Assembly (NCBI GenBank): GCA_023264635.1 | Contig: JAHFLT010000002.1 | Coordinates: 19,139-83,138 of the forward strand | From: Candidatus Woesearchaeota archaeon | GTDB taxonomy: Archaea > Nanobdellota > Nanobdellia > Woesearchaeales > JAGVYF01 | Reading direction: 5' to 3' | Length of the DNA stretch: 64,000 bases | Part shown: piece after piece, positions 1 through 64,000 of the stretch | Layout: the number at the start of each line of letters is the position of its first letter | How positions within the stretch are numbered: the stretch's first letter is position 1 | Notes under the pieces: generated by a model | The model's database searches: none | Told to the model about the DNA's origin: nothing | What the model saw: the letters and a program-made list of their open reading frames with translations, nothing else | Made by a program: the position numbers and the translations under genes

Positions 1-48
1 ACCGGAGAACTGCGCTTTAATTCTGCAATTATTCCTCATCAGGACATT

Positions 49-3000
49 ATGGGTGGAAATGATGTTGTTGATCCGCACAAATTCCAGAGAATTGATGGCA
101 TGAGTCTTGATAGTCCATTCAGGCATCTCTTTATTGAGGTGGCAACAGGCTTTGACACACCTCAAACGCTGAAATATTACAACGATTTAGCACTCTATCC
201 AGAAACTGCTCCGTTAGATAGTACAATTGTTCAGTTCTCAATGACAGGACGTGCATATCTCTTTGTGCATGGCAAGGGACTAGTTGATATCACTAAGAAG
301 TATCAGGAACTAACCTTCCAAAGACCTGCTAATGCCAACCAACAGATACAAAGATTACTGGAAGAAGCAAAAAAATGTGGAGGAAAAATAACAGGTGCTG
401 CAACGTGTCCTGTTGCTGTATTCATAAAATTAGAACAAGCAATGAGAACCAACAATATTAATGATAAATACTATTACTTACGCCAAGCAAGAGAGCTCCT
501 CCAAAAAGTGCAAGATGGAATTCCTGCTACAGAAGCAGCACAAGCGCTTACACCCGAAGACATAGACCAAGTTATTGCAAGCATACGAGAGACAAAGTCT
601 GCATCTCCCCTTGCACAATTGATACAAAAAATTAAGGCCACACCGATAAAGCCAGAAGTAATGGCATTACTTATTGAAATTGATGAGGCACTTTCCAGTT
701 GGAGATATGACACAGTAGCAAGGGCACTTGAGCAATTGAACACTTACGGACCTGATGCACTTCCTGCACTTCCTATAATACATAAAGTGATGCAACAAAC
801 ACCACCGTATCCTGATTTGGTAGAAAGTATTGTAAACATGCAAAGCAATGCTCTGCAGGTTTTAGGGAAAATCGGTTCTATCAGTTATGTTAGCGACTTA
901 CACAATGCACTTGAAAATGCCCACCCACGGATAAGGCTTAATGCAGCGATAGCATTAGGAATAATGGGAGAAAGAAGCAGTAAGAGAGAACAAGAAAAAA
1001 TCATCGCGGCATTAGGATTATTGATAACCGAAGAAAAATATGAGGGTATAAGATCTGCTGCTATCTTCGCATTAGGTAATATAGGTTCACCAGAAGCGAG
1101 AGCAAACTTAGAAGAATTAGTACATCTTAAAGAATACGAAAAAAACGACCGGGATATAGCCAACATCCTTATTTCATTGGGAGAGATGGGGCATGATGCA
1201 ATTGAATCATGGGAAACCATTATTCCTTTTACCAGTATAAACCAGCCCAAGTATGTTAGAGTAACTGCATTAAAAACAATCGGGAGAATTGGTTCTCCGG
1301 AAGGAATACCTGTATTAATAGAAGCACTAGGTGATAAAGATACTGAAATACATGATGCTGCTGAATTCGGGTTACACGTCGCAAGAAAAGAAGCTGTACC
1401 CGCACTTATCAAGGTAATTGACAATAAAAATAGAAATGTCCGACAAAGTGCATCTAAAATATTGAGTGAAGGTGGGATAGATACTATTGCAGCTGTGCCT
1501 GTGCTGATGAAAAAAGGATATTCTGCAGAAGCAATATCTGCAGAAGCAATACTACTTCACGCAAAAAAAGAGATAGAACAAGGCATATCACTCACTGAAG
1601 AACAGAAAGAAACAGCTGCCCAAGCAATAGTCACTGCACTCGCATACAAACTTTCTCCAACAGCACTTCCACTGGGTTTATTCATTCTAAAAGCTACAGG
1701 AGCCACAGCTACTGATGCAGCGATGATGGCATTGAGCGAAGGAAGAATTGGCCCCGAAATTGCGAAAGTCATCGTAGCCCGAACTGCCACAGATGAACAG
1801 CTACAACTTATGCTATTGAGTGAAAATGCGCCTGTTCGTACTGTTGCATTGAGTGTCTTTATACAACAAAAAGGAGCAGAAGCAATCCCTACTCTTATGG
1901 ATGCGCTTCATGACGCTTCTCCTGAAGTTCTCATTGCTTCACTGACATTCTTTTTAGTGGGAAGAATACACCTATTATCATCTGAACAAAAGAGGTTATT
2001 AGGAGAAAGAGTGACTGAATTAGTAGAACATCCCCGTCCAGCAGTAACTGCGAAAGCTATCACAATTCTCGCTGAACTAGGTAATCAAGACTATTTGCCC
2101 ATTATTGTGAAATTTATAGAGGATAATGAATATTCTTTTCGGGCCATCATAAAGCAAGTGAGCAAAGAATGGAGGAGTAGTTTGGGTATTGAGAGATACA
2201 CATTAGAACAGAGTCAAGCAGTGTCCACTGCATTATCCAGTCTTGCTGCATTCGGACATGCTGCAATTCCATCGATTATAGAACGAATAAAGGTCCCCGC
2301 GGTACAAGAAGGCATTTTCAATCGAGCATATAAGTTATTTGATGCAGAGCTTGATGCAACAATAAATAATGACCTAACCGGATTTAGAAATTGGATTGAG
2401 AATGATCCGCAGAATGCTGCGCTGCTTCTCTTTGATAATTATCCAAGACCAGAAGAGATAACGTCACCAGAACAAAGACAAGAAGTGGTTACTGCGATTA
2501 AACAAGACCTCCGGGCTGCAAGGGTAGCACAGACGAAATATAGAGGAGTTGCAGAGCGATATGTAAATGGTCGGGTGGTAGAACGGAAAATGCTTGAATC
2601 CCCTGAATTTGTCAGAGCAAAAGAGCTGAAACTCAAGCGGCTGGCACAAATGCTTAGAAACGTAGGTGAACAGGAAGCTGCCGAACTGCAGGAAGCAGAA
2701 AGATTATTGCAGGGAGAAGCGCCCATCTTTAGAGAAGCTGAAAGGCAAATGGGCACCGTGACAAGCCCAGAAATGGAACAACTTATTGCGCAAGATCCCA
2801 CCGTGACACGAGAGACTGCTTTGGTGGTATTAGACAAACTACAGAGTGAACTACAACTTCCCACTGTTCTCCCAGAAGAGGTTCTGCCTGCAATGCAAAA
2901 AGTAAAACCCATGCTAAAAGAAGAACTAGATATCGATATGGCCATTACCAGAAAACTAGCAATCGCTGCAGGAGACTATATGGGTGCTTTAGTTTCAGTA

Positions 3001-6000
3001 TTTACGTTAAATCCTGTATTTGTGACAGCTGGTCTTTTTGCTGGTACGGCCGTTGGTGGTGAAGCGTTAAAGTTGGCAATGACAACAAGCACAAGACAAA
3101 GAGTTGAAGAAATACTCTCAGCGCTCGAGGAGATATTGAACCTTCCTCCGGATAAAGTGGCAAATAGAGTAGTGCCATTTGAGCATCTCTATACAGTTGC
3201 ACGACAGATACACAATGCACGAGCAGACCTTTCAGATGAATATATAGTCACGAGATTAAAAGAACTGTATAATGCACGAATCTTTGCATGGCAGATCGAG
3301 CAATTAGAAGAATTTTGGGTATTGCCTGACATTGAACAAGCTATAGCCATTGCAAAAAGTAACTTTCCCATAGAATATGCAAAAGCATTCTGGAATAAAG
3401 GAGCAGGAATTCATGATATTGCGGAACTAAGCGAACGCTACAGAACAACAGAAGGGCAGGTTACAGTTGATTTGATGTATCACTTCCTCCCACAAATAGA
3501 AAGGTTCAGGATGGATGATTACAATACATTGGAAAAAAGAGTGATGGATGCTGAGATGGATGTTCTCGCTGAGGCTGTTGCTCTGCCACTTGAAGAAGAT
3601 ACTACCGGAAGAATAAGAGAACTGCTCAGGGGAAGAGAAGCTGAAGTTGTTCCAGAAAATGAAGTCAAACTCATCGAACAAAAGAGGTGTGAAAGCCCAT
3701 GTAAAGAGAGAAATGCATTCATGGCTGCATTGGCACAAGCAGCTGGGTTAGCACTATCAGACGCAGAAAGAGAGAAAGCACAGAGCGAAGGAAAAATTGT
3801 TGTTTCATTGCCGAATGGTGTCTTTGTCACCCAAGAAGCACACAATTTCCTCCAGAAAGTGGTTGATGTGAAATTCTTTGAATCATTATTGGAATATAGT
3901 AATCCCAAACACGCACAATATGATGAGGTAAAGAAAGTATTGCACCAGGCAGAACAAGATGGAAAAGTAAGAACAGCACTGGAAAGAGCGGTTGTCCAAA
4001 TGGCAAAAGCAGGTATTGCCTTGCATGAGAATAATGCTTTTGCTGCGAGAGATGCTATACGTAATGCTGTACGAGAAATGAATGGTGCTGGTGAAGGTAT
4101 AACACAACAACTGAACGCAGCATTGGATGCTAAAGACTATAGAACACTCATGCAATTATTAGCGACGCCAGAGAGTGCAACTCGACAGGCAGTTCTTGGC
4201 GCTATGGGAAAGAGAGGCCTCGCAGGATTAGCACCTCCTTTTGAACCTGCACTCTATCTAAAATATGCATATGCTTATGCAGCAGAGGAAGGAGTACGTT
4301 TCCTCATGGATTATGTCATGCCATTTGCGCAACAGAATGAGCTTCAACCAGGTTGGGCATTATTATATCTTGCTCGTGCATACAGGATGAATCCTGAGCA
4401 TGTCAAAGACATCTTGGGTAAGAAACCACATCTGGCTACTTTGGAGATATTTGCTGACGAAGAATTGAGAATCAGATCAGCCACTGCAGTGACAACAGGA
4501 CAGCTCAAGAAGAATCTTTTAGTAGGCGATCGAATACATGGAACGTCTCTCGGGGCTTTAGAATCCGTGCGTTCTGATGGTCTGGAGTTATCCAAGTCGT
4601 TTGAAGGAGAAGCAGTGGTAGCAGCTACTGAAGTTGATAACCCCATCAAAAACAATCTTAATCTTCTTGACCCGTTAAGTTATGCCATTGGCAGGTCCCG
4701 TGAACGAGGAGATTGGCCCATTCTGCTGCGAATCAGTAGAAATAATCCAGAACAGCCAAAAAGAGAAGGACCAGGCTATAATGAAATCTGGTACCATAAC
4801 AATATCCATCCCGAATATATTGAATATTTCAATCCATTCACCGGAGAATGGAAATCTATTACCAAGCTGACGCCCCTTGAAGGAGACAGTCTCAAAAAAC
4901 AATTCAGTGATGCATGGAAAAAGCAGCAGATGCAGGTGCAAGGACAAGATAAACTATTGGTAACAACTAATCAAATCTATATGGATACTCCACAGTATGA
5001 ACGTGCTTACGAACGTGCTACTGCTGTAAAAACACCTTCATTAGTGGGGGAGCCAACCCGCGCTGAACATGATTTTACAGAAAAAAAGGTCCTTGCTCTC
5101 GGAGAACGACTAAAATGGCCCCAAGAAATGCAGAAAAAGTACAGAAGTAAAATAACCATTCTCAACAATGAAGATGAAGCATTGTACATGTACAATGCTT
5201 ACAAGAAAATATATCCTACTCAAATCGAAGGTGTACAGTTCCAAAGGGATGACTATTTCAAACCATTTAGTGTTCCTGAAAAATATGATGTTGTTACCTT
5301 AAACTTTCCAGATTATGTTGGTATACCAAATTTCGAACAGTTAGTAACGAATATAAAAAATGCATTAAAAGAAGAAGGGAAGTTTTATCTGGTAAGTGAA
5401 GGTGAGCCTGGCGTAGTGAGCGGACATATTACTCAGGGAAATGTTGCTTTGCTTAGAGCATTAAAGGAAAAAGGTTTTATTCTTGTACTCGAGGGGAATG
5501 CAGAAAAAAATCTTAGAGGATATACAGAGGAAGCATCATCACTCCACTTTCCCCTTGATCTCGCATACGTATGGGTTTTCAGAAAATCAATAAATGTTCC
5601 CAAGCAAGCAGACTGCAAAGGTGGATCGCTTGTATGTACAGTGACATTCTCACAACCAATTGAAGACATACTTGTGACAGCAGATAGAATAACAGAAAAA
5701 ATAGAAGAAGCTACCGATGCAATTCTCCCAGCACCGATAACCTCGCTAAGCAATGATAAAAGATCTATCTCTATGACATACAAAACAGAACAACAATTTG
5801 ATTATGATGCTCTTAAAAAAGAAATCGAGAGCGGGTTGCCTTCTGGTGAACGTGTAACTCTAGCCACATCAAGTGAAGAGATACTCAGAAAAGATCCCCA
5901 CATTATTTCATTTGAAACGGGAAGATATACTCTACCTGAAATAGACTATAGCCAGTTCTCAGATCAAGCACGTGCAAAATATCTTGTAAACCGTCTGGAT

Positions 6001-9000
6001 GCATTCCTAAATGGGCCTATCATTAAAGATTCATTTGAGACACACGAAAAAAGAGTTACATGGAGAGAAACACTTCCTCAGGATGTCAGAGCATATTATG
6101 AGACCAATAGTCTTCGGTATAATCTCATAGTAAAACTTACTTTTTCCGGGTGGAGTATTATCCGATTCTATTTGGGTGATGCCTACATTCAGAATAATGA
6201 AGAAGTAAAGACAGCTGTAGAAGAGATAGAAAAATTATACCTTACTATAGATAAATATGACAAATTATCCTTAGAGGATAAAGTTCTTCATGGTAAAGAA
6301 ATAAAAAGAGCTGCGCATAATGTTCTGGGTGCATTAGCAGCCGGGAAAAAGGCGCCGAAAGGAGGAGCAGGAGAGGTCTCACCACTACAAAAAGGAGCGG
6401 AAAAAGCAAAGCCACTTGCTGCATTGACACTTGATATTGGTGGGCAGAGTTTCCCATTACCGAAGGTAAAAGTAGATGAGAACATAGATGCAGAAGGATT
6501 ACTGCGTTTAATAGCAAATACAGCAGACTGGCCACAAGCAGAAAAAAAAATAAAAGATATTCTTGCTGAAAATAATCTGGAAGAAGGTGTTGTTGTGGAT
6601 GGGGATGGTGATCTGGTTCTGTATGTGAAAGATAGTGAGGGAGTAATAAGAAAAGTTGGGGTGAAAGCATTTGAACAAGCAGTTTCTGAACAAGTAGAAC
6701 AACCAGTCTCATGTGGCCTTGGCTCAGGATTCTGCGGGGGGATGAATACGAAAGTACTTCCCTCAATAGGATCAGAGACTGTCCTCAGAGGACAGACCAT
6801 AGACATCAAAAATCCCACAATAGAACTAGCAGGTAAAATAGTGGAAATCAGACTAAGTAAATCTATAATAACACTTCATGAAAAACGAGGGAGATTTTTC
6901 CTGACCTACGAAGGAAGAGACATCCCATTGGATAAACCTGTAACAAAAATAGGAAGAGATTCTGGAAATGATATTGTTATTGAATATCCCTCTGTCTCTC
7001 GAAGGCATCTCGAGATAACATATGACAAGCAAAAAGGCATTTCCATCAGAGACCTCAATTCGCTAAATGGCTTACTTATCAGTGTCGGGAAAGAACTATC
7101 GCCCACGGAGAACGTTGCATCAAAGAATCTTGAAGTAATGAAGAAGAATACCCGAGGTGGAATGCTTGATTTGGTAAACAAAGAGAGTATGGGAGGGAAT
7201 GCTGGTTTTTATCAGGGTTACCCTGCGGTTGCTGCAAATTTTTATTTTAACCCAACAACAGGAGAGATTGTTTATTTCAGAAATATCCAGGATGTGCCTC
7301 CGGATATTCGTGCCTGGCATGCAAAAGGCACGTTTTTGGCTGCTGTAGACATACGAAGCGGGAAGTATAGTATTTTCAAATTTTGGTCAGACACAATTAT
7401 TTCTGGTAAGACTATGCAAGTCATGGAGGAATCAATACAACGCTTCAACAAAGAAGGTGGATTTGAAATACCAAAAGTTACTTCTACGACTCCAAAAGGA
7501 GAGCTCCAGATGTCTCCCATTGCAACAGTAGCTGCGGCAGCTATTGTGTTGATTAATCCCGTTGTAGGCGTGGGAATAATGGTGGGGTATGCATTGTATA
7601 GAGTAGGAACAATAGTGTTTGATACAATTGATGACTGGCTTCACCCAATACGCCCAGAACAGCAAGCACTTATAGACCAACTCAAAGATCCTAACCAGAA
7701 AGAAGAAGCCGCAAACATCCTTCATGGCATGGGAGCAAGAGCAGTTCCTTTTTTGCTCTACTCATTAAAAAAAATGGATAGTGAAACAAGTTATTCAGTA
7801 AGAAACATCATAGTAAATATGGGTGATGAAGCAATTCCCGCATTGCTCAATGCATTGGAGAATAATGATAATGATATCAGAAAGAATGCTGCTAGTATCA
7901 TCCGGAGTATAGAACCAACGGACAAGAAATTGATTCCTGCATTGATTCCTGCACTCTCAGACAATGACTTTAATGTTGGATATGACACCGCAATAACCTT
8001 AGCTAAAATAGGAGCAGATGCTGTTCCTGCCCTGCTGAAAGTGATAAAGAAAGGGGGTCAGAATAGCAAAAGAAATGCCGTATATGCACTAGGTTTTATG
8101 GATTCTGTTCCGCAAGAAGCTGTGCCTATCCTCATAAAAATCCTGCAGAACCAGGACATTTACTACAGGAGTTTTGCTGCAACAGCGCTGGGCAAAAGCA
8201 GAGATCCTCATGCAATTCACGTCTTACGGCAGGCATTGCATGATACAGAAAAAAAGGTGAGGGCGGAAGCTGCAAAAGCATTAGGGAAACTGAATGACAG
8301 AGAAGTAATACCTGAATTAACGAAACTTTTAAAAGATGAATTTATAGAAGTAAGGATTGCTGCTATTGAAGCTATGAGAATAATCGGCATCACGGAAGAT
8401 GATACTGTAACAATCAATAGCCTCATTGAAATAGTACAAACAACAGAGGACTCTGACATAAAACGTGCAGCGATACGAGTTTTAGGGGCAAGCAGTTCTG
8501 AGAGTGCTGTATCTATACTGGTAGCAATTGCAAGAGGTCAAAACCAGCCACAAACAATGAAAATCATAGCACTTGAGGCACTTGGTTCTCTAGGAGCTGT
8601 TGCAAAAACAGCTATTCCTCATCTTGTGGAGATTATAAGAACAGATCCATGGAATAATGGTCATTATGCAGCAAAGGCATTAGGAAACATGGGCAGTGAA
8701 GCGCTTCCTGTGGTGCTTGAGTTGTTAAGAGTTGGGGGAAACATACCCTATACTATTTTTGAAGACTCAGCTGTAAAAATACTGGTGAATGAGGGAATTG
8801 CTGCAATACTACACCAATTGAAAGGCCCAAGATCATATAACAGAAAAGTTGCTATCATGGCTCTGGGAAAGCTTAGCCCGGAAATAGCAAATACTCCTGA
8901 AATAAAAGCAGAATTAGTTAATGCACTTACAGATCATCTATCCTCTGTCCGTGAGAAAGCTGCTGATGCACTTGAACAAATGGGAGAAGCTGCTTTGCCA

Positions 9001-12000
9001 GAATTAATACAACTGCTACGGGGGGAGGATGACAGATTACTTACTCCCGCAATAAAACTCTTGACACGACTTGGAGCAAAAGCAGTGCCTTCGTTGACCC
9101 TCCTTCTTAGCGATGAAAATGCAATTGCCAGAAGAATGGCTGCAAAAATCTTAATAGGATTAGAGGATGACGCAGCTCCAGCAGTAGATGCACTGATAAA
9201 AGCACTGAATGATGAAGATGAAAATGTTCAGGCATTTGCTGCAAGTGCATTGAGTAAGATAAAAAAAGAGAGAAAAAGAATTATCACTGCCATGCTTGCA
9301 CAACTCACAGTAAGTACCTCACCAAGACAAGAAGTTACTCTCATTGAGGCATTAAGCGATATGAAAGCTGAAGAAGCAACTCCCTATCTGATTTCAGCAT
9401 TAGTGAGTGAAACCACAAGACCTGCTGCAACTGAGGCGTTGGGCATGATGGGCAAAAGTGCTGTTTTGCCGCTTATAGACCTGATAGAAAAGACAAATGA
9501 TCTGGACATAAAAACCAGTGCAATTATCGCGCTAGCATCAATTGGTCTTCTTGCAGAAGAAGCCATTCCGACATTAGTCAAGACACTGAAAGACCCACAA
9601 CTGAATATTGTCTCCCTAAATGCATTAATTGCTCTGAAAGATGCTGCACTGCCATCTCTTAAAAAAATTATCGAAGACAGAACAGAAGAACCAACACTAC
9701 GCATCTATGCAATAGAGGGGATGATAAAAATAGGGAAAAATTATAAGGATGTGGGAGAACTACTGTGGGGTATCCTTCTTGACCCTACGGAAAATAGCAA
9801 TGCGAGACATGCTGTTGGTGCTAGGATAACTGCAATAAGTGATGGAGAATCTATTAGCAATAAAATGCAGATAGATCGCAAACTGGCTGAATATATTTCA
9901 CGCCAAACAGATGCGCTAATGGACCTCATCCTGCACCCTGTGAAGAAAGCTGCTCTCAATGCTATTGCAACACAACTTGGAAAAGAGCGTACTGCGCATC
10001 CCAGCGAGAGAAAGATTGGTGAAGATGAGAAACTGACATTATTTGAGTATCTTTTCTCATTGAGCGACGACCAGGTGATGAATGCAAAAGAACTATTTGA
10101 CCAATACTTCAAAAATGACCCAACCCAATATACTATTGACCTTAATTCTCTTACTGAATTGATAAGACATATTGGATTAGATGGTTTAGAGCGATTGATA
10201 GCAATACTAAATGACCCATACCACAGTGTTGAGGATATTCTTGTGCTTGCTCAAGAAAGTCTTGGAGCATTGCCTGAAGCCGAGAGGGAATACACAAAAA
10301 GAAAATTGAGATGGATCATTGAAAACCATCGCATGCTTGAAGAAGAATTACAGGAGATTAAGGAACTCACTGTGGGGATGAGCTCAGAGGATGCTATGGC
10401 ATTATTAGAAGCTATAGATAAAGCAAATACGCCAGATGCGCTTCTTTCATTTACTAGACCAATAGGGCAGATATTCAAAGTCAAGCTGAGCAGCATGCCA
10501 CCAAATGAGGTAACGCCTTTCTTGATAAAAATAATAAATGCGCTTGACAGCATGAAGATTGCAGGAAAAACCAGATTGAATGATGCACAGAAACAGGAGG
10601 TGCTGGCTAAAGTCAGAGAAACAATGCAATCATTGCCAGAACAGGAGCAAAGAAGAGTATTATTCGGCATTCTAACCAAACTAAGCAGGAATAAAGAAGA
10701 TATTCTCACATTCCTGCAGCTATTTGAAGGACAGACGCCATTACAACGATTGGTAAGCGAATTTAGAGATATCCTTAATGATGCCGACATCCAGAATATT
10801 ATTACAACACCATTGCTTACTACTGAGCAAAAGATAGCACTCCTGACGCAGCTAAGCAAAGACCCGATAGACCTAATTCTTAAGAAACTACCACCTGAAG
10901 CAGCAACACTGCAAGAAGATATCAGGAAAATCAGTCAGAAAAGTGCTCCCACAATGGGAACAAAGATTCCCCATGTCTTTTTTGAAACCGTTATGAAGGT
11001 GAGTCAATTTGACTCTTCTGTCATTACGTCATTTCAGCAAGTGATAACTGCTGAGCCTGTTAGAAGGACTGGATTGCTGAAAAACCTGTTGTATGAAAAA
11101 ATGGTTGAGCTGTCCCGAACTGGATATGACAATACGCAACAGATTTTCTCGGGGATACTGAACGCAGTGAAAATCCAGTTTCATGATTTTCGTGATATCT
11201 CCAAAAATGGCAGGGAAGTTGCTGAGACGCTCAAACAACGAATTGAACAGATGATGACAATAAAAGAGGTAAAAGCAAATGCCTTGGGCAATGTGTTTGT
11301 TGATTTTGAGGGGAACCCCTTGCACGAAGAAAACAGAAAACTCAGAGAATTAGCAGAAGTAATTGAAAAAGAGCTGCTTGAAAAGAATATATTCAACAAA
11401 GAAGCATACGAACAGATGCAGAAAATACTCAGCACAATAAAGATTAACGACCTGTTAGCTGCTTTTGGGAATAATGTAAAAATAGAGAATAGGGAAAACG
11501 TCATGAGGAAACTCACAGAATACAGAAATACTCCTGCAGGCAGGCAAAAAGACTATAATGGGTATGACTTGTACAAGTTACTTCAGAAATATCTGAAACA
11601 GAAACATGAAAACATATTCAATACAGTGCTCTACGACGCGCTGATACATGAGATAGAAGGCACATTCTCTCCATGGAGATACCAAAGCCCTGATTACATT
11701 GCAACGCTTGATGCCTTTATTGAAAATGAAATCAAAAAAAATGGGGTTGAGGACGAATTTAAAATCATTGATGGGAAAAATCCCGTAGAAAAATTGGCAA
11801 ACAGTGAGTACAGGGATATCAAACAAAATATGGGGAGAATACGCACATGGGAACAGCCAGCCAGCAAGGCCATAACAATAGGAAAGGAGGAATACACGCT
11901 CTCATTTGCAGATGATTTATTTACACTTATCAACGTAGGAAACAGCCCGTTCTTTTTCAGCTGCCAGAACTGCATAAGCGGTAGCTACAACGAGGGACTG

Positions 12001-12495
12001 CTTGGATACATTGCAAACGGCGCCAATAAGGCAATTGTAGTGAAAAACAAAGATGGTACCATTATCGGCAGACGCATAGTGAGATTACGACTTGTTGACA
12101 ACAGACCAATACTCTTCCTTGAAAAAATGTATGGCAATAAAGGAGAAAAAGAAATGCTTGATTTTGCCAGAGAAATAGCGGCGACAATGGGGCTTCCTCT
12201 TGCAACGCTTGGCCAAGAAGAGCACAAAATGGTGTTATTTGACGGGAGAAGCCCCTACGATTATAGTGATTCATATGGGAGGGTATTAGAAGGGGGTGAT
12301 GTTGGACTTTATAACCATGAAAAACATAACCGCCAAGCTAATCAGGAAGTGACAAAGCCAATAACAATTAGTGTCGGTATGACCATAGAAGAAATCCCTA
12401 TATCTGCGCTTGCAGAGCACATTGCCGCCATACCATTAAATGAAATTATCCCTGCTGCTCAAGCTGCTGCCCAAGAACAGGCAGTAGCTGGATAG
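49..12495 (+). CDS. Giant multidomain protein (>=4148 aa) with two PBS-lyase/HEAT repeat arrays, an FHA domain and a hydrophobic membrane segment. The reading frame is open back to nt 1, so the N-terminus may be truncated by the window
   Basis: Single uninterrupted ORF. HEAT-like repeats (e.g. 'AIFALGNIGSPEA', 'ALKTIGRIGSPEGIPVLIEALGDKD', 'AVYALGFMDSVPQEAVPILIKIL', 'AAKALGNMGSEALP') at aa ~280-480 and ~2560-3230. FHA signature 'KIGRDSGNDIVIEYPSVSRRHLEITYDKQKGISIRDLNSLNGLLI' at aa ~2300. Hydrophobic stretch 'IATVAAAAIVLINPVVGVGIMVGYALYRVG' at aa ~2490. Confidence 0.8.
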   Translation: MGGNDVVDPHKFQRIDGMSLDSPFRHLFIEVATGFDTPQTLKYYNDLALYPETAPLDSTIVQFSMTGRAYLFVHGKGLVDITKKYQELTFQRPANANQQIQRLLEEAKKCGGKITGAATCPVAVFIKLEQAMRTNNINDKYYYLRQARELLQKVQDGIPATEAAQALTPEDIDQVIASIRETKSASPLAQLIQKIKATPIKPEVMALLIEIDEALSSWRYDTVARALEQLNTYGPDALPALPIIHKVMQQTPPYPDLVESIVNMQSNALQVLGKIGSISYVSDLHNALENAHPRIRLNAAIALGIMGERSSKREQEKIIAALGLLITEEKYEGIRSAAIFALGNIGSPEARANLEELVHLKEYEKNDRDIANILISLGEMGHDAIESWETIIPFTSINQPKYVRVTALKTIGRIGSPEGIPVLIEALGDKDTEIHDAAEFGLHVARKEAVPALIKVIDNKNRNVRQSASKILSEGGIDTIAAVPVLMKKGYSAEAISAEAILLHAKKEIEQGISLTEEQKETAAQAIVTALAYKLSPTALPLGLFILKATGATATDAAMMALSEGRIGPEIAKVIVARTATDEQLQLMLLSENAPVRTVALSVFIQQKGAEAIPTLMDALHDASPEVLIASLTFFLVGRIHLLSSEQKRLLGERVTELVEHPRPAVTAKAITILAELGNQDYLPIIVKFIEDNEYSFRAIIKQVSKEWRSSLGIERYTLEQSQAVSTALSSLAAFGHAAIPSIIERIKVPAVQEGIFNRAYKLFDAELDATINNDLTGFRNWIENDPQNAALLLFDNYPRPEEITSPEQRQEVVTAIKQDLRAARVAQTKYRGVAERYVNGRVVERKMLESPEFVRAKELKLKRLAQMLRNVGEQEAAELQEAERLLQGEAPIFREAERQMGTVTSPEMEQLIAQDPTVTRETALVVLDKLQSELQLPTVLPEEVLPAMQKVKPMLKEELDIDMAITRKLAIAAGDYMGALVSVFTLNPVFVTAGLFAGTAVGGEALKLAMTTSTRQRVEEILSALEEILNLPPDKVANRVVPFEHLYTVARQIHNARADLSDEYIVTRLKELYNARIFAWQIEQLEEFWVLPDIEQAIAIAKSNFPIEYAKAFWNKGAGIHDIAELSERYRTTEGQVTVDLMYHFLPQIERFRMDDYNTLEKRVMDAEMDVLAEAVALPLEEDTTGRIRELLRGREAEVVPENEVKLIEQKRCESPCKERNAFMAALAQAAGLALSDAEREKAQSEGKIVVSLPNGVFVTQEAHNFLQKVVDVKFFESLLEYSNPKHAQYDEVKKVLHQAEQDGKVRTALERAVVQMAKAGIALHENNAFAARDAIRNAVREMNGAGEGITQQLNAALDAKDYRTLMQLLATPESATRQAVLGAMGKRGLAGLAPPFEPALYLKYAYAYAAEEGVRFLMDYVMPFAQQNELQPGWALLYLARAYRMNPEHVKDILGKKPHLATLEIFADEELRIRSATAVTTGQLKKNLLVGDRIHGTSLGALESVRSDGLELSKSFEGEAVVAATEVDNPIKNNLNLLDPLSYAIGRSRERGDWPILLRISRNNPEQPKREGPGYNEIWYHNNIHPEYIEYFNPFTGEWKSITKLTPLEGDSLKKQFSDAWKKQQMQVQGQDKLLVTTNQIYMDTPQYERAYERATAVKTPSLVGEPTRAEHDFTEKKVLALGERLKWPQEMQKKYRSKITILNNEDEALYMYNAYKKIYPTQIEGVQFQRDDYFKPFSVPEKYDVVTLNFPDYVGIPNFEQLVTNIKNALKEEGKFYLVSEGEPGVVSGHITQGNVALLRALKEKGFILVLEGNAEKNLRGYTEEASSLHFPLDLAYVWVFRKSINVPKQADCKGGSLVCTVTFSQPIEDILVTADRITEKIEEATDAILPAPITSLSNDKRSISMTYKTEQQFDYDALKKEIESGLPSGERVTLATSSEEILRKDPHIISFETGRYTLPEIDYSQFSDQARAKYLVNRLDAFLNGPIIKDSFETHEKRVTWRETLPQDVRAYYETNSLRYNLIVKLTFSGWSIIRFYLGDAYIQNNEEVKTAVEEIEKLYLTIDKYDKLSLEDKVLHGKEIKRAAHNVLGALAAGKKAPKGGAGEVSPLQKGAEKAKPLAALTLDIGGQSFPLPKVKVDENIDAEGLLRLIANTADWPQAEKKIKDILAENNLEEGVVVDGDGDLVLYVKDSEGVIRKVGVKAFEQAVSEQVEQPVSCGLGSGFCGGMNTKVLPSIGSETVLRGQTIDIKNPTIELAGKIVEIRLSKSIITLHEKRGRFFLTYEGRDIPLDKPVTKIGRDSGNDIVIEYPSVSRRHLEITYDKQKGISIRDLNSLNGLLISVGKELSPTENVASKNLEVMKKNTRGGMLDLVNKESMGGNAGFYQGYPAVAANFYFNPTTGEIVYFRNIQDVPPDIRAWHAKGTFLAAVDIRSGKYSIFKFWSDTIISGKTMQVMEESIQRFNKEGGFEIPKVTSTTPKGELQMSPIATVAAAAIVLINPVVGVGIMVGYALYRVGTIVFDTIDDWLHPIRPEQQALIDQLKDPNQKEEAANILHGMGARAVPFLLYSLKKMDSETSYSVRNIIVNMGDEAIPALLNALENNDNDIRKNAASIIRSIEPTDKKLIPALIPALSDNDFNVGYDTAITLAKIGADAVPALLKVIKKGGQNSKRNAVYALGFMDSVPQEAVPILIKILQNQDIYYRSFAATALGKSRDPHAIHVLRQALHDTEKKVRAEAAKALGKLNDREVIPELTKLLKDEFIEVRIAAIEAMRIIGITEDDTVTINSLIEIVQTTEDSDIKRAAIRVLGASSSESAVSILVAIARGQNQPQTMKIIALEALGSLGAVAKTAIPHLVEIIRTDPWNNGHYAAKALGNMGSEALPVVLELLRVGGNIPYTIFEDSAVKILVNEGIAAILHQLKGPRSYNRKVAIMALGKLSPEIANTPEIKAELVNALTDHLSSVREKAADALEQMGEAALPELIQLLRGEDDRLLTPAIKLLTRLGAKAVPSLTLLLSDENAIARRMAAKILIGLEDDAAPAVDALIKALNDEDENVQAFAASALSKIKKERKRIITAMLAQLTVSTSPRQEVTLIEALSDMKAEEATPYLISALVSETTRPAATEALGMMGKSAVLPLIDLIEKTNDLDIKTSAIIALASIGLLAEEAIPTLVKTLKDPQLNIVSLNALIALKDAALPSLKKIIEDRTEEPTLRIYAIEGMIKIGKNYKDVGELLWGILLDPTENSNARHAVGARITAISDGESISNKMQIDRKLAEYISRQTDALMDLILHPVKKAALNAIATQLGKERTAHPSERKIGEDEKLTLFEYLFSLSDDQVMNAKELFDQYFKNDPTQYTIDLNSLTELIRHIGLDGLERLIAILNDPYHSVEDILVLAQESLGALPEAEREYTKRKLRWIIENHRMLEEELQEIKELTVGMSSEDAMALLEAIDKANTPDALLSFTRPIGQIFKVKLSSMPPNEVTPFLIKIINALDSMKIAGKTRLNDAQKQEVLAKVRETMQSLPEQEQRRVLFGILTKLSRNKEDILTFLQLFEGQTPLQRLVSEFRDILNDADIQNIITTPLLTTEQKIALLTQLSKDPIDLILKKLPPEAATLQEDIRKISQKSAPTMGTKIPHVFFETVMKVSQFDSSVITSFQQVITAEPVRRTGLLKNLLYEKMVELSRTGYDNTQQIFSGILNAVKIQFHDFRDISKNGREVAETLKQRIEQMMTIKEVKANALGNVFVDFEGNPLHEENRKLRELAEVIEKELLEKNIFNKEAYEQMQKILSTIKINDLLAAFGNNVKIENRENVMRKLTEYRNTPAGRQKDYNGYDLYKLLQKYLKQKHENIFNTVLYDALIHEIEGTFSPWRYQSPDYIATLDAFIENEIKKNGVEDEFKIIDGKNPVEKLANSEYRDIKQNMGRIRTWEQPASKAITIGKEEYTLSFADDLFTLINVGNSPFFFSCQNCISGSYNEGLLGYIANGANKAIVVKNKDGTIIGRRIVRLRLVDNRPILFLEKMYGNKGEKEMLDFAREIAATMGLPLATLGQEEHKMVLFDGRSPYDYSDSYGRVLEGGDVGLYNHEKHNRQANQEVTKPITISVGMTIEEIPISALAEHIAAIPLNEIIPAAQAAAQEQAVAG

Positions 12496-12559
12496 ATTTA
12501 AAAGAGTGAAAGATATAGATTACTAAGAGATATAAAAAACGTAGAAAAAAAAGAAAAAA

Positions 12560-13129
12560 ATGGTGCAACAACTAGAAGATTATATAACAAAACTCTTGAA
12601 AAAGGGGTACAGCAAGAATTTCATTAAAGAGCAGCTGCTTAAAGCAGGTTACGATGAGAATGAAGTTTTCCCCCTCATACATGCCCTTGAAGAGCAATTC
12701 TATCCAAAGGATACTGCGAGAAGATGGCACTTCAGTGCTACAGTAATGGGTGTTATCATTATCATATCAATCACCCTCTTTTTTCTATCCAAAGAGAAAC
12801 CAGTGCAGCTCTGCACAGACACATCCTGCTTAACCGCAGCAGCTAATGCATGCCAGCCTGCGCAGTATTATGAGGATATAGATGGCACAAAGATGCTTTA
12901 TGATGTAAGAGGATGTGTTTTAACAAAGAAGTTCACCATTTTTGGCTCAAAAGAACCAAAAGAGATGCAAGACGTTCTTGGAAAAAAGGAAGTTGAATGC
13001 CGTTACCAAGAAGGACGATTTGACAGGGAATGGCTTGATGTGTTTGGTGGACTAGAGAAATGCACTGGTTCTTTAAAAGAGGCTGTTTATGGATTTCGCT
13101 TAGCCCAAGAAGCTCTTCGTACTGTGTAG
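12560..13129 (+). CDS. Hypothetical small membrane protein (one TM helix, Cys-rich C-terminal domain)
   Basis: ORF fills the intergenic gap. TM 'FSATVMGVIIIISITLFFL'; 6 Cys in the predicted extracytoplasmic part. Confidence 0.5.
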   Translation: MVQQLEDYITKLLKKGYSKNFIKEQLLKAGYDENEVFPLIHALEEQFYPKDTARRWHFSATVMGVIIIISITLFFLSKEKPVQLCTDTSCLTAAANACQPAQYYEDIDGTKMLYDVRGCVLTKKFTIFGSKEPKEMQDVLGKKEVECRYQEGRFDREWLDVFGGLEKCTGSLKEAVYGFRLAQEALRTV

Positions 13130-13234
13130 AAATTTTAAGAATTTTGAGCTTTCTACTTCTATATACGACACTGCCATAATCTTTATATAGTAATTACTGC
13201 TGCAAAAAACAGTAAAAATATCGTGAGGGGGTAG

Positions 13235-15076
13235 ATGATGGTGAAAATCAATAACTTTACTGAGCTTGATAGAGTATTACAAAAATCTTTTTCTGCCATT
13301 CGCAAAGACATCGATAAGATAAAGAAAAATACAGAATCACGTGTTGATGACATCAAAAGGGGCTCTGTCCATGAGAAAACCATGGGGGATACGAAAGTCA
13401 AGTTCCTTACATCCGAGATAAGGAAATTGAAGGATGCGCACGCAGACCTTCTTTCGCTGCAGAAGGCACAGATCGATAAGCTTGATAATGTCAACAAAAA
13501 ACATGCAGACGAACTGAAGCATCACCTTTCTCAAGAGCTTTCCAAGACAGAAGTGGAAACAGACCGCCTGAAGAATGACATTGTGAAATTGGTGTCCATG
13601 CTGAAAGACAAGATGGTCACACGGAAACTCTTTGATGAGCGCAATAAAGTCTATGATAATAATCTATGTGAACTCCTTGATGTAAGCAAAGAAATCAAGG
13701 ACTTCAAAGTAAATGCGAGGCTGCAGGTAGACAAGCAGTTGAGCAATACAAAAGAGGATATAGATGTCCTGAAGGAAGAAATTGCATCAATAAACGAGGA
13801 ATTGGGAGAACTAAGGACAACTGCACAGAGCATATCCGGATTGCGAATGGAACTATCAGAATATGTGGGAAAAGATGAATTTTCACAGAAACTCGCGCTT
13901 TTCGACAAAATGAGCACAAGCGTTGAGAAAATTGACCAGACACTTTCAGAATTGACAGAACTAAAGGAACAAGTACAGGGTGCTGGCAAGATAAGAGAGG
14001 ACATTGATTCTGTCAAGAGCCAGCTTGAAAGCGAGCTTACCAGTGTTCGGGACGCAATGCTTGCAAGAAGTGACCTCGATGAAGTACGCGCAAAGGTTGA
14101 TACGCTACAGTCAATGGTATCTAAAGTAGATGAAATAGAAGAAGCAGTAAAGAAAGCAGGCAAAACAGAACAGGATATAGAAGACCTTAAGGATGAGTTA
14201 TTGGCCCTTCCTGAGCTCAGTAAAGAGTTTGAGAAGTTAAAAAAGGATAATGATAAGCTTTCCCTTAAGGTTGATACACAACAGGTAAAATTAGAGTTAT
14301 TGGATGCTACAACACCAAAAAGAAAGGAAGAAAAAGGAAAAAAAATGGAAGAGAAGAACGAACCAGAGCTTCTCATTGAGCAAAAACCAGAAGACTTGCA
14401 AGACACAGAACAGCCTAATGAGCAAGGATTCTTCTCAAAGACGCTTAAAGGCATTGCTGATTTCTTCATAGAGGACGAAGAGGTACAGACGGCGCAGAAC
14501 TCCCCTATAATGGAGCAAACAGAAGAAGTAAAGAGTGAAGTCAAGGAAGAAAAGAAAGATAATGAGCTGTTTATCAAGAATATTGAGAAGATTTTTGATG
14601 AGGAAGAACCATACACCTTCGAGGGAGGACTTCAGCCAGAGATAACAACACAAAAAGCAGGCTTCTTTACAAGGATAAGGAGCGGAGTTGTGAATTTCCT
14701 GTTTGAAGAAGTTGACGATACTGAAGTCGTACCAGAAACGCAACCAGTTGCCCAAGAGGGATTGACTGGTACCTCGGTTGTTGCTGAAACACAACTGGAC
14801 GAGCCTGTTAGTAAAGCAGTGCCAGCACTTGTCAAATCAAAACCGAAGAAAGCAAAGAGGATACAGAAAAAGAGAGAAATCAAAGAAACAAAGGAAGGAA
14901 AGGAAGAACCTCAATACATGCTAAACAAGAAGCCTCATGTCTTTGAAGAGGAAGATGGTGCTGGAGAAACAGAAGAGAATGGCAAAAAGCGCAAATACAA
15001 GAAAATAAAGGGAGATGACCCATTAGCTGAATTTGCAGAAGAGGAAGTGCTTTATCCAGAAGATTATTTTTATTGA
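13235..15076 (+). CDS. Hypothetical acidic coiled-coil protein with basic K/E-rich C-terminal tail
   Basis: 613-aa ORF. Heptad-like, highly charged sequence (E/K/L/D-rich) over ~350 aa. G-rich SD-like 'GAGGGGG' before the ATG. Confidence 0.6.
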   Translation: MMVKINNFTELDRVLQKSFSAIRKDIDKIKKNTESRVDDIKRGSVHEKTMGDTKVKFLTSEIRKLKDAHADLLSLQKAQIDKLDNVNKKHADELKHHLSQELSKTEVETDRLKNDIVKLVSMLKDKMVTRKLFDERNKVYDNNLCELLDVSKEIKDFKVNARLQVDKQLSNTKEDIDVLKEEIASINEELGELRTTAQSISGLRMELSEYVGKDEFSQKLALFDKMSTSVEKIDQTLSELTELKEQVQGAGKIREDIDSVKSQLESELTSVRDAMLARSDLDEVRAKVDTLQSMVSKVDEIEEAVKKAGKTEQDIEDLKDELLALPELSKEFEKLKKDNDKLSLKVDTQQVKLELLDATTPKRKEEKGKKMEEKNEPELLIEQKPEDLQDTEQPNEQGFFSKTLKGIADFFIEDEEVQTAQNSPIMEQTEEVKSEVKEEKKDNELFIKNIEKIFDEEEPYTFEGGLQPEITTQKAGFFTRIRSGVVNFLFEEVDDTEVVPETQPVAQEGLTGTSVVAETQLDEPVSKAVPALVKSKPKKAKRIQKKREIKETKEGKEEPQYMLNKKPHVFEEEDGAGETEENGKKRKYKKIKGDDPLAEFAEEEVLYPEDYFY

Positions 15077-15272
15077 GTAAAAATCAACTGAAAAATGAGA
15101 GATTTAATACCCGCGCTAATTCTGCTTGAGTAATGATTCTACTCTTCTTTTCCATTGATTGGTACAGAATTTCACGAGAGACACGTTCTGCTTGCTTCAT
15201 CTTTCGCTCTGTGCTGCTCTAGATTGATATATCTCTCTCTAAAAATGGAATGGTAACGATGCAAAATAAGAC

Positions 15273-16565
15273 TTATCTTTCTCTCTGTTCCATCCGTCTA
15301 TAAATGAGATATCCCATGACTAGGAGTACGATAAAGATGATAGCACCAACCCAGAACTTTGTTTCTTTCTCAACAGTAGGGGGAGTGGAGGGAGCAGGGG
15401 GTGTTTCCTTCTTCTCTTCTGGTTTTACTTCTTCTTTCTTACCAGTATCTTCTTTCTTTTCATCTGGTTTCGTTTCTTTTGTCCCTTCTTTCTGTTCTTC
15501 AGTGGCAATAATTTCCTCTTTAGTTTCTTTACCAATAATTGCATAATAACTTAGCCCTTGGAAAGTTGACTCATATCCTACGGAAACACCGGAATCACTT
15601 ATTTTGCTTGTTGGCATCTCTTTCCACTCTTTATCAACTAATCTCAGCAGGACAACATTCTCTGACTTAAGCCGCTTATCACTCAACCAGTCCTTCGCCA
15701 CAGTAAAGGTAATAGTAGTGACAGCTACATCTTCATCCTTTATTTTATCATGCTCAACTTTAATATACTCATAAACAGCATTCTTTAATTCTGGCGCATC
15801 TGGTATTTTAGGATTAAATCTCAATATCTTAATTTCTACTTTCTCCAACGTTTTCTTGAGCTTGATAAGTATCTTGGTGAATGCGATAAACTCACTTATA
15901 ATAGGTATCTGAATCACTTTATCAGCCGGAATAATCGCAAAATTCTTAGTGACAGTATATCCTGAAGTTGTCTTAGAAACTCCACCACCGCCAAAACCAT
16001 TACTATCTGTTGTACCAGGTGATTCAACTTGAGTTCTAAAAGTAAAGCCACCAACATATTTACAGAAACCAAACCTATCACAACTAGTCACATTGAAAAA
16101 ATAAGGGGTATTCTGCGCAAGATCAAATAAAGTAACAGAATGTGATGCTACAAAGCTTGAACTAGAAGAACTAAGTGTCAAAGCATTTGCTGCAGTTCCA
16201 TAAGTAACCACACTTGTTGCAACTTCATCAGTGTCCCATGTAACAGTTGCCTGACGCACGAGGACATTACTTGTCGCTACTCGGGTAATAACTGGATTGA
16301 ATACATCTACCGAAAGAATACCATACCGCCCAGAGTTGGAAACATTGTTATATGTCCCTTGGATTAAATCATCTCCCTCAACCCTATTCCACGTTTTTCT
16401 TGAATCTGCATCGGTCATTGTGCCGATATTACCAGTAAGATTTCCTCCAAGATGCCCTGTAGCACTTACTAAAATAAGACTCGTATTTTCTCCAATCCCT
16501 GTAAAAGCTGAGACTGATGTAATCAACACCAAAAATACAACCAATAACACATACACCTTTTGCAT
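15273..16565 (-). CDS. Secreted surface protein with N-terminal signal peptide, PGF-pre-PGF-like domain, T/P/E/K-rich linker and C-terminal TM anchor
   Basis: N-term 'MQKVYVLLVVFLVLITSVSA'. The domain 'ILRFNPKIPDAPELKNAVYEYIKVEHDKIKDEDVAVTTITFTVAKDWL' resembles archaeal PGF-pre-PGF surface-protein domains. C-term 'FWVGAIIFIVLLVMGYLIYRR'. Confidence 0.6.
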   Translation of the reverse strand: MQKVYVLLVVFLVLITSVSAFTGIGENTSLILVSATGHLGGNLTGNIGTMTDADSRKTWNRVEGDDLIQGTYNNVSNSGRYGILSVDVFNPVITRVATSNVLVRQATVTWDTDEVATSVVTYGTAANALTLSSSSSSFVASHSVTLFDLAQNTPYFFNVTSCDRFGFCKYVGGFTFRTQVESPGTTDSNGFGGGGVSKTTSGYTVTKNFAIIPADKVIQIPIISEFIAFTKILIKLKKTLEKVEIKILRFNPKIPDAPELKNAVYEYIKVEHDKIKDEDVAVTTITFTVAKDWLSDKRLKSENVVLLRLVDKEWKEMPTSKISDSGVSVGYESTFQGLSYYAIIGKETKEEIIATEEQKEGTKETKPDEKKEDTGKKEEVKPEEKKETPPAPSTPPTVEKETKFWVGAIIFIVLLVMGYLIYRRMEQRER

Positions 16566-16592
16566 GAATCAACCCTTTTTTATTTTATAAGT

Positions 16593-16934
16593 TTATGTTA
16601 CAACTTTAAATTTGTCCATAATTTTATTGTTTTGATAATCATAAATTACAACTGTATCACCAAATGCAATCATATAATCACCATTTTTTGCATTTTCATA
16701 AAACTGTGGTTGTTGCGCTCGAACCTTATTGATATCATCTATCTTTGCAATCAATGCATCATTAGGTATCTTTACAAACACATTTAGTTTTGCCTTAAAA
16801 TCTGATGGCAAACCGATTGCGGCACCAGTAACTGGCACTGGACTTGACTGCACACCAAACTGTTGTCCCTTTTCATACCAGACACCAGCTGCAAATCCGA
16901 CTAATAACACTACAATCAACCATTTTGCATCCAT
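16593..16934 (-). CDS. Hypothetical small membrane-anchored protein
   Basis: 113-aa ORF; N-terminal TM 'WLIVVLLVGFAAGVWY'. Confidence 0.45.
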   Translation of the reverse strand: MDAKWLIVVLLVGFAAGVWYEKGQQFGVQSSPVPVTGAAIGLPSDFKAKLNVFVKIPNDALIAKIDDINKVRAQQPQFYENAKNGDYMIAFGDTVVIYDYQNNKIMDKFKVVT

Positions 16935-17004
16935 TTCTCATCACCGTTTCGCGCAAACATCACCTCCTTTTTAAATTTTTAGATTGAAAAAATAAAAAAA
17001 ATAC

Positions 17005-19710
17005 TTAGGCACAGACACACATCTGGTAATATTTCGAATCATTTCCAGTAGCACTACAAGCTCCTGTTCGAATAGTTGAATTGGCAGGTCCTAGTCCATC
17101 TGATGCCTGTGTGCTGAAATTTAGCTGCAATGTACATGTTAAACCGTGACTTGTACATACAGTACTACATGTATTGAAAGTAGTGTTCATGAAGAATGGC
17201 AGACCACCCATACTTGGCCCTGCTGTCTTTGCTATAGTTACGTTCTGCTGGCCACCATCTAAATACTCACGGTCAATCTTCGCAAGAGACAGATTACCTT
17301 CCAAAATGCCAGTTGTCACATTAAATCCGCCAGTAACATTTGCACCTGTATTGATGTTTAATGCTGCACTAAATGTTGACACACCTGCAAGAACAGTCAA
17401 TCCACCTGTCTGGACTATCTCTCCGCCAACTACTGTTGATCCCCCGGATGTAACGTTCAAGCCGCCAGTAACATTCGCACCTGTATTGATGTTTAATGCT
17501 GCACTAAATGTTGACACACCTGCAAGAACCGTCAACCCACCAGTCTGAATTGTTTCTCCGCCAACTACCGTTAATCCTCCGGATGTGACGTTCAAGCCAT
17601 TTGTTACGTTAGCGCCTGTTGTTGCACTCAAACCGCCAGATGTTGTAGTCAAACCAGCTGTGATTGTTGCTCCACCTGCAGATACTGTTAATCCGCCAGA
17701 TGCAACTGTTAGTGCACCATTGCTGGTAATGTTTGCTGCCTGAAGAGCTGCTTGCAGACTAACGTTTCCTACGCCAGTTGCAGTCCCTCCAAGAACGCTA
17801 GCATTCCCACCTGCTACTGTGAAAATCACTCTATTGGCAGTACCTGTTCCTTCAGAGAGCGTCATTATATTTCCTGTTCCATTATAAGTAACTGCCAATC
17901 CCGTAAAGCTGTTAGCAATTGGAGTCTGTTGAACTGTTATATTCACACCACTTGCTCCGACGCTTAGACCATTATTTGCAACAGTTGCACCTGTTACAGT
18001 TGCTCCACCTGCAAGAACAGTCAATCCACCTGTCTGGACTATTTGTCCGCCAACTACCGTTAATCCTCCGGATGTAACGTTCAAGCCATTTGTTACGTTA
18101 GCGCCTGTTGTTGCACTCAAACCGCCAGATGTTGTGGTCAAACCAGCAGTAATTGTTGCTCCACCTGCTGTCACTGTCAAACCAGTATCAACCACTGTTA
18201 AACCTCCAGCTATTTGTGCACCGCTAGCCAATGTTGTACCGCCAGATACGCTTAATCCATTACTTACTGTCAAATTTCTGATTGTACCATTATTTTCTAC
18301 AGTTAAGTTTCGGATTGCTACGCCTGCATTGAATCTCACATCGCTATTAAAGGTAGACGCACCGGTTGCTGTAAGTCCACCTGACTCGATTGTTACTCCC
18401 TGCTTCATCACAGATGTTGTTCCTACAGTCAATGAACCTGTCAAATTACTTGGACCAGTAACGTTCAAACCATCTGCTGTAGAGGCTAAACCACCAGTGC
18501 CTACTGTTGTTCTACCAGTGATAGTAGCTCCGCCAGCTAGAACCGTCAACCCACCAGTCTGAATTGTTTCTCCGCCAACTACCGTTAATCCTCCGGATGT
18601 GACGTTTAATCCACCAGTAATATTAGCTCCGCCACCATTTACTCTGAGACCTAATCCAACAACACCTTCACCCAATAAATCAGATCTGGCTGGAGATACT
18701 ACTGTGAGCCCACCGGCTGCCTCTATAGCAACAGCATTTTTAACAGTGATAGAACCTCCCACTACTAATGAACCTGTTAAATTAGTTGGACCAGTGACAT
18801 TGAGACCATCTGCAGTAGAGGCCAAACCACCAGTACCTACTGTTGTTCTGCCAGTGATAGTAGCTCCGCCAGTTAGAATCGTTAACCCGCCTGTCTGAAT
18901 TATAGAGCCACCAACAGTTGTCAAACCACCAGAGGTGATATTCGCACCACCAGTGATATTTACGCCGGCGTTGAGATTAACTGGCCCATTTGCATTCAAA
19001 GTTCCTGCAATAGTTAATGAACCACTGATAACGAGACTATTAATCTGAAGACCATTAGCAGTAATATTACCAACATCATTCACAGAAAAGATAACTGAAG
19101 TTGCGTTTTTAATGAGGATTGGAAAAGAACGATTATTAATGAGGTTTTGCGTCTGTTGTATTTCAAGACCCGTCCCATTACCAGCATTCTGCACCAATAG
19201 ACCAATACCATTGCCAGTACTTGTTTTGTTAATGGCAAACGCATTAGTATTAGCATCCTGATTTACTCTTCTTACATCTCCAATAGATGATTGAAATGCC
19301 TGACGGTCTTGCCCGTTAAAATTGAGGTTTTCGTTATTCACCCACATATCTATATAATAAACAGATTTGTATTCAAGAGAAAGATTATTTGATCCATTAC
19401 CTATCATGATATCAAATCTACCATTATTAATTGAAGTGAAAAAGTCATTTGTTGAATTGTAGACAACACTCCCCCCAGTAGCATTATCAAAAATAACAAC
19501 TTGAAGATTACCATTGTTAATAGGGTTGCCTACAGAATCAACAACATTACCTTGTAATGCCATGATATTATTTCCTCGGAAGTCTGCTGCAAAAACAAGA
19601 GAGCTCACGCTAAGCAATGCAATAACCATAATGATTATTAAGAAGGATAAGCGAGATATCAAAAATGCCTTATTTACCGTCACCACATTGTTATTCATTT
19701 GTTCTATCAC
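17005..19710 (-). CDS. Large secreted adhesin-like protein with Gly/Thr-rich beta-helix-like repeats, many N-x-S/T sequons and a Cys-rich C-terminal domain
   Basis: 901-aa ORF. N-terminal TM/signal 'FLISRLSFLIIIMVIALLSVSSLVFA'. Tandem motif 'SGGLTVVGGETIQTGGLTVLAGGATITG' repeated many times. C-term has 8 Cys ('TCSTVCTSHGLTCT...CSATG...QMCVCA'). Confidence 0.7.
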   Translation of the reverse strand: MIEQMNNNVVTVNKAFLISRLSFLIIIMVIALLSVSSLVFAADFRGNNIMALQGNVVDSVGNPINNGNLQVVIFDNATGGSVVYNSTNDFFTSINNGRFDIMIGNGSNNLSLEYKSVYYIDMWVNNENLNFNGQDRQAFQSSIGDVRRVNQDANTNAFAINKTSTGNGIGLLVQNAGNGTGLEIQQTQNLINNRSFPILIKNATSVIFSVNDVGNITANGLQINSLVISGSLTIAGTLNANGPVNLNAGVNITGGANITSGGLTTVGGSIIQTGGLTILTGGATITGRTTVGTGGLASTADGLNVTGPTNLTGSLVVGGSITVKNAVAIEAAGGLTVVSPARSDLLGEGVVGLGLRVNGGGANITGGLNVTSGGLTVVGGETIQTGGLTVLAGGATITGRTTVGTGGLASTADGLNVTGPSNLTGSLTVGTTSVMKQGVTIESGGLTATGASTFNSDVRFNAGVAIRNLTVENNGTIRNLTVSNGLSVSGGTTLASGAQIAGGLTVVDTGLTVTAGGATITAGLTTTSGGLSATTGANVTNGLNVTSGGLTVVGGQIVQTGGLTVLAGGATVTGATVANNGLSVGASGVNITVQQTPIANSFTGLAVTYNGTGNIMTLSEGTGTANRVIFTVAGGNASVLGGTATGVGNVSLQAALQAANITSNGALTVASGGLTVSAGGATITAGLTTTSGGLSATTGANVTNGLNVTSGGLTVVGGETIQTGGLTVLAGVSTFSAALNINTGANVTGGLNVTSGGSTVVGGEIVQTGGLTVLAGVSTFSAALNINTGANVTGGFNVTTGILEGNLSLAKIDREYLDGGQQNVTIAKTAGPSMGGLPFFMNTTFNTCSTVCTSHGLTCTLQLNFSTQASDGLGPANSTIRTGACSATGNDSKYYQMCVCA
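17330..18900. repeat. Intragenic near-identical DNA repeats (~120-bp units) inside the adhesin-like gene
   Basis: 17340-17460 is almost identical to 17460-17580. 17560-17660 matches 18060-18160. 18480-18600 matches 18790-18900. Confidence 0.7.
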
Positions 19711-19722
19711 CTCAAAACCACC

Positions 19723-20019
19723 TCATGGCCCCCCAATTCGAAAATTTGTAATTGCTATATTTTTCCCTGAAGACGTGATGTTTTGTGTTTCAGCTACTAG
19801 TGAGCCTGTTGATAAGCCAGTCAGAACATATGAAGATGTATTTTGGTGTTTGACCACAGAAGAGGTAACAATATTGCTCTTTTCTATTAAGCTACTTTTG
19901 AAAATAGTAACAAGACCCAGTATACTTAACAATGATAATAATAATACTTTCACATCTCTTTGCATTAATTCACCTTTTTTTGTTGCTAAATCTGATGGGG
20001 TTTCGAGTGGTAAATCCAT
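19723..20019 (-). CDS. Hypothetical small secreted/membrane protein immediately upstream of, and co-directional with, the adhesin gene
   Basis: 98-aa ORF with hydrophobic N-region 'VLLLSLLSILGLVTIF'. Its stop lies 12 nt before the adhesin start. An overlapping + strand ORF is judged spurious. Confidence 0.3.
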   Translation of the reverse strand: MDLPLETPSDLATKKGELMQRDVKVLLLSLLSILGLVTIFKSSLIEKSNIVTSSVVKHQNTSSYVLTGLSTGSLVAETQNITSSGKNIAITNFRIGGP

Positions 20020-20104
20020 ATATAAATATTTCGTTTTTACTTGTTTTTTCCAATTAAAAGTAATATTAACCTATTTTTTAAGTAATTGATGATAAATATC
20101 CCCC

Positions 20105-20215
20105 AAATAGTCTCAATTTGAGATTGTATTGCGATTTTGAGACAAATTGAGACCCCCTTATTTCCAGTGGAGATATAAGTGAAGATATAGATAGTCTCAA
20201 AAAGTCTCTAAGACA
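20105..20215. promoter_or_regulatory. Cluster of GTCTCA/TGAGAC motifs (one inverted repeat, two direct-repeat pairs) in the upstream region of the adhesin operon; candidate operator
   Basis: 'agtctcaatttgagat' (6-bp arms) at ~20109-20124. 'ttgagac' twice at 20137-20153. 'agtctcaaaaagtctc' at 20193-20208. Confidence 0.35.
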
Positions 20216-20218
20216 GGA

Positions 20219-20626
20219 TTACTTAGTCGCATGCACAGATCGTGAGACAAAGAAAACTCCATCTGTTTCGACGAGGAGCAAATTTCCGCTTAGTCTCAAT
20301 TCCTCGATATAACGATAGAAAGAAGCTTTTGAACAACAGTGCTCAGTGTCAACGACTATTTCCTTGAGCTCCACTAGTGGTCTAGAGCCTGCAGATAGCG
20401 TTTCAATAATCTTTTGCTTGGAATAGAGCTTGTTACGACGACTTGGTATATGTAGAACCTCATTTCGCTGCGTTTGTTCTGTTTTTTCTGCCAGACGTTG
20501 CAGGTGCATTTTTAGCAGCTCAATCTCTGCACGGAGAGCTTGTATATACGCATCATGTGTTTTGATATCAGATTTCACTTTTTCAAAGCTGCGCCTCACT
20601 ACCAGAAGTAGTTCTTCCTGATCCAT
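20219..20626 (-). CDS. Putative transcriptional regulator (N-terminal coiled-coil, C-terminal winged-helix-like segment)
   Basis: 135-aa ORF; heptad region 'IQALRAEIELLKMHLQRLAEKTEQTQ'; C-term 'SKASFYRYIEELRLSGNLLLVETDGVFFV' is wHTH-like. Confidence 0.4.
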   Translation of the reverse strand: MDQEELLLVVRRSFEKVKSDIKTHDAYIQALRAEIELLKMHLQRLAEKTEQTQRNEVLHIPSRRNKLYSKQKIIETLSAGSRPLVELKEIVVDTEHCCSKASFYRYIEELRLSGNLLLVETDGVFFVSRSVHATK

Positions 20627-20655
20627 ACACTAGACAAACTCAGGAAAAGATATAA

Positions 20656-21024
20656 ATGTTTTTACGCTGTGTTTCGGAAATGAACATCAGAAACAAAAAA
20701 ACTGGAAATATAGTGAGAGATGTCAGATGTGCACAGTCTTTTTTTTCAAAGGTAACCGGTTTAATGCTTTCTACGCAAAGGCCATTGCTTATGATCTTTT
20801 CTAAACCTGAAAAGATTTCTCTTCATACCTGGCTGGTTTTTTTTTCATTGCGGATTTATTACCTGGATGCTACGGGAGTCGTGATAGAAAACACATTGAT
20901 GCATCCATTCTCATTTTATAGACCAAAAGAATTTGCCACCTATGTCTTGGAAGTGCCTGCTTCATATGATTTCCGCGCTGATTGTGGAGACTATTTATTG
21001 CTTAGTACTAATAACTCACGATAA
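20656..21024 (+). CDS. DUF192 (COG1430) family protein
   Basis: 'GLMLSTQRPLLMIF...LHTWLVFFSLRIYYLDATGVVIEN...YVLEVPASY' matches the DUF192 pattern (GLM...GMLF...FWM.NT.IPLDI.F.D..G.V..I......A..VLE...G). Confidence 0.55.
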   Translation: MFLRCVSEMNIRNKKTGNIVRDVRCAQSFFSKVTGLMLSTQRPLLMIFSKPEKISLHTWLVFFSLRIYYLDATGVVIENTLMHPFSFYRPKEFATYVLEVPASYDFRADCGDYLLLSTNNSR

Positions 21025-21719
21025 AGAGAACGATGAACATGCCATGTATACGTTGCGTGGACAGTGTATCCTGTTTTGCGCGCTATAATGGGTCCTGAGA
21101 CAAAATGAGGAAAGCAAATAATCATTCTGCCGTAAAGAAGAGATTTTGTGTGCAACAAGAAGGAAAGATACAATGAAATAAGTGACTTGACAGAAGTGCT
21201 CTTGCCGTAAGGTAAATCAGTAACAATAGCATTTATTTTTTGTGATAATGAACATGCATCCTTGTATGCGAACGTTGCCGGGAATCCTGCGAGCCGTTTT
21301 TTGGCAATGGCTATCGCTACCTTGTCAACATCATAACCTACAACAGGATGTCCTAGTTTAGCTGCTTCTAATAAGATTCCTCCAGTACCACAGAATGGAT
21401 CCACTATCTCTGTCGAGCGCGGAACCTGTGTGAGATTAACCATCACACGCGCAAGTTTGGGTGGAAGACCGTTTGGCCGTGCTCTTTCTCTTTTTACAAA
21501 GATGCTTTTTTTACGTCGCTGGAGAGGCACCTGTTTATCATTAGTTATAATGAAGACATCTTTAACCAGCCCAAGATCTTTATTGTAGACAAAACCGTTT
21601 ACTAGAAGCCTTTCACCTTCCTCTGCAAGAATCCTTAGTGTGGGGTAAACACTGAACAGTTCTGCCTTTGCAAGACATACATTTTCACCAGATAAGATAA
21701 TAAGATACTTATTTTCCAT
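20991..21719 (-). CDS. Trm11/UPF0020-like RNA (guanine-N2) methyltransferase
   Basis: SAM-binding 'DPFCGTGGILLEAAKLG', acidic 'GYDVD', catalytic 'DLPYG'. The 3' end overlaps the DUF192 gene by 34 nt, convergently. Confidence 0.6.
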   Translation of the reverse strand: MENKYLIILSGENVCLAKAELFSVYPTLRILAEEGERLLVNGFVYNKDLGLVKDVFIITNDKQVPLQRRKKSIFVKRERARPNGLPPKLARVMVNLTQVPRSTEIVDPFCGTGGILLEAAKLGHPVVGYDVDKVAIAIAKKRLAGFPATFAYKDACSLSQKINAIVTDLPYGKSTSVKSLISLYLSFLLHTKSLLYGRMIICFPHFVSGPIIARKTGYTVHATYTWHVHRSLYRELLVLSNK

Positions 21720-22641
21720 GGAGATATATTTTTATCACTGCCTGTTTTCGTAGCTGATTCGCATGACTCAGAATTGCTTTGTTTTGTTTCTGCATGAGAA
21801 GCATCCTCTGCAACTTGCCTTTTACTTCAAAATAGCTCAATGGTCTTGATGACCGCTTATCATATACCTTGAGTATATGAAAGCCATATGTAGTCTTAAA
21901 AGTAGGAGAGGTTCCGTTGACTGGAGTTGTGAAAACAAACTTATCGAATTCCGGAACAGTTTGACCTTTGTATATATAACCCAAATTACCACCGAGCGGG
22001 GCTGAGAAAGAGTCTTCAGAATATTGTTTCGCCAACTCATCAAATGAGATTCCCTTTTTTATCTTATCGATAATTTGTTGCAGCGTCTCATCAAGCTCAA
22101 GACTTGTTTTTCCATTGAGCTTAATCAGAATATGAGCAACATGCACGCTTTCCGGTAGTACAAACTCTTGCGAATTATTATCGTAGTACTCTTTTTCTTC
22201 TTCTGGGGAGACAGTGACGTTGGTCAGGACAGTTTTGTTCAGATATTTTGCAATAAGTAATTGCGCCCGTAGGTGTTCTTTGGATGGGGAATATCCGAGG
22301 AGGGTAAACGTTTCATTGGCAGATATGTTTGCTTGCTCCAAAGCCAGTCCAAGCTCATTGTCTTTTACGCTTATTCCTAATTTTGCTGCTTGCTGCAAGA
22401 ATAGCTTCTGTAAGATAAGGTGTTCTAATGTATCTTGTTTGAGAACTGCATTTTCGATATCAGAAAGGAGAATTGGTTCTCCATTAATGAGAGCCGCATA
22501 TCCTTTTATCTTATCAAGTGGCAGCGCTGCATAAAGCTGTTCCCGGAAGAGAACTCCCCCGAGGAGAAGGAAAAATACACCGAATAGTACAATTCTCCCA
22601 TATCTGCATTGCATTTTTTTCATCGGAGGTGTTACGGACAA
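21709..22641 (-). CDS. Membrane-anchored parvulin-type peptidyl-prolyl cis-trans isomerase (SurA/PrsA-like)
   Basis: N-terminal TM 'IVLFGVFFLLLGGVLF'. PpiC domain 'VHVAHILIKL...FDELAKQYSED..SAPLGGNLGYIYKGQTVPEFDKFVF...GFHILKV'. Confidence 0.65.
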   Translation of the reverse strand: MSVTPPMKKMQCRYGRIVLFGVFFLLLGGVLFREQLYAALPLDKIKGYAALINGEPILLSDIENAVLKQDTLEHLILQKLFLQQAAKLGISVKDNELGLALEQANISANETFTLLGYSPSKEHLRAQLLIAKYLNKTVLTNVTVSPEEEKEYYDNNSQEFVLPESVHVAHILIKLNGKTSLELDETLQQIIDKIKKGISFDELAKQYSEDSFSAPLGGNLGYIYKGQTVPEFDKFVFTTPVNGTSPTFKTTYGFHILKVYDKRSSRPLSYFEVKGKLQRMLLMQKQNKAILSHANQLRKQAVIKIYLHGK

Positions 22642-22699
22642 CTCCTGTTAATAAGCTTTACTCAACAATATTTATATTGTCTAAGAATGTTTACATGAC

Positions 22700-24016
22700 A
22701 TGGTTGTAGAGATCATTATTGGCCGTTCAGAAGCTGACCGTAAAAAATACGGAACACGCGGAACTATCTTTCTGGCGAAGCAGTATATCAAGATGGCACA
22801 ATTCATGACGTTAGCCAATAAGGTTTTCATGGATGTGACGAGATCGCATGTTGTATTTGTGTGTGGCAAGCGTGGTGGAGGCAAATCGTACACTCTTGGA
22901 GTTATTGCTGAGGGCATGGCATCATTGGAACAAGATATCTCAAAAAATCTCAGTTGCATTATTCTCGATACAATGGGGATCTATTGGACGATGAAGTATC
23001 CCAATCACAAGGAGGAGGAACTTCTTAGAAGATGGGATATTGAAGGGAAAAGCCTTGATGTGCAGATATTCACACCTGTAGGCTACTTCAATGAATATAG
23101 GGAAAAGGGTATTCCCACTGATTACCCATTTGCTATCAAACCAAGTGAGTTAGCACCGGAGGATTGGTGCTTGAGCTTCGGCGTCTCTCCGCTTGAACCC
23201 ATTGGCGTGCTTATTGAAAAAGTTATCAATGAACTGCGTGGAAGGGGAGAGTTTTCAGTTGAGGACATCACCAAACGTATTGAGAAAGAAGAGCTAATAA
23301 GCGCGGAGGTGCGCGCAGCCGCCATTAACCGTTTCCGTAATGCTGAGCGATGGGGTCTTTTTAGCGAAGAGGGCACACCACTAGAAAGTTTAGTCATCGG
23401 GGGTAAAGTTACGGTGCTAGACGTAAGTTGTTATGCAACTGAAGCAAGAGGATGGGCGATTAAATCATTAGTCATCGGTCTTGTCGCAGAGAAATTATTC
23501 CTGGAACGCATGAAGATACGAAAGGAAGAGGAATTTGATGCTATTGAGAGTGCTGAGCATTTCTTTCGCTTGGATGAGCAGCACAAAATCAAGAAACCGT
23601 TGGTGTGGCTTGTCATAGATGAAGCCCACGAGTTTCTGCCAAAGGATGAAAAGACACCTGCGACAGACGCCCTCATCACACTCCTCAGAGAAGGAAGACA
23701 ACCGGGCATCTCGCTCGTCTTGGCATCCCAGCAACCCGGAAAAATTCATACAGATGTTATGACACAATCAGACATTATTATCTGTCACCGTATCACCACA
23801 AAAATAGATGTTGATGCTTTGGGTCTGCTTGCGCAATCTTATTTACGTACGAGCATTGACAAGGAAGTCCAAATGCTCCCTCCTGAACCTGGCTCTGCTC
23901 TGCTGATGGATGACCAGAATGAGCGTATCTACATTATCTGCGTAAGACCGCGCTTCTCATGGCATGGCGGGGAAGCTCCCACTGCTTTGGAAGAGAAAAA
24001 GACGCTTTTTGGATAA
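22700..24016 (+). CDS. HerA/FtsK-superfamily P-loop ATPase (DUF87-like); orphan, with no adjacent NurA
   Basis: N-term 'VVEIIIGRSEADRKKYGTRGTIFL' (HerA-barrel-like). Walker A 'VCGKRGGGKSYTLG'. Walker B 'LVWLVIDEAHEFLP'. 'SLVLASQQP...DIIICHRIT' is typical of DUF87/HerA. Confidence 0.55.
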   Translation: MVVEIIIGRSEADRKKYGTRGTIFLAKQYIKMAQFMTLANKVFMDVTRSHVVFVCGKRGGGKSYTLGVIAEGMASLEQDISKNLSCIILDTMGIYWTMKYPNHKEEELLRRWDIEGKSLDVQIFTPVGYFNEYREKGIPTDYPFAIKPSELAPEDWCLSFGVSPLEPIGVLIEKVINELRGRGEFSVEDITKRIEKEELISAEVRAAAINRFRNAERWGLFSEEGTPLESLVIGGKVTVLDVSCYATEARGWAIKSLVIGLVAEKLFLERMKIRKEEEFDAIESAEHFFRLDEQHKIKKPLVWLVIDEAHEFLPKDEKTPATDALITLLREGRQPGISLVLASQQPGKIHTDVMTQSDIIICHRITTKIDVDALGLLAQSYLRTSIDKEVQMLPPEPGSALLMDDQNERIYIICVRPRFSWHGGEAPTALEEKKTLFG

Positions 24017-24049
24017 GTTTAAATAAAAAATAGATTCTGCTGTTTAGAA

Positions 24050-25252
24050 ATGGCTGAGAAAAACAGCTTAGACAATATTGTCATTGCAACTGTTTCCAGC
24101 ACGCATGCTGACTTTTCTGAAAGAATTGCTGAATATGCTGGACAAAATGGTTCTATTCTTAACATAATGGACCCGCATAAATTCTCAGGAAAAGAATACT
24201 GCCCAAGATTTAAGGTCCCGGTAATTGAAAAAAATGTATATCTCATAGCAACACAAGGTCCTTTCCAGAATCCTCAGGAGATGATGGCACGCATTGCATT
24301 TGCCGCGAGCGCTGCGAAAACAAATGGAGCTAGGCGTGTTACGGCAGTGATGACTGATCTTCCGTTCTCACGACAAGACAGGGGACCAAAAGAAGATAGT
24401 CGGATGATTGGGCAGCCATTGAGCGCTGAAGTTCAGGCTGCGATATTTGCAGCCACTGGTGTTGACCGTGTCCTTACAATGCACTTGCACTCAGAAAAAT
24501 TGTACAGCATATACGCAAATGTATACAGGCAGGAAGGGAAAAATGTGCTCTATGGCATTGTGCCAGATTTCATCACTGCGCACTACTTTAGATCCTGTGC
24601 GAGCTTGAACATCAAAGAAAATGGCTCAGATATTGTTTTTATTGCTGTTGATAAGGGAAGTATTCCTTATATTAGGCGGATAAAAAAACTCATTGGCCTT
24701 CCATATGCAGGAATACTCTGTTTTTCGAAAAAGAGGAAAGAGCCAAATAAGGAAACAGGTCTTCTTATTGATATAGATTCACATGAGAATGTGACTTTAT
24801 TAGAAAATAAAATAGGTATCATAGCAGATGACATCGTTGACACAGGAGGCACGCTTGGTGTGATTGGTGATGCGCTCAATACAAACAAGTTTGGTCTGGG
24901 AAAAATGAAAGGACTCTACATTTATTTTACGCACCCGGTTCTTGCAGCAGATTCATATAAACAAAAACAGTCAGACTTGATTAAGATAGGAGCACGAGAG
25001 ATTATCTGTACAAATACGCGACCATACATTGCAGAGATTGAGAAACAGGATGAGGAATTCAAGAAAAGAGCAACTATTCTGTTGATAGAAAAGCTTTTTG
25101 CCCATGCCATTATTAACTGTTGTGAGAGAAACAAACATCCTGAAGAAGTCTACACATTCGCGACAGGAAATGATGGTGATGAACAGGCAAGCAAACTATA
25201 TGAAATCAAACGTTCCGAGTTATTTATAGAAAAAGATATAGAAAAAAAATAA
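24050..25252 (+). CDS. prs: Ribose-phosphate pyrophosphokinase (PRPP synthetase) homologue with ~80-aa C-terminal extension
   Basis: 'ARRVTAVMTDLPFSRQDRG' (cf. RITAVIPYFGYARQDRK). 'VLTMHLHSEKLYSIY' (cf. DLHA.QIQGFF). PRPP-binding 'IIADDIVDTGGTL'. Confidence 0.65.
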   Translation: MAEKNSLDNIVIATVSSTHADFSERIAEYAGQNGSILNIMDPHKFSGKEYCPRFKVPVIEKNVYLIATQGPFQNPQEMMARIAFAASAAKTNGARRVTAVMTDLPFSRQDRGPKEDSRMIGQPLSAEVQAAIFAATGVDRVLTMHLHSEKLYSIYANVYRQEGKNVLYGIVPDFITAHYFRSCASLNIKENGSDIVFIAVDKGSIPYIRRIKKLIGLPYAGILCFSKKRKEPNKETGLLIDIDSHENVTLLENKIGIIADDIVDTGGTLGVIGDALNTNKFGLGKMKGLYIYFTHPVLAADSYKQKQSDLIKIGAREIICTNTRPYIAEIEKQDEEFKKRATILLIEKLFAHAIINCCERNKHPEEVYTFATGNDGDEQASKLYEIKRSELFIEKDIEKK

Positions 25253-25266
25253 CGGCGAAATAATGA

Positions 25267-26448
25267 TTAGAGTCTTAATTCTTTCCGTAAGACTTCTGCT
25301 TTGTCCCTATTTTCCCATGTGAGATTGGGCTGTTCCCTGCCAAAGTGCCCATAGTTAGTTGTTTCTCTGTAAATAGGTCGCAGTAAATCAAGCATCTCGA
25401 TAATCCCCCGTGGCCGCAAATCAAAATGTTTGATGATAAGCTTCTCGATCTTCCGTTCATCAACCTTGTTGGTTCCAAAAGTATCAACATAAACAGAAAC
25501 GGGTTCAGCAATTCCAATGGCATATGCAATCTGCACTTCGCATACGTCTGCCAGTCCGGCAGCAACAACATTCTTTGCAACGTAGCGTGCTGCATATGCT
25601 CCGCTCCTGTCTACTTTGCTGGGATCTTTTCCAGAAAATGCGCCACCGCCATGCCGTGCCCAGCCGCCGTAGCTGTCAACGATAATCTTTCTCCCCGTAA
25701 CCCCGGAATCCCCTAGTGGCCCCCCGATTTCAAAACGGCCAGTCGGATTTATGTGAATCTTGGTTTTGTCATCAACATATTCTTTCAACGTAGGGAGGAT
25801 GACATATTCGTAGAGCACAGCACGCAACTCTTCCAGCGAGATCTCATCACTGTGATGTGCAGAAAGTACGACAGCATCAACCCTTTTAGGTGTACCATCT
25901 TCAAATTCAACAGTAACTTGACTTTTACCATCCGGTCGTAAATAAGATCCCCCATAATACTTATTGTCGCTATAATTAGAAAGCGCACATGTTAACGCAT
26001 GTGCTAATTTAATGGGGAGTGGCATGAGTTCTGGGGTGTGATTTATTGCATAGCCGAACATCATCCCCTGATCTCCAGCTCCTTGCTCCTTGTCATCACG
26101 AGCAGATACGCCCATATCAATATCAGGGCTCTGCGGAGTAATAAACGTATTAACATTTACTGTTTTGTAATTAAATCCTTTTTCATCAGCATCATAACCA
26201 ATACTATCGAGTGCGTGCCGCACCACGTGTTCCAGATTTATTTCTGCGCGAGTTGTCAACTCTCCTGCGAGATTGACATAATGATGATACCCAAGTTTAT
26301 CTCGTACACACTTGACTTCCGTTTCCACAGCAACACGGGAATGCTTGTCCTGTTCTAAACATGCATCCAGTATGCTATCAGAAATGTAATCACAAACTTT
26401 GTCCGGATGTCCCCCTGTCACACTCTCAGACGTAAATAACTTTTTCAT
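25267..26448 (-). CDS. metK: S-adenosylmethionine synthetase, bacterial/eukaryotic (MetK) type
   Basis: '[13 protein letters not shown]', '[12 protein letters not shown]', '[27 protein letters not shown]', 'VQIAYAIG'. Confidence 0.9.
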
Positions 26449-26555
26449 ATGAATCCCCCCGTCTAGTAATACATATGCTGCGTGCAGCTGACTTTTAAAC
26501 TTTTGTATACTTCATTAAACAAATTGATAAGAAAAAAAAAGGGGGATAAAGCGCA

Positions 26556-27512
26556 TTAAACAAGTTTTTTAAGTATCTCTTTAATAGGTGCTGCTTTGTT
26601 CATACTGTAAAAGTGCAATGCAGGGACACCATAATACAGGAGTTCCTTGCATTGCGCAACAGCCCATTCTATGCCTATTTGTTTCACTGCTGCATCATCC
26701 TGCGATAATGTCATCTCAACCAATTCTTGAGGGAGCTCAATATGGAACTTCCGTGGAAGAACTGTCAATTGTTTTTTTGAATCCAATGGTTTAATCCCCG
26801 GAACAATTGGAATTTTTATCCCCACCTTCCTTGCCTTCTCAACAAATGCAAAATAGTTCTTGGTGTCAAAAAACATTTGGGTGACAATGTAGTCAGCACC
26901 TTTATCCACTTTGTTTTTCAGCATCTGCATATCGTAGTCTCTGTTCGGTGCTTCATAGTGCTTATCAGGATAACCTGCTACCCCTATACAAAATTTTGTT
27001 GGTGTTGGGTCTTCTATGGGAAAAAGATATTTCCCGTTGTTGAGATTAACTATTTGCTCTACTAACCCAGAAGCATGGTGATGTCCTTCTGGATGGGGAA
27101 CAAACCCTTTTTCTAAGTCTTGCGGATCTCCACGCAGTGCGAGTACCGTGCGAATATTTGCGACATTTAAGTCTATCAGTGCTTCTTCGCACTCCTTTAT
27201 CGAAAAGCCACCACAAATAAGGTGAGGCGTTATCTCAACATCATCTTTTCCATGATAGTATCCCTTCAAATAGGAACAAAGAGGCACTGTTCCTGGATTC
27301 CTCCTGAGGGGATAACCTATCTGCATTCCGTTTTCATTTTTAGATACGATTTTCTCTTGGTGATACGTCACTTCTATGCCAATGGGATGATACTCAAGAA
27401 GCTGGTCGAGCGTCGCACAGACGTCATCTACGGTTTTTCCCAAGGTGGGAGGAAGTATCTCAAGCGACCACTTCAGTTCTCCTGGCTTTGTAGCGAATTT
27501 ATCAGTATACAT
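26556..27512 (-). CDS. metF: 5,10-methylenetetrahydrofolate reductase (MetF). The computed ORF extends to 27620 from a TTG; the internal ATG near 27512 ('MYTDKF') fits the family N-terminus better
   Basis: 'LKWSLEILPPTLGKT', 'EITPHLICGGFSIKECEEALIDLNVANIRTVLALRGDP', 'IGVAGYPDKHYEA', 'GADYIVTQMFFD', 'GVPALHFYSMNKAAPIKEI'. Confidence 0.75.
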   Translation of the reverse strand: MYTDKFATKPGELKWSLEILPPTLGKTVDDVCATLDQLLEYHPIGIEVTYHQEKIVSKNENGMQIGYPLRRNPGTVPLCSYLKGYYHGKDDVEITPHLICGGFSIKECEEALIDLNVANIRTVLALRGDPQDLEKGFVPHPEGHHHASGLVEQIVNLNNGKYLFPIEDPTPTKFCIGVAGYPDKHYEAPNRDYDMQMLKNKVDKGADYIVTQMFFDTKNYFAFVEKARKVGIKIPIVPGIKPLDSKKQLTVLPRKFHIELPQELVEMTLSQDDAAVKQIGIEWAVAQCKELLYYGVPALHFYSMNKAAPIKEILKKLV

Positions 27513-27888
27513 GCAGTGCCTGAGAGTAACATGACCATTAAAAAGATTGCGGAAAAACAGTTCGTATAATAATCGTTTCTGGTGACTGCTACTGGCAGTG
27601 ATTAGTAATGCGTTCTGCAAGAGTTTTGATTGTTGAGGGATAGAATTCCATAATTAATGAATATTCCTTCCTTTGCTTTTTCCTCGATAGCTGAAGCAAA
27701 GCCATAGTTGATAACGAAAACTCGCCTACTCGGAGCTCTCCACGCACAAAGAAATGTGCGGCATTTCTTGTGCAAGAAATTCCTTTGAAACCTCTTTGCA
27801 CTAAAGTCAGAGGTATTAAACCCGGCAATTTTCAATAAGCTAATTTTATTTTCTCGTCTGGTTTTTCCAGCCTAAAATAATGCTCCAC

Positions 27889-28659
27889 TTAATTTTCACC
27901 TTTTGGCGGTTCACCTTTCGTCCCTTTCACAACAATCTTCCGCAATTCTGCAAGATGCCTGTCAATAGCATCAAGATTATCTGACACCGCATGCATCATA
28001 TAATTTGTCCCTTCCGCAACGTAAGGTGGAAGTTTCTTAAAATCTGTGTTTTTGTAAAATGTATCGTGAGATACTTCAGCCCATGCATGCTGCAGTGTTG
28101 TGCGCAACTGTAATTCTCCTTCCAGAGAAAGTCCTATCTCTGGTCTAAGGTAAACAAATGCGAAATCACATGATCTATAGCCCGATTCCGGCACTTTATC
28201 AATCCAATCCCCGTTCTCATCACGCGGGTATCTGCTTTGTAGCGAGAATGGTGGCAACTGAATCTCTGCATCTAAGATACTCCGCAACTCCTTGCACTCA
28301 TCTGCAAACCTGCAGATAATACGATAGCCGACAGTATCATCCAACGGAAGATTTTCCCACGTAATGCTGCCTTCGCATAACTTTCTGTAAATGCTTTCTA
28401 GGGATTTCACACGGCTCACGACTTTAAGGGAATATGCTTTGTCAAGAAGATGGAGTTCTGCACTAATCGGTGACTTTATCACCGCCCTGTTCACTAGTCG
28501 CTGTAAATCCCTCTGGATATCCGTATCGTATTCACGGAGTTTCTGGATTATTTCCTCGTAGCACTCGCTAAGCTGGCCATGTGCTGTATAGTCCTTACGC
28601 AATGTATCATATGAGGGAAATGATTGCAAGATCGCATTAAGGTTTGTTGGTAATTTCAT
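27889..28659 (-). CDS. RelA/SpoT-family nucleotidyltransferase (small alarmone synthetase, SAS-like)
   Basis: Synthetase motifs 'SRVKSLESIYRKL', 'DDTVGYRIICRF', 'GYRSCDFAFV', 'GELQLRTTLQHAWAEVSHDTFYK'. Confidence 0.75.
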   Translation of the reverse strand: MKLPTNLNAILQSFPSYDTLRKDYTAHGQLSECYEEIIQKLREYDTDIQRDLQRLVNRAVIKSPISAELHLLDKAYSLKVVSRVKSLESIYRKLCEGSITWENLPLDDTVGYRIICRFADECKELRSILDAEIQLPPFSLQSRYPRDENGDWIDKVPESGYRSCDFAFVYLRPEIGLSLEGELQLRTTLQHAWAEVSHDTFYKNTDFKKLPPYVAEGTNYMMHAVSDNLDAIDRHLAELRKIVVKGTKGEPPKGEN

Positions 28660-29492
28660 TTTTCCTCTCCCCTATTTCTCCTCTCTATGAAATAGGTAAT
28701 ACATTCTTTTTGTTCGCTCTCTGTGAATTCCCTCCTAAGTGTTGTGGAAGTGAACGTAAGATGCTTGGTTATGGATGCAGCATATGAGGATTGAAGAAAA
28801 ATAGGCTGTGAAAGAAGGCAGTACTCAATCTCGAAGAAGTACGCATAAATCCAGAACCTGCTTTCGTCATGCCGCATCTCATTAAAACGAGTAATGCATG
28901 CTTCAAGATTAGCCAGTAGGTCAGCAGTCTTAGTTATCAGTGCTAGTGGATGTGAACATAAACAAGAGTAGTAATCACGCGTCTTTGTTATTCCAGAGTA
29001 TTGGTTCCTGTCCAAAAGCATGAGGGATAACAATAACTTCTCTGGAGTTTGAAGGAACTTGTACTGCTTTAATAGGGAGAGAATCTCTTCTTTCGTAGCA
29101 CGTTTGTCTTCAAGCAAGTCATGCCACAAAGCAGTGATTATTGCTACAGGATCTTCTGAAAATGTCTGGACATACCGCGCTGTCTTCGCACAATGAAAAG
29201 TATAAGGAAGAACAGTGTCATTTTCCCATTTGTAGAATTGACCACCGTGCCGCGTAAGTGCAAAAAGAAATGCATCAACAAGGATACGCTGAATTTCTGT
29301 GGAATAGCCAGCTATATTAATAATGAATTTTTCGTATTCTTCTACTGCAGTAACATACGCCACCAGCTTAGTTGGTTTTTGTGCGAGAAACAAAGATTGC
29401 CTAAGCAGTGCTTTTCCCTTCGTATCAGCAACCAACGATAACGCGTCTTCAAAAATCGCCGTGTGAACCATACAATAGGAATCCATTAGCAT
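28656..29492 (-). CDS. HD-domain hydrolase of the RelA/SpoT/Mesh1 type (small alarmone hydrolase, SAH-like). Overlaps the downstream SAS gene by 4 nt
   Basis: 'TFHCAKTARYV' (HxxxVA-like), 'AIITALWHDLLEDKRATKEEI' (cf. AALLHDVVEDT..T.EEI), 'ITKTADLLANL' (cf. KLADRLHNM). Confidence 0.55.
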   Translation of the reverse strand: MLMDSYCMVHTAIFEDALSLVADTKGKALLRQSLFLAQKPTKLVAYVTAVEEYEKFIINIAGYSTEIQRILVDAFLFALTRHGGQFYKWENDTVLPYTFHCAKTARYVQTFSEDPVAIITALWHDLLEDKRATKEEILSLLKQYKFLQTPEKLLLSLMLLDRNQYSGITKTRDYYSCLCSHPLALITKTADLLANLEACITRFNEMRHDESRFWIYAYFFEIEYCLLSQPIFLQSSYAASITKHLTFTSTTLRREFTESEQKECITYFIERRNRGEEK

Positions 29493-29602
29493 ATACTTAT
29501 TTTCTTTTGACGTTTTAATTCGTTAAAGAATTATTCCGATAAGAATATTAAAAAATATTATTATGAATATGTTTATATACAAGAGTAAACAATGAGTGAC
29601 GT

Positions 29603-30163
29603 ATGGACATAGAACTTAATGAGATAAAGTACATCAGAAAAAAGTTGGGACTGACACAAAAACAGCTGGCAGACCGAGCTGATGTAAGCCAAAGCTTGAT
29701 TGCTAAGGTAGAGGCTGGAGCGATTGAACCAACATATTCCAAGGCAAAAGGAATCCTGCATGCGTTAGACAAACTGAGCATGACAATGGAACTGACAGCA
29801 CAAGAGTTAATGAAAAAAAAACTTGTAACGGCACAGGAAAATGATGATATTGCAACTATCGCAAAAATGATGAAAAAACATGAAATCTCTCAAGTCCCCG
29901 TAGTTCGTCAAAAGATACCTATTGGTCTGGTAACCGAATCAATCATCTTAGAGAAGATGATGGAAACCAAAGACCCACAAAAGATTGCACTGCTCAAAGC
30001 AAAAGATATCAAGAACGAATGTCCACCAGTTATTTCTCCGGATACAAAACAAAGCACAATAATAGGATTATTAAAATACTTCCAGGTGGTGCTTGTCGCA
30101 GAGCAGGGAGAGATCATTGGGCTCATCACGAAAGCAGATTTGCTTGAATTGATAAAGAAATAG
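29603..30163 (+). CDS. XRE-family HTH regulator fused to tandem CBS domains
   Basis: 'LGLTQKQLADRADVSQSLIAKVEAG' HTH; two CBS-like modules ('ISQVPVV...GLVTESIILEKM', 'VVLVAEQGEIIGLITKADLLELI'). Confidence 0.7.
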   Translation: MDIELNEIKYIRKKLGLTQKQLADRADVSQSLIAKVEAGAIEPTYSKAKGILHALDKLSMTMELTAQELMKKKLVTAQENDDIATIAKMMKKHEISQVPVVRQKIPIGLVTESIILEKMMETKDPQKIALLKAKDIKNECPPVISPDTKQSTIIGLLKYFQVVLVAEQGEIIGLITKADLLELIKK

Positions 30164-30183
30164 AAATTTCTCACTTTTAGTAA

Positions 30184-30651
30184 TTAGGGATATCTTTTCG
30201 CTGACACAAAACGTACCCCGCGGGAAACCTTGAAGTTGGAGTTGAAGTCGATAACATACCTGTTAATGTAGTTGCCGCGACTAACAGGCAACAAACTATT
30301 TTCTGATGGAATCAAAAGCCACGCCTTCTGCCTAACCTCTTCTGGTAGTATTGCATAATGACGAGACCAGAGCTTCTCTACCAAAGCAGGATTTATTTCG
30401 TTCACGTCTTTAATAGAAACCCATCTATTCATTGAACCAATAGAATACACTTCCTCTCCTGCGTGTTTCAGTTTTTCCCCTTGCGCAGTGTATTTGTTTC
30501 CATCCCACACGAGATTCTCAGGGTCAAAATAGCAATGCAGCAGATTTCCTTCCCGCAGCATTGCCATGCTTAGCCATTCGCCATAACTATTCACCCTATC
30601 GTCAGCAGTTGCTTTCTGTTCTGGTTGCAGTCTCCCTCCAGTCTTCTGCAA
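30184..30651 (-). CDS. Hypothetical protein; possibly the 3' part of a frameshifted gene together with ORF 30591-30860
   Basis: 155-aa ORF from a TTG. The upstream 89-aa ORF in another frame overlaps it by 61 nt. The two translations read like one ~230-aa protein. Confidence 0.35.
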   Translation of the reverse strand: MQKTGGRLQPEQKATADDRVNSYGEWLSMAMLREGNLLHCYFDPENLVWDGNKYTAQGEKLKHAGEEVYSIGSMNRWVSIKDVNEINPALVEKLWSRHYAILPEEVRQKAWLLIPSENSLLPVSRGNYINRYVIDFNSNFKVSRGVRFVSAKRYP

Positions 30652-30860
30652 ATAAGGTCAAACACTTCTGCTGGAAGCGGATGGCGCTCGTAGCCGCGCG
30701 CTCGCAATGCTTGTAGGCTGGCGTCGAATGTGTAGAGTTTTTTCTCTTTCCTTTCGTACACCGCTCTCGGCTCGAAAACAATATCTGAAAGTGCTGGCTT
30801 TACAGTAATCTCCTTTTTATTACCGGGTTTGCCGAGACCAAAGTAGCTGTCGAGGGACAT
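30591..30860 (-). CDS. Hypothetical protein; possible 5' part of a frameshifted gene
   Basis: 89-aa ORF starting with ATG and lying in the gap after FtsZ. Confidence 0.3.
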   Translation of the reverse strand: MSLDSYFGLGKPGNKKEITVKPALSDIVFEPRAVYERKEKKLYTFDASLQALRARGYERHPLPAEVFDLICRRLEGDCNQNRKQLLTIG

Positions 30861-30922
30861 CCAAATGAGGAAAAAGGAGTATTATTTAAGATTTTGTTGT
30901 TCAGTTCAAGAAAAAGAAAAAA

Positions 30923-31939
30923 TCAGCGAACGAGCTCAATACCCAGTTCGCTTTCGATAATGTTCTGAGACTTTAGCTTTGTTTCCCTTCCAAGAATCCA
31001 TGGTGAATGAACACCCGTTATAATGGTCATCACTGTTAACTTTCCCATCATGTCGTCTACAACACGTGCTCCCCAGATGACATTTGCATCCTCATCAAGA
31101 GACTGTGTCACACGTTCTCCAACCCGATTGATTTCTTCAAGTGTCATGTCGGGACCGCCGATAACGTGAAGCAATGCTCCTGTTGCTCCTTCATAATTTA
31201 TATCCAACAAGGGATTGCTTAACGCACCGTTCACCGCTTCTTCAACACGGTTCTTGGTGTCTGAACTTCCAACACCAATAGCAGCAACTCCGCCGTTTGA
31301 CATGATCGCCTTCACGTCTGCATAATCCAGATTAACAAGACTGGGTATTGCGATTGTCTCAACAATTCCCTTGATCATTGTGCTGATGAGTTCGTTAGCA
31401 ACAGCAAATGCCTGCTTCACTGGCAGATTTCCAGCAATTGAAACAAGACGATTATTATCTATCACAATCACTGTGTCTGACACATTCCGCAGCTGTTGCA
31501 GCCCAAACTCTGCCTTGTCAACACGCGCGCGCTCAATCTTGAATGGCATCGTCACTGTTCCGATGACAATGGCTCCTGTGTCCTTAGCCACTTGTGCAAT
31601 AACTGGCGCAGCTCCAGTACCAGTGCCACCACCCATTCCTGCACAGACAAAAACCATATCTGAACCAGTCAAAGCTGTCTTTATATCTGACAAGCTTTCC
31701 TTTGCAGACTCTGCACCTTTTTCTGGGAATCCTCCACAACCAAGACCTCGTGTCACGTTCTTTCCCAATAAGAATCTTTTATCAGCATTTGTTATCTGCA
31801 GATGTTGCTGATCTGTATTGCATGCAAGAATCTCTGCACCTTTCACCCCGCGTTCATACAACCAGCTGACCATATTGTTACCAGCTCCTCCAATGCCAAT
31901 AACCTTGATATTTGCTTGTAAGTCTTCCATAGTAACCAC
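30923..31939 (-). CDS. ftsZ: Cell division GTPase FtsZ
   Basis: 'VIGIGGAGNNMV', tubulin signature 'GGGTGTGAAPVIAQ', 'NLDYADVKAIM'. Confidence 0.9.
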   Translation of the reverse strand: MVTMEDLQANIKVIGIGGAGNNMVSWLYERGVKGAEILACNTDQQHLQITNADKRFLLGKNVTRGLGCGGFPEKGAESAKESLSDIKTALTGSDMVFVCAGMGGGTGTGAAPVIAQVAKDTGAIVIGTVTMPFKIERARVDKAEFGLQQLRNVSDTVIVIDNNRLVSIAGNLPVKQAFAVANELISTMIKGIVETIAIPSLVNLDYADVKAIMSNGGVAAIGVGSSDTKNRVEEAVNGALSNPLLDINYEGATGALLHVIGGPDMTLEEINRVGERVTQSLDEDANVIWGARVVDDMMGKLTVMTIITGVHSPWILGRETKLKSQNIIESELGIELVR

Positions 31940-32753
31940 CCCTACTCCAGCTTGACCACGTATTTTTTCCGTCCCTTTTTGATAGATATGTGTCGTGGTT
32001 CTGGGACGTATCTCCTAGTTGTCTCCTGCACTGCAAGGACTATCCAAAACAATAACAATATGTACGCCGCCACCAAAATTGCTAAATACAGCCATACCAT
32101 AGTTACCACCTATGTAAGGGGGACACCATACAAGTCCTCCTCGTTTTGTATCTCCTCAATAATGATTTTTCTGCGTGAAAAATAAGCAAGCAGACTGTTC
32201 CTGCACTGTCCTGAGCACCTCTTTATGCTTCCTGATGAAAGCTGCGCCCCGCACACAATACATGATTTTTGTTCAGACAGTTTGTGGTGAATTATTCTGG
32301 TAATTGGTGTACGGGGCGCATAAAGTCTGCAAGAATAACAAGTCGCGAGAAATGGCCGTTTGTATCCAATTTTTTCACAGCATGGTTTTGGATAAATGCT
32401 TGTGCTCTGCCTAAAGAAATGACAAGAATCCCTTTTTGCCTTCGCCCGTGCATAGTCTATCATTTCAACCACCCCGACCTGGAGAGATAGCTATTTATAT
32501 GCACGAGAACTATAGCACACGTACACATCGCGTGATAGTCCTCGGTTCCCTCCCCGGAGCCGGGGATTATCCTCTTACCCCACCATAAGCGCATATTACC
32601 CATTATACTACCCATGAATGGGGTATACGCCACATATGATATACTGCAATAGATATTTCTTTTAATATATATTGTAGTATTACAAGTATTTAAACATTTT
32701 GTTTTCGTTTCATTTTCTCAGATACATTTATATAGAAAATCAAAATCAGCGTC

Positions 32754-32957
32754 ATGATAATTTTAGAGAAAGCCTACCAACAAAAAATGACACGAACAAT
32801 GTGCATATCATGCAACAAAGAAATAACGAATATTACAGGAAGCGTGAGCTTTCCATGCCCGCAGTGCGCGAAGCATGAGATAATCAGATGCAAACACTGC
32901 AGGGAGATTGTTACAAAGTACACCTGTCCACAATGTGGATTCTGCGGGCCAAATTAG
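32754..32957 (+). CDS. Small Zn-ribbon RNA-binding protein (COG2888 family) that typically precedes aEF-1beta in archaea
   Basis: Four CxxC pairs: 'CISCNKEI...FPCPQCAKHEIIRCKHCREIVTKYTCPQCGFCGP'. Confidence 0.7.
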   Translation: MIILEKAYQQKMTRTMCISCNKEITNITGSVSFPCPQCAKHEIIRCKHCREIVTKYTCPQCGFCGPN

Positions 32958-32958
32958 A

Positions 32959-33237
32959 ATGGCGCGAGTGATTGTTACATTACAGATTATGCCCGAATCT
33001 CCAAATGAAAATTTGAAAAATATTGAGCAGCATACGCTGGCCTCTATCCAGCGATTTGCCGGAGAGGGAGAAACAAAAGTAACGATAGAACCTATTGCGT
33101 TTGGCCTTTCTGCAGTAAAGATTGTATTCGTTATGGACGAGAAAATTGGCTCGACAGAACCACTTGAAAAGGACATTGCGAAGATTCGTGGTGTCTCATC
33201 TGTAGAGGTTACCGACATCAGGCGTGCTGTCGGATAA
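32959..33237 (+). CDS. Translation elongation factor aEF-1beta
   Basis: 'MARVIVTLQIMPESP...IEPIAFGLSAVKIVFVMDE...IRGVSSVEVTDI' closely parallels the archaeal EF-1beta consensus. The computed ORF (32908) starts upstream of this, but the family N-terminus fits the Met at 32959. Confidence 0.8.
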   Translation: MARVIVTLQIMPESPNENLKNIEQHTLASIQRFAGEGETKVTIEPIAFGLSAVKIVFVMDEKIGSTEPLEKDIAKIRGVSSVEVTDIRRAVG

Positions 33238-34336
33238 AAAGTTTTTCTATCTCGCTCACTGGAGCAGTCGTTCGCACTCCATAAGGAGAGAGATGTGTAC
33301 GTGCAGCGTGAAACCCTTTTTCTTTGAGAAGCTGCACAGAATCAGTAATGCGCGGTATGAAACTACTATGCCTGCTTTCAGCATATGCATGCATATCAAA
33401 AAATCCGACAATGCTTATTCCCGCTTCATCCATTATTGTACCAAGCAGATGTTTTCGCTCTTTCCACACATTGTTTTTAGCCATTTGCTCAGCAATCTCT
33501 TTGTTCCAGAGATGACCCAGCCACAGGGGACCAGCTTGCATCAGCAGCGTGCATGAACATGAGGGTTCTAGAGAAGCCATACAACACGATCTGCAATAAA
33601 TAATGTGACCATGTTGTCTTACTATGGCCTCTGTTCCTGATTTGCTATCAAGCAATTGTACAAAAACACGATAATAATGCTGAGCTGAATACGAGAAAAC
33701 AGGTATAGCTGCTTTGTCGTATTGCGCTGCGATGAGTTGTATCTTACGCAATAATATCCTCAGCCCAACTTCATGCATAATATGCGCACGCAAAGGTGTA
33801 GCCCAGTATTTGCGCAGAGTTGCCTTAGGGTACGTTCCAGCCAATGCAGCCGTATCTGTAGCTGTAACTCCAAGAATTCCCGCATGCTTACACTTTTTGA
33901 TTGCCGCATCAAGAAAGGAATTTGGTGTCCCAAACGGGTCTATGTCTATGTAATCCCAAGCATGCCCCGACAGTAAAAACAATGAAGCTTCAACCGTCGT
34001 GAGCAAGTAATTGTTTTGAGGTATGGTGTTGGCATCCAGATTTTTTTTAATCAGCTTTGTCGCGTTTGGGTTTCCATCATTGATTGCAATAAATTTCAAT
34101 AAAGGAACTTCCTTGAGTAAACGCACTTCGCGCACACCAGTACCAGCCATTATCGATGCTGCTGAAAACTGCCGCACAAAAAAGGCGTTGAGAAACAGAA
34201 TGGTAATGTCCCTGTTCTCCTTCATCGCTGGATTATAGAATACCTCCATCTTTGCGCTGATCTTTTTAGCGAGAGGAACTGTGCATCGTGCATCTCCTTC
34301 CTGGATTTGTTGCATCATGTGATGGTCGCTTGCCAC
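33218..34336 (-). CDS. trm1: tRNA (guanine26-N2)-dimethyltransferase Trm1
   Basis: 'FYNPAMKENRDITIL', 'VLDAAIKKCKHAGILGVTATD', Cys cluster 'CRSCCMASLEPSCSC'. Confidence 0.85.
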   Translation of the reverse strand: MASDHHMMQQIQEGDARCTVPLAKKISAKMEVFYNPAMKENRDITILFLNAFFVRQFSAASIMAGTGVREVRLLKEVPLLKFIAINDGNPNATKLIKKNLDANTIPQNNYLLTTVEASLFLLSGHAWDYIDIDPFGTPNSFLDAAIKKCKHAGILGVTATDTAALAGTYPKATLRKYWATPLRAHIMHEVGLRILLRKIQLIAAQYDKAAIPVFSYSAQHYYRVFVQLLDSKSGTEAIVRQHGHIIYCRSCCMASLEPSCSCTLLMQAGPLWLGHLWNKEIAEQMAKNNVWKERKHLLGTIMDEAGISIVGFFDMHAYAESRHSSFIPRITDSVQLLKEKGFHAARTHLSPYGVRTTAPVSEIEKLFIRQHA

Positions 34337-34594
34337 AATATATACCTAATTGTTTTTAACTTGTGAGTAGTAAATATATGGGAAGATTTATATATAAGTG
34401 TTTTACTACCAAGAGGTAGCTATCATACAAATGGAAGGAAGGCCAGGAGAGTTCACTTTTCTTTCAATCCCCTCACACCATTCTCTTGCGCCTTCTTTAC
34501 TTCCATTTATTTTGTAAGCGCACAACAAGAGAACACTTATATAACGTATAACAATGGGAAATAGATTTGAAAAAGAACTTTCGGAGTTTGACCA

Positions 34595-36355
34595 ATGGCA
34601 AAGATACGCAGCCCTATATGTGTTGTGGTTGGCCATGTTGACCACGGAAAAAGCAGCCTCCTGGATAGAATAAGGGGAACAACTATTGTAGAGACTGAAG
34701 CAGGACGTATTACCCAAGCTATTGGGGCATCCATTGTCCCTCTCGAGACCATTAAGAGAATATGTGGCACTCAACTTGCTGCTTTGAAGTTAAACTTCAC
34801 GATCCCTGGCCTGATGTTCATAGATACTCCAGGTCATGCTGCATTTGCAAGTCTTAGGAAACGCGGTGGAAACATTGCAGACATCGCAATTCTTGTTGTT
34901 GACATTAATGAGGGGTTCAAACCACAGACAGTGGAATCTATCGAAATTTTGAGGGCATTTAAGACTCCATTTATTATCGCTGCCAACAAGATAGATCTAA
35001 TTTCTGGCTGGAAAAGCAAGGATGAATCTCTGCTTGCCACTATCAAAGTACAAGACCAGAGAGTGATAAACACGCTCGAGACAAAAATGTATGAGCTTGT
35101 AGCCCGATTGAGTGAGATGGGATTGCAGGCAGAACGCTTTGACAGGGTTGAAGACTATACTAAGCAGATTTCTATCATCCCATTGTCTGCTGCAACAGGA
35201 GAGGGAATTTCGGAATTGCTTATGATTTTGGCAGGACTTGCGCAACGCTATCTCGAGCTGAGCCTCAGAGTGGACGTGAACGAACGCGCGCAGGGGATTG
35301 TTTTGGAGGTAAAAGAAGAGAAAGGTCTGGGAAAAACGCTTGATGTTATTATCCATAATGGAACTCTGAGGGTAAATGATACTATTGTTATTGGTGGGTT
35401 AGAGAAACCAATCATCACCAAAGTGCGTTCCCTTTTCGAGCCAGCTCTCCTTACAGAAATGCGCGACAAGAAGACAAAATTCCACTCCGTGAAAGAGGCG
35501 CGCGCCGCGATTGGCATTAAGATTTCAACGCCTACGTGTGAAGATGTTGTTGCTGGGATGCCCCTTCGTGCATGCGAGAAGAATGAGTGCACAAAAACAT
35601 GCGTTGAGATAATGAAGGAAGTGCAGGAAGTTCTTATTGCAACAGATAAGGAAGGCGTTGTGATAAAAGCAGACACCATTGGAGGCCTTGAAGCACTGAC
35701 AATGATGCTCCGACAGCGAAAGATACCGATAAAGCGCGCTGAGATCGGCGCAATTACGAAGAAGGACCTTGCAGAAGCAGAGGCAAATAGAGAGAAAGAG
35801 CCACGCTACGCTACAATAATGGGCTTTAATGTGACTACGGATATTACAGAAACGGGCGAGGTAAAAATATTTCTTAGTAATATTATCTACCGTTTGCTTG
35901 AAGATTATGAACAATGGGTGGCAGAAGAGACAAAGAAGAAAGAACAAACGGTTTTGGCGCAAATTGTCCGACCATGTAAGCTTCGGGTTATACCCGGTTA
36001 TGTCTTCAGACAGAAAAATCCCGCTGTTTGTGGAGTAGAGATAGTAGCTGGAAAAGCACATGCTGGCATTTCTCTGATAAATGTGCAGGGAGAAAATATT
36101 ACTACTATCAAAGGTATGCAGAAAGAACGTGAAAACGTGATGAGCGCAAAAGAAAACGACCAGATTGCGATGTCTCTTGACAAGGTAACCATGGGTAGGA
36201 ACTTGCATGAGGGAGACATTCTCTACAGTAATATAGAAGAGGCAGGATATCGAAAGCTTAAAGAGATGAAAAAGTTCTTAAGCGACAAGGAGATCGATGT
36301 CCTCAAGGAGATCGCTGCTATCAAGCGTAAAGAAAATCCGACATGGGGACTCTAA
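34595..36355 (+). CDS. infB: Translation initiation factor aIF5B (IF-2 homologue)
   Basis: 'RSPICVVVGHVDHGKSSLLDRIRGT', 'FIDTPGHAAF', 'ANKIDL'; 586 aa. Confidence 0.9.
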   Translation: MAKIRSPICVVVGHVDHGKSSLLDRIRGTTIVETEAGRITQAIGASIVPLETIKRICGTQLAALKLNFTIPGLMFIDTPGHAAFASLRKRGGNIADIAILVVDINEGFKPQTVESIEILRAFKTPFIIAANKIDLISGWKSKDESLLATIKVQDQRVINTLETKMYELVARLSEMGLQAERFDRVEDYTKQISIIPLSAATGEGISELLMILAGLAQRYLELSLRVDVNERAQGIVLEVKEEKGLGKTLDVIIHNGTLRVNDTIVIGGLEKPIITKVRSLFEPALLTEMRDKKTKFHSVKEARAAIGIKISTPTCEDVVAGMPLRACEKNECTKTCVEIMKEVQEVLIATDKEGVVIKADTIGGLEALTMMLRQRKIPIKRAEIGAITKKDLAEAEANREKEPRYATIMGFNVTTDITETGEVKIFLSNIIYRLLEDYEQWVAEETKKKEQTVLAQIVRPCKLRVIPGYVFRQKNPAVCGVEIVAGKAHAGISLINVQGENITTIKGMQKERENVMSAKENDQIAMSLDKVTMGRNLHEGDILYSNIEEAGYRKLKEMKKFLSDKEIDVLKEIAAIKRKENPTWGL

Positions 36356-36398
36356 GGTCTTTCCCATTATGATTACTCTCTTATTACTTCTTAAGAAA

Positions 36399-37373
36399 TT
36401 ACTTTTGTAGAATAACAAAAGCTGCGAGCAGCAATGCTGGAAAAAATAATAAGGCAAAAAGCTGTAGTGGAAGTGGCTCATTTGGTGGTGTGTGTCGTAT
36501 TGGAAAATGAGTAATGTGTGTGCTTTCTTCTGCGGGAGGTGACTCCGCTTTTGATGGTCCATGGAGAAAGAGTGAATATAATTTTTTCTTTTCAAACCCA
36601 GTAACTTCAATAGTATACAACCCCTCCTTTTCAGGGATAATGGGAAGCACTATTGTAGTAACTGTTTTAGGAAAAGAAGAGGAAAAAATCTTTTTCGTGC
36701 CTTTTCGCAATGAGAGTGTAAATGATTGAGACGTATTAACCAAAAGAGAAACTGTTGCATTTTCTGCCTGCGTGATATTCACATGGAAAAATGTGTTTGA
36801 CGGCTTATTTTGTTTGGTATCGCGCTTAGTAATATCATAACTAATTGATTGTTCAACTTGTTTTTTCCCTAGTGAAGAGTCTTCGTTTTCAGATGTCTCA
36901 GTCTCTTCACCGTGGTATTCTGCATCAACCACATGAATAGTTTTACATGCTTCATTGTTTGATGTATCACTATCAGTATTACGGATATGCCCACACAAGA
37001 CATATATTCCGGTCTCATTGACAAGAAGAAAACCCGTATCTGTTGTTGTATATCTATTAATGGACTTCCTGAATGACCCCGTCAGGACAACTTCTCCGTT
37101 CTTCCTTAGTGCATATAATATAGTAACATCTTCCTTTCCTAAAGAAGGATGCCTGTTGCTGACTTTGAACAATTTAGTGTAAGGAATATGAATTGTGATT
37201 GTGTCATTGAGAACTATCGACAATGCCACATCTGGTTCTAATGAAAAGACAGGCTGCACAAGAAACAGCAACAGTAAGACACATAGTTCTTTCATGCACT
37301 GACGCGCAATACCACAATTATATAAAAGTCTCGATTCAGAGCCCGAAAACCACAAAACTCTAAAATCAACCAT
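36399..37373 (-). CDS. Hypothetical secreted/surface protein (signal peptide, C-terminal TM anchor)
   Basis: N-term 'LCVLLLLFLVQPVFS'; C-term 'LQLFALLFFPALLLAAFVILQK'. Confidence 0.5.
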   Translation of the reverse strand: MVDFRVLWFSGSESRLLYNCGIARQCMKELCVLLLLFLVQPVFSLEPDVALSIVLNDTITIHIPYTKLFKVSNRHPSLGKEDVTILYALRKNGEVVLTGSFRKSINRYTTTDTGFLLVNETGIYVLCGHIRNTDSDTSNNEACKTIHVVDAEYHGEETETSENEDSSLGKKQVEQSISYDITKRDTKQNKPSNTFFHVNITQAENATVSLLVNTSQSFTLSLRKGTKKIFSSSFPKTVTTIVLPIIPEKEGLYTIEVTGFEKKKLYSLFLHGPSKAESPPAEESTHITHFPIRHTPPNEPLPLQLFALLFFPALLLAAFVILQK

Positions 37374-37387
37374 ACTTACTACCTGTT

Positions 37388-38245
37388 ATGCTTACTGCCG
37401 TAATTACTGTACCTGTGGCAGATGTCTTTTCTGAGCCACAACCATCTTCGTTAGAGCACCAACTTCTTCTCGGGGAAAGTGTTACCGTTCAGGAGAAGAA
37501 TGGGGGTTATTGCCGCATAACATCCTACAATGAGCAATATCCGGGGTGGATAAGAAAAGAGCAATGCAGAATATATGATATTTGTGAAGCATTGTATGCG
37601 GAAAAAAACGTCGTTATGGTAGCTGACAAACATATCAGGTGTTACATACCAAACCAGAGAAATTTTCTTTCTTTATTAGCGGGGACAAAAGTGGAAGCCT
37701 GTGATAACAAAGGAAGCTATCTTGAAGTTCTGTTACCTTCGCATGATAATGGGTTGATTGATCCAGAAGGAGTTATTTACCATCAACATTGTTCTTCACC
37801 ACAGCAGATAATTTCAACAGCGCGAGAAATTAGTACGTGGGAGATCCCTTATCTCTGGGGAGGCATGACGCCGAAAGGTATAGACTGCTCCGGGTTAATG
37901 AAACTTATTCTGCGTCTTAATGGGACAGAAACATTTCCACGGGATTCATGGCAACAATATGCATGTACTACTGGTGCCCAATATGATGAGCGCACTGTTG
38001 CGCACAAGATAACTGACCACACTACACTGCAGCCAGGTGACATGGTTTTTTTTACTGCACCAGAAAAAGAACCACGAGTAACACACGTAGGTATGATGCT
38101 CAATTCAACCCATTTTCTTCACGCATCTAAAAGAGTGCATGATGCAACTGGTGGAAGAAACGCGCTTGCACTATCGACATTTGTCAGAGATTCATTCTTT
38201 GATGATTATTACGAGAAGTATTTTGTAGGGGGAAGGAGGTTTTGA
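37388..38245 (+). CDS. NlpC/P60 (C40) family peptidase with N-terminal SH3-like region
   Basis: Catalytic Cys context 'WGGMTPKGIDCSGLMKLI'; His in 'VTHVGMM'. Confidence 0.65.
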   Translation: MLTAVITVPVADVFSEPQPSSLEHQLLLGESVTVQEKNGGYCRITSYNEQYPGWIRKEQCRIYDICEALYAEKNVVMVADKHIRCYIPNQRNFLSLLAGTKVEACDNKGSYLEVLLPSHDNGLIDPEGVIYHQHCSSPQQIISTAREISTWEIPYLWGGMTPKGIDCSGLMKLILRLNGTETFPRDSWQQYACTTGAQYDERTVAHKITDHTTLQPGDMVFFTAPEKEPRVTHVGMMLNSTHFLHASKRVHDATGGRNALALSTFVRDSFFDDYYEKYFVGGRRF

Positions 38246-38883
38246 ATGTAATGAACACGAAGTTATATTTCCTGGACATTTTTTCAAAAGCAGAAAAGAA
38301 GTATGGACACTCTATAAAGCGACTAGCAGCAGAAGGATGGAAGCTTCACTGGCAAACGCTTATTGTCACGATAATGAGCGCACAATCCCGTGATGAGACA
38401 ACAATTCCTATTGCTGAAAAATTGTTTGAGAGATATCCTACGCTCCCAGCATTAGCATCTGCACTGTATGATGATGTTTTTGCTATTCTGAAACCTCTTA
38501 ATTATAACAAAACAAAGAGTAAGCATGTTATTGCAACTGCGTACCATTTGCTTCAGCATCATAGAGGGAATGTTCCTCATACAATGGATGAATTACTTTG
38601 CATTCCGGGAGTTGGTCGTAAAACCGCAAATCTTGTGTTGAGTGAGTGTCATAGTAAAGATGCGATTTGTATTGATACTCATTGCCACCGTATTCTCAAT
38701 GTTTTAGGCATTGTGAAAACGAAAAATCCCCATCAAACAGAAGGAGCAATGATGAAGATAGCTCCGAGAGAGTATTGGTCTCGCATTAACAGGATTCTTG
38801 TCCTCTGGGGGAAGGATTGTCCTGGGAGAGACAAAAAAAGATTGCTGGAGAAACTGGAAGAAAAAAAGAGAAAAGAACATTAA
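38242..38883 (+). CDS. HhH-GPD base-excision DNA glycosylase (endonuclease III-like, apparently without the [4Fe-4S] Cys cluster)
   Basis: 'LLCIPGVGRKTANLVLSECHSKDAICIDTHCHRILNVLGIV' HhH-GPD motif with catalytic Asp; only one Cys in the C-terminal tail. Confidence 0.65.
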   Translation: MNVMNTKLYFLDIFSKAEKKYGHSIKRLAAEGWKLHWQTLIVTIMSAQSRDETTIPIAEKLFERYPTLPALASALYDDVFAILKPLNYNKTKSKHVIATAYHLLQHHRGNVPHTMDELLCIPGVGRKTANLVLSECHSKDAICIDTHCHRILNVLGIVKTKNPHQTEGAMMKIAPREYWSRINRILVLWGKDCPGRDKKRLLEKLEEKKRKEH

Positions 38884-39896
38884 CGTTTCAGTCCGTATTT
38901 TTTTAAGAATCCTTGGGGGTTATCCTGATATTCTTGAGTAGTTGCAATCTGTGGCGCATAAAAGTCGCTAACACAATATTTTCCATTGGTTTCTACAATA
39001 GTCCAATGGTAGAATCCCACTTTATCGTGATTGCTCAGATTGACACATCGCAGTATGTCTGGTGCATTTTCAAGAATGGACTCGACATTGTCTGGGGTCA
39101 CTTCTCGTGCTCCTCTACTTCTTCTGTCGCTTCTCCACAGGGGGAAATGTTTTTCGATCAAATCATTATACCCATCAATGACTGTTTTACCATATGCTTC
39201 TACTTCAGATGTCACTCTCCAATCAATTGTTGGTGGCTGGTGAACACTCGTAACTACTGCCCACTTCATGGCAGACAAAACAGTTGTTTCCCGTGCCATG
39301 CATGTCGCTACAGGATTATATTTCCCTTTTTCTTTGTGGAGTTTGTCCACCAAGGCAGCTAATCCTACCAGGCATGTTCCCTTTGGAATTTTTTCCACTT
39401 CCTGCATGATATTTTCCGTTGTCCAGTTAGGTAATGTATTAGATGGCGCTAATCTTTGCGTGGCGATTGTGACGGCGTCAACCGCAGGAGAAATGGTGAC
39501 AGGATCCAAAAGAGGATAATAAACGTCTGTTGGATTGAGTGCGGTACGCACTCCCTGTTTTAACCCAAAGATAGGATGCGTGTAAACAGCATGGAGGTGC
39601 TTAATCGCTGATGTTACCTTGTCTGTGTATTGCTCCTGCAGTGTTCGAATGCAGTCGAAATATCTGCTTAGTTCTTTTGTTTCATGATAATACCCTTCTT
39701 TGGGATGATCTTTAACAGTGAATCCGCTGTCTTTCACTGCTTGTTCAGCAATGGGTAATAAGCCTGCTTCAAACTGCTTCATTGCATCACGTACTTCTGA
39801 TTCTAGTGCTCGATAATATTGGACATCCTCGATAATTAGGTGGTGTGATTTCATTTTTATCCTCCTATGGCACAATACGTTTGTTGACAAAGACAA
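38880..39896 (-). CDS. Hypothetical protein, possible transglutaminase-like cysteine peptidase fold (speculative)
   Basis: 'GTCLVGLAALVDKL' (G-x-C...A..L) and 'YHWTIVETNGKYCVSD' (cf. H.W.EVY..G.W...D of TGase-like cores). Confidence 0.4.
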   Translation of the reverse strand: MSLSTNVLCHRRIKMKSHHLIIEDVQYYRALESEVRDAMKQFEAGLLPIAEQAVKDSGFTVKDHPKEGYYHETKELSRYFDCIRTLQEQYTDKVTSAIKHLHAVYTHPIFGLKQGVRTALNPTDVYYPLLDPVTISPAVDAVTIATQRLAPSNTLPNWTTENIMQEVEKIPKGTCLVGLAALVDKLHKEKGKYNPVATCMARETTVLSAMKWAVVTSVHQPPTIDWRVTSEVEAYGKTVIDGYNDLIEKHFPLWRSDRRSRGAREVTPDNVESILENAPDILRCVNLSNHDKVGFYHWTIVETNGKYCVSDFYAPQIATTQEYQDNPQGFLKKYGLKR

Positions 39897-39936
39897 GGAA
39901 CATTTATATATTTATCGTCAAGAAACAGCCAATCCC

Positions 39937-42534
39937 ATGATTACGTATAAGACTGTTCCAAACAAGCCAGAGGATTTGGTAGGGATACTTAATCCTACCA
40001 TCTTGAGGTGGTTCTACTCCAAGTTCAAAGAGTTCTCGCTTCCGCAACTATTTGGCGTTTTTGAGATCCATTGCAGGAGGAATATTCTTGTCAGCGCGCC
40101 AACAGGTGCAACAAAAACACTCACTGGTTTTCTTTCCATCCTCAATGAGCTTGTTGACTCTTCACAAAAAAATATTCTCGAAGATAAGGTGTACTGTGTG
40201 TATATTTCTCCGCTTAAGGCACTTTCAAACGATATTGAAAAGAACTTGCTAGAGCCACTGAAGGAAATTGAAAAGATAAATGGAAAACCATTAGGTATCC
40301 GCATTGGTGTACGTACTGGAGATACAACGCCTGCGCAGAAGCAAAGGATGCTTGCCAAGCCCCCGCACATTCTCATAACAACGCCAGAATCATTAGCCAT
40401 TATGCTCACATCATTGCGCTTCCGCGATGCATTACGAAATGTGGATTGGTGTATTCTTGACGAGATCCATGCTCTTGCAGAGAATAAGCGCGGAGTCCAT
40501 CTGTCATTATCTCTTGAGCGCCTCCAGAGGATTTCCCCAGCTATATGCAGAATAGGCCTATCTGCAACAGTAGCCCCCCTGGATGATGTTGCACAGTTCC
40601 TTGTCGGAACAAACAGAGATTGCATGGTGGTGGATGTGCACTTCGTCAAGAGCCTTGACCTAAAAGTGCTTTCACCAGTGAAAGATGTTCTTGAAGCCAC
40701 ATACGATGAGCTCAACAGGAAAACATATGCACTTATTGACGACCTTATCCACCAGCATAAGACAACACTAATTTTTACAAATACCCGCGCAGGCACAGAA
40801 AGAGTGGTTCACAATCTGAAAACACTTTTCCCAAAGAAATACATCGAAGCGACTGATGATGATCCTACGCATGTAAGCACGCTGATTGGCGCGCATCATG
40901 GCAGCCTCTCAAAACGTCACCGGTTAATGATAGAGGAAAAACTCAGGAGGGGAGAACTAAAAGCATGCGTCTCTTCAACAAGCCTGGAATTGGGGCTCGA
41001 CATCGGATACATAGACTTGGTGATTTGCTTGGGTTCACCAAAATCAGTTGCACGGTTTTTACAGCGTGCAGGACGTGCTGGCCACAAGTTGCATGAGACG
41101 GTGAAAGCGCGGATGATAGTACTGGACCGTGATGATTTGGTGGAATGCGCAGTGCTACTCAAAAGCGCGATTGAACGGAAGATTGACAAACTGCACATTC
41201 CTAAAAATTGCCTTGACGTATTGGCGCAGCAGATAGTTGCCATTGCGCTTGAGGATGTCATAGAGGTCAAAACGTTATACGATTTAATCAGACAGAGCTA
41301 TTGTTATAGGAACCTTCCTTATGACCAGTTCATGCAGATCATTGAGTACCTTGCAGGTGAATTCGTTTCCTTGGAAGACAGACATGTCTATGCAAAGATC
41401 TGGCACAATGAAGGGAAAATAGGCAAGAGAGGTAAGATGACGCGTGTCATTTTCATGACAAACAATGGCACCATCCCCGATGAGACGGGTGTTGTTGTGA
41501 AGCTCGGCACTGAACCAATTGGGATGATAGATGAGCAATTTCTTGAAAAGCTGAAGAAAGGAGACATCTTTGTGCTTGGGGGGGATTGCTATGAATTCCT
41601 GCACGCCAAAGGAATGGTCGCTTATGTGCATGCTGCTGTGGGAAAAAAACCAACAGTTCCTTCATGGGTATCAGAGATGCTCCCATTATCATTTGACCTT
41701 GGTGTTGAGATTCAGCGCTTCTTCGGCAACGTCAATGACATAATCACAGCAAACACATCGAAAAAGGAAACTATCTCTTTCATCAACAACAACCTTTACG
41801 TTGATGAAAAAGCGGCAGAGGCGATTTACAATTACGTAAAGGAACAATATGATTTCGCTGCCTTGCCACACACAAAGCGTCTGCTTGTAGAACATTATTT
41901 TGATGGAGAGAAGCATTACTCTATTTTCCATGCTGCTTACGGAAGAAGAGTAAATGATGTCCTTTCTCGTGCCATAGCATTTTCTATCGGAAGAAGCCAG
42001 CACAAGGATGTTGAGGTTGGAATTAATGATCACGGCTTCTATGTCGCATACGAGGGCAGCATCAATGTAATGAGAGCGTTATCTCTGCTAAAAGCAAATG
42101 ATTTACGGACTGCATTGGAAATGGCGATTGACCAAAGTGAAGTGCTCCGACGGCGCTTTCGGCATTGCGCATGCCGCTCACTCATGATATTAAGGAATTA
42201 TATGGGCTACACAAAAAGAGTTGGCAGACAACAGGTAAGCAGTATGATCCTGATGAATGCCGTCAAGCGCATAAGCAACAATTTCTGCATTTTACAGGAA
42301 GCAAAACGAGAAGTACTGGAAGATGTGATGGACATCGAGAACGCCAACAAAGTTTTGCAGGCGATGGAAGATAAAACTATTTCGCTGAAAGAGATAGAAA
42401 CCAAGATTCCAAGCCCATTCGCACATACGCTTATCTTACAGGGATATTCTGATGTTCTACGAATCGAAGACAAGCATGAATTCCTTAAGAAAATGCATGC
42501 ACTAGTGTTGGCTAAGATAGGTCTAAAGAGGTGA
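39937..42534 (+). CDS. lhr: Lhr-core type DEAD/DEAH-box ATP-dependent helicase
   Basis: Walker A 'SAPTGATKT', 'ILDEIHAL' (DEIH), 'SAT', 'QRAGRAGH'; 865 aa including the C-terminal Lhr-specific region. Confidence 0.85.
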   Translation: MITYKTVPNKPEDLVGILNPTILRWFYSKFKEFSLPQLFGVFEIHCRRNILVSAPTGATKTLTGFLSILNELVDSSQKNILEDKVYCVYISPLKALSNDIEKNLLEPLKEIEKINGKPLGIRIGVRTGDTTPAQKQRMLAKPPHILITTPESLAIMLTSLRFRDALRNVDWCILDEIHALAENKRGVHLSLSLERLQRISPAICRIGLSATVAPLDDVAQFLVGTNRDCMVVDVHFVKSLDLKVLSPVKDVLEATYDELNRKTYALIDDLIHQHKTTLIFTNTRAGTERVVHNLKTLFPKKYIEATDDDPTHVSTLIGAHHGSLSKRHRLMIEEKLRRGELKACVSSTSLELGLDIGYIDLVICLGSPKSVARFLQRAGRAGHKLHETVKARMIVLDRDDLVECAVLLKSAIERKIDKLHIPKNCLDVLAQQIVAIALEDVIEVKTLYDLIRQSYCYRNLPYDQFMQIIEYLAGEFVSLEDRHVYAKIWHNEGKIGKRGKMTRVIFMTNNGTIPDETGVVVKLGTEPIGMIDEQFLEKLKKGDIFVLGGDCYEFLHAKGMVAYVHAAVGKKPTVPSWVSEMLPLSFDLGVEIQRFFGNVNDIITANTSKKETISFINNNLYVDEKAAEAIYNYVKEQYDFAALPHTKRLLVEHYFDGEKHYSIFHAAYGRRVNDVLSRAIAFSIGRSQHKDVEVGINDHGFYVAYEGSINVMRALSLLKANDLRTALEMAIDQSEVLRRRFRHCACRSLMILRNYMGYTKRVGRQQVSSMILMNAVKRISNNFCILQEAKREVLEDVMDIENANKVLQAMEDKTISLKEIETKIPSPFAHTLILQGYSDVLRIEDKHEFLKKMHALVLAKIGLKR

Positions 42535-42563
42535 TTCTTAAAATGATTCTTAAAGAATTACTT

Positions 42564-42962
42564 TTACAGTAAAGACGATAGTTTGCAAATACTATCTCTC
42601 AGTTGGTAGCGTGGAACAGTTGAAGACTGAGAGTTCATTCTAGCTTGATTCATAACCTTTGTCACAAACCGGGCTAATCTCTCTGGCACATCATCTTCCT
42701 CAGCTATTCTTATATTCACAAAGCTTGCCAATGGGTCATCTGGTGAAAATGCGACGCTATGCATGCCTTTCTCGAGCCGCCTGGTTTCGAGGATGATATT
42801 CTCAGCAAGCTTAACGATATCTCGGTCATCCTTAGTGATATGTTTTACCAGCTGTTTCTGCTTGCCATCTATTTCATAGACAACTCTCACATCAAAAGAC
42901 TGATTATCAAAATAGTAGTTAACGGCTTCTGCTTTTACAAACGTAAGTGAGATATCCTTCAT
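42564..42962 (-). CDS. Hypothetical protein
   Basis: 132-aa ORF exactly filling the gap between convergent neighbours. Confidence 0.4.
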   Translation of the reverse strand: MKDISLTFVKAEAVNYYFDNQSFDVRVVYEIDGKQKQLVKHITKDDRDIVKLAENIILETRRLEKGMHSVAFSPDDPLASFVNIRIAEEDDVPERLARFVTKVMNQARMNSQSSTVPRYQLRDSICKLSSLL

Positions 42963-43039
42963 GTGTCCATTGAAGAAGCAAAATTCAGTTTATATATGTT
43001 ATGGCATAAATTTTAAAAGTTGGTTATCATCGTCTCCTT

Positions 43040-43864
43040 ATGCTTATTCCTCTTGCCGCTACTCTAGCAGGGACATTTTCATTAGTCTACACTAAATACC
43101 TTATGAGCCAAAGAAAAATGGGCTATCTCCCATACACGGTCCAGTCTTTTTGGGCAATCTTACTGGTGCTTCTGCCGGGCATATTTTTCATCCCTCCTCC
43201 GCAAGCCATCTCCCTGCAGGATATCATCCTCTTCATTCTTATGGTTGTGCTGGCATGCTTCTGGAACATTATCTTCTATCACGGTATCAAGGAAGAATCT
43301 CTGATAGAGTCTCAACTAGTCGTTATGCTGGTTCCTCTATTGGCTGCTCTGTTTGGTTTTGTCTTTTTTCAGGACGAGAGAAAAATAGCCACCCTATTGT
43401 TTCTTGTAATGGGAGTTGCTGCCATAGCGTGGGCACACATAAGCCACCACCAATTGAAGTTCCACAGCGGCTCATGGCTCATTATAATCGCCAGTATCTT
43501 TATTGCCTTTGAGTCTGTCCTTGTCAAACTCATTCTCCCCGCATTCACTATCTATTGGCTGTATTTCATGCGTGTCGTAGCCATTACTCTTATCCTAACA
43601 ATATTTTTTCCAAAAGCAGCAAAACCTGACAGAAGCACGATAGTACACATGATAGCAATAGGAATCCTGGTGGCGTTCCAATTTATCATGACCTACTGGT
43701 CATTTATCGTCTATGGTATTGTCTTTTCAAACCTTATTTTTTCACTTCTCCCCCTTTTTACAGCAACTGCAGGGTATTTTATCTTTCATGAGCACGTATC
43801 ACGAAAACAGCTTCTTGCGGGGATTATTCTGCTTGTCTGCGTTGTCATTGCCACAATTTTTTAA
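43040..43864 (+). CDS. EamA/DMT-superfamily membrane transporter
   Basis: ~10 hydrophobic helices in 274 aa; duplicated 5-TM architecture. Confidence 0.6.
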   Translation: MLIPLAATLAGTFSLVYTKYLMSQRKMGYLPYTVQSFWAILLVLLPGIFFIPPPQAISLQDIILFILMVVLACFWNIIFYHGIKEESLIESQLVVMLVPLLAALFGFVFFQDERKIATLLFLVMGVAAIAWAHISHHQLKFHSGSWLIIIASIFIAFESVLVKLILPAFTIYWLYFMRVVAITLILTIFFPKAAKPDRSTIVHMIAIGILVAFQFIMTYWSFIVYGIVFSNLIFSLLPLFTATAGYFIFHEHVSRKQLLAGIILLVCVVIATIF

Positions 43865-43887
43865 AATCACCTGACTTCCTTTAGGAT

Positions 43888-44598
43888 ATGCAGCTTACAA
43901 AAGGTATCAGCATCATGGACTTAGGCTTATGCATAGAAAGTAACCTTATCCTGGCAGATATCCACCTTGGCTATGAGGAATCACAGAACAGGAAAGGTGT
44001 CCTTATTCCGCGCGTGTTTTACAAAGCACTTACCGAACGATTAGCTAAAAGTCTGGAAGGAAAACACTTCACATCAATCATTCTAAATGGAGATGTGAAA
44101 CACGAATTCGGCAGCATTGCACCATCTGAATGGCGGACAATCCTCAGCTTCATTGATTTCTTAAGGAGATACACAGATAAAATTGTTATAATAGAAGGAA
44201 ACCACGACCCACTCTTGAAGCACATCACTGCGAAACGTAACGTTTCTTTGGTAGAGCATGTCTCACTGGGGAATACGTATATCACACACGGAGACGTCAT
44301 TCCAAAGGATAAAGAGTATGAAGCAGCCGAAATAATTGTTATTGGGCACGACCACCCCGCAATCTCATTGCGTAAGATGGCGCGTGTTGAAACGTACAAA
44401 TGCTTTCTGAAGGGAAAGTGGAAAGGGAAGACACTTATCGTCATGCCAAGCTGTAATCTTTTAACTGAAGGAAGTAATGTGCTTTCCAGAAAAGCGTTGA
44501 GTCCATTTCTAAAAGACAGAGAAGATTGTGAATTGTATGTTGTAGGAGATAATATATACCGCTTTGGAAAGATTAAGGATATACGCGAGAAAATGTGA
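43888..44598 (+). CDS. Calcineurin-like metallophosphoesterase (SbcD/Mre11-related small phosphoesterase)
   Basis: 'ILADIHLG' (D-x-H), 'ILNGDVKHEF' (GD), 'IIEGNHD' (GNHD), 'THGDV', 'IGHDHP'. Confidence 0.7.
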   Translation: MQLTKGISIMDLGLCIESNLILADIHLGYEESQNRKGVLIPRVFYKALTERLAKSLEGKHFTSIILNGDVKHEFGSIAPSEWRTILSFIDFLRRYTDKIVIIEGNHDPLLKHITAKRNVSLVEHVSLGNTYITHGDVIPKDKEYEAAEIIVIGHDHPAISLRKMARVETYKCFLKGKWKGKTLIVMPSCNLLTEGSNVLSRKALSPFLKDREDCELYVVGDNIYRFGKIKDIREKM

Positions 44599-44807
44599 CT
44601 ATTTTCCACAGATTACTATGTAAAGCGACGCAAAAACAGAAGTGGTTCCGCAACCGAAGATTGCAATGAGTTGTTTCTTTTTCCCAGGTTTTTGTGTTGA
44701 GCTGAAGTGAGTGAGAAGAACTGAAGGAGAAATCACAAAAAAGCTGACACTGGACACTGGTCAAGTGTGCATAGAACTTTTAAACAAGAACTAATTTTCT
44801 ATAAGCT

Positions 44808-47027
44808 ATGCTCAAAGATTTCACCCCTCGCTTGTATCAGGAAACTATCTTTGCAACCTGCACAAAAGATAATACGCTCGTTGTGCTACCGACGGGGTTG
44901 GGGAAAACTAATATATTTCTTATGGTGGCAGCATACAGACTGCTGCAGCATCCAAACTCAAAGGTTCTTCTTCTGGGTCCCACACGCCCACTAATCAAAC
45001 AATATTTTGATGTTTTTTCCCGACATCTCCAAATTAGTCAGGATGACATGGCTGTTTTCACTGGACAAGTCAGTCCGGAAAAAAGAGAAGAGCTGTGGAA
45101 AAAGGCACGCGTCATTTTCTCAACCCCGCAGGGATTGGAAAATGATATCATCAATAAGAGAATCACATTTGAGGACGTCTCTCTTCTTGGCATTGATGAG
45201 GCACACCGTGCAGTGGGAGATTATAGTTATGTCTGGCTGGCAAAGCAGTATGCTGAAAAGGCACAGTACCCCCGTATCGTTGCTTTGACCGCGTCTCCCG
45301 GTTCTGAGTTGGAGCATATCCAAGAAGTCTGTACAAATCTGAGTATAGACGAAATAGAAGTCAGGACAGAACGTGACAATGATGTTGAACCATATATCCA
45401 ACAGGTGAAGATAACGTGGGTCAGTGTCTCGTTGCCTGATGAATTACAACAGGTAAGAAAATATTTCAAGCTCGCGTGCGTCACAAAATATGATGAGCTC
45501 AAAAGCATTGGTTTTGTGCCGTATTTTCCACTTGACAGAGCTTCACGAAAAGACTTACTGGGTTTTCAGACAGAGTTACATGGCCAAGTCGCATCTGGTG
45601 ACAGGAGTAAGGATTTGTTGAGAGCAATCTCGCTGATGGCTGAAGTGATGAAGATACAGCATGCACTGGAGCTTGTAGAAACCCAAGGAATAACTGCAGT
45701 AAATAAGTATCTGTCACACCTTGAAGAGGAATCACGCATAACACGTGTCAAAGCAACCCAGAACGTCGTTGCTGACAGTTATGTCCGCATGGCTATTGCG
45801 AAATGCCAACTGCTGATGCAACAGAAGATTGAGCATCCAAAAATAGGAGAAGCAAAGAGAATCATTGCCAAGTGCATTGAAGTGAACCCATCAGCAAAAT
45901 TCATTCTTTTCAGCCAATACCGAGACTCTGTCACAAAGCTTGTCAGCGAGCTGAATACGCTCCAGGGTATACAGGCGCGTGTCTTTGTCGGTCAGGTGAA
46001 AAAGAGAGACACAGGTCTTTCCCAGAAGGAGCAGCTTGCATTGTTGGATGAGTTTAAGGAAGGAAAATTCAATGTGCTTGTCAGTTCATCTGTCGGTGAA
46101 GAAGGATTAGACATCCCTGCTGTTGACACAGTCATGTTCTATGAGCCTGTACCAAGTGCCATTCGTCACATTCAGCGCAGAGGGAGAACAGCGCGTCAAG
46201 AGAAAGGGAATGTCATTGTGTTGGTGACAAAGGATACGAGGGATGAGAGCTACCGCTGGAGTGCCTTCCACAAGGAAAAAAAAATGTACCGCTTGCTGGC
46301 AGAACTGAAAGGTAAACTCAAACTAGGCCAGAGACAGATTGTGCTCCAAACCAAAATAGAACAACCCTCCGAACTAAAACTAGTAAAAGTATATGCAGAT
46401 TTTCGTGAACGGGGAAGTAACATAGTCAAAGAGCTTATTGCATTGGGTGCAGACGTAAGATTGGAACAGTTGGATGTTGGAGACTATATTGTATCTGCCA
46501 GAGTCAGCATAGAATACAAGTCAGTGCAGGATTTCGTCCAATCGCTGATAGATGGAAGATTGCTTCCGCAGCTAAAGAGATTGAAGGATAATTTTGAGAG
46601 GCCAGTAGTCATTATAGAGGGCATTGAAGATCTCTACACAGTGCGTAATATTCATCCAAATGCGTTGCGGGGGATGTTAGCAACGATTGCAGTGAGTTTC
46701 GGAATCCCATTGTTGTTCACAAAGACAAACAAGGATACTGCACAAATGATAGCCACTATCGCACGCCGCGAGCAGGACGAGGATGACACTCTGCCTTCCC
46801 TGCATACGAGTAAAAAGCCAACATCAACCAAAGAATCGCAAGAGTATATCGTATCGGCACTACCCGGAGTTGGTGCTACGTTATCAAGACCGCTACTTGC
46901 TCAGTTTAAAACGATAAAGAATTTAGTTAATGCTCCTGAGGAAGAATTAATGAAGATTGATAATATAGGTATTGGCAAGGCAAAAAGGATTAGGGAAGTA
47001 TTGGATAATGAATATAGCGAAGGATAG
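44808..47027 (+). CDS. hef: Hef helicase-nuclease (archaeal FANCM/XPF homologue): SF2 helicase + ERCC4 nuclease + HhH2
   Basis: 'VLPTGLGKT', 'DEAH' ('GIDEAHRA'), 'SAIRHIQRRGRTAR', ERCC4 'ERPVVIIEGIEDL', HhH2 'LPGVGATLSRPLL...IDNIGIGKAKRI'. Confidence 0.85.
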   Translation: MLKDFTPRLYQETIFATCTKDNTLVVLPTGLGKTNIFLMVAAYRLLQHPNSKVLLLGPTRPLIKQYFDVFSRHLQISQDDMAVFTGQVSPEKREELWKKARVIFSTPQGLENDIINKRITFEDVSLLGIDEAHRAVGDYSYVWLAKQYAEKAQYPRIVALTASPGSELEHIQEVCTNLSIDEIEVRTERDNDVEPYIQQVKITWVSVSLPDELQQVRKYFKLACVTKYDELKSIGFVPYFPLDRASRKDLLGFQTELHGQVASGDRSKDLLRAISLMAEVMKIQHALELVETQGITAVNKYLSHLEEESRITRVKATQNVVADSYVRMAIAKCQLLMQQKIEHPKIGEAKRIIAKCIEVNPSAKFILFSQYRDSVTKLVSELNTLQGIQARVFVGQVKKRDTGLSQKEQLALLDEFKEGKFNVLVSSSVGEEGLDIPAVDTVMFYEPVPSAIRHIQRRGRTARQEKGNVIVLVTKDTRDESYRWSAFHKEKKMYRLLAELKGKLKLGQRQIVLQTKIEQPSELKLVKVYADFRERGSNIVKELIALGADVRLEQLDVGDYIVSARVSIEYKSVQDFVQSLIDGRLLPQLKRLKDNFERPVVIIEGIEDLYTVRNIHPNALRGMLATIAVSFGIPLLFTKTNKDTAQMIATIARREQDEDDTLPSLHTSKKPTSTKESQEYIVSALPGVGATLSRPLLAQFKTIKNLVNAPEEELMKIDNIGIGKAKRIREVLDNEYSEG

Positions 47028-47061
47028 GCAGAAAGGCTAGACAAGGGAGGACAAGATGCCA

Positions 47062-47076
47062 TTTTTATATTTTTAT
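47062..47076. terminator. Oligo-T tract between convergent hef and htpX (archaeal-type terminator candidate)
   Basis: 'tttttatatttttatt'. Confidence 0.25.
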
Positions 47077-47080
47077 TCCC

Positions 47081-47935
47081 TCACACGTTGTCTCTCAATG
47101 CATGTAGCCGAGCAACCCTATCTTCTGTTGCTGGATGCGTACTGAAAAGCGTAAAGAGCCCTTTTGCAGTGAATGGATTAGTGATAAAGAGGCTTGACGT
47201 TGCTTCTGAACCAAAAGGCATTGGATGACGCATAACATTGCGCTCTATTTTTTCCAATGCACGAGCGAGCGCCTCGGGGTCTTTGGCTAAGCGAGCTCCG
47301 CTTTCATCAGCAAGATACTCACGGCTACGTGAGATGGAGAACTGAATGATTGTGGCAATGATTGGTGTGAGAACCGCCAAGACGAGTAACCCAATCATAT
47401 TTCCGTTCCCACGATCTTCATCCCTCCCACCTGTACCAAATAGCGCTGCCCATTGTGCCATGTTGGCAAGATAACTAATAACGCCTGCAATGGTTGCTGC
47501 AATGGTTGTAATGAGAATATCCCGATTTTTCACATGAGAGATTTCATGCGATAGCACGCCACGTAATTCGTCTTTATCGAGGATGCGCAATATTCCTTCA
47601 GTAGCTGCTACTGCTGCATGCATTGGATTTCTCCCCGTAGCAAAAGCATTCGGTGTTTCCGTCGGAATGATATAGACTCGTGGCATTGGAATGCGTGCAA
47701 GATGTGCAACTTCTGCGACTGCTTTGTACAACGGATGCGTTTTGTCTACTTCCTGCGCACGGTACATCATCAGGACAATTTTGTCGGAGAAGAAATAACT
47801 AAACAAGTTTATCATTAGTGCAAATACCAGCCCTATGAAGAGACCTGCCTTCCCACCCAACAACTGCCCGGCACCAAGCATAAGACCTGTAAGCAAACCT
47901 AATAGGATAATGGTCTTGATTTGATTCTTTACCAT
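47081..47935 (-). CDS. htpX: HtpX-like M48 zinc metalloprotease
   Basis: 'HEISHVKNRD' HExxH; N-terminal TM helices; 'FSTHPATEDRV'. Confidence 0.85.
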   Translation of the reverse strand: MVKNQIKTIILLGLLTGLMLGAGQLLGGKAGLFIGLVFALMINLFSYFFSDKIVLMMYRAQEVDKTHPLYKAVAEVAHLARIPMPRVYIIPTETPNAFATGRNPMHAAVAATEGILRILDKDELRGVLSHEISHVKNRDILITTIAATIAGVISYLANMAQWAALFGTGGRDEDRGNGNMIGLLVLAVLTPIIATIIQFSISRSREYLADESGARLAKDPEALARALEKIERNVMRHPMPFGSEATSSLFITNPFTAKGLFTLFSTHPATEDRVARLHALRDNV

Positions 47936-47968
47936 AAAAGGTATAAAAGCTGAGACGAGTATAAAAAA

Positions 47969-49198
47969 TTATCTTTTATTTTTTTTCTCTTTGACAGTAA
48001 ACTCCTTATACATCTGCAATGTGTCAAACTGGACAAAAAACCGATACTCACCAGCTTCAGTAAAAGTAAAGTCTGCTTTCTGGTTCCAGAATGATGCAAC
48101 ATCAAAATAAGAGTATGGTTGAATTGTAATTCGCCTTGGGTCTATGCTGTAGACTTCCCCCCATTTCCCGCTCTTTTTCTTCTCCAGCGCAATAAACACC
48201 TTACCTTTTTTCTCTTCGTGAAACGGATTGGAGACAAAACTTGAGAACACTGGTTTTGGCCTGGTAACGGTGCATCCGCCTTTTCCATCACATCCATTTA
48301 TAAGACTACACACTGTTCCTTCTGGTAGGAAATTGTATGAACATTCACCTTGATGGCATGTTCCAACTGCGGAAAAGCAGCTGTCTGGTGGAGATGAACA
48401 AGCAACATTGCTGCACGGATCTGGAACATAGTTAACATGAACCTCTTTTTTTGTTTCATCGAACGACTCATCTTTGTGCGCGAATTGGAACACGATTGTA
48501 TTTTTACCTTCTTGCAGGTACACATTGAATGGTGACTGTACATTATGTTTGACCAGCTCCCCGTTAAGGAAAGCGTCAACGTGCATTGTCGAAGGCATAT
48601 TGTACGCCGTGAACGTAACCTGCATTTCAGGGTCATGGACAAGAGAAGACGACTCGACAAATAGTGTTGGGCCTGTAATGGCTGTAGCACTTACAGTAAA
48701 CGAGATGCTCTTCTCCAGTTGCTGCAGGACTTTATGGTCACGGTTGACGACAGCTACAGATGATACATGCTTGCCAGAGCCCAATGAACCTAAAGACGTG
48801 GGAGAAACTGCGTCATGATGAACAAGACCATCTATTGTGACATCTATGTGCGATCCTTCTGGCGGATGTGCTGTCTCAAAAAGGACCTCTATGCTGTCCT
48901 TCCGTCCATAGAAACCATTCTCAGTAGGCGCTGTGATGTGCAATGTAGATAGGGACGGTTCAACACACTTGGCATGTTCACATGCTAATGGAGGTTGACA
49001 TTCCTCCTCTACAGAATAAATGCACTTTGGCTTTTCACTTGACCCTGCTTTTTTTCCAATGACTATTTGATTGTCATCACAATGGCGTGTTGCGCATTGC
49101 CCGAGAAGTTTAACGCTAATCTGGTGGGCAAAGACTAAGTGAACAAAGACTGTTCCCATAAGCAACAGAAAACACAAAATAATAAAGAGGTTTTTCAT
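47969..49198 (-). CDS. Hypothetical secreted Cys-rich protein
   Basis: Signal 'LFIILCFLLLMGTVFVHLVFA'; ~24 Cys in N- and C-terminal clusters. Confidence 0.5.
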   Translation of the reverse strand: MKNLFIILCFLLLMGTVFVHLVFAHQISVKLLGQCATRHCDDNQIVIGKKAGSSEKPKCIYSVEEECQPPLACEHAKCVEPSLSTLHITAPTENGFYGRKDSIEVLFETAHPPEGSHIDVTIDGLVHHDAVSPTSLGSLGSGKHVSSVAVVNRDHKVLQQLEKSISFTVSATAITGPTLFVESSSLVHDPEMQVTFTAYNMPSTMHVDAFLNGELVKHNVQSPFNVYLQEGKNTIVFQFAHKDESFDETKKEVHVNYVPDPCSNVACSSPPDSCFSAVGTCHQGECSYNFLPEGTVCSLINGCDGKGGCTVTRPKPVFSSFVSNPFHEEKKGKVFIALEKKKSGKWGEVYSIDPRRITIQPYSYFDVASFWNQKADFTFTEAGEYRFFVQFDTLQMYKEFTVKEKKNKR

Positions 49199-49206
49199 AG
49201 TTACCG

Positions 49207-49488
49207 TTACCTTAGTTTTGGTTTATCCTCAACAGAATAGCTTTCTTTGTCAGGAGAAATGACGATACTGATAGCATTTAGTAGGACATCTGGTTCTCCT
49301 TGTGGTTTAGGGGGGGGAGGGAGTGTGGTGGATGGAGTATATGACGTTGAGGGAGTAGAGATTTCTTTCGTAACACTTTCTTTTGCGAGACGCTTTTCAA
49401 CCACTTTCTTCAGGCTGCACCCAGTAATAATCCCAGTAATAATAAGTCCTGCCATAATCCCAATCAGAATAAATACCACCCATCTCAT
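49207..49488 (-). CDS. Hypothetical small membrane protein (lipoprotein-like N-terminus)
   Basis: 'VVFILIGIMAGLIITGIITGC'; P/T-rich linker. Confidence 0.35.
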   Translation of the reverse strand: MRWVVFILIGIMAGLIITGIITGCSLKKVVEKRLAKESVTKEISTPSTSYTPSTTLPPPPKPQGEPDVLLNAISIVISPDKESYSVEDKPKLR

Positions 49489-49527
49489 ACGCTATGCTGA
49501 ATGTTTCATGCTTATCTATTTTTCCAA

Positions 49528-49896
49528 TTAGTTTTCCAATGTTTGTATATAATGAGGTAACCCCTCAATCTGTCTTAGGGGTGTGTAACGAAAGAGGAAT
49601 AGTCTGAATCGGTTATCAATTCTCACCCCTCTCTCAGACAACGCCCTCCTGAAATATGCAAAAAGTTTTTTCCCTTCTTTGTCTAGATCAACAAGGATAA
49701 TGCAATCCACATATTGGTCCGCAATGAATTCTACTGTTTGATAGTGCGGCCTTCCCTTTACAACATGCACATTGTGAATACCAAGCATTGCCAGCGCTGC
49801 GACGTCTTTTTTTCCTTCGACAAGAATAATACCTGTGCTGTCCCTTAGTTTATCTACCCACGCACCCATGCATGCTTCTACCTCTACTGTTTTCAT
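49528..49896 (-). CDS. Small Toprim-domain protein (UPF0292-like)
   Basis: 'IILVEGKKDVAAL' (conserved Glu) and 'CIILVDLDKEGKK' (DxD) define a Toprim fold. Confidence 0.55.
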   Translation of the reverse strand: MKTVEVEACMGAWVDKLRDSTGIILVEGKKDVAALAMLGIHNVHVVKGRPHYQTVEFIADQYVDCIILVDLDKEGKKLFAYFRRALSERGVRIDNRFRLFLFRYTPLRQIEGLPHYIQTLEN

Positions 49897-50000
49897 TCTG
49901 CTGTTTCCATTGGTATTTCCATTTTAGTAAGAGTAATAATTGGTATCCAAGGGGTAAATGTAATTAATAGGAGATATAAAGGTAGTATGCGCAATTGTCG

Positions 50001-50020
50001 GAAAAAATTTAAATAATTAC
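50001..50020 (+). promoter_or_regulatory. Candidate BRE/TATA box for the primase gene
   Basis: 'gaaaaaatttaaataattac' ~40 nt upstream of the ATG at 50055. Confidence 0.35.
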
Positions 50021-50054
50021 AGAAAAAGAATTAAACTGTAGCATCGTTCTTTCT

Positions 50055-51482
50055 GTGATGTTAGATCCAAGGATAGCATTGGAATATTACTCTAGACCAG
50101 AGATAAGGGAAGCAATCGTCGAACATGCAAAAGATAAGGAAGCTGTGGGCTCGATTAATAATGAGGTATTTCGAAAACGTCCTGATGTTCTCCAGTACCC
50201 GGCAGATGTCTACGAATTGGCAAAACAGGGTGTGACGAGCTTCCATGCCTCTGAAGAGAGATGGAGCAACCCTCTGTTTCTACAGCCCGGCATGCAGAGA
50301 AAAGTGATAAATGAATTACGAATTGGATGGGATTTGGTGCTGGATATTGACTGCCCTGACCTGGATCTTTCACGATTGGCTGCTGTCCTGTTGATACAGG
50401 CAATAAGATACCACGATGTAAAAGCAGTGACAATTAAATTCTCTGGTAACCATGGGTTTCACCTTGGCATTCCATTTGAAGCTTTCCCGGAAAAGATTGG
50501 TGACAAGGAAACATGTCTCATTTTTCCGGAAGCGCCCAGAATAATTGCCGCATATCTAAAAGACTTCATCGCGAGCCATTTGAGAAAAGATATGCTCCAA
50601 AGATACTCCCTGCAGGAATTGGCAGTGAGAGGAAAAAAGAAAGAAGAGGACATTGTAAAAAACGGGGAATTTGATCCGTATGCTGTACTTTCTCTAGATA
50701 CAGTCCTCATCTCATCACGCCATCTCTATAGGATGCCTTACTCATTCAATGAGAAATCTAATCTTATCTCTGTGCCCATTCTGCCAGAAGAAGTGATGAC
50801 ATTTTCTAAGGAAGATGCACAGCCGGACAAAGTATTTCCAAAAGCATTTCCCCATATGAAATTTCTTGACAGAGAAGTGATTCCTTTTGAAGCACGCCGC
50901 TTTGTACAGGAGGCATACGATCACAGGACACCATCTGAAGAGATATATACTATTGAAAAAAAAACACAGCGCGTAGAGCCCCAGGATGCTGTTTCCGAGC
51001 AGTTTTTTCCACCATGTGTACATAATATACTCAAAGGGCTGCCAGACGGCAAGAAAAGAAGTCTCTTCATCTTATTAAATTTCCTGCGGTGCTGTCATTG
51101 GCCAAATGAAAATGTTGAAGATCTTATCAATGAATGGAACAAGCGTAATCCAGAACCTGTCAGGGATATTTTCCTGCTTGGGCAACTGCGCTATTTCAAG
51201 CAAAAAAAAGAGAAAATCCCTCCTCCAAATTGTACGAATATACAGCAGAATCACCACGACATTGGTATCTGCACACCAGATAATTTTTGCCGGAAGATAA
51301 AGAATCCCGTGCAGTATGCAAAATGGAGAGCACGTAGCGCACGTCGTGAAACAGAAAAAGAAACAGCAAAGCCGAGAGAGAAACTTACTGAAGAACAAAA
51401 AGAAATGAGACGTCGCTATAGGCTGTCTGTGATAGACATGCCACCGGTATCACCGACGACAAATGTAAACTATTCTGAGTAA
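50055..51482 (+). CDS. priS: DNA primase catalytic subunit PriS, with a C-terminal Cys-rich region that may be a fused PriL-CTD-like module
   Basis: PriS motifs 'LVLDIDCPDLD' and 'FSGNHGFHLGIP'. C-terminal 'PPCVHNIL...LRCCHW...NCTN...GICTPDNFC' (6 Cys). Confidence 0.6.
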   Translation: MMLDPRIALEYYSRPEIREAIVEHAKDKEAVGSINNEVFRKRPDVLQYPADVYELAKQGVTSFHASEERWSNPLFLQPGMQRKVINELRIGWDLVLDIDCPDLDLSRLAAVLLIQAIRYHDVKAVTIKFSGNHGFHLGIPFEAFPEKIGDKETCLIFPEAPRIIAAYLKDFIASHLRKDMLQRYSLQELAVRGKKKEEDIVKNGEFDPYAVLSLDTVLISSRHLYRMPYSFNEKSNLISVPILPEEVMTFSKEDAQPDKVFPKAFPHMKFLDREVIPFEARRFVQEAYDHRTPSEEIYTIEKKTQRVEPQDAVSEQFFPPCVHNILKGLPDGKKRSLFILLNFLRCCHWPNENVEDLINEWNKRNPEPVRDIFLLGQLRYFKQKKEKIPPPNCTNIQQNHHDIGICTPDNFCRKIKNPVQYAKWRARSARRETEKETAKPREKLTEEQKEMRRRYRLSVIDMPPVSPTTNVNYSE

Positions 51483-51500
51483 CCTTTATATATCAGTGGA
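51480..51500 (+). promoter_or_regulatory. Candidate TATA box for the r-protein operon (~85-nt leader)
   Basis: 'cctttatatatca'. Confidence 0.3.
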
Positions 51501-51580
51501 CTTCCCTCCCGGTTACGGGTAAATAAGAGCCTGCAAGTGCGAGGACCATTGTCCTTAGCGTTTGGTACTCTTTCCAAACA

Positions 51581-52549
51581 ATGCCAACAAGAAGAAGTCC
51601 ACGTAGAGGAAGTATGCAATTCTGGCCCAGAAGGAGGGCTGAACGGGAATACCCGCGCATTAGACGCTGGCCTGCCCTTAAAGTAATCAAACCTTTGGCA
51701 GTTGGTGGTTATAAGGCAGGCATGACACATTGCCTAGTTATTGACAAACGACCTAACTCTCCCACAAAAGGAGAACAAATTTCTATCCCAACAACAATCG
51801 TTGAATGCCCACCGATGGTTTTATGCGGAGTCAGATTCTATAAAAATGCTCCAGAGGGCAAAAAAACAGTGACGCAGCTGTCTATGGAAAACCCAAAAAA
51901 AGATTTGTCAAGAAAAATTTCTTTACCGAAGAAAACAAAGACATGGGATACTATTCCCGAGTGGGATGATCTTGTTATCTTGGTTCATACGCAACCACGC
52001 AAAACAGGCATTGGAAAAAAGAAGCCGGAGGTATTTGAGATTGCACTCGGTGGCTCAAAAGAAGAGAAGCTTGCCTATGCAAAAGAAAAGCTTGGCAAAG
52101 AGATTTCTTTGCAGGATGTTTTTAAGAATGGGCAGATAGTGGATGTTCACGCAGTGACGACAGGAAGGGGATTTGTAGGCGCTGTCAAAAGGTTCGGTGT
52201 TGCCATAAGGCACCATAAATCAGAAAAAAGCAGGCGTGTGGCTATTATAGGTCCTGAGGGATATGCAAAGGTCAAGCACACTGTTTGTCAACATGGAAAA
52301 AAGGGGTATAATCTGAGAACTACTTATAATCTTCAAATGATTCTTCTCTCTGACAAAGTAGAGCAGGTGAACCAATCTGGTGGTATCAACAGATATGGCA
52401 TGATAAAGAATCCGTATGTCCTTTTGAAAGGCTCAGTGCCAGGACCAAAGAAGCGTTTTGTCCTTCTCACAGAACCAATCAGACCAGACAAGACGATGGA
52501 CACAAGACCGATGGAGATTTCATACATCAGTTCAGCATCGAAACAATAA
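51581..52549 (+). CDS. rpl3: Ribosomal protein uL3
   Basis: 'RRGSMQFWPRRRA', 'GYKAGMTH'. Confidence 0.9.
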   Translation: MPTRRSPRRGSMQFWPRRRAEREYPRIRRWPALKVIKPLAVGGYKAGMTHCLVIDKRPNSPTKGEQISIPTTIVECPPMVLCGVRFYKNAPEGKKTVTQLSMENPKKDLSRKISLPKKTKTWDTIPEWDDLVILVHTQPRKTGIGKKKPEVFEIALGGSKEEKLAYAKEKLGKEISLQDVFKNGQIVDVHAVTTGRGFVGAVKRFGVAIRHHKSEKSRRVAIIGPEGYAKVKHTVCQHGKKGYNLRTTYNLQMILLSDKVEQVNQSGGINRYGMIKNPYVLLKGSVPGPKKRFVLLTEPIRPDKTMDTRPMEISYISSASKQ

Positions 52550-52623
52550 ACATGATAAATGAAACAAGAAAAACAATACAATATCTAAACACAATACACA
52601 CATAAGTAGAATAAATCAACACA

Positions 52624-53427
52624 ATGAAAGCCATTGTAGTAAACACAGAAGGGAATGATGTGGGCAATGTCAATTTGCCAGATCAGTTTGATGAAGAATA
52701 TAGACCTGATATTATTAGCAGAGCAGTACTTACCATAGAAAGTAATAACCGACAGCCATTCGGCGCAGACCCGATGGCCGGGAAGCGTGCCGCTGCAAAA
52801 CTTTCACGTCGAAGAAGAGATTACAAAAGTGGTTATGGCAAAGGAATTAGCAGAGTGCCGCGTAAGACACTCTCTAAGCGTGGTGCACAGATGAACTGGG
52901 CAGGAGCATTTGCACCGGGAACAGTGAAAGGCAGGAAAGCTCATCCTCCAAAAGCAGAGAAAGACTGGAAAAAAAAGATCAACAAAAAAGAAAACAGAAA
53001 AGCTATTCGCAGCGCCTTGCACGCGGTCGCCAACAAAATGATTGTTGCTGCAAGGGGTTATGATATGCCAAAAACATATCCTGTTGTATTAGATGGTTCA
53101 TTTGAGAAGCTTGCAAAAACAAAAGAAGTCAAGGCGAGCTTTGAGAAATTAGGTTTTGCAGGGGAACTCCTTAAAGTAGCTGAGCATCATGTGCGTGCTG
53201 GACGCGGGAAGATGCGCGGACGCCGCTACAAAAGAAAAACTGGTCCACTCATCGTCATAGGAGATGTATGTCCTCTAAGAAACGCTGCAAAGAATCTTGG
53301 CATGGATGTCGTTGTTGTGAAGAATCTCAATGCAAAAGATCTTGCACCTGGCGCATTGCCCGGGAGACTGACGCTTTTCACCCAAAGTGCACTTGAGCGT
53401 ATGCAAAAGGAGAGGTTATTTGTCTGA
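52624..53427 (+). CDS. rpl4: Ribosomal protein uL4
   Basis: Operon position; 'GRGKMRGRRYKRKTGPLIV'. Confidence 0.85.
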   Translation: MKAIVVNTEGNDVGNVNLPDQFDEEYRPDIISRAVLTIESNNRQPFGADPMAGKRAAAKLSRRRRDYKSGYGKGISRVPRKTLSKRGAQMNWAGAFAPGTVKGRKAHPPKAEKDWKKKINKKENRKAIRSALHAVANKMIVAARGYDMPKTYPVVLDGSFEKLAKTKEVKASFEKLGFAGELLKVAEHHVRAGRGKMRGRRYKRKTGPLIVIGDVCPLRNAAKNLGMDVVVVKNLNAKDLAPGALPGRLTLFTQSALERMQKERLFV

Positions 53428-53687
53428 TGGACTCATACACAATAATCAAATATCCAGTAGCTTCGGAAAAGGCAATCCGCCTGATGGAAGCAGAAAACAA
53501 ACTTCTTTTCCGCGTTGACATGAAAGCAAAAAAAGATGACATAAAAAAAGCTGTTGAGAACATGTTTAAGACAAAAGTCATGCGTGTGCGGACACTTATC
53601 ACGGCACGCAGTGAGAAAAGGGCATATGTCACATTCAGCAAAGAAACACCGGCAATTGACATTGCAACACAATTAGGTCTGCTCTAA
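53427..53687 (+). CDS. rpl23: Ribosomal protein uL23
   Basis: 'IIKYPVASEKAIRLMEAENKLLFRVD'. Confidence 0.85.
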   Translation: MDSYTIIKYPVASEKAIRLMEAENKLLFRVDMKAKKDDIKKAVENMFKTKVMRVRTLITARSEKRAYVTFSKETPAIDIATQLGLL

Positions 53688-53688
53688 A

Positions 53689-54405
53689 ATGGGAAAATCA
53701 CTTGTACAACAAGCAAGAGGCCGGGGAGGCCCGACATACCGTGCACCGAGCTTTAATTATCTTGGAGAGGTAAAATATGTAGGTGCACAATTTTTGATGG
53801 GGACCGTTGTAGATATAGTCCATTGCCCTGGACATTCTGCTCCTCTTGCATCAGTAGTCTATGAAAATAAAGAAACAGGATTGTTGATAGCCCCAGAAGG
53901 TATAAAAGTTGGAGATCATGTTACTATGGGTGGTGACCCTCAATTGGGGAACACCTTGCTGCTGCGGGATATACCTGAAGGCACACTTATCTGTAATGTT
54001 GAAAGCAATCCGGGTGACGGTGGAAAATTTGCACGCGCCTCGGGGATATTTGCCAAGATACTGACAAAAGGGAAAAAAATTACTGTCATGCTTCCATCAA
54101 AAAGGCAACGTGAATTCTCGCCAGCGTGCCGGGCGACTATTGGCGTTGTGGCCGGTGGCGGAAGAACTGAAAAACCTTTTATGAAAGCGGGTATACGGTA
54201 TTATAAGATGAAGCAACGTAATAAATATTGGCCACGTACATCTGGCACAAGCCAGAATGCAGTTGATCATCCATTCGGTGGCAAGCGCTCAAGCAGGAAG
54301 GGAAGGCCTACTGTTGCACCGAGATTTGCACCAGCAGGTCGTAAAGTCGGTAAACTGCATCCACGGAAGACCGGCCGCTTCAAGATGAAGAAGGTGACTG
54401 CATAA
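53689..54405 (+). CDS. rpl2: Ribosomal protein uL2
   Basis: '[11 protein letters not shown]', '[15 protein letters not shown]'. Confidence 0.9.
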
Positions 54406-54788
54406 TGGTCAAGAAAGAATTCACCTATCGCGGAAAAACAGAAACTGAACTGAAGAATATGTCACTGCCGGAATTGTCATTGTTGCTCACTGCACGCCCG
54501 AGACGAACACTCAAGCGGGGATTCAACGACTACCAGAAAACCTTGCTGAAAAAGATAAGAAACGGTGAAAAAAACATCAAGACACACGATCGCGATATGC
54601 TTATACTTCCAGAGATGTTCGGTGCAATGGTTAAAGTATATAATGGCAAAGAATTCCAATTAGTAACAATTATACCGGATATGCTTGGGCATTATCTTGG
54701 GGAATTTGCCATGACGAGAAAATCAGTTAGGCACAATGCGCCCGGCATTGGAGCAACTAAGTCCAGTGCCAGCGCTTCGGTGAAGTAA
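54405..54788 (+). CDS. rps19: Ribosomal protein uS19
   Basis: '[30 protein letters not shown]'. Confidence 0.85.
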
Positions 54789-54814
54789 ATGGAGTACAAG
54801 TAAGTGAAGTAAAA

Positions 54815-55273
54815 ATGGCATACCACTATGCAACACAGGTCGCTAATGAACACACGGCTCGCGCTGTGGGAAAAGAACTAAACATTTCGTCAAAAATAGC
54901 TGTTGAAGTGTGCAGCTATCTCCGCAATCGCCGGTTGCAGGATGCGAAGAGGCGCCTAGGCAACGTCCTTGCCAAGCAGGAAGCGATTCCTGTCAAACGC
55001 TATAATTTTGATTTAGCTCACAAAAAAGGGGGAGTTGGTCCTGGTAGATATCCTATTAAAACATGCAAAGCCATCTTGGGTATTTTGGAATCTGCTGAAG
55101 CAAATGCTCAATTCAAGGGCTTGAACACATCACTGTTACAGATAATCCATATTTGTTCGCACAATGCGGGAAAGAGTATCCATTACGGCAGGAGAAGCGG
55201 CAGGGAAATGAAAAAAACCCACGTGGAAGTTGTAGTGGAAGAGAAAGGAGAGAAAGAAGAGATCAAAAAATGA
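54815..55273 (+). CDS. rpl22: Ribosomal protein uL22
   Basis: Operon position; 'ARAVGKELNISSKIAVEVCSYLR'. Confidence 0.8.
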   Translation: MAYHYATQVANEHTARAVGKELNISSKIAVEVCSYLRNRRLQDAKRRLGNVLAKQEAIPVKRYNFDLAHKKGGVGPGRYPIKTCKAILGILESAEANAQFKGLNTSLLQIIHICSHNAGKSIHYGRRSGREMKKTHVEVVVEEKGEKEEIKK

Positions 55274-56061
55274 TTGAGCGAAAGTTCGTCCAGCAAAATA
55301 TGAAAGAATTCCAGATTCAGGAGTATGTAGAAAAGAATCTGAGCAAGGTAGGCCATTCACAGACCAAGTTAAAGAAGACTCCTTTGGGAGAGAAGATAAT
55401 CATCACAGCATTCAGACCAGGATTAATTGTTGGTAAGGGTGGAGCTGCCATCAAGAAGCTCACGAAGGTATTGAAGGTGCAATTTGGCTTGGAGAATCCA
55501 CAAGTAGAGATAGAAGAAGTGAATAATCCTAATCTTGATGTGAAAATTGTTGCAGAGCGCATCGCTAACTCATTGGAAAGATTTGGCTCAAACAGATTTA
55601 AGGGAGTGATGCACAAAACCCTGGCAGAAGTAATGAGTGCTGGTGCGCTTGGTGTTGAAATTCTTTTAGCAGGCAAGATTCCCGGGGCGCGCGCTAAGTC
55701 ATGGCGAGTGTATGATGGCTACCTGAAGAAATGCGGGGATGTAGCTATTGTTGGTGTAAAAACAGCTAAGACAGAAGCACGCTTAAAATCAGGTATTATT
55801 GGTATACAAGTACGTATCATGCCACCAGATGTTTTCCTCCCGGATAGCATCACTATCAAAGAAGAAGCTCCTCCTCTTGAGCAAGCAAAACCTGAGCAAC
55901 TAAAATTAGGGAAGAATGTAGGAGAGAAAAAGAGTGAAGAGAAGAAAGAGGATAAACCAAAAAGAGCCAGAAAACCTAGGGTTAAGCAGGAAAAACCACC
56001 AGAAGAACAAAAAGAAGAACAGAGTAAGGAACAAAAAGAAAAACCGAGTGAGGGTGTATGA
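55270..56061 (+). CDS. rps3: Ribosomal protein uS3 (KH domain) with K/E-rich C-terminal extension. The start is taken at the ATGA overlap with the uL22 stop
   Basis: 'IITAFRPGLIVGKGGAAIKKLT' KH motif. The computed ORF starts earlier at 55153, inside uL22. Confidence 0.85.
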   Translation: MIERKFVQQNMKEFQIQEYVEKNLSKVGHSQTKLKKTPLGEKIIITAFRPGLIVGKGGAAIKKLTKVLKVQFGLENPQVEIEEVNNPNLDVKIVAERIANSLERFGSNRFKGVMHKTLAEVMSAGALGVEILLAGKIPGARAKSWRVYDGYLKKCGDVAIVGVKTAKTEARLKSGIIGIQVRIMPPDVFLPDSITIKEEAPPLEQAKPEQLKLGKNVGEKKSEEKKEDKPKRARKPRVKQEKPPEEQKEEQSKEQKEKPSEGV

Positions 56062-56282
56062 AACTCAGAAAAAAGGAATACAAAAACATGAAAACAGAAG
56101 AGCTTGAGGCAAAGCTGCTCGAGGCAAGGAAGGAACTTATGAAGGAAAATGCCCAGGTTGCCCGCGGCACAACACCGAAAAGCCCAGGAGCATTGCGGCT
56201 GCTCAAGAAAAGTATCGCACGCATTCACACTCTCATAGGAGAAAAGCAAAGAGCCCGCTCTTTGCCCCAAAAAAAAGAGTAA
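56058..56282 (+). CDS. rpl29: Ribosomal protein uL29
   Basis: 'MKTEELEAKLLEARKELMKENAQVARG'. Confidence 0.8.
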   Translation: MKLRKKEYKNMKTEELEAKLLEARKELMKENAQVARGTTPKSPGALRLLKKSIARIHTLIGEKQRARSLPQKKE

Positions 56283-56291
56283 AGGAGGAAC

Positions 56292-56600
56292 ATGCCAGAA
56301 GTTTGCACACAATGTGGCCTACCCAAGGAGCTTTGTGCTTGTGAGACTATAGCAAAAGAAAGGCAAGTCATTGCAGTGACGAGTGCCAAAAAGAAATTTG
56401 GCAAGATCTGCACCGTAGTAGAAGGCATTAACGAAAAAGAGATAAACATCAAGGAGGTCCTTAAAAACCTCAAAAACAGCCTCGCATGCGGTGGCACGGT
56501 CAAAGAGGGCGTCATCGAACTGCAGGGTGATCACAAGCAAAAAGTGAAAAAGCTTTTAATAGAAATGGGGTTTGCCCCAGAAAGCATAGAAGTGAAATAA
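56292..56600 (+). CDS. Translation initiation factor aSUI1 (eIF1 family)
   Basis: N-terminal 'CTQCGLPKELCAC'; SUI1 core 'ACGGTVKEGVIELQGDHKQKVKKLLIEMGF'. Confidence 0.8.
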   Translation: MPEVCTQCGLPKELCACETIAKERQVIAVTSAKKKFGKICTVVEGINEKEINIKEVLKNLKNSLACGGTVKEGVIELQGDHKQKVKKLLIEMGFAPESIEVK

Positions 56601-56604
56601 GCAC

Positions 56605-56847
56605 ATGAGCATCCTTGGTTATGAGCTCATCGGAGAAACCGCTACGCTCGTGAAAGCAAAGAACAAGCTGCAGGTCGGAATGACCGGCATCGTGGTGGAT
56701 GAGACCAAACATACTATCCTCCTTGAGGTGGATGGAAAGAAAAAAAGAGTGATCAAAAAGGATATCACGCTGCACATCGGCAAGTATATCATAGACGGGA
56801 AACTTCTCGTCGGAAGGTCAGAAGAAAGAATCAAGGTGAATAAATGA
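56605..56847 (+). CDS. rnp1: RNase P protein component Rpp29 (Pop4/Rnp1)
   Basis: 'ELIGETATLVKAKNKLQVGMTGIVVDETKHTILL'; position between L29/SUI1 and S17. Confidence 0.75.
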   Translation: MSILGYELIGETATLVKAKNKLQVGMTGIVVDETKHTILLEVDGKKKRVIKKDITLHIGKYIIDGKLLVGRSEERIKVNK

Positions 56848-57218
56848 ACTGTGAAGATGAACATTGCCCAACGCACGGCAACCTGAGGATAAAAGGACGC
56901 GTCTTTTTAGGTACTGTTATTGCTGACAAGATGCAGAGGACAGCGACAGTACAATGGGAAAGGCGATTGTATGTTCCAAAATATGAAAGATACATGAAAG
57001 CATGGACACGCGTGAAAGTGCATAATCCCCCTTGCATCAATGCAAAAACTGGTGACTATGTTCGCATCATTGAGTGCAGACCTTTATCCAAGACCAAAAA
57101 TTTTGTGGTAGAAAAAGTCCTGGGCAAGAAAGATATCATGGTTCCAACACACGAACAATTCGAAAAGAAGGAAAAAGAAGATGAAAAAAAAGGTGAGGTA
57201 AATAATGAAGGATCTTAA
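56844..57218 (+). CDS. rps17: Ribosomal protein uS17
   Basis: 'GRVFLGTVIADKMQRTATVQWERR'. Confidence 0.85.
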   Translation: MNCEDEHCPTHGNLRIKGRVFLGTVIADKMQRTATVQWERRLYVPKYERYMKAWTRVKVHNPPCINAKTGDYVRIIECRPLSKTKNFVVEKVLGKKDIMVPTHEQFEKKEKEDEKKGEVNNEGS

Positions 57219-57606
57219 GGCAAGAATTACGAGAAGTCTCCCTTTGGGGGCGCATGTTGAAACCTGTGATAATAGTGGAGCGAAAGTAATTAAGATATTT
57301 TCCGTAATCGGGCACAAAACCGTCAAAGGCAGGCTTCAAGCAGCAGGAATTGGGGATATGGTCGTTGCTTCAGTAAAGAAAGGAAAACCTGACATGAGAA
57401 AACAGGTTGTCTATGCTGTTATTGTCAGACAAAAGAAGGAATTTAGGAGACCTGATGGGATGCGGGTTTCTTTTGAAGATAATGCAGCAGTTGTGTTGAA
57501 AGATGAAAAAGGGAATCCTAAGGGAACTCTTATAAAAGGCCCATTAGCAAAAGAAGTTTCAATCAGATGGCCTCAGGTAGCAAAGATTGCGAGGTTGATT
57601 GTATAA
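57205..57606 (+). CDS. rpl14: Ribosomal protein uL14
   Basis: 'CDNSGAKVIKIFSVIG', 'FEDNAAVVL'. Confidence 0.9.
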   Translation: MKDLKARITRSLPLGAHVETCDNSGAKVIKIFSVIGHKTVKGRLQAAGIGDMVVASVKKGKPDMRKQVVYAVIVRQKKEFRRPDGMRVSFEDNAAVVLKDEKGNPKGTLIKGPLAKEVSIRWPQVAKIARLIV

Positions 57607-57631
57607 AAAAAGTATATGAAAATAAAAAAAG

Positions 57632-58042
57632 ATGCAATATATAATGAATAATAAGAAAATGAAAACAACGCCAAAGACATGGAACAGGAGTGTACAGCCA
57701 CGCAAGCAGCGCAAATGGTTGGCTCAGCTACCGCTCCATCTGCGTAATCGTATTATGTCTTCTCTACTGACCAAGGAATTGCGCAAAAAACTGCAAAGAC
57801 GAAACGTGGCAGTGAGAAAAGGTGACAAGGTAAAAGTGCTACGAGGTCAGGACAAAGGAAAAATCGGTTCTGTGCTGCGGGTGGACACAAAAAAGCACAG
57901 GTTGTTTGTGGAAGGGCTTGAATTAGAAAGGAGAAATGGCATGAAGGTGCAGTACAGTATTCACCCTTCAAAAGTTATGATCACTGAATTACATGAAGAC
58001 AAGAAACGATTCAAGCGCAGAGGATATGAGGAGAAAAGATAA
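57632..58042 (+). CDS. rpl24: Ribosomal protein uL24 (KOW). The true start may be the Met at ~57659
   Basis: 'QPRKQRKW', KOW 'VRKGDKVKVLRGQDKGKIGSV'. Confidence 0.85.
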   Translation: MQYIMNNKKMKTTPKTWNRSVQPRKQRKWLAQLPLHLRNRIMSSLLTKELRKKLQRRNVAVRKGDKVKVLRGQDKGKIGSVLRVDTKKHRLFVEGLELERRNGMKVQYSIHPSKVMITELHEDKKRFKRRGYEEKR

Positions 58043-58051
58043 GAGGAGAAA

Positions 58052-58744
58052 ATGGCACACTCACTGACAATCAAAAGATTGGCTGCACCCATGACATGGA
58101 AGATGAAGCGCAAGGGTATCACCTTTGTCACAAGGCCGTTGCCTGGTGCACACCCATACAAGCTAGGTGTATCACTTTCATTCCTCCTTCGTGATGTGCT
58201 CAATGTGGCTGAGACAGCAAGAGAAGCAAGATATATCATCAACAACAAGGAGATTCTTATCAATTGCTCAAAGCAGAAAGAACATAAATTTCTGGTTGGA
58301 TTTTTGGATTCAATATCATTTACTCCCCTAAATCAGCATTACCGTGTTGTGTTATCGACAAAAGGTACATTGGCTGCTATCAGCATTGACGCTGATGAAG
58401 CAAAGAAAAAACTGGCAAAGATTATTGGAAAGCAGGCAATCAACACTGGCCATCTCCAATTGAATCTCAGCGATGGGCGTAATATTTTGGTAGAAAAAGA
58501 CACATACAAATGTGGAGACTCATTGCTTCTCGAGGTTCCGGAACAAAAAATAATCAGCCATTTCAGACTTGAAAAAGGAGTTCCTGTCATGTTGACTGAT
58601 GGAAAGCACCGTGGCAAGCTTGGCATTGTTGAAGAAATTATCAAAGATATCATTGTTTTCAGAGTGGACAAAGAACTGTATCGTACAAAGAGAGAATATG
58701 CATTTGTGCTTGGCAAGGAAACACCGGCACTGAAGATAGTATAG
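58052..58744 (+). CDS. rps4e: Ribosomal protein eS4
   Basis: 'LKRLAAPMTWKMKRKGITFVTRPLPGAHP'. Confidence 0.9.
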   Translation: MAHSLTIKRLAAPMTWKMKRKGITFVTRPLPGAHPYKLGVSLSFLLRDVLNVAETAREARYIINNKEILINCSKQKEHKFLVGFLDSISFTPLNQHYRVVLSTKGTLAAISIDADEAKKKLAKIIGKQAINTGHLQLNLSDGRNILVEKDTYKCGDSLLLEVPEQKIISHFRLEKGVPVMLTDGKHRGKLGIVEEIIKDIIVFRVDKELYRTKREYAFVLGKETPALKIV

Positions 58745-58755
58745 TGTGACAAAAG

Positions 58756-59274
58756 ATGAACATCATGCGTACAATCAGGATGGAGAAAATCACGCTGAAT
58801 TTCGGCGCTGGAAAAGAGAACACTAAACTTGAGAAGGGTGTGAAGCTACTGAAAAAACTCACTGGTATTGACCCAGTCAAGACAGTAACGATGAAAAGAA
58901 TCCCTACATGGGGATTGAGACCGGGGTTGCCTATTGGGTGCAGACTCACACTTCGCAGAACCCATGCACATGAGCTGCTGAACCGGCTTGTTACTGCACG
59001 TGAGCACAAGCTGGATGCGAGACAGTTTGACAATAACGGCAATGTCTCTTTTGGAGTGCCTGAGTATATCGAAGTGCCGGGAATGAAGTACGATCCTGAG
59101 CTGGGAATTCTCGGTTTCGAAGTCTGTGTCACGCTGGAAAGACCGGGTTTCAGGATAAAGAAGCGACGTATCAGGACACAACGAGTACCACATCGGCATC
59201 GCATCACTAAGGAAGAGGCCATGACCTTTATGGCAAAGGCATACAATGTCAATGTTATCAAAGAAGAGGCATAA
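58756..59274 (+). CDS. rpl5: Ribosomal protein uL5
   Basis: '[13 protein letters not shown]', '[25 protein letters not shown]'. Confidence 0.9.
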
Positions 59275-59276
59275 GA

Positions 59277-59507
59277 ATGACGTATAGCGATTATAAAAAA
59301 GTTTTTAAACAGCTACGCACGAAGCAGCTGAAACTTGCCAAATTTATGAAGTACAACGCACCGAAGGAGCGGAGTTGCGGTGCAGCAAAAAAAAGATGCG
59401 GGAGATGCGGGAGAATAGGCGCGCACGTTGGGAAGTACGGGCTTGATTACTGTCGCCAGTGCTTTCGCGAAGTTGCTCCATTGATAGGATTCAAGAAATA
59501 TAATTAG
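59277..59507 (+). CDS. rps14: Ribosomal protein uS14 (Zn-ribbon type). The start may be the internal Met at ~59346
   Basis: '[25 protein letters not shown]'. Confidence 0.8.
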
Positions 59508-59515
59508 GTGTAACT

Positions 59516-59908
59516 ATGACAATGAATGACCCACTTGCATCTGCCTTGTCAAAGATAGGCAATGCAGAAAAGATTGGAAAGAAGATAATCACCATTAAGC
59601 CGGTATCGAGAGTCATTAAAAATATACTGACTATGATGCAGGAAAATCATTATGTTGGTGAATACAAGGAGATTGAAGATGGAAAAGGTAATTTCCTTGA
59701 GCTCTCACTTGTAGGAAAAATAAACAAATGCGGCTCTATCAAGCCACGCTATCCTGTCAAAAAGGATATGATAGAGAAGTTTGAAAAAAGATACTTGCCA
59801 TCAAAGGATTTTGGCATCATTGTTGTCTCAACCCCAAAAGGGATGATGACTCATAAAGAAATGAAAAAGAATGGTCTTGGCGGCAAACTTGTCGCATACT
59901 GTTACTAA
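59516..59908 (+). CDS. rps8: Ribosomal protein uS8
   Basis: 'DPLASALSKIGNAEKIGKK', 'IIVVSTPKGMMTHKEMKKNGLGGKLVAY'. Confidence 0.9.
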   Translation: MTMNDPLASALSKIGNAEKIGKKIITIKPVSRVIKNILTMMQENHYVGEYKEIEDGKGNFLELSLVGKINKCGSIKPRYPVKKDMIEKFEKRYLPSKDFGIIVVSTPKGMMTHKEMKKNGLGGKLVAYCY

Positions 59909-59933
59909 AATAACTAAAACGATTGACACTAAA

Positions 59934-60488
59934 ATGAAACTGGCAGAATTGAAATATGAAGTACAAATCCCAGAGGGGATAAACGTAGATATAGCGCAAG
60001 ATATGATGCTGACGATGACGATGAAGGGGAAAAAGGGTGAAGTCAGACGCTCGTTCAGATCAATCGGTATAACCATCAGCAAAGAAGATAACACAGTTGT
60101 GTTCAGCGCAAAAAAGGCCACTAAAAAAGTGAAGAGGTTACTCGGCTCATTCCGAGCGCATGTAAAGAATATGATAAAGGGTATTGCTCATGGCCATACG
60201 TACAAGCTCAAGATATGTTCTGGGCATTTTCCAATGACAGTCACTCTCAAAGGTGTGGAGTTCTCAATCAAGAACTTCCTCGGTGAAAAAGTTCCCAGGA
60301 TAACGCAATTGCTAGAGGGAGTTGCAGTCAAAATTGAAGGAAATGACGTTACTGTCGAGAGCCCAGACCTGGAGAAAGCAGGGATTGTCGCATCGCGCAT
60401 TGAATTGCTTACATTCATCTCAAAAAGAGACCGGCGTATTTTTCAGGATGGAATTTATATCGTTCAGAAGCCGGGGGTACACGCATGA
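59934..60488 (+). CDS. rpl6: Ribosomal protein uL6 (start taken at 'MKLAELKYEV')
   Basis: Two uL6 repeats; 'VTLKGVEFSIKN'. Confidence 0.85.
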   Translation: MKLAELKYEVQIPEGINVDIAQDMMLTMTMKGKKGEVRRSFRSIGITISKEDNTVVFSAKKATKKVKRLLGSFRAHVKNMIKGIAHGHTYKLKICSGHFPMTVTLKGVEFSIKNFLGEKVPRITQLLEGVAVKIEGNDVTVESPDLEKAGIVASRIELLTFISKRDRRIFQDGIYIVQKPGVHA

Positions 60489-61078
60489 GTGACAAGAAAA
60501 CGCTTCTTGCAGTAAGAAAAACACTGAAAGCAAAGAAGCCGAATTTCCTGAGAGAGGATTATGATAAAAAAAGCCTTGGCCATAAATGGCGCAAGCCAAC
60601 AGGGAGACATTCAAAAATCAAGCATCAGTTTAAAGGGAGTAGAAAAATGCCTGCTTGTGGCTACCGTTCTCCTGTTTTGGTCAGAGGATTTACGAGAGAT
60701 GGATACGTACCGATTATTGTGCATACAATGAAAGATATCGAAGGAGTTCGTGCGCATCACACTGTTGTTATCGGAAGCACCGTTGGCAACAGAAAGCGTG
60801 CACAGCTGCTAAAAAATATAATTGAAAAGAAACTGCACTTCTCTACCAATATCTCTACAAAGAAAGATGCTGTTACCATTCTGAAAGCTATTGAGGATAA
60901 CTGGTCTGCAAAGAAGGTAAAGCATGAACAGCACGAGAAGGCTGTACCAGTGCCAAAGGTGACTCCAAAAGAAGACAATCTCAAAGAGAAGGACACTGTT
61001 AAGGAAGAGACAAAAGAGACTATAGTAAGTGAGGGTATCGTAAGTAAAGAGACAAGAAAAACAGGTGGCAACATATGA
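60485..61078 (+). CDS. rpl32e: Ribosomal protein eL32 with C-terminal extension
   Basis: 'KKPNFLREDYDKKSLGHKWRKPTGRHSKIKHQFKGS', 'GYRSPVLVRG'. Confidence 0.85.
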   Translation: MSDKKTLLAVRKTLKAKKPNFLREDYDKKSLGHKWRKPTGRHSKIKHQFKGSRKMPACGYRSPVLVRGFTRDGYVPIIVHTMKDIEGVRAHHTVVIGSTVGNRKRAQLLKNIIEKKLHFSTNISTKKDAVTILKAIEDNWSAKKVKHEQHEKAVPVPKVTPKEDNLKEKDTVKEETKETIVSEGIVSKETRKTGGNI

Positions 61079-61518
61079 TGCTCCAAAGACGTCTGGCAGG
61101 TGCAGTGATGAAGTGCTCGCCTAAGCGAGTGAGATTTGACCCCAACAAGCTTGCAGAGATAAAAGAGGCAATTACACATCAGGACATCAGGGGGCTTGTT
61201 GGTGCGGGTGTTATTGCAAGGACTCCAAAGAAGGGTATTTCGCGGAGCCGTGCGAAAAAACGTGCGCTTCAGAGGCAGAAGGGAAGACAAAAGAATAGCG
61301 GAAGCAGGAAAGGCACACATAATGCCCGGTTTCCTGCAAAGCGTGAGTGGATAAACAGGATTCGCAAACAGCGGGCATTCATCAGTGAGCTGAAAGAAAA
61401 AGGCATAATCCAGACAACGATGGTCAAAGAATTATACCAAAAGGCAAAAGGCGGCTATTTCAGAAGCAAAGGACATTTGAAGCTATACCTTAATGAACGG
61501 TTGCCCAAACAAAAATAA
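61075..61518 (+). CDS. rpl19e: Ribosomal protein eL19
   Basis: 'LQRRLAGAVMKCSPKRVRFDPNKL'. Confidence 0.9.
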   Translation: MMLQRRLAGAVMKCSPKRVRFDPNKLAEIKEAITHQDIRGLVGAGVIARTPKKGISRSRAKKRALQRQKGRQKNSGSRKGTHNARFPAKREWINRIRKQRAFISELKEKGIIQTTMVKELYQKAKGGYFRSKGHLKLYLNERLPKQK

Positions 61519-61533
61519 AAGAGCAAAGATAAA

Positions 61534-62118
61534 ATGAAAAGCAGATTATCTGTTCCATTTCGGAGAAAGCGTGAAAGGATAACGAATTATCGCAAGAGAT
61601 TAGTTGTCCTCAGAAGTAAGTTTCCACGCACAGTAGTGAGAACATCCCTAAAGAATATAATTATACAACTAACTACATACAATTCGGAAGGGGATAAAGT
61701 CTTGTTACATGCTGACTCAAAAGAATTATCCAAATATGGCTGGCTTGCCAGTGGTGGCAATGTGCCTGCTGCATATCTGACCGGATACTTATTTGGCATG
61801 CGCGCAAAAAAACATGATATGTGTGAGGCTATCCTTGACATAGGATTGCATGTCTCCACAAAAGGGAGTAGGGTTTATGCAGCTCTCCGGGGAATGCTTG
61901 ATGGGGGCATGAATATCCCACACGACAAAGAATGCTTGCCAGACGAAGGACGTGTTTCTGGAAAGCATATTACGGATTATGCTGCTACGCTTCCAAAGGA
62001 ACAATACCAAACTAGATTCAGTGGGTACATTAAAGCAGGGATAGAGCCTGCTTCTCTGGAGAAGTATGTTACCGCAACAAAAAAACATATTGAAGGAGCA
62101 CGCCATGGAAAAGAATGA
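61534..62118 (+). CDS. rpl18: Ribosomal protein uL18
   Basis: 'TNYRKRLVVLRSKFPRTVVRTSLKNIIIQL'. Confidence 0.9.
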   Translation: MKSRLSVPFRRKRERITNYRKRLVVLRSKFPRTVVRTSLKNIIIQLTTYNSEGDKVLLHADSKELSKYGWLASGGNVPAAYLTGYLFGMRAKKHDMCEAILDIGLHVSTKGSRVYAALRGMLDGGMNIPHDKECLPDEGRVSGKHITDYAATLPKEQYQTRFSGYIKAGIEPASLEKYVTATKKHIEGARHGKE

Positions 62119-62899
62119 AACAGAAGAGCTTGTTGTACAGCCTGCAGCAGAACTTATAGCAGTTCCTGTTGCAGAGGAGGAAGTGGTTGTCCATGTCAAA
62201 ACCAGCATCGACAAATGGCAGCCGAAGACCTCTCTTGGGAAAAAGATAAAGATGAGGGACATTACGGATGTAGATGTTATCTTCGATGCGGGCATGAAAA
62301 TCCTTGAAGTGGAGATTGTTGATATGTTATTTCCAGACTTAAAGAATGAGCTCCTCCTGATAGGACAGGCAAAAGGAAAATTCGGCGGCGGCCAGCGTAG
62401 GGTCTTTAGGCAAACACAAAAAAAGACTAATGAAGGCAATAAACCGCACTTCGGCACATTAGCTGCTGTTGGTAATGAAAATGGCTTTATTGGTGTAGGC
62501 TATGGAAAGAGCAAGGAGACAGTTCCGTCTAGAGAAAAAGCAGTGCATAAAGCAAAACTTAATCTTGTCAAGATTCGTAGGGGATGCGGTTCATGGCAAT
62601 GCGTCTGTAAAGAGCCACATTCCATACCCTATAAAGTAAGTGGCAGATGCGGGTCTGTTCGTATTTCCCTTTTACCTGCGCCAAAAGGAACAGGTCTTCG
62701 TATTGACAGGGAAGTTGCAAAAATATTACGCTTGGCTGGCATCCGCGATATATGGTCAGAGACCACTGGCCAGACAAGAACCAAAATAAATCTTATAGCA
62801 GCAACAATGAAGGCGCTCATGTCTGCACTACAGACGAAAGTTAAACCAGATGAAATGGAATTTCTCGGCGTCATGGATGGCAAGGTGAAAGCACAATGA
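62105..62899 (+). CDS. rps5: Ribosomal protein uS5 (start taken at 'MEKNETEEL')
   Basis: 'FGGGQRRVFRQTQKKT', 'AAVGNENGFIGVGYGKSKE'. Confidence 0.9.
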   Translation: MEKNETEELVVQPAAELIAVPVAEEEVVVHVKTSIDKWQPKTSLGKKIKMRDITDVDVIFDAGMKILEVEIVDMLFPDLKNELLLIGQAKGKFGGGQRRVFRQTQKKTNEGNKPHFGTLAAVGNENGFIGVGYGKSKETVPSREKAVHKAKLNLVKIRRGCGSWQCVCKEPHSIPYKVSGRCGSVRISLLPAPKGTGLRIDREVAKILRLAGIRDIWSETTGQTRTKINLIAATMKALMSALQTKVKPDEMEFLGVMDGKVKAQ

Positions 62900-63327
62900 G
62901 TCAGTTGGCTGCCATTAGGGTGCGAGGAGTGAATCGCATAAGCCACACAATGGAACGCACATTGCAGCAGCTCCACCTCTATCGCAAGAACTTTTGTGTA
63001 GTTGTACCTGATACGCTATCATTCCGGGGGATGCTCGCAAAAGTGAAAGATTATATTACCTACGGCCTTATAGATGATAGCACGCATAAAGCGCTCATCG
63101 AGAAGAAGGGAGAGAAATACAATGGGTTGGAAGAAGACAAGAAAGGAAAAATAACATACGATACCAGATATATAGAAATAGATAACAAGAAATATAAACC
63201 GTTCTTCCGCCTGCAACCGCCACGTGGAGGTTTTGAACGAAAGGGGACCAAAAAGGCCTTCGCAGTAGGGGGAGCATTAGGCTTCCGCGGAGAGAATATG
63301 AAGAAGTTACTAGAACGCATGATGTGA
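62896..63327 (+). CDS. rpl30: Ribosomal protein uL30
   Basis: 'LAAIRVRGVNRISHTMERTLQQLHLYRKNFCVVV'. Confidence 0.85.
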   Translation: MSQLAAIRVRGVNRISHTMERTLQQLHLYRKNFCVVVPDTLSFRGMLAKVKDYITYGLIDDSTHKALIEKKGEKYNGLEEDKKGKITYDTRYIEIDNKKYKPFFRLQPPRGGFERKGTKKAFAVGGALGFRGENMKKLLERMM

Positions 63328-63794
63328 TTATTATGGTTGTCAACAAACGAAGTAAAAACTCGAGGCATCGTGGATCAAAAACCCATGGATGGGGCGAAAA
63401 GAAAAAGCACCGTGGCTCTGGACACAGAGGCGGTGTTGGGAATGCAGGATCTGGCAAGAAAGCAGACTGCAAGAAACCTCGCTTCTGGAAAGACCCATAT
63501 TATATGGGTAAATTTGGTTTTGTCAGGCAGAATACAGTATACATTTCAGATATCAATATCCGCACGCTCGAAAGTCGCTTGCAAACCCTTCTGTCACAGC
63601 AATTTGTACAAGAGAATGACGGAGCATATGTAGTTGACTTGCATAAGATGGGGTATGGTAAATTGTTGTCAAAAGGTAACGTTACAAGGAAATGGCAGAT
63701 AACATGTAAGCAGGTGAGCGCCACAGCCAAGAAAAAAGTAGAGGACGCTGGTGGCACAGTAAGAACGCTACAAAAAGAGGTAGTGACAGAATAG
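63324..63794 (+). CDS. rpl15: Ribosomal protein uL15
   Basis: 'RHRGSKTHGWGEKKKHRGSGHRGGVGNAG'. Confidence 0.9.
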   Translation: MIIMVVNKRSKNSRHRGSKTHGWGEKKKHRGSGHRGGVGNAGSGKKADCKKPRFWKDPYYMGKFGFVRQNTVYISDINIRTLESRLQTLLSQQFVQENDGAYVVDLHKMGYGKLLSKGNVTRKWQITCKQVSATAKKKVEDAGGTVRTLQKEVVTE

Positions 63795-63885
63795 GAGTAG
63801 AAGAACGCTCTGCTTAATGATGGATAACCTTCCTAAATTTTTATAACCTAAATATTTATAAAATAGGTGCGCCTTTGTTCAATCC

Positions 63886-64000
63886 ATGATTTCATTCGAC
63901 AAAATTGCGGGGTACTTACCAGAAGTTGCCGGAGCAAAAGGAAGAAGACTCTCATTTAAGGAAAAGGCAACGTGGACTTTGGTCACTTTGGTGTTGTTCT
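63886..64000 (+). CDS. secY: Preprotein translocase SecY (5' fragment; continues past the window end)
   Basis: 'MISFDKIAGYLPEVAGAKGRRLSFKEKATWTLVTLVLF' at the canonical position after uL15. Confidence 0.7.
   Translation, partial: MISFDKIAGYLPEVAGAKGRRLSFKEKATWTLVTLVLF

Follow-up and report, generated by a model that had tools for sequence, protein, structure and literature searches.

The 64,000-nucleotide stretch of DNA analysed here (the window) encodes archaeal ribosomal proteins and Hef and comes from an archaeon of DPANN cluster 2 (NCBI lineage Archaea; Nanobdellati; Candidatus Woesearchaeota). On the forward strand, an open reading frame at 50055..51482, stop codon included, encodes a protein of 475 aa when read from its GTG start. 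The database protein P0001 is 100% identical to it, has 474 aa and begins at the ATG at 50058, one codon after the GTG at 50055. Because P0001 starts there and the aligned homologues begin with 'MIDPKIAL', this ATG is likely to be the true start, so that the gene, coding for a monomeric PriS-PriL primase of the NEQ395 type, would occupy 50058..51482. Residue numbers are given throughout in the 475-aa numbering, from GTG 50055. Upstream, a small gene coding for a Toprim-only protein of 122 aa lies at 49528..49896 on the reverse strand. The intergenic region of this divergent pair (49897..50057) was read directly; the gap is 158 bp long if counted to the GTG and 161 bp if counted to the ATG, and it contains an A/T-rich, TATA-like stretch, AAAAAATTTAAATAATTA, at 50002-50019, about 40 nt 5' of the primase ATG, which may be a candidate promoter for the primase gene. 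On the other side, the primase lies directly 5' of the uL3-uL4-uL23-uL2-uS19 operon (51581-54788), and the block hef, htpX, primase, uL3, uL4 was recovered in 52-55 of 80 genomes.

The N-terminal AEP/PriS catalytic domain, residues 1-292 (50055..50930, forward strand), was delimited by Pfam, AlphaFold2 (AF2), Foldseek and conservation. PF01896 (PriS) matches residues 97-242 with 23.1 bits, slightly under its cut-off of 26.8. The domain is modelled with a pLDDT mostly above 85, and in Foldseek the model matches AEP catalytic domains with E-values of 1e-6 to 1e-4, among them PrimPolC, LigD-pol, human Pri1 and the PriS proteins of P. abyssi and P. furiosus; the best matches are PrimPol and LigD-type AEPs. 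The two active-site motifs on which the original prediction of a PriS domain relied are both in place, LDIDCPDLD at residues 96-104 and SGNHGFHL at 130-137. By motif, D97 and D99 (LDIDC) together with D215 are the predicted metal-binding acidic triad, and H64, S130 and H136 (SGNHGFH), H223 and R226 are predicted to be nucleotide-binding or catalytic. These active-site residues are kept in 236-248 of 248 relatives, and the AEP motifs LVLDID (D97, D99), SGNHGFH (S130, H136) and LD (D215) are 95-100% conserved. The domain has just two cysteines, C100 and C154, and consequently no Zn-knuckle.

The AF2 model of the whole primase (pLDDT 84) consists of two domains and a disordered linker, with a pTM of 0.61 although the domains are confident. 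The flexible linker, at residues ~293-309 (50931..50981, forward strand), corresponds to pLDDT values below 50 and to a variable region of the alignment; the stretch between the domains amounts to about 17-20 residues of low confidence, and both the length and the sequence of this segment vary among homologues. It is followed by a PriL C-terminal (Fe-S) domain at residues ~310-430 (50982..51344, forward strand), recognized by PF04104, NCBIfam, the P. abyssi PriL chain 9f26_B and AF2. The original prediction of a single-chain primase that joins a PriS catalytic domain to a PriL-CTD-like Fe-S module was borne out by PF04104 (PriL), the comparison that it had proposed: this family matches residues 297-416 with 25.1 bits, above its cut-off of 22.4. 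Furthermore, the NCBIfam PriL equivalogs match residues 295-450, and 9f26_B is found with E=4.7e-7 from the single sequence and E=5.8e-9 from the family profile, its cysteine motifs FPPC and PPNC...C.PD..C lining up with those of the primase. When the C-terminal domain (CTD) was modelled separately (pLDDT 87), its top Foldseek matches, with weak E-values, were the Fe-S domain of yeast p58C and PriX. The PriL models are aligned by their C-terminal part alone (Pfam positions 88-218 of 266, NCBIfam positions 205-356 of 360). Judged from these alignments and from the model, the primase lacks the N-terminal, PriS-docking domain of PriL (PriL-NTD), a short linker joining PriS to the PriL-CTD instead.

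Six cysteines, at 321, 346, 347, 393, 406 and 412, had been noted in the C-terminal part, and all of them exist, within PPCVHNIL (319-326), RCCHW (345-349), NCTN (392-395) and GICTPDNFC (404-412). Conservation, however, separates them into two classes: of 248 family members, 86-92% have C321, C393, C406 and C412, whereas the RCCHW pair is much rarer, with C346 in 10% and C347 in 33%. The former four are the predicted [4Fe-4S] ligands (C321, 51015-51017; C393, 51231-51233; C406, 51270-51272; C412, 51288-51290; all on the forward strand), and about 8% of the family members are without the ligand cysteines. K333, R335 and F338, in the motif DGKKRSLF, are the predicted initiation residues of this domain.

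The heterodimeric PriS/PriL primases (P. abyssi 9F26/9F28, S. solfataricus 1ZT2, human Pri1/p58) share with this protein the AEP motifs hhhDhD, sxH and hD, the same PriL-CTD with four cysteine ligands and, presumably, an initiation mechanism in which the CTD holds the initiating NTP and the primer 5' end. They are nevertheless made of two subunits, whereas the Woesearchaeal primase is one chain encoded by a single ORF, without the NTD of about 200 aa that serves as the PriS-docking platform of the heterodimeric PriL and without the PriS Zn-knuckle; identity in structural alignments is very low, at 12-18%.

Iyer et al. (2005) had already pointed to a monomeric PriS-PriL primase in N. equitans, and this protein, NEQ395, has been characterised biochemically (Schneider, Bergsch & Lipps, NAR 2023, PMC10250227). 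For NEQ395, and for it only, it has been demonstrated that the protein is a monomer with RNA primase activity and an Fe-S chromophore, what individual residues do, and that the length of the linker has an effect. The Fe-S cluster of NEQ395 is dispensable for priming in vitro (PMC10250227). All 16 of the residues mutated in that study map collinearly onto the Woesearchaeal primase, where they are identical or conservatively replaced, in a mapping based on motif identity and spacing from the mutant table rather than on a direct sequence alignment; the NEQ395-to-primase offsets, reported as monotonic, are +6, +10, +10, +11, +11, +11, +21, +21, +21, +32, +32, +32, +32, +29, +30 and +28. Across 248 relatives the conservation of the mapped positions is 86-100%, with the exception of position 133, where the Woesearchaeal primase has H133 in place of the less-conserved K122 of NEQ395. 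The NEQ395 family of DPANN cluster 2 ('Nanostetteria'), whose taxon range includes Woesearchaeota, has the same PriS domain, linker and PriL Fe-S domain and likewise no PriL-NTD; cysteine spacing is 72/13/6 in the Woesearchaeal primase and 75/12/8 in NEQ395. The Woesearchaeal gene is chromosomal and appears to be single-copy. Its product is about 80 aa longer than NEQ395 (474 versus 393 aa), the extra length being made up of small insertions in the PriS domain and a charged tail of about 45 aa with a helix of the form LTEEQKxMRRxYR. The host of the Woesearchaeal primase is uncultured and presumably mesophilic.

These likenesses suggest how the protein could work. The N-terminal AEP/PriS domain would bind the catalytic divalent metals through D97, D99 and D215, with H64, S130, H136, H223 and R226 holding the elongating NTP. 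The PriL-CTD would carry a [4Fe-4S] cluster on C321, C393, C406 and C412, and its residues K333, R335 and F338 would hold the initiating nucleotide or the primer 5' end along with the template. The covalent flexible linker (~293-309) may replace the missing PriL-NTD, the docking platform of heterodimeric primases, bringing the CTD over the active site and so allowing dinucleotide formation. The length of this linker would also limit primer growth, as demonstrated for NEQ395, where the limit is about 9 nt.

Homologues of the primase are abundant, with 3,614 matches that fall into 650 clusters at 50% identity. The best matches, of 430-480 aa and with at most 60% identity, come from metagenome-assembled genomes of Candidatus Woesearchaeota and Nanoarchaeota. 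The fusion, which the original prediction gave as described essentially only for Nanoarchaeum-like lineages, reaches well beyond Nanoarchaeum: in the literature it is a synapomorphy that unites all lineages of DPANN cluster 2 with Undinarchaeota (Dombrowski 2020; PMC7414124; PMC3914693; bioRxiv 10.64898/2026.06.17.729505). According to the 2026 preprint, Woesearchaeal primases lie within the clade recovered by a NEQ395 query, and the DPANN primase phylogeny is congruent with the species tree (bioRxiv 10.64898/2026.06.17.729505). Since the fusion is a lineage-wide synapomorphy and the closest relatives are Woesearchaeota, it is here the expected gene and no exception; the PriS-PriL fusion of this Woesearchaeote is already known, an ordinary member of a published family. 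We consider it very probable that the gene encodes the chromosomal replicative primase of a Woesearchaeote of DPANN cluster 2 and is an orthologue of NEQ395. All of the biochemistry of the Woesearchaeal primase, as well as its being the sole primase of the genome, is what we infer. The gene confirms the origin of the window from a DPANN cluster 2 archaeon and adds a further ordinary member to a well-documented family, whose value lies in marking phylogeny and in offering a minimal model of eukaryote-type primases.

Other readings of the gene have to be weighed against that of a cellular NEQ395-type primase. Were the protein a PriS-only subunit with an unrelated Cys-rich helical appendix, Zn-binding or PriX-like, a canonical PriL encoded elsewhere would have to work with it. 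The weak Foldseek similarity between the PriL Fe-S domain and the CTD on its own, with PriX among the matches, would fit such an arrangement, and our own search for a second primase or a stand-alone PriL covers 64 kb of the genome. In this window no other priS- or priL-like gene was found, in agreement with the original prediction, either by a Pfam scan or by family HMMs run against all six-frame ORFs of at least 40 aa. The Pfam scan took in the likely ORFs of at least 100 aa, minus antisense shadow ORFs, plus one 93-aa ORF; for uL3, uL4, uL23, uL2 and uS19, which were left out of it, the database gene calls give ribosomal Pfam families. Published surveys report that DPANN cluster 2 and Undinarchaeota genomes are without canonical priS and priL (PMC7414124; bioRxiv 10.64898/2026.06.17.729505). 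This, the PF04104 score above cut-off, the family-profile match to P. abyssi PriL with its aligned Cys-bearing motifs, and the collinearity of the four cysteines and the K/R-x-R...F initiation motif with residues tested in NEQ395 make an unrelated appendix highly improbable. Slightly less credible still is a mobile-element primase-polymerase, in which PriS is fused to a helical accessory domain as in PolpTN2, pRN1 or RepB', and which has become integrated in the chromosome and is distinct from the replicative primase of the cell. Plasmids do carry PriS-PriL-type fusions: PolpTN2, from the Thermococcus nautilus plasmid pTN2, is likewise a single chain with PriS-like and PriL-like parts, four cysteines and the brown colour of an Fe-S protein (PMC3973330). 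Furthermore, a mobile-element origin has been proposed for the DPANN primase (bioRxiv 10.64898/2026.06.17.729505), and PrimPol and LigD-type AEPs head the Foldseek matches. PolpTN2, however, is a protein of 923 aa, compared with the compact 474 aa found here, has no catalytic His, and shows DNA polymerase and terminal-transferase activities (PMC3973330); it has no detectable sequence similarity to DPANN primases (Raymann et al., PMC3914693), and its fusion arose independently of theirs. The pRN1 ORF904 and RSF1010 RepB' prim-pols follow the same principle, in that a catalytic AEP domain is linked to a helical domain for initiation, to which template and initiating nucleotide bind, but they lack an Fe-S cluster in the helix bundle, which is not clearly homologous to PriL, and they are mobile-element proteins that are often fused to a helicase. 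Pfam found no helicase domain inside the primase protein, and no helicase, integrase or other mobile-element genes near it within the window. Instead, the gene is flanked by housekeeping genes on one side and by the main operon for ribosomal proteins on the other, a core chromosomal synteny kept in more than 50 genomes, and no relatives were found in the 2.9 million viral contigs searched. The remaining reading is that of an artefact, neighbouring priS and priL genes having become fused in this contig through an error of sequencing or assembly or through loss of a stop codon. This reading could draw on one nanohaloarchaeon in which this primase is split into two adjacent genes (PMC3914693), and on one related locus (L102) in which the halves are in different ORFs, on an interrupted partial contig. 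It is effectively refuted by the other 159 of the 160 independent genome and metagenome loci, where one ORF holds both domains, by thousands of homologues of equal length, by the calling of the identical protein on three contigs, and by the complete absence of the PriL-NTD, which would not be expected from a simple read-through.

The neighbouring gene raises the question of a partner for this NEQ395-type primase. The presence of a divergent, 122-aa Toprim-only gene at this position, part of the original prediction, was confirmed by matches to Pfam Toprim_4 (27.1 bits, cut-off 25) and Toprim (24.3 bits), each exceeding the cut-off of its model. The protein has the conserved Glu (ILVEGKKD) and DxD (LVDLDKEG), aligned with those of PDB 1T6T, a 'putative protein' that it matches with E=4.3e-12. 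It also matches NCBIfam PRK04017 with E=6e-13, at 48.6 bits versus a cut-off of 120, and the RNase M5 equivalog at 15.6 bits versus a cut-off of 110.65. It resembles the small stand-alone Toprim proteins (1T6T, 2FCJ, 2I5R; PRK04017; RNase M5-like), which are likewise Toprim-only, of about 120 aa and with Glu and DxD, while the C-terminal domain of RNase M5 itself is missing from it; we found no demonstrated function for any member of this group. A word-index search for homologues of the Toprim protein recovered 43 close relatives. The Toprim protein could be a candidate co-worker of the primase, for instance in primer processing. If it were a dedicated partner, acting for example in primer processing or in initiation, the divergent pair would be a co-regulated two-gene module. 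The catalytic residues of the Toprim protein are intact, and the two genes were found within 700 nt of each other in 37 of 75 Woesearchaeal loci, divergent in 36 of them. Moreover, about nine loci (e.g. L007, L018, L069, L074 and L078) keep the pair without the uL3 operon downstream, several of them also without hef and htpX. Against this, the adjacency rate of 49% is matched by uL3 at the opposite flank (34 of 71), about 17 loci keep htpX or hef upstream with the Toprim gene missing, and the 47 loci nearest to P0234, a distant family member, are all without a Toprim gene up to 6 kb from the primase. Furthermore, NEQ395 is fully active alone in vitro (PMC10250227), and the ribosomal-operon neighbourhood is equally compatible with an RNase M5-like role in RNA processing. 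A dedicated partnership is therefore unlikely in our estimate, if clearly less so than the readings weighed above. Adjacency as a family-wide trait was ruled out, as it is restricted to Woesearchaeal-type loci. With a rate no higher than that of uL3, and absent in the more distant clade, the adjacency counts as local synteny and not as proof of a partnership.

The charged C-terminal tail of the primase occupies residues 431-475 (51345..51479, forward strand), with an AF2 helix at 446-460. The motif LTEEQKEMRRRYR, at residues 444-456 (51384-51422, forward strand), falls in the predicted helix. NEQ395, with 393 aa and its last Fe-S cysteine at C384, has no space for a comparable tail. A canonical PIP box was considered for the motif and rejected, as QKEMRRRY departs from the pattern Qxx[LIM]xx[FY][FY]. 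The LTEEQKxMRRxYR helix could be a candidate docking peptide for another part of the replisome, such as PCNA, RPA or MCM/GINS. If any part of the locus deserves specialist attention, it is this conserved, Woesearchaeota-specific helix and the often-adjacent small Toprim gene, since they might reveal how a primase without a PriL-NTD connects with the rest of the replisome. That the minimal primase of Woesearchaeota has gained lineage-specific partners, by docking through the tail helix, through the Toprim protein or both, in replacement of the PriL-NTD contacts, is an idea drawn from conservation and adjacency that we regard as unlikely. Helices of the LTEEQKxMRRxYR type are found in this primase and in about 8% of the sampled family members, the EQKx[MA]RR core being present in 22 of 270 family proteins, and when the remaining ORFs of the window and those of the 160 loci were searched, the motif turned up in primase tails only.

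The ORF at 50055-51482 (+) encodes a primase of 475 aa when read from its GTG start, as the original prediction had it. An identical protein of 474 aa in the public databases (on a 109,571-bp ENA contig) begins at the following codon, ATG 50058, which is the likely start because the homologues begin at the equivalent Met in the alignment. In the 475-aa numbering kept here, every motif previously singled out was found: LDIDCPDLD (residues 96-104), SGNHGFHL (130-137), PPCVHNIL (319-326), RCCHW (345-349), NCTN (392-395) and GICTPDNFC (404-412). The cysteines lie at 100, 154, 321, 346, 347, 393, 406 and 412; since just two of them fall in the N-terminal domain, the protein lacks a Zn-knuckle.

Profile, sequence and structure comparisons identify this protein as a PriS catalytic domain joined to the C-terminal domain of PriL (PriL-CTD), the PriL N-terminal domain having no counterpart, and so support the reading first made from the sequence. 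In Pfam, the large-subunit family PF04104 matched residues 297-416 (25.1 bits, cut-off 22.4) through profile positions 88-218 of 266 only, and the small-subunit family PF01896 matched residues 97-242 slightly below its cut-off (23.1 bits, cut-off 26.8). The NCBIfam PriL equivalogs matched residues 295-450 through only their last ~150 model positions. In PDB sequence searches the primase alone found Pyrococcus abyssi PriL (9f26_B) with E=4.7e-7, and a 20-member family profile found it with E=5.8e-9, aligning FPPC and PPNC...C.PD..C. An AlphaFold2 model built on the 20-member family alignment (mean pLDDT 84) consisted of two confidently predicted domains with a disordered stretch, residues 293-309, between them. 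In Foldseek the full model matched the AEP catalytic domains of PrimPolC, LigD-pol, human Pri1 and PriS of P. abyssi, P. furiosus and P. horikoshii (E 1e-6 to 6e-4). For the C-terminal domain modelled alone (pLDDT 87), the top matches included S. solfataricus PriX and the Fe-S domain of yeast PriL (6du0, 7tl4, 3lgb), with E-values that are not significant. Furthermore, Pfam on the likely genes and family HMMs on all six-frame ORFs found no second priS- or priL-like gene in the window, which bears out the predicted lack of a separate priL there.

Fusion of the PriS catalytic domain and the PriL Fe-S domain was reportedly first noticed by Iyer et al. (2005) in Nanoarchaeum equitans. It was later found in Parvarchaeota and Nanohaloarchaeota (Raymann et al., 2014; PMC3914693), and in all DPANN cluster 2 archaea and Undinarchaeota, cluster 1 DPANN keeping canonical priS and priL (Dombrowski et al., 2020; PMC7414124). 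The original view that the fusion is essentially limited to Nanoarchaeum-like lineages is thus too narrow. A 2026 preprint makes it the defining synapomorphy of 'Nanostetteria', with Woesearchaea explicitly among them (bioRxiv 10.64898/2026.06.17.729505). These results support the view that the enzyme studied here is of a kind already on record, namely the monomeric primase that a DPANN cluster 2 (Woesearchaeota) genome is expected to carry.

The N. equitans enzyme, NEQ395, is monomeric; it is a highly active RNA primase whose primers measure ~9 nt and are made at triplets with T in the middle (Schneider, Bergsch and Lipps, 2023; PMC10250227). Its [4Fe-4S] cluster, held by C289, C364, C376 and C384, can be dispensed with in vitro; initiation, but not elongation, requires R301, R303 and F306 of its PriL domain; its domains do not complement each other in trans; and a shortened linker leads to abortive short primers (PMC10250227). 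Each of the 16 NEQ395 residues that were mutated has its counterpart in the present primase, with monotonic offsets (+6, +10, +10, +11, +11, +11, +21, +21, +21, +32, +32, +32, +32, +29, +30 and +28), a correspondence that we infer from motif identity and spacing rather than from direct alignment. All are identical except K122, which becomes H133 and was termed 'less conserved' by the authors (PMC10250227), and R301, which becomes K333.

In an alignment of 248 family members, conservation is 95-100% at the catalytic and nucleotide-binding residues H64, D97, D99, S130, H136, D215, H223 and R226. The C-terminal domain has an invariant R335, K or R throughout at position 333, and F338 with 96% conservation. 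C321, C393, C406 and C412 are kept in 86-92% of members, and the RCCHW cysteines 346 and 347 in 10% and 33%. The six cysteines predicted for the C-terminal part are all present, but because the RCCHW pair is not conserved they reduce to four canonical predicted Fe-S ligands. Any given ligand is missing from about 8-14% of members; all four are replaced in the relatives P0262 and P0230 and some in P0248 and P0190, with substitutions such as FPPS or FSPT for FPPC and PPNF for PPNC. This pattern suggests that some lineages of the family have lost the cluster, in agreement with its dispensability in NEQ395 in vitro.

By homology, the N-terminal domain would polymerise ribonucleotides at a D97/D99/D215 metal site, and the tethered PriL-CTD would provide the binding site for the initiating nucleotide and the 5' end through K333, R335 and F338. 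The PriL-CTD would permit dinucleotide formation and then move off with the primer 5' end, the tether setting a limit on primer length. The covalent linker would thus stand in for the PriL-NTD docking platform of heterodimeric primases. No definite role is assigned here to the Fe-S cluster: the NEQ395 cysteine mutants are active, and P0262 and P0230 lack all four cysteines.

The charged C-terminal tail of the primase (51345-51479) holds a predicted helix that is conserved (R..LT[ED]EQKx[MA]RRx[YFH]R, with the motif at 51384-51422). The tail feature was also noted for P0003-P0020, P0045, P0048, P0064, P0071, P0123, P0127, P0131 and P0148, and for loci L026, L031, L050 and L143; 22 of 270 family proteins have the core EQKx[MA]RR. 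Among all window and locus ORFs the motif (LTEEQKxMRRxYR) is confined to primase tails. NEQ395, with 393 aa and its last Cys at 384, has no room for such a helix. A reading as a canonical PIP box was rejected.

The primase has 3,614 database matches at E <= 1e-3, the best being proteins of 430-480 aa from Candidatus Woesearchaeota and Nanoarchaeota MAGs, many already annotated with PF01896 and PF04104. An exhaustive search gave 650 clusters (50%-identity representatives), and at least 584 loci in species-representative genomes encode a relative, the best 80 being Woesearchaeota-type MAGs. We fetched 160 loci, 80 from genomes and 80 from metagenomes; the metagenomic set was built around a member that shares only 35% identity with the query. 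PriS and PriL-CTD share one ORF in 159 of the 160, the exception being an interrupted partial contig. A search of 2.9 million viral contigs gave no relative. Several representatives have about twice the usual length and a primase match that is split or displaced (P0133, 934 aa; P0140, 883 aa; P0155, 962 aa; P0252, 1019 aa; P0249, 727 aa), possibly through inteins or N-terminal fusions, and P0099 (623 aa) also carries a NUDIX domain (PF00293). Many contigs from bulk-submitted MAG records with a Woesearchaeal-type primase and the same synteny (L001, L011, L014, L019, L030-L032 and others) are labelled 'uncultured Methanosarcinales archaeon', probably a taxonomic mislabel in the submissions.

Directly downstream of the primase lies the main ribosomal-protein operon (uL3, uL4, uL23, uL2 and uS19, via uL22 and uS3, to uL15), uL3 beginning about 100-130 nt past the primase stop; a TTTATATA box is seen right behind that stop, at about 51486-51493. 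Upstream are Hef, an HtpX-type protease, Lhr helicase and EndoIII. The hef-htpX-primase-uL3-uL4 block was found in 52-55 of the 80 genomic loci, and hef and primase stand beside the ribosomal operon in roughly two thirds of Woesearchaeal loci (L001-L080; 44808-54788 in the window). This arrangement recalls the clustering of replication and translation genes reportedly described by Berthon et al. 2008, although the genes involved differ. Between htpX and the Toprim gene (47969-49488, -) are ORFs for a Cys-rich, signal-peptide-like protein of 409 aa and a membrane-anchored, Pro/Thr-rich one of 93 aa; neither has a Pfam match, or a tblastn match in the 80 related genomic loci, and the pair has the look of a lineage-specific insertion into the otherwise conserved hef-htpX-Toprim-primase block.

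The small neighbour at 49528-49896 (-), divergent from the primase and 158 bp from its GTG, is the 122-aa Toprim-only protein that had been proposed. It exceeds the Pfam cut-offs for Toprim_4 (27.1 bits) and Toprim (24.3 bits), carries the Toprim Glu and DxD, and matches structural-genomics protein 1T6T (E=4.3e-12); its matches to 2FCJ and 2I5R, which are small Toprim proteins, are weaker. There is also a relationship to the archaeal PRK04017 'hypothetical protein' family, although the score is far under that family's NCBIfam cut-offs. Of the 75 Woesearchaeal loci that extend 600 nt or more upstream of the primase, 37 have the Toprim gene within 700 nt, divergent in 36. Downstream, uL3 is retained in 34 of 71 loci, a rate equal to that of Toprim adjacency. 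The Toprim gene still adjoins the primase in about nine loci without the uL3 operon downstream, and is missing from about 17 that keep htpX or hef upstream. In the metagenomic set, the 47 loci nearest to the distant relative P0234 have no detectable Toprim gene within 6 kb, and the seven loci with one are those of more Woesearchaeal-like character. We take the adjacency to be synteny at the level of the lineage; a functional link with the primase is possible but unsupported, and an RNase M5-like role in RNA processing beside the ribosomal operon fits equally well. Only this frequent divergent pairing and the tail helix go beyond the published accounts consulted here, and both are minor leads.

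The uS5 ORF (62066-62899, +) has 277 aa, with the Pfam S5 N-terminal domain beginning at residue 115. It could represent the large uS5 insertion or extension described in monomeric-primase DPANN (bioRxiv 10.64898/2026.06.17.729505), or an over-extended ORF start could account for its length, as its 53-nt overlap with the preceding gene would favour. Elsewhere in the window, a giant ORF (49-12495, +) encodes 4,148 aa; HEAT/Armadillo-type repeats are numerous in it (PF13646, 332 bits, 10 stretches around residues 2600-3100), an FHA domain spans about residues 2299-2344, and its N-terminal ~2,200 residues have no Pfam match. A SurA-like PPIase (21709-22641, -), a bacterial/eukaryotic-type S-adenosylmethionine synthetase with MetK domains (25267-26448, -), a RelA/SpoT-domain small alarmone synthetase-like protein (27889-28659, -) and an NlpC/P60 peptidase with an SH3 domain (37388-38245, +) belong to Pfam families that we take to be typically bacterial, in a window that is archaeal.
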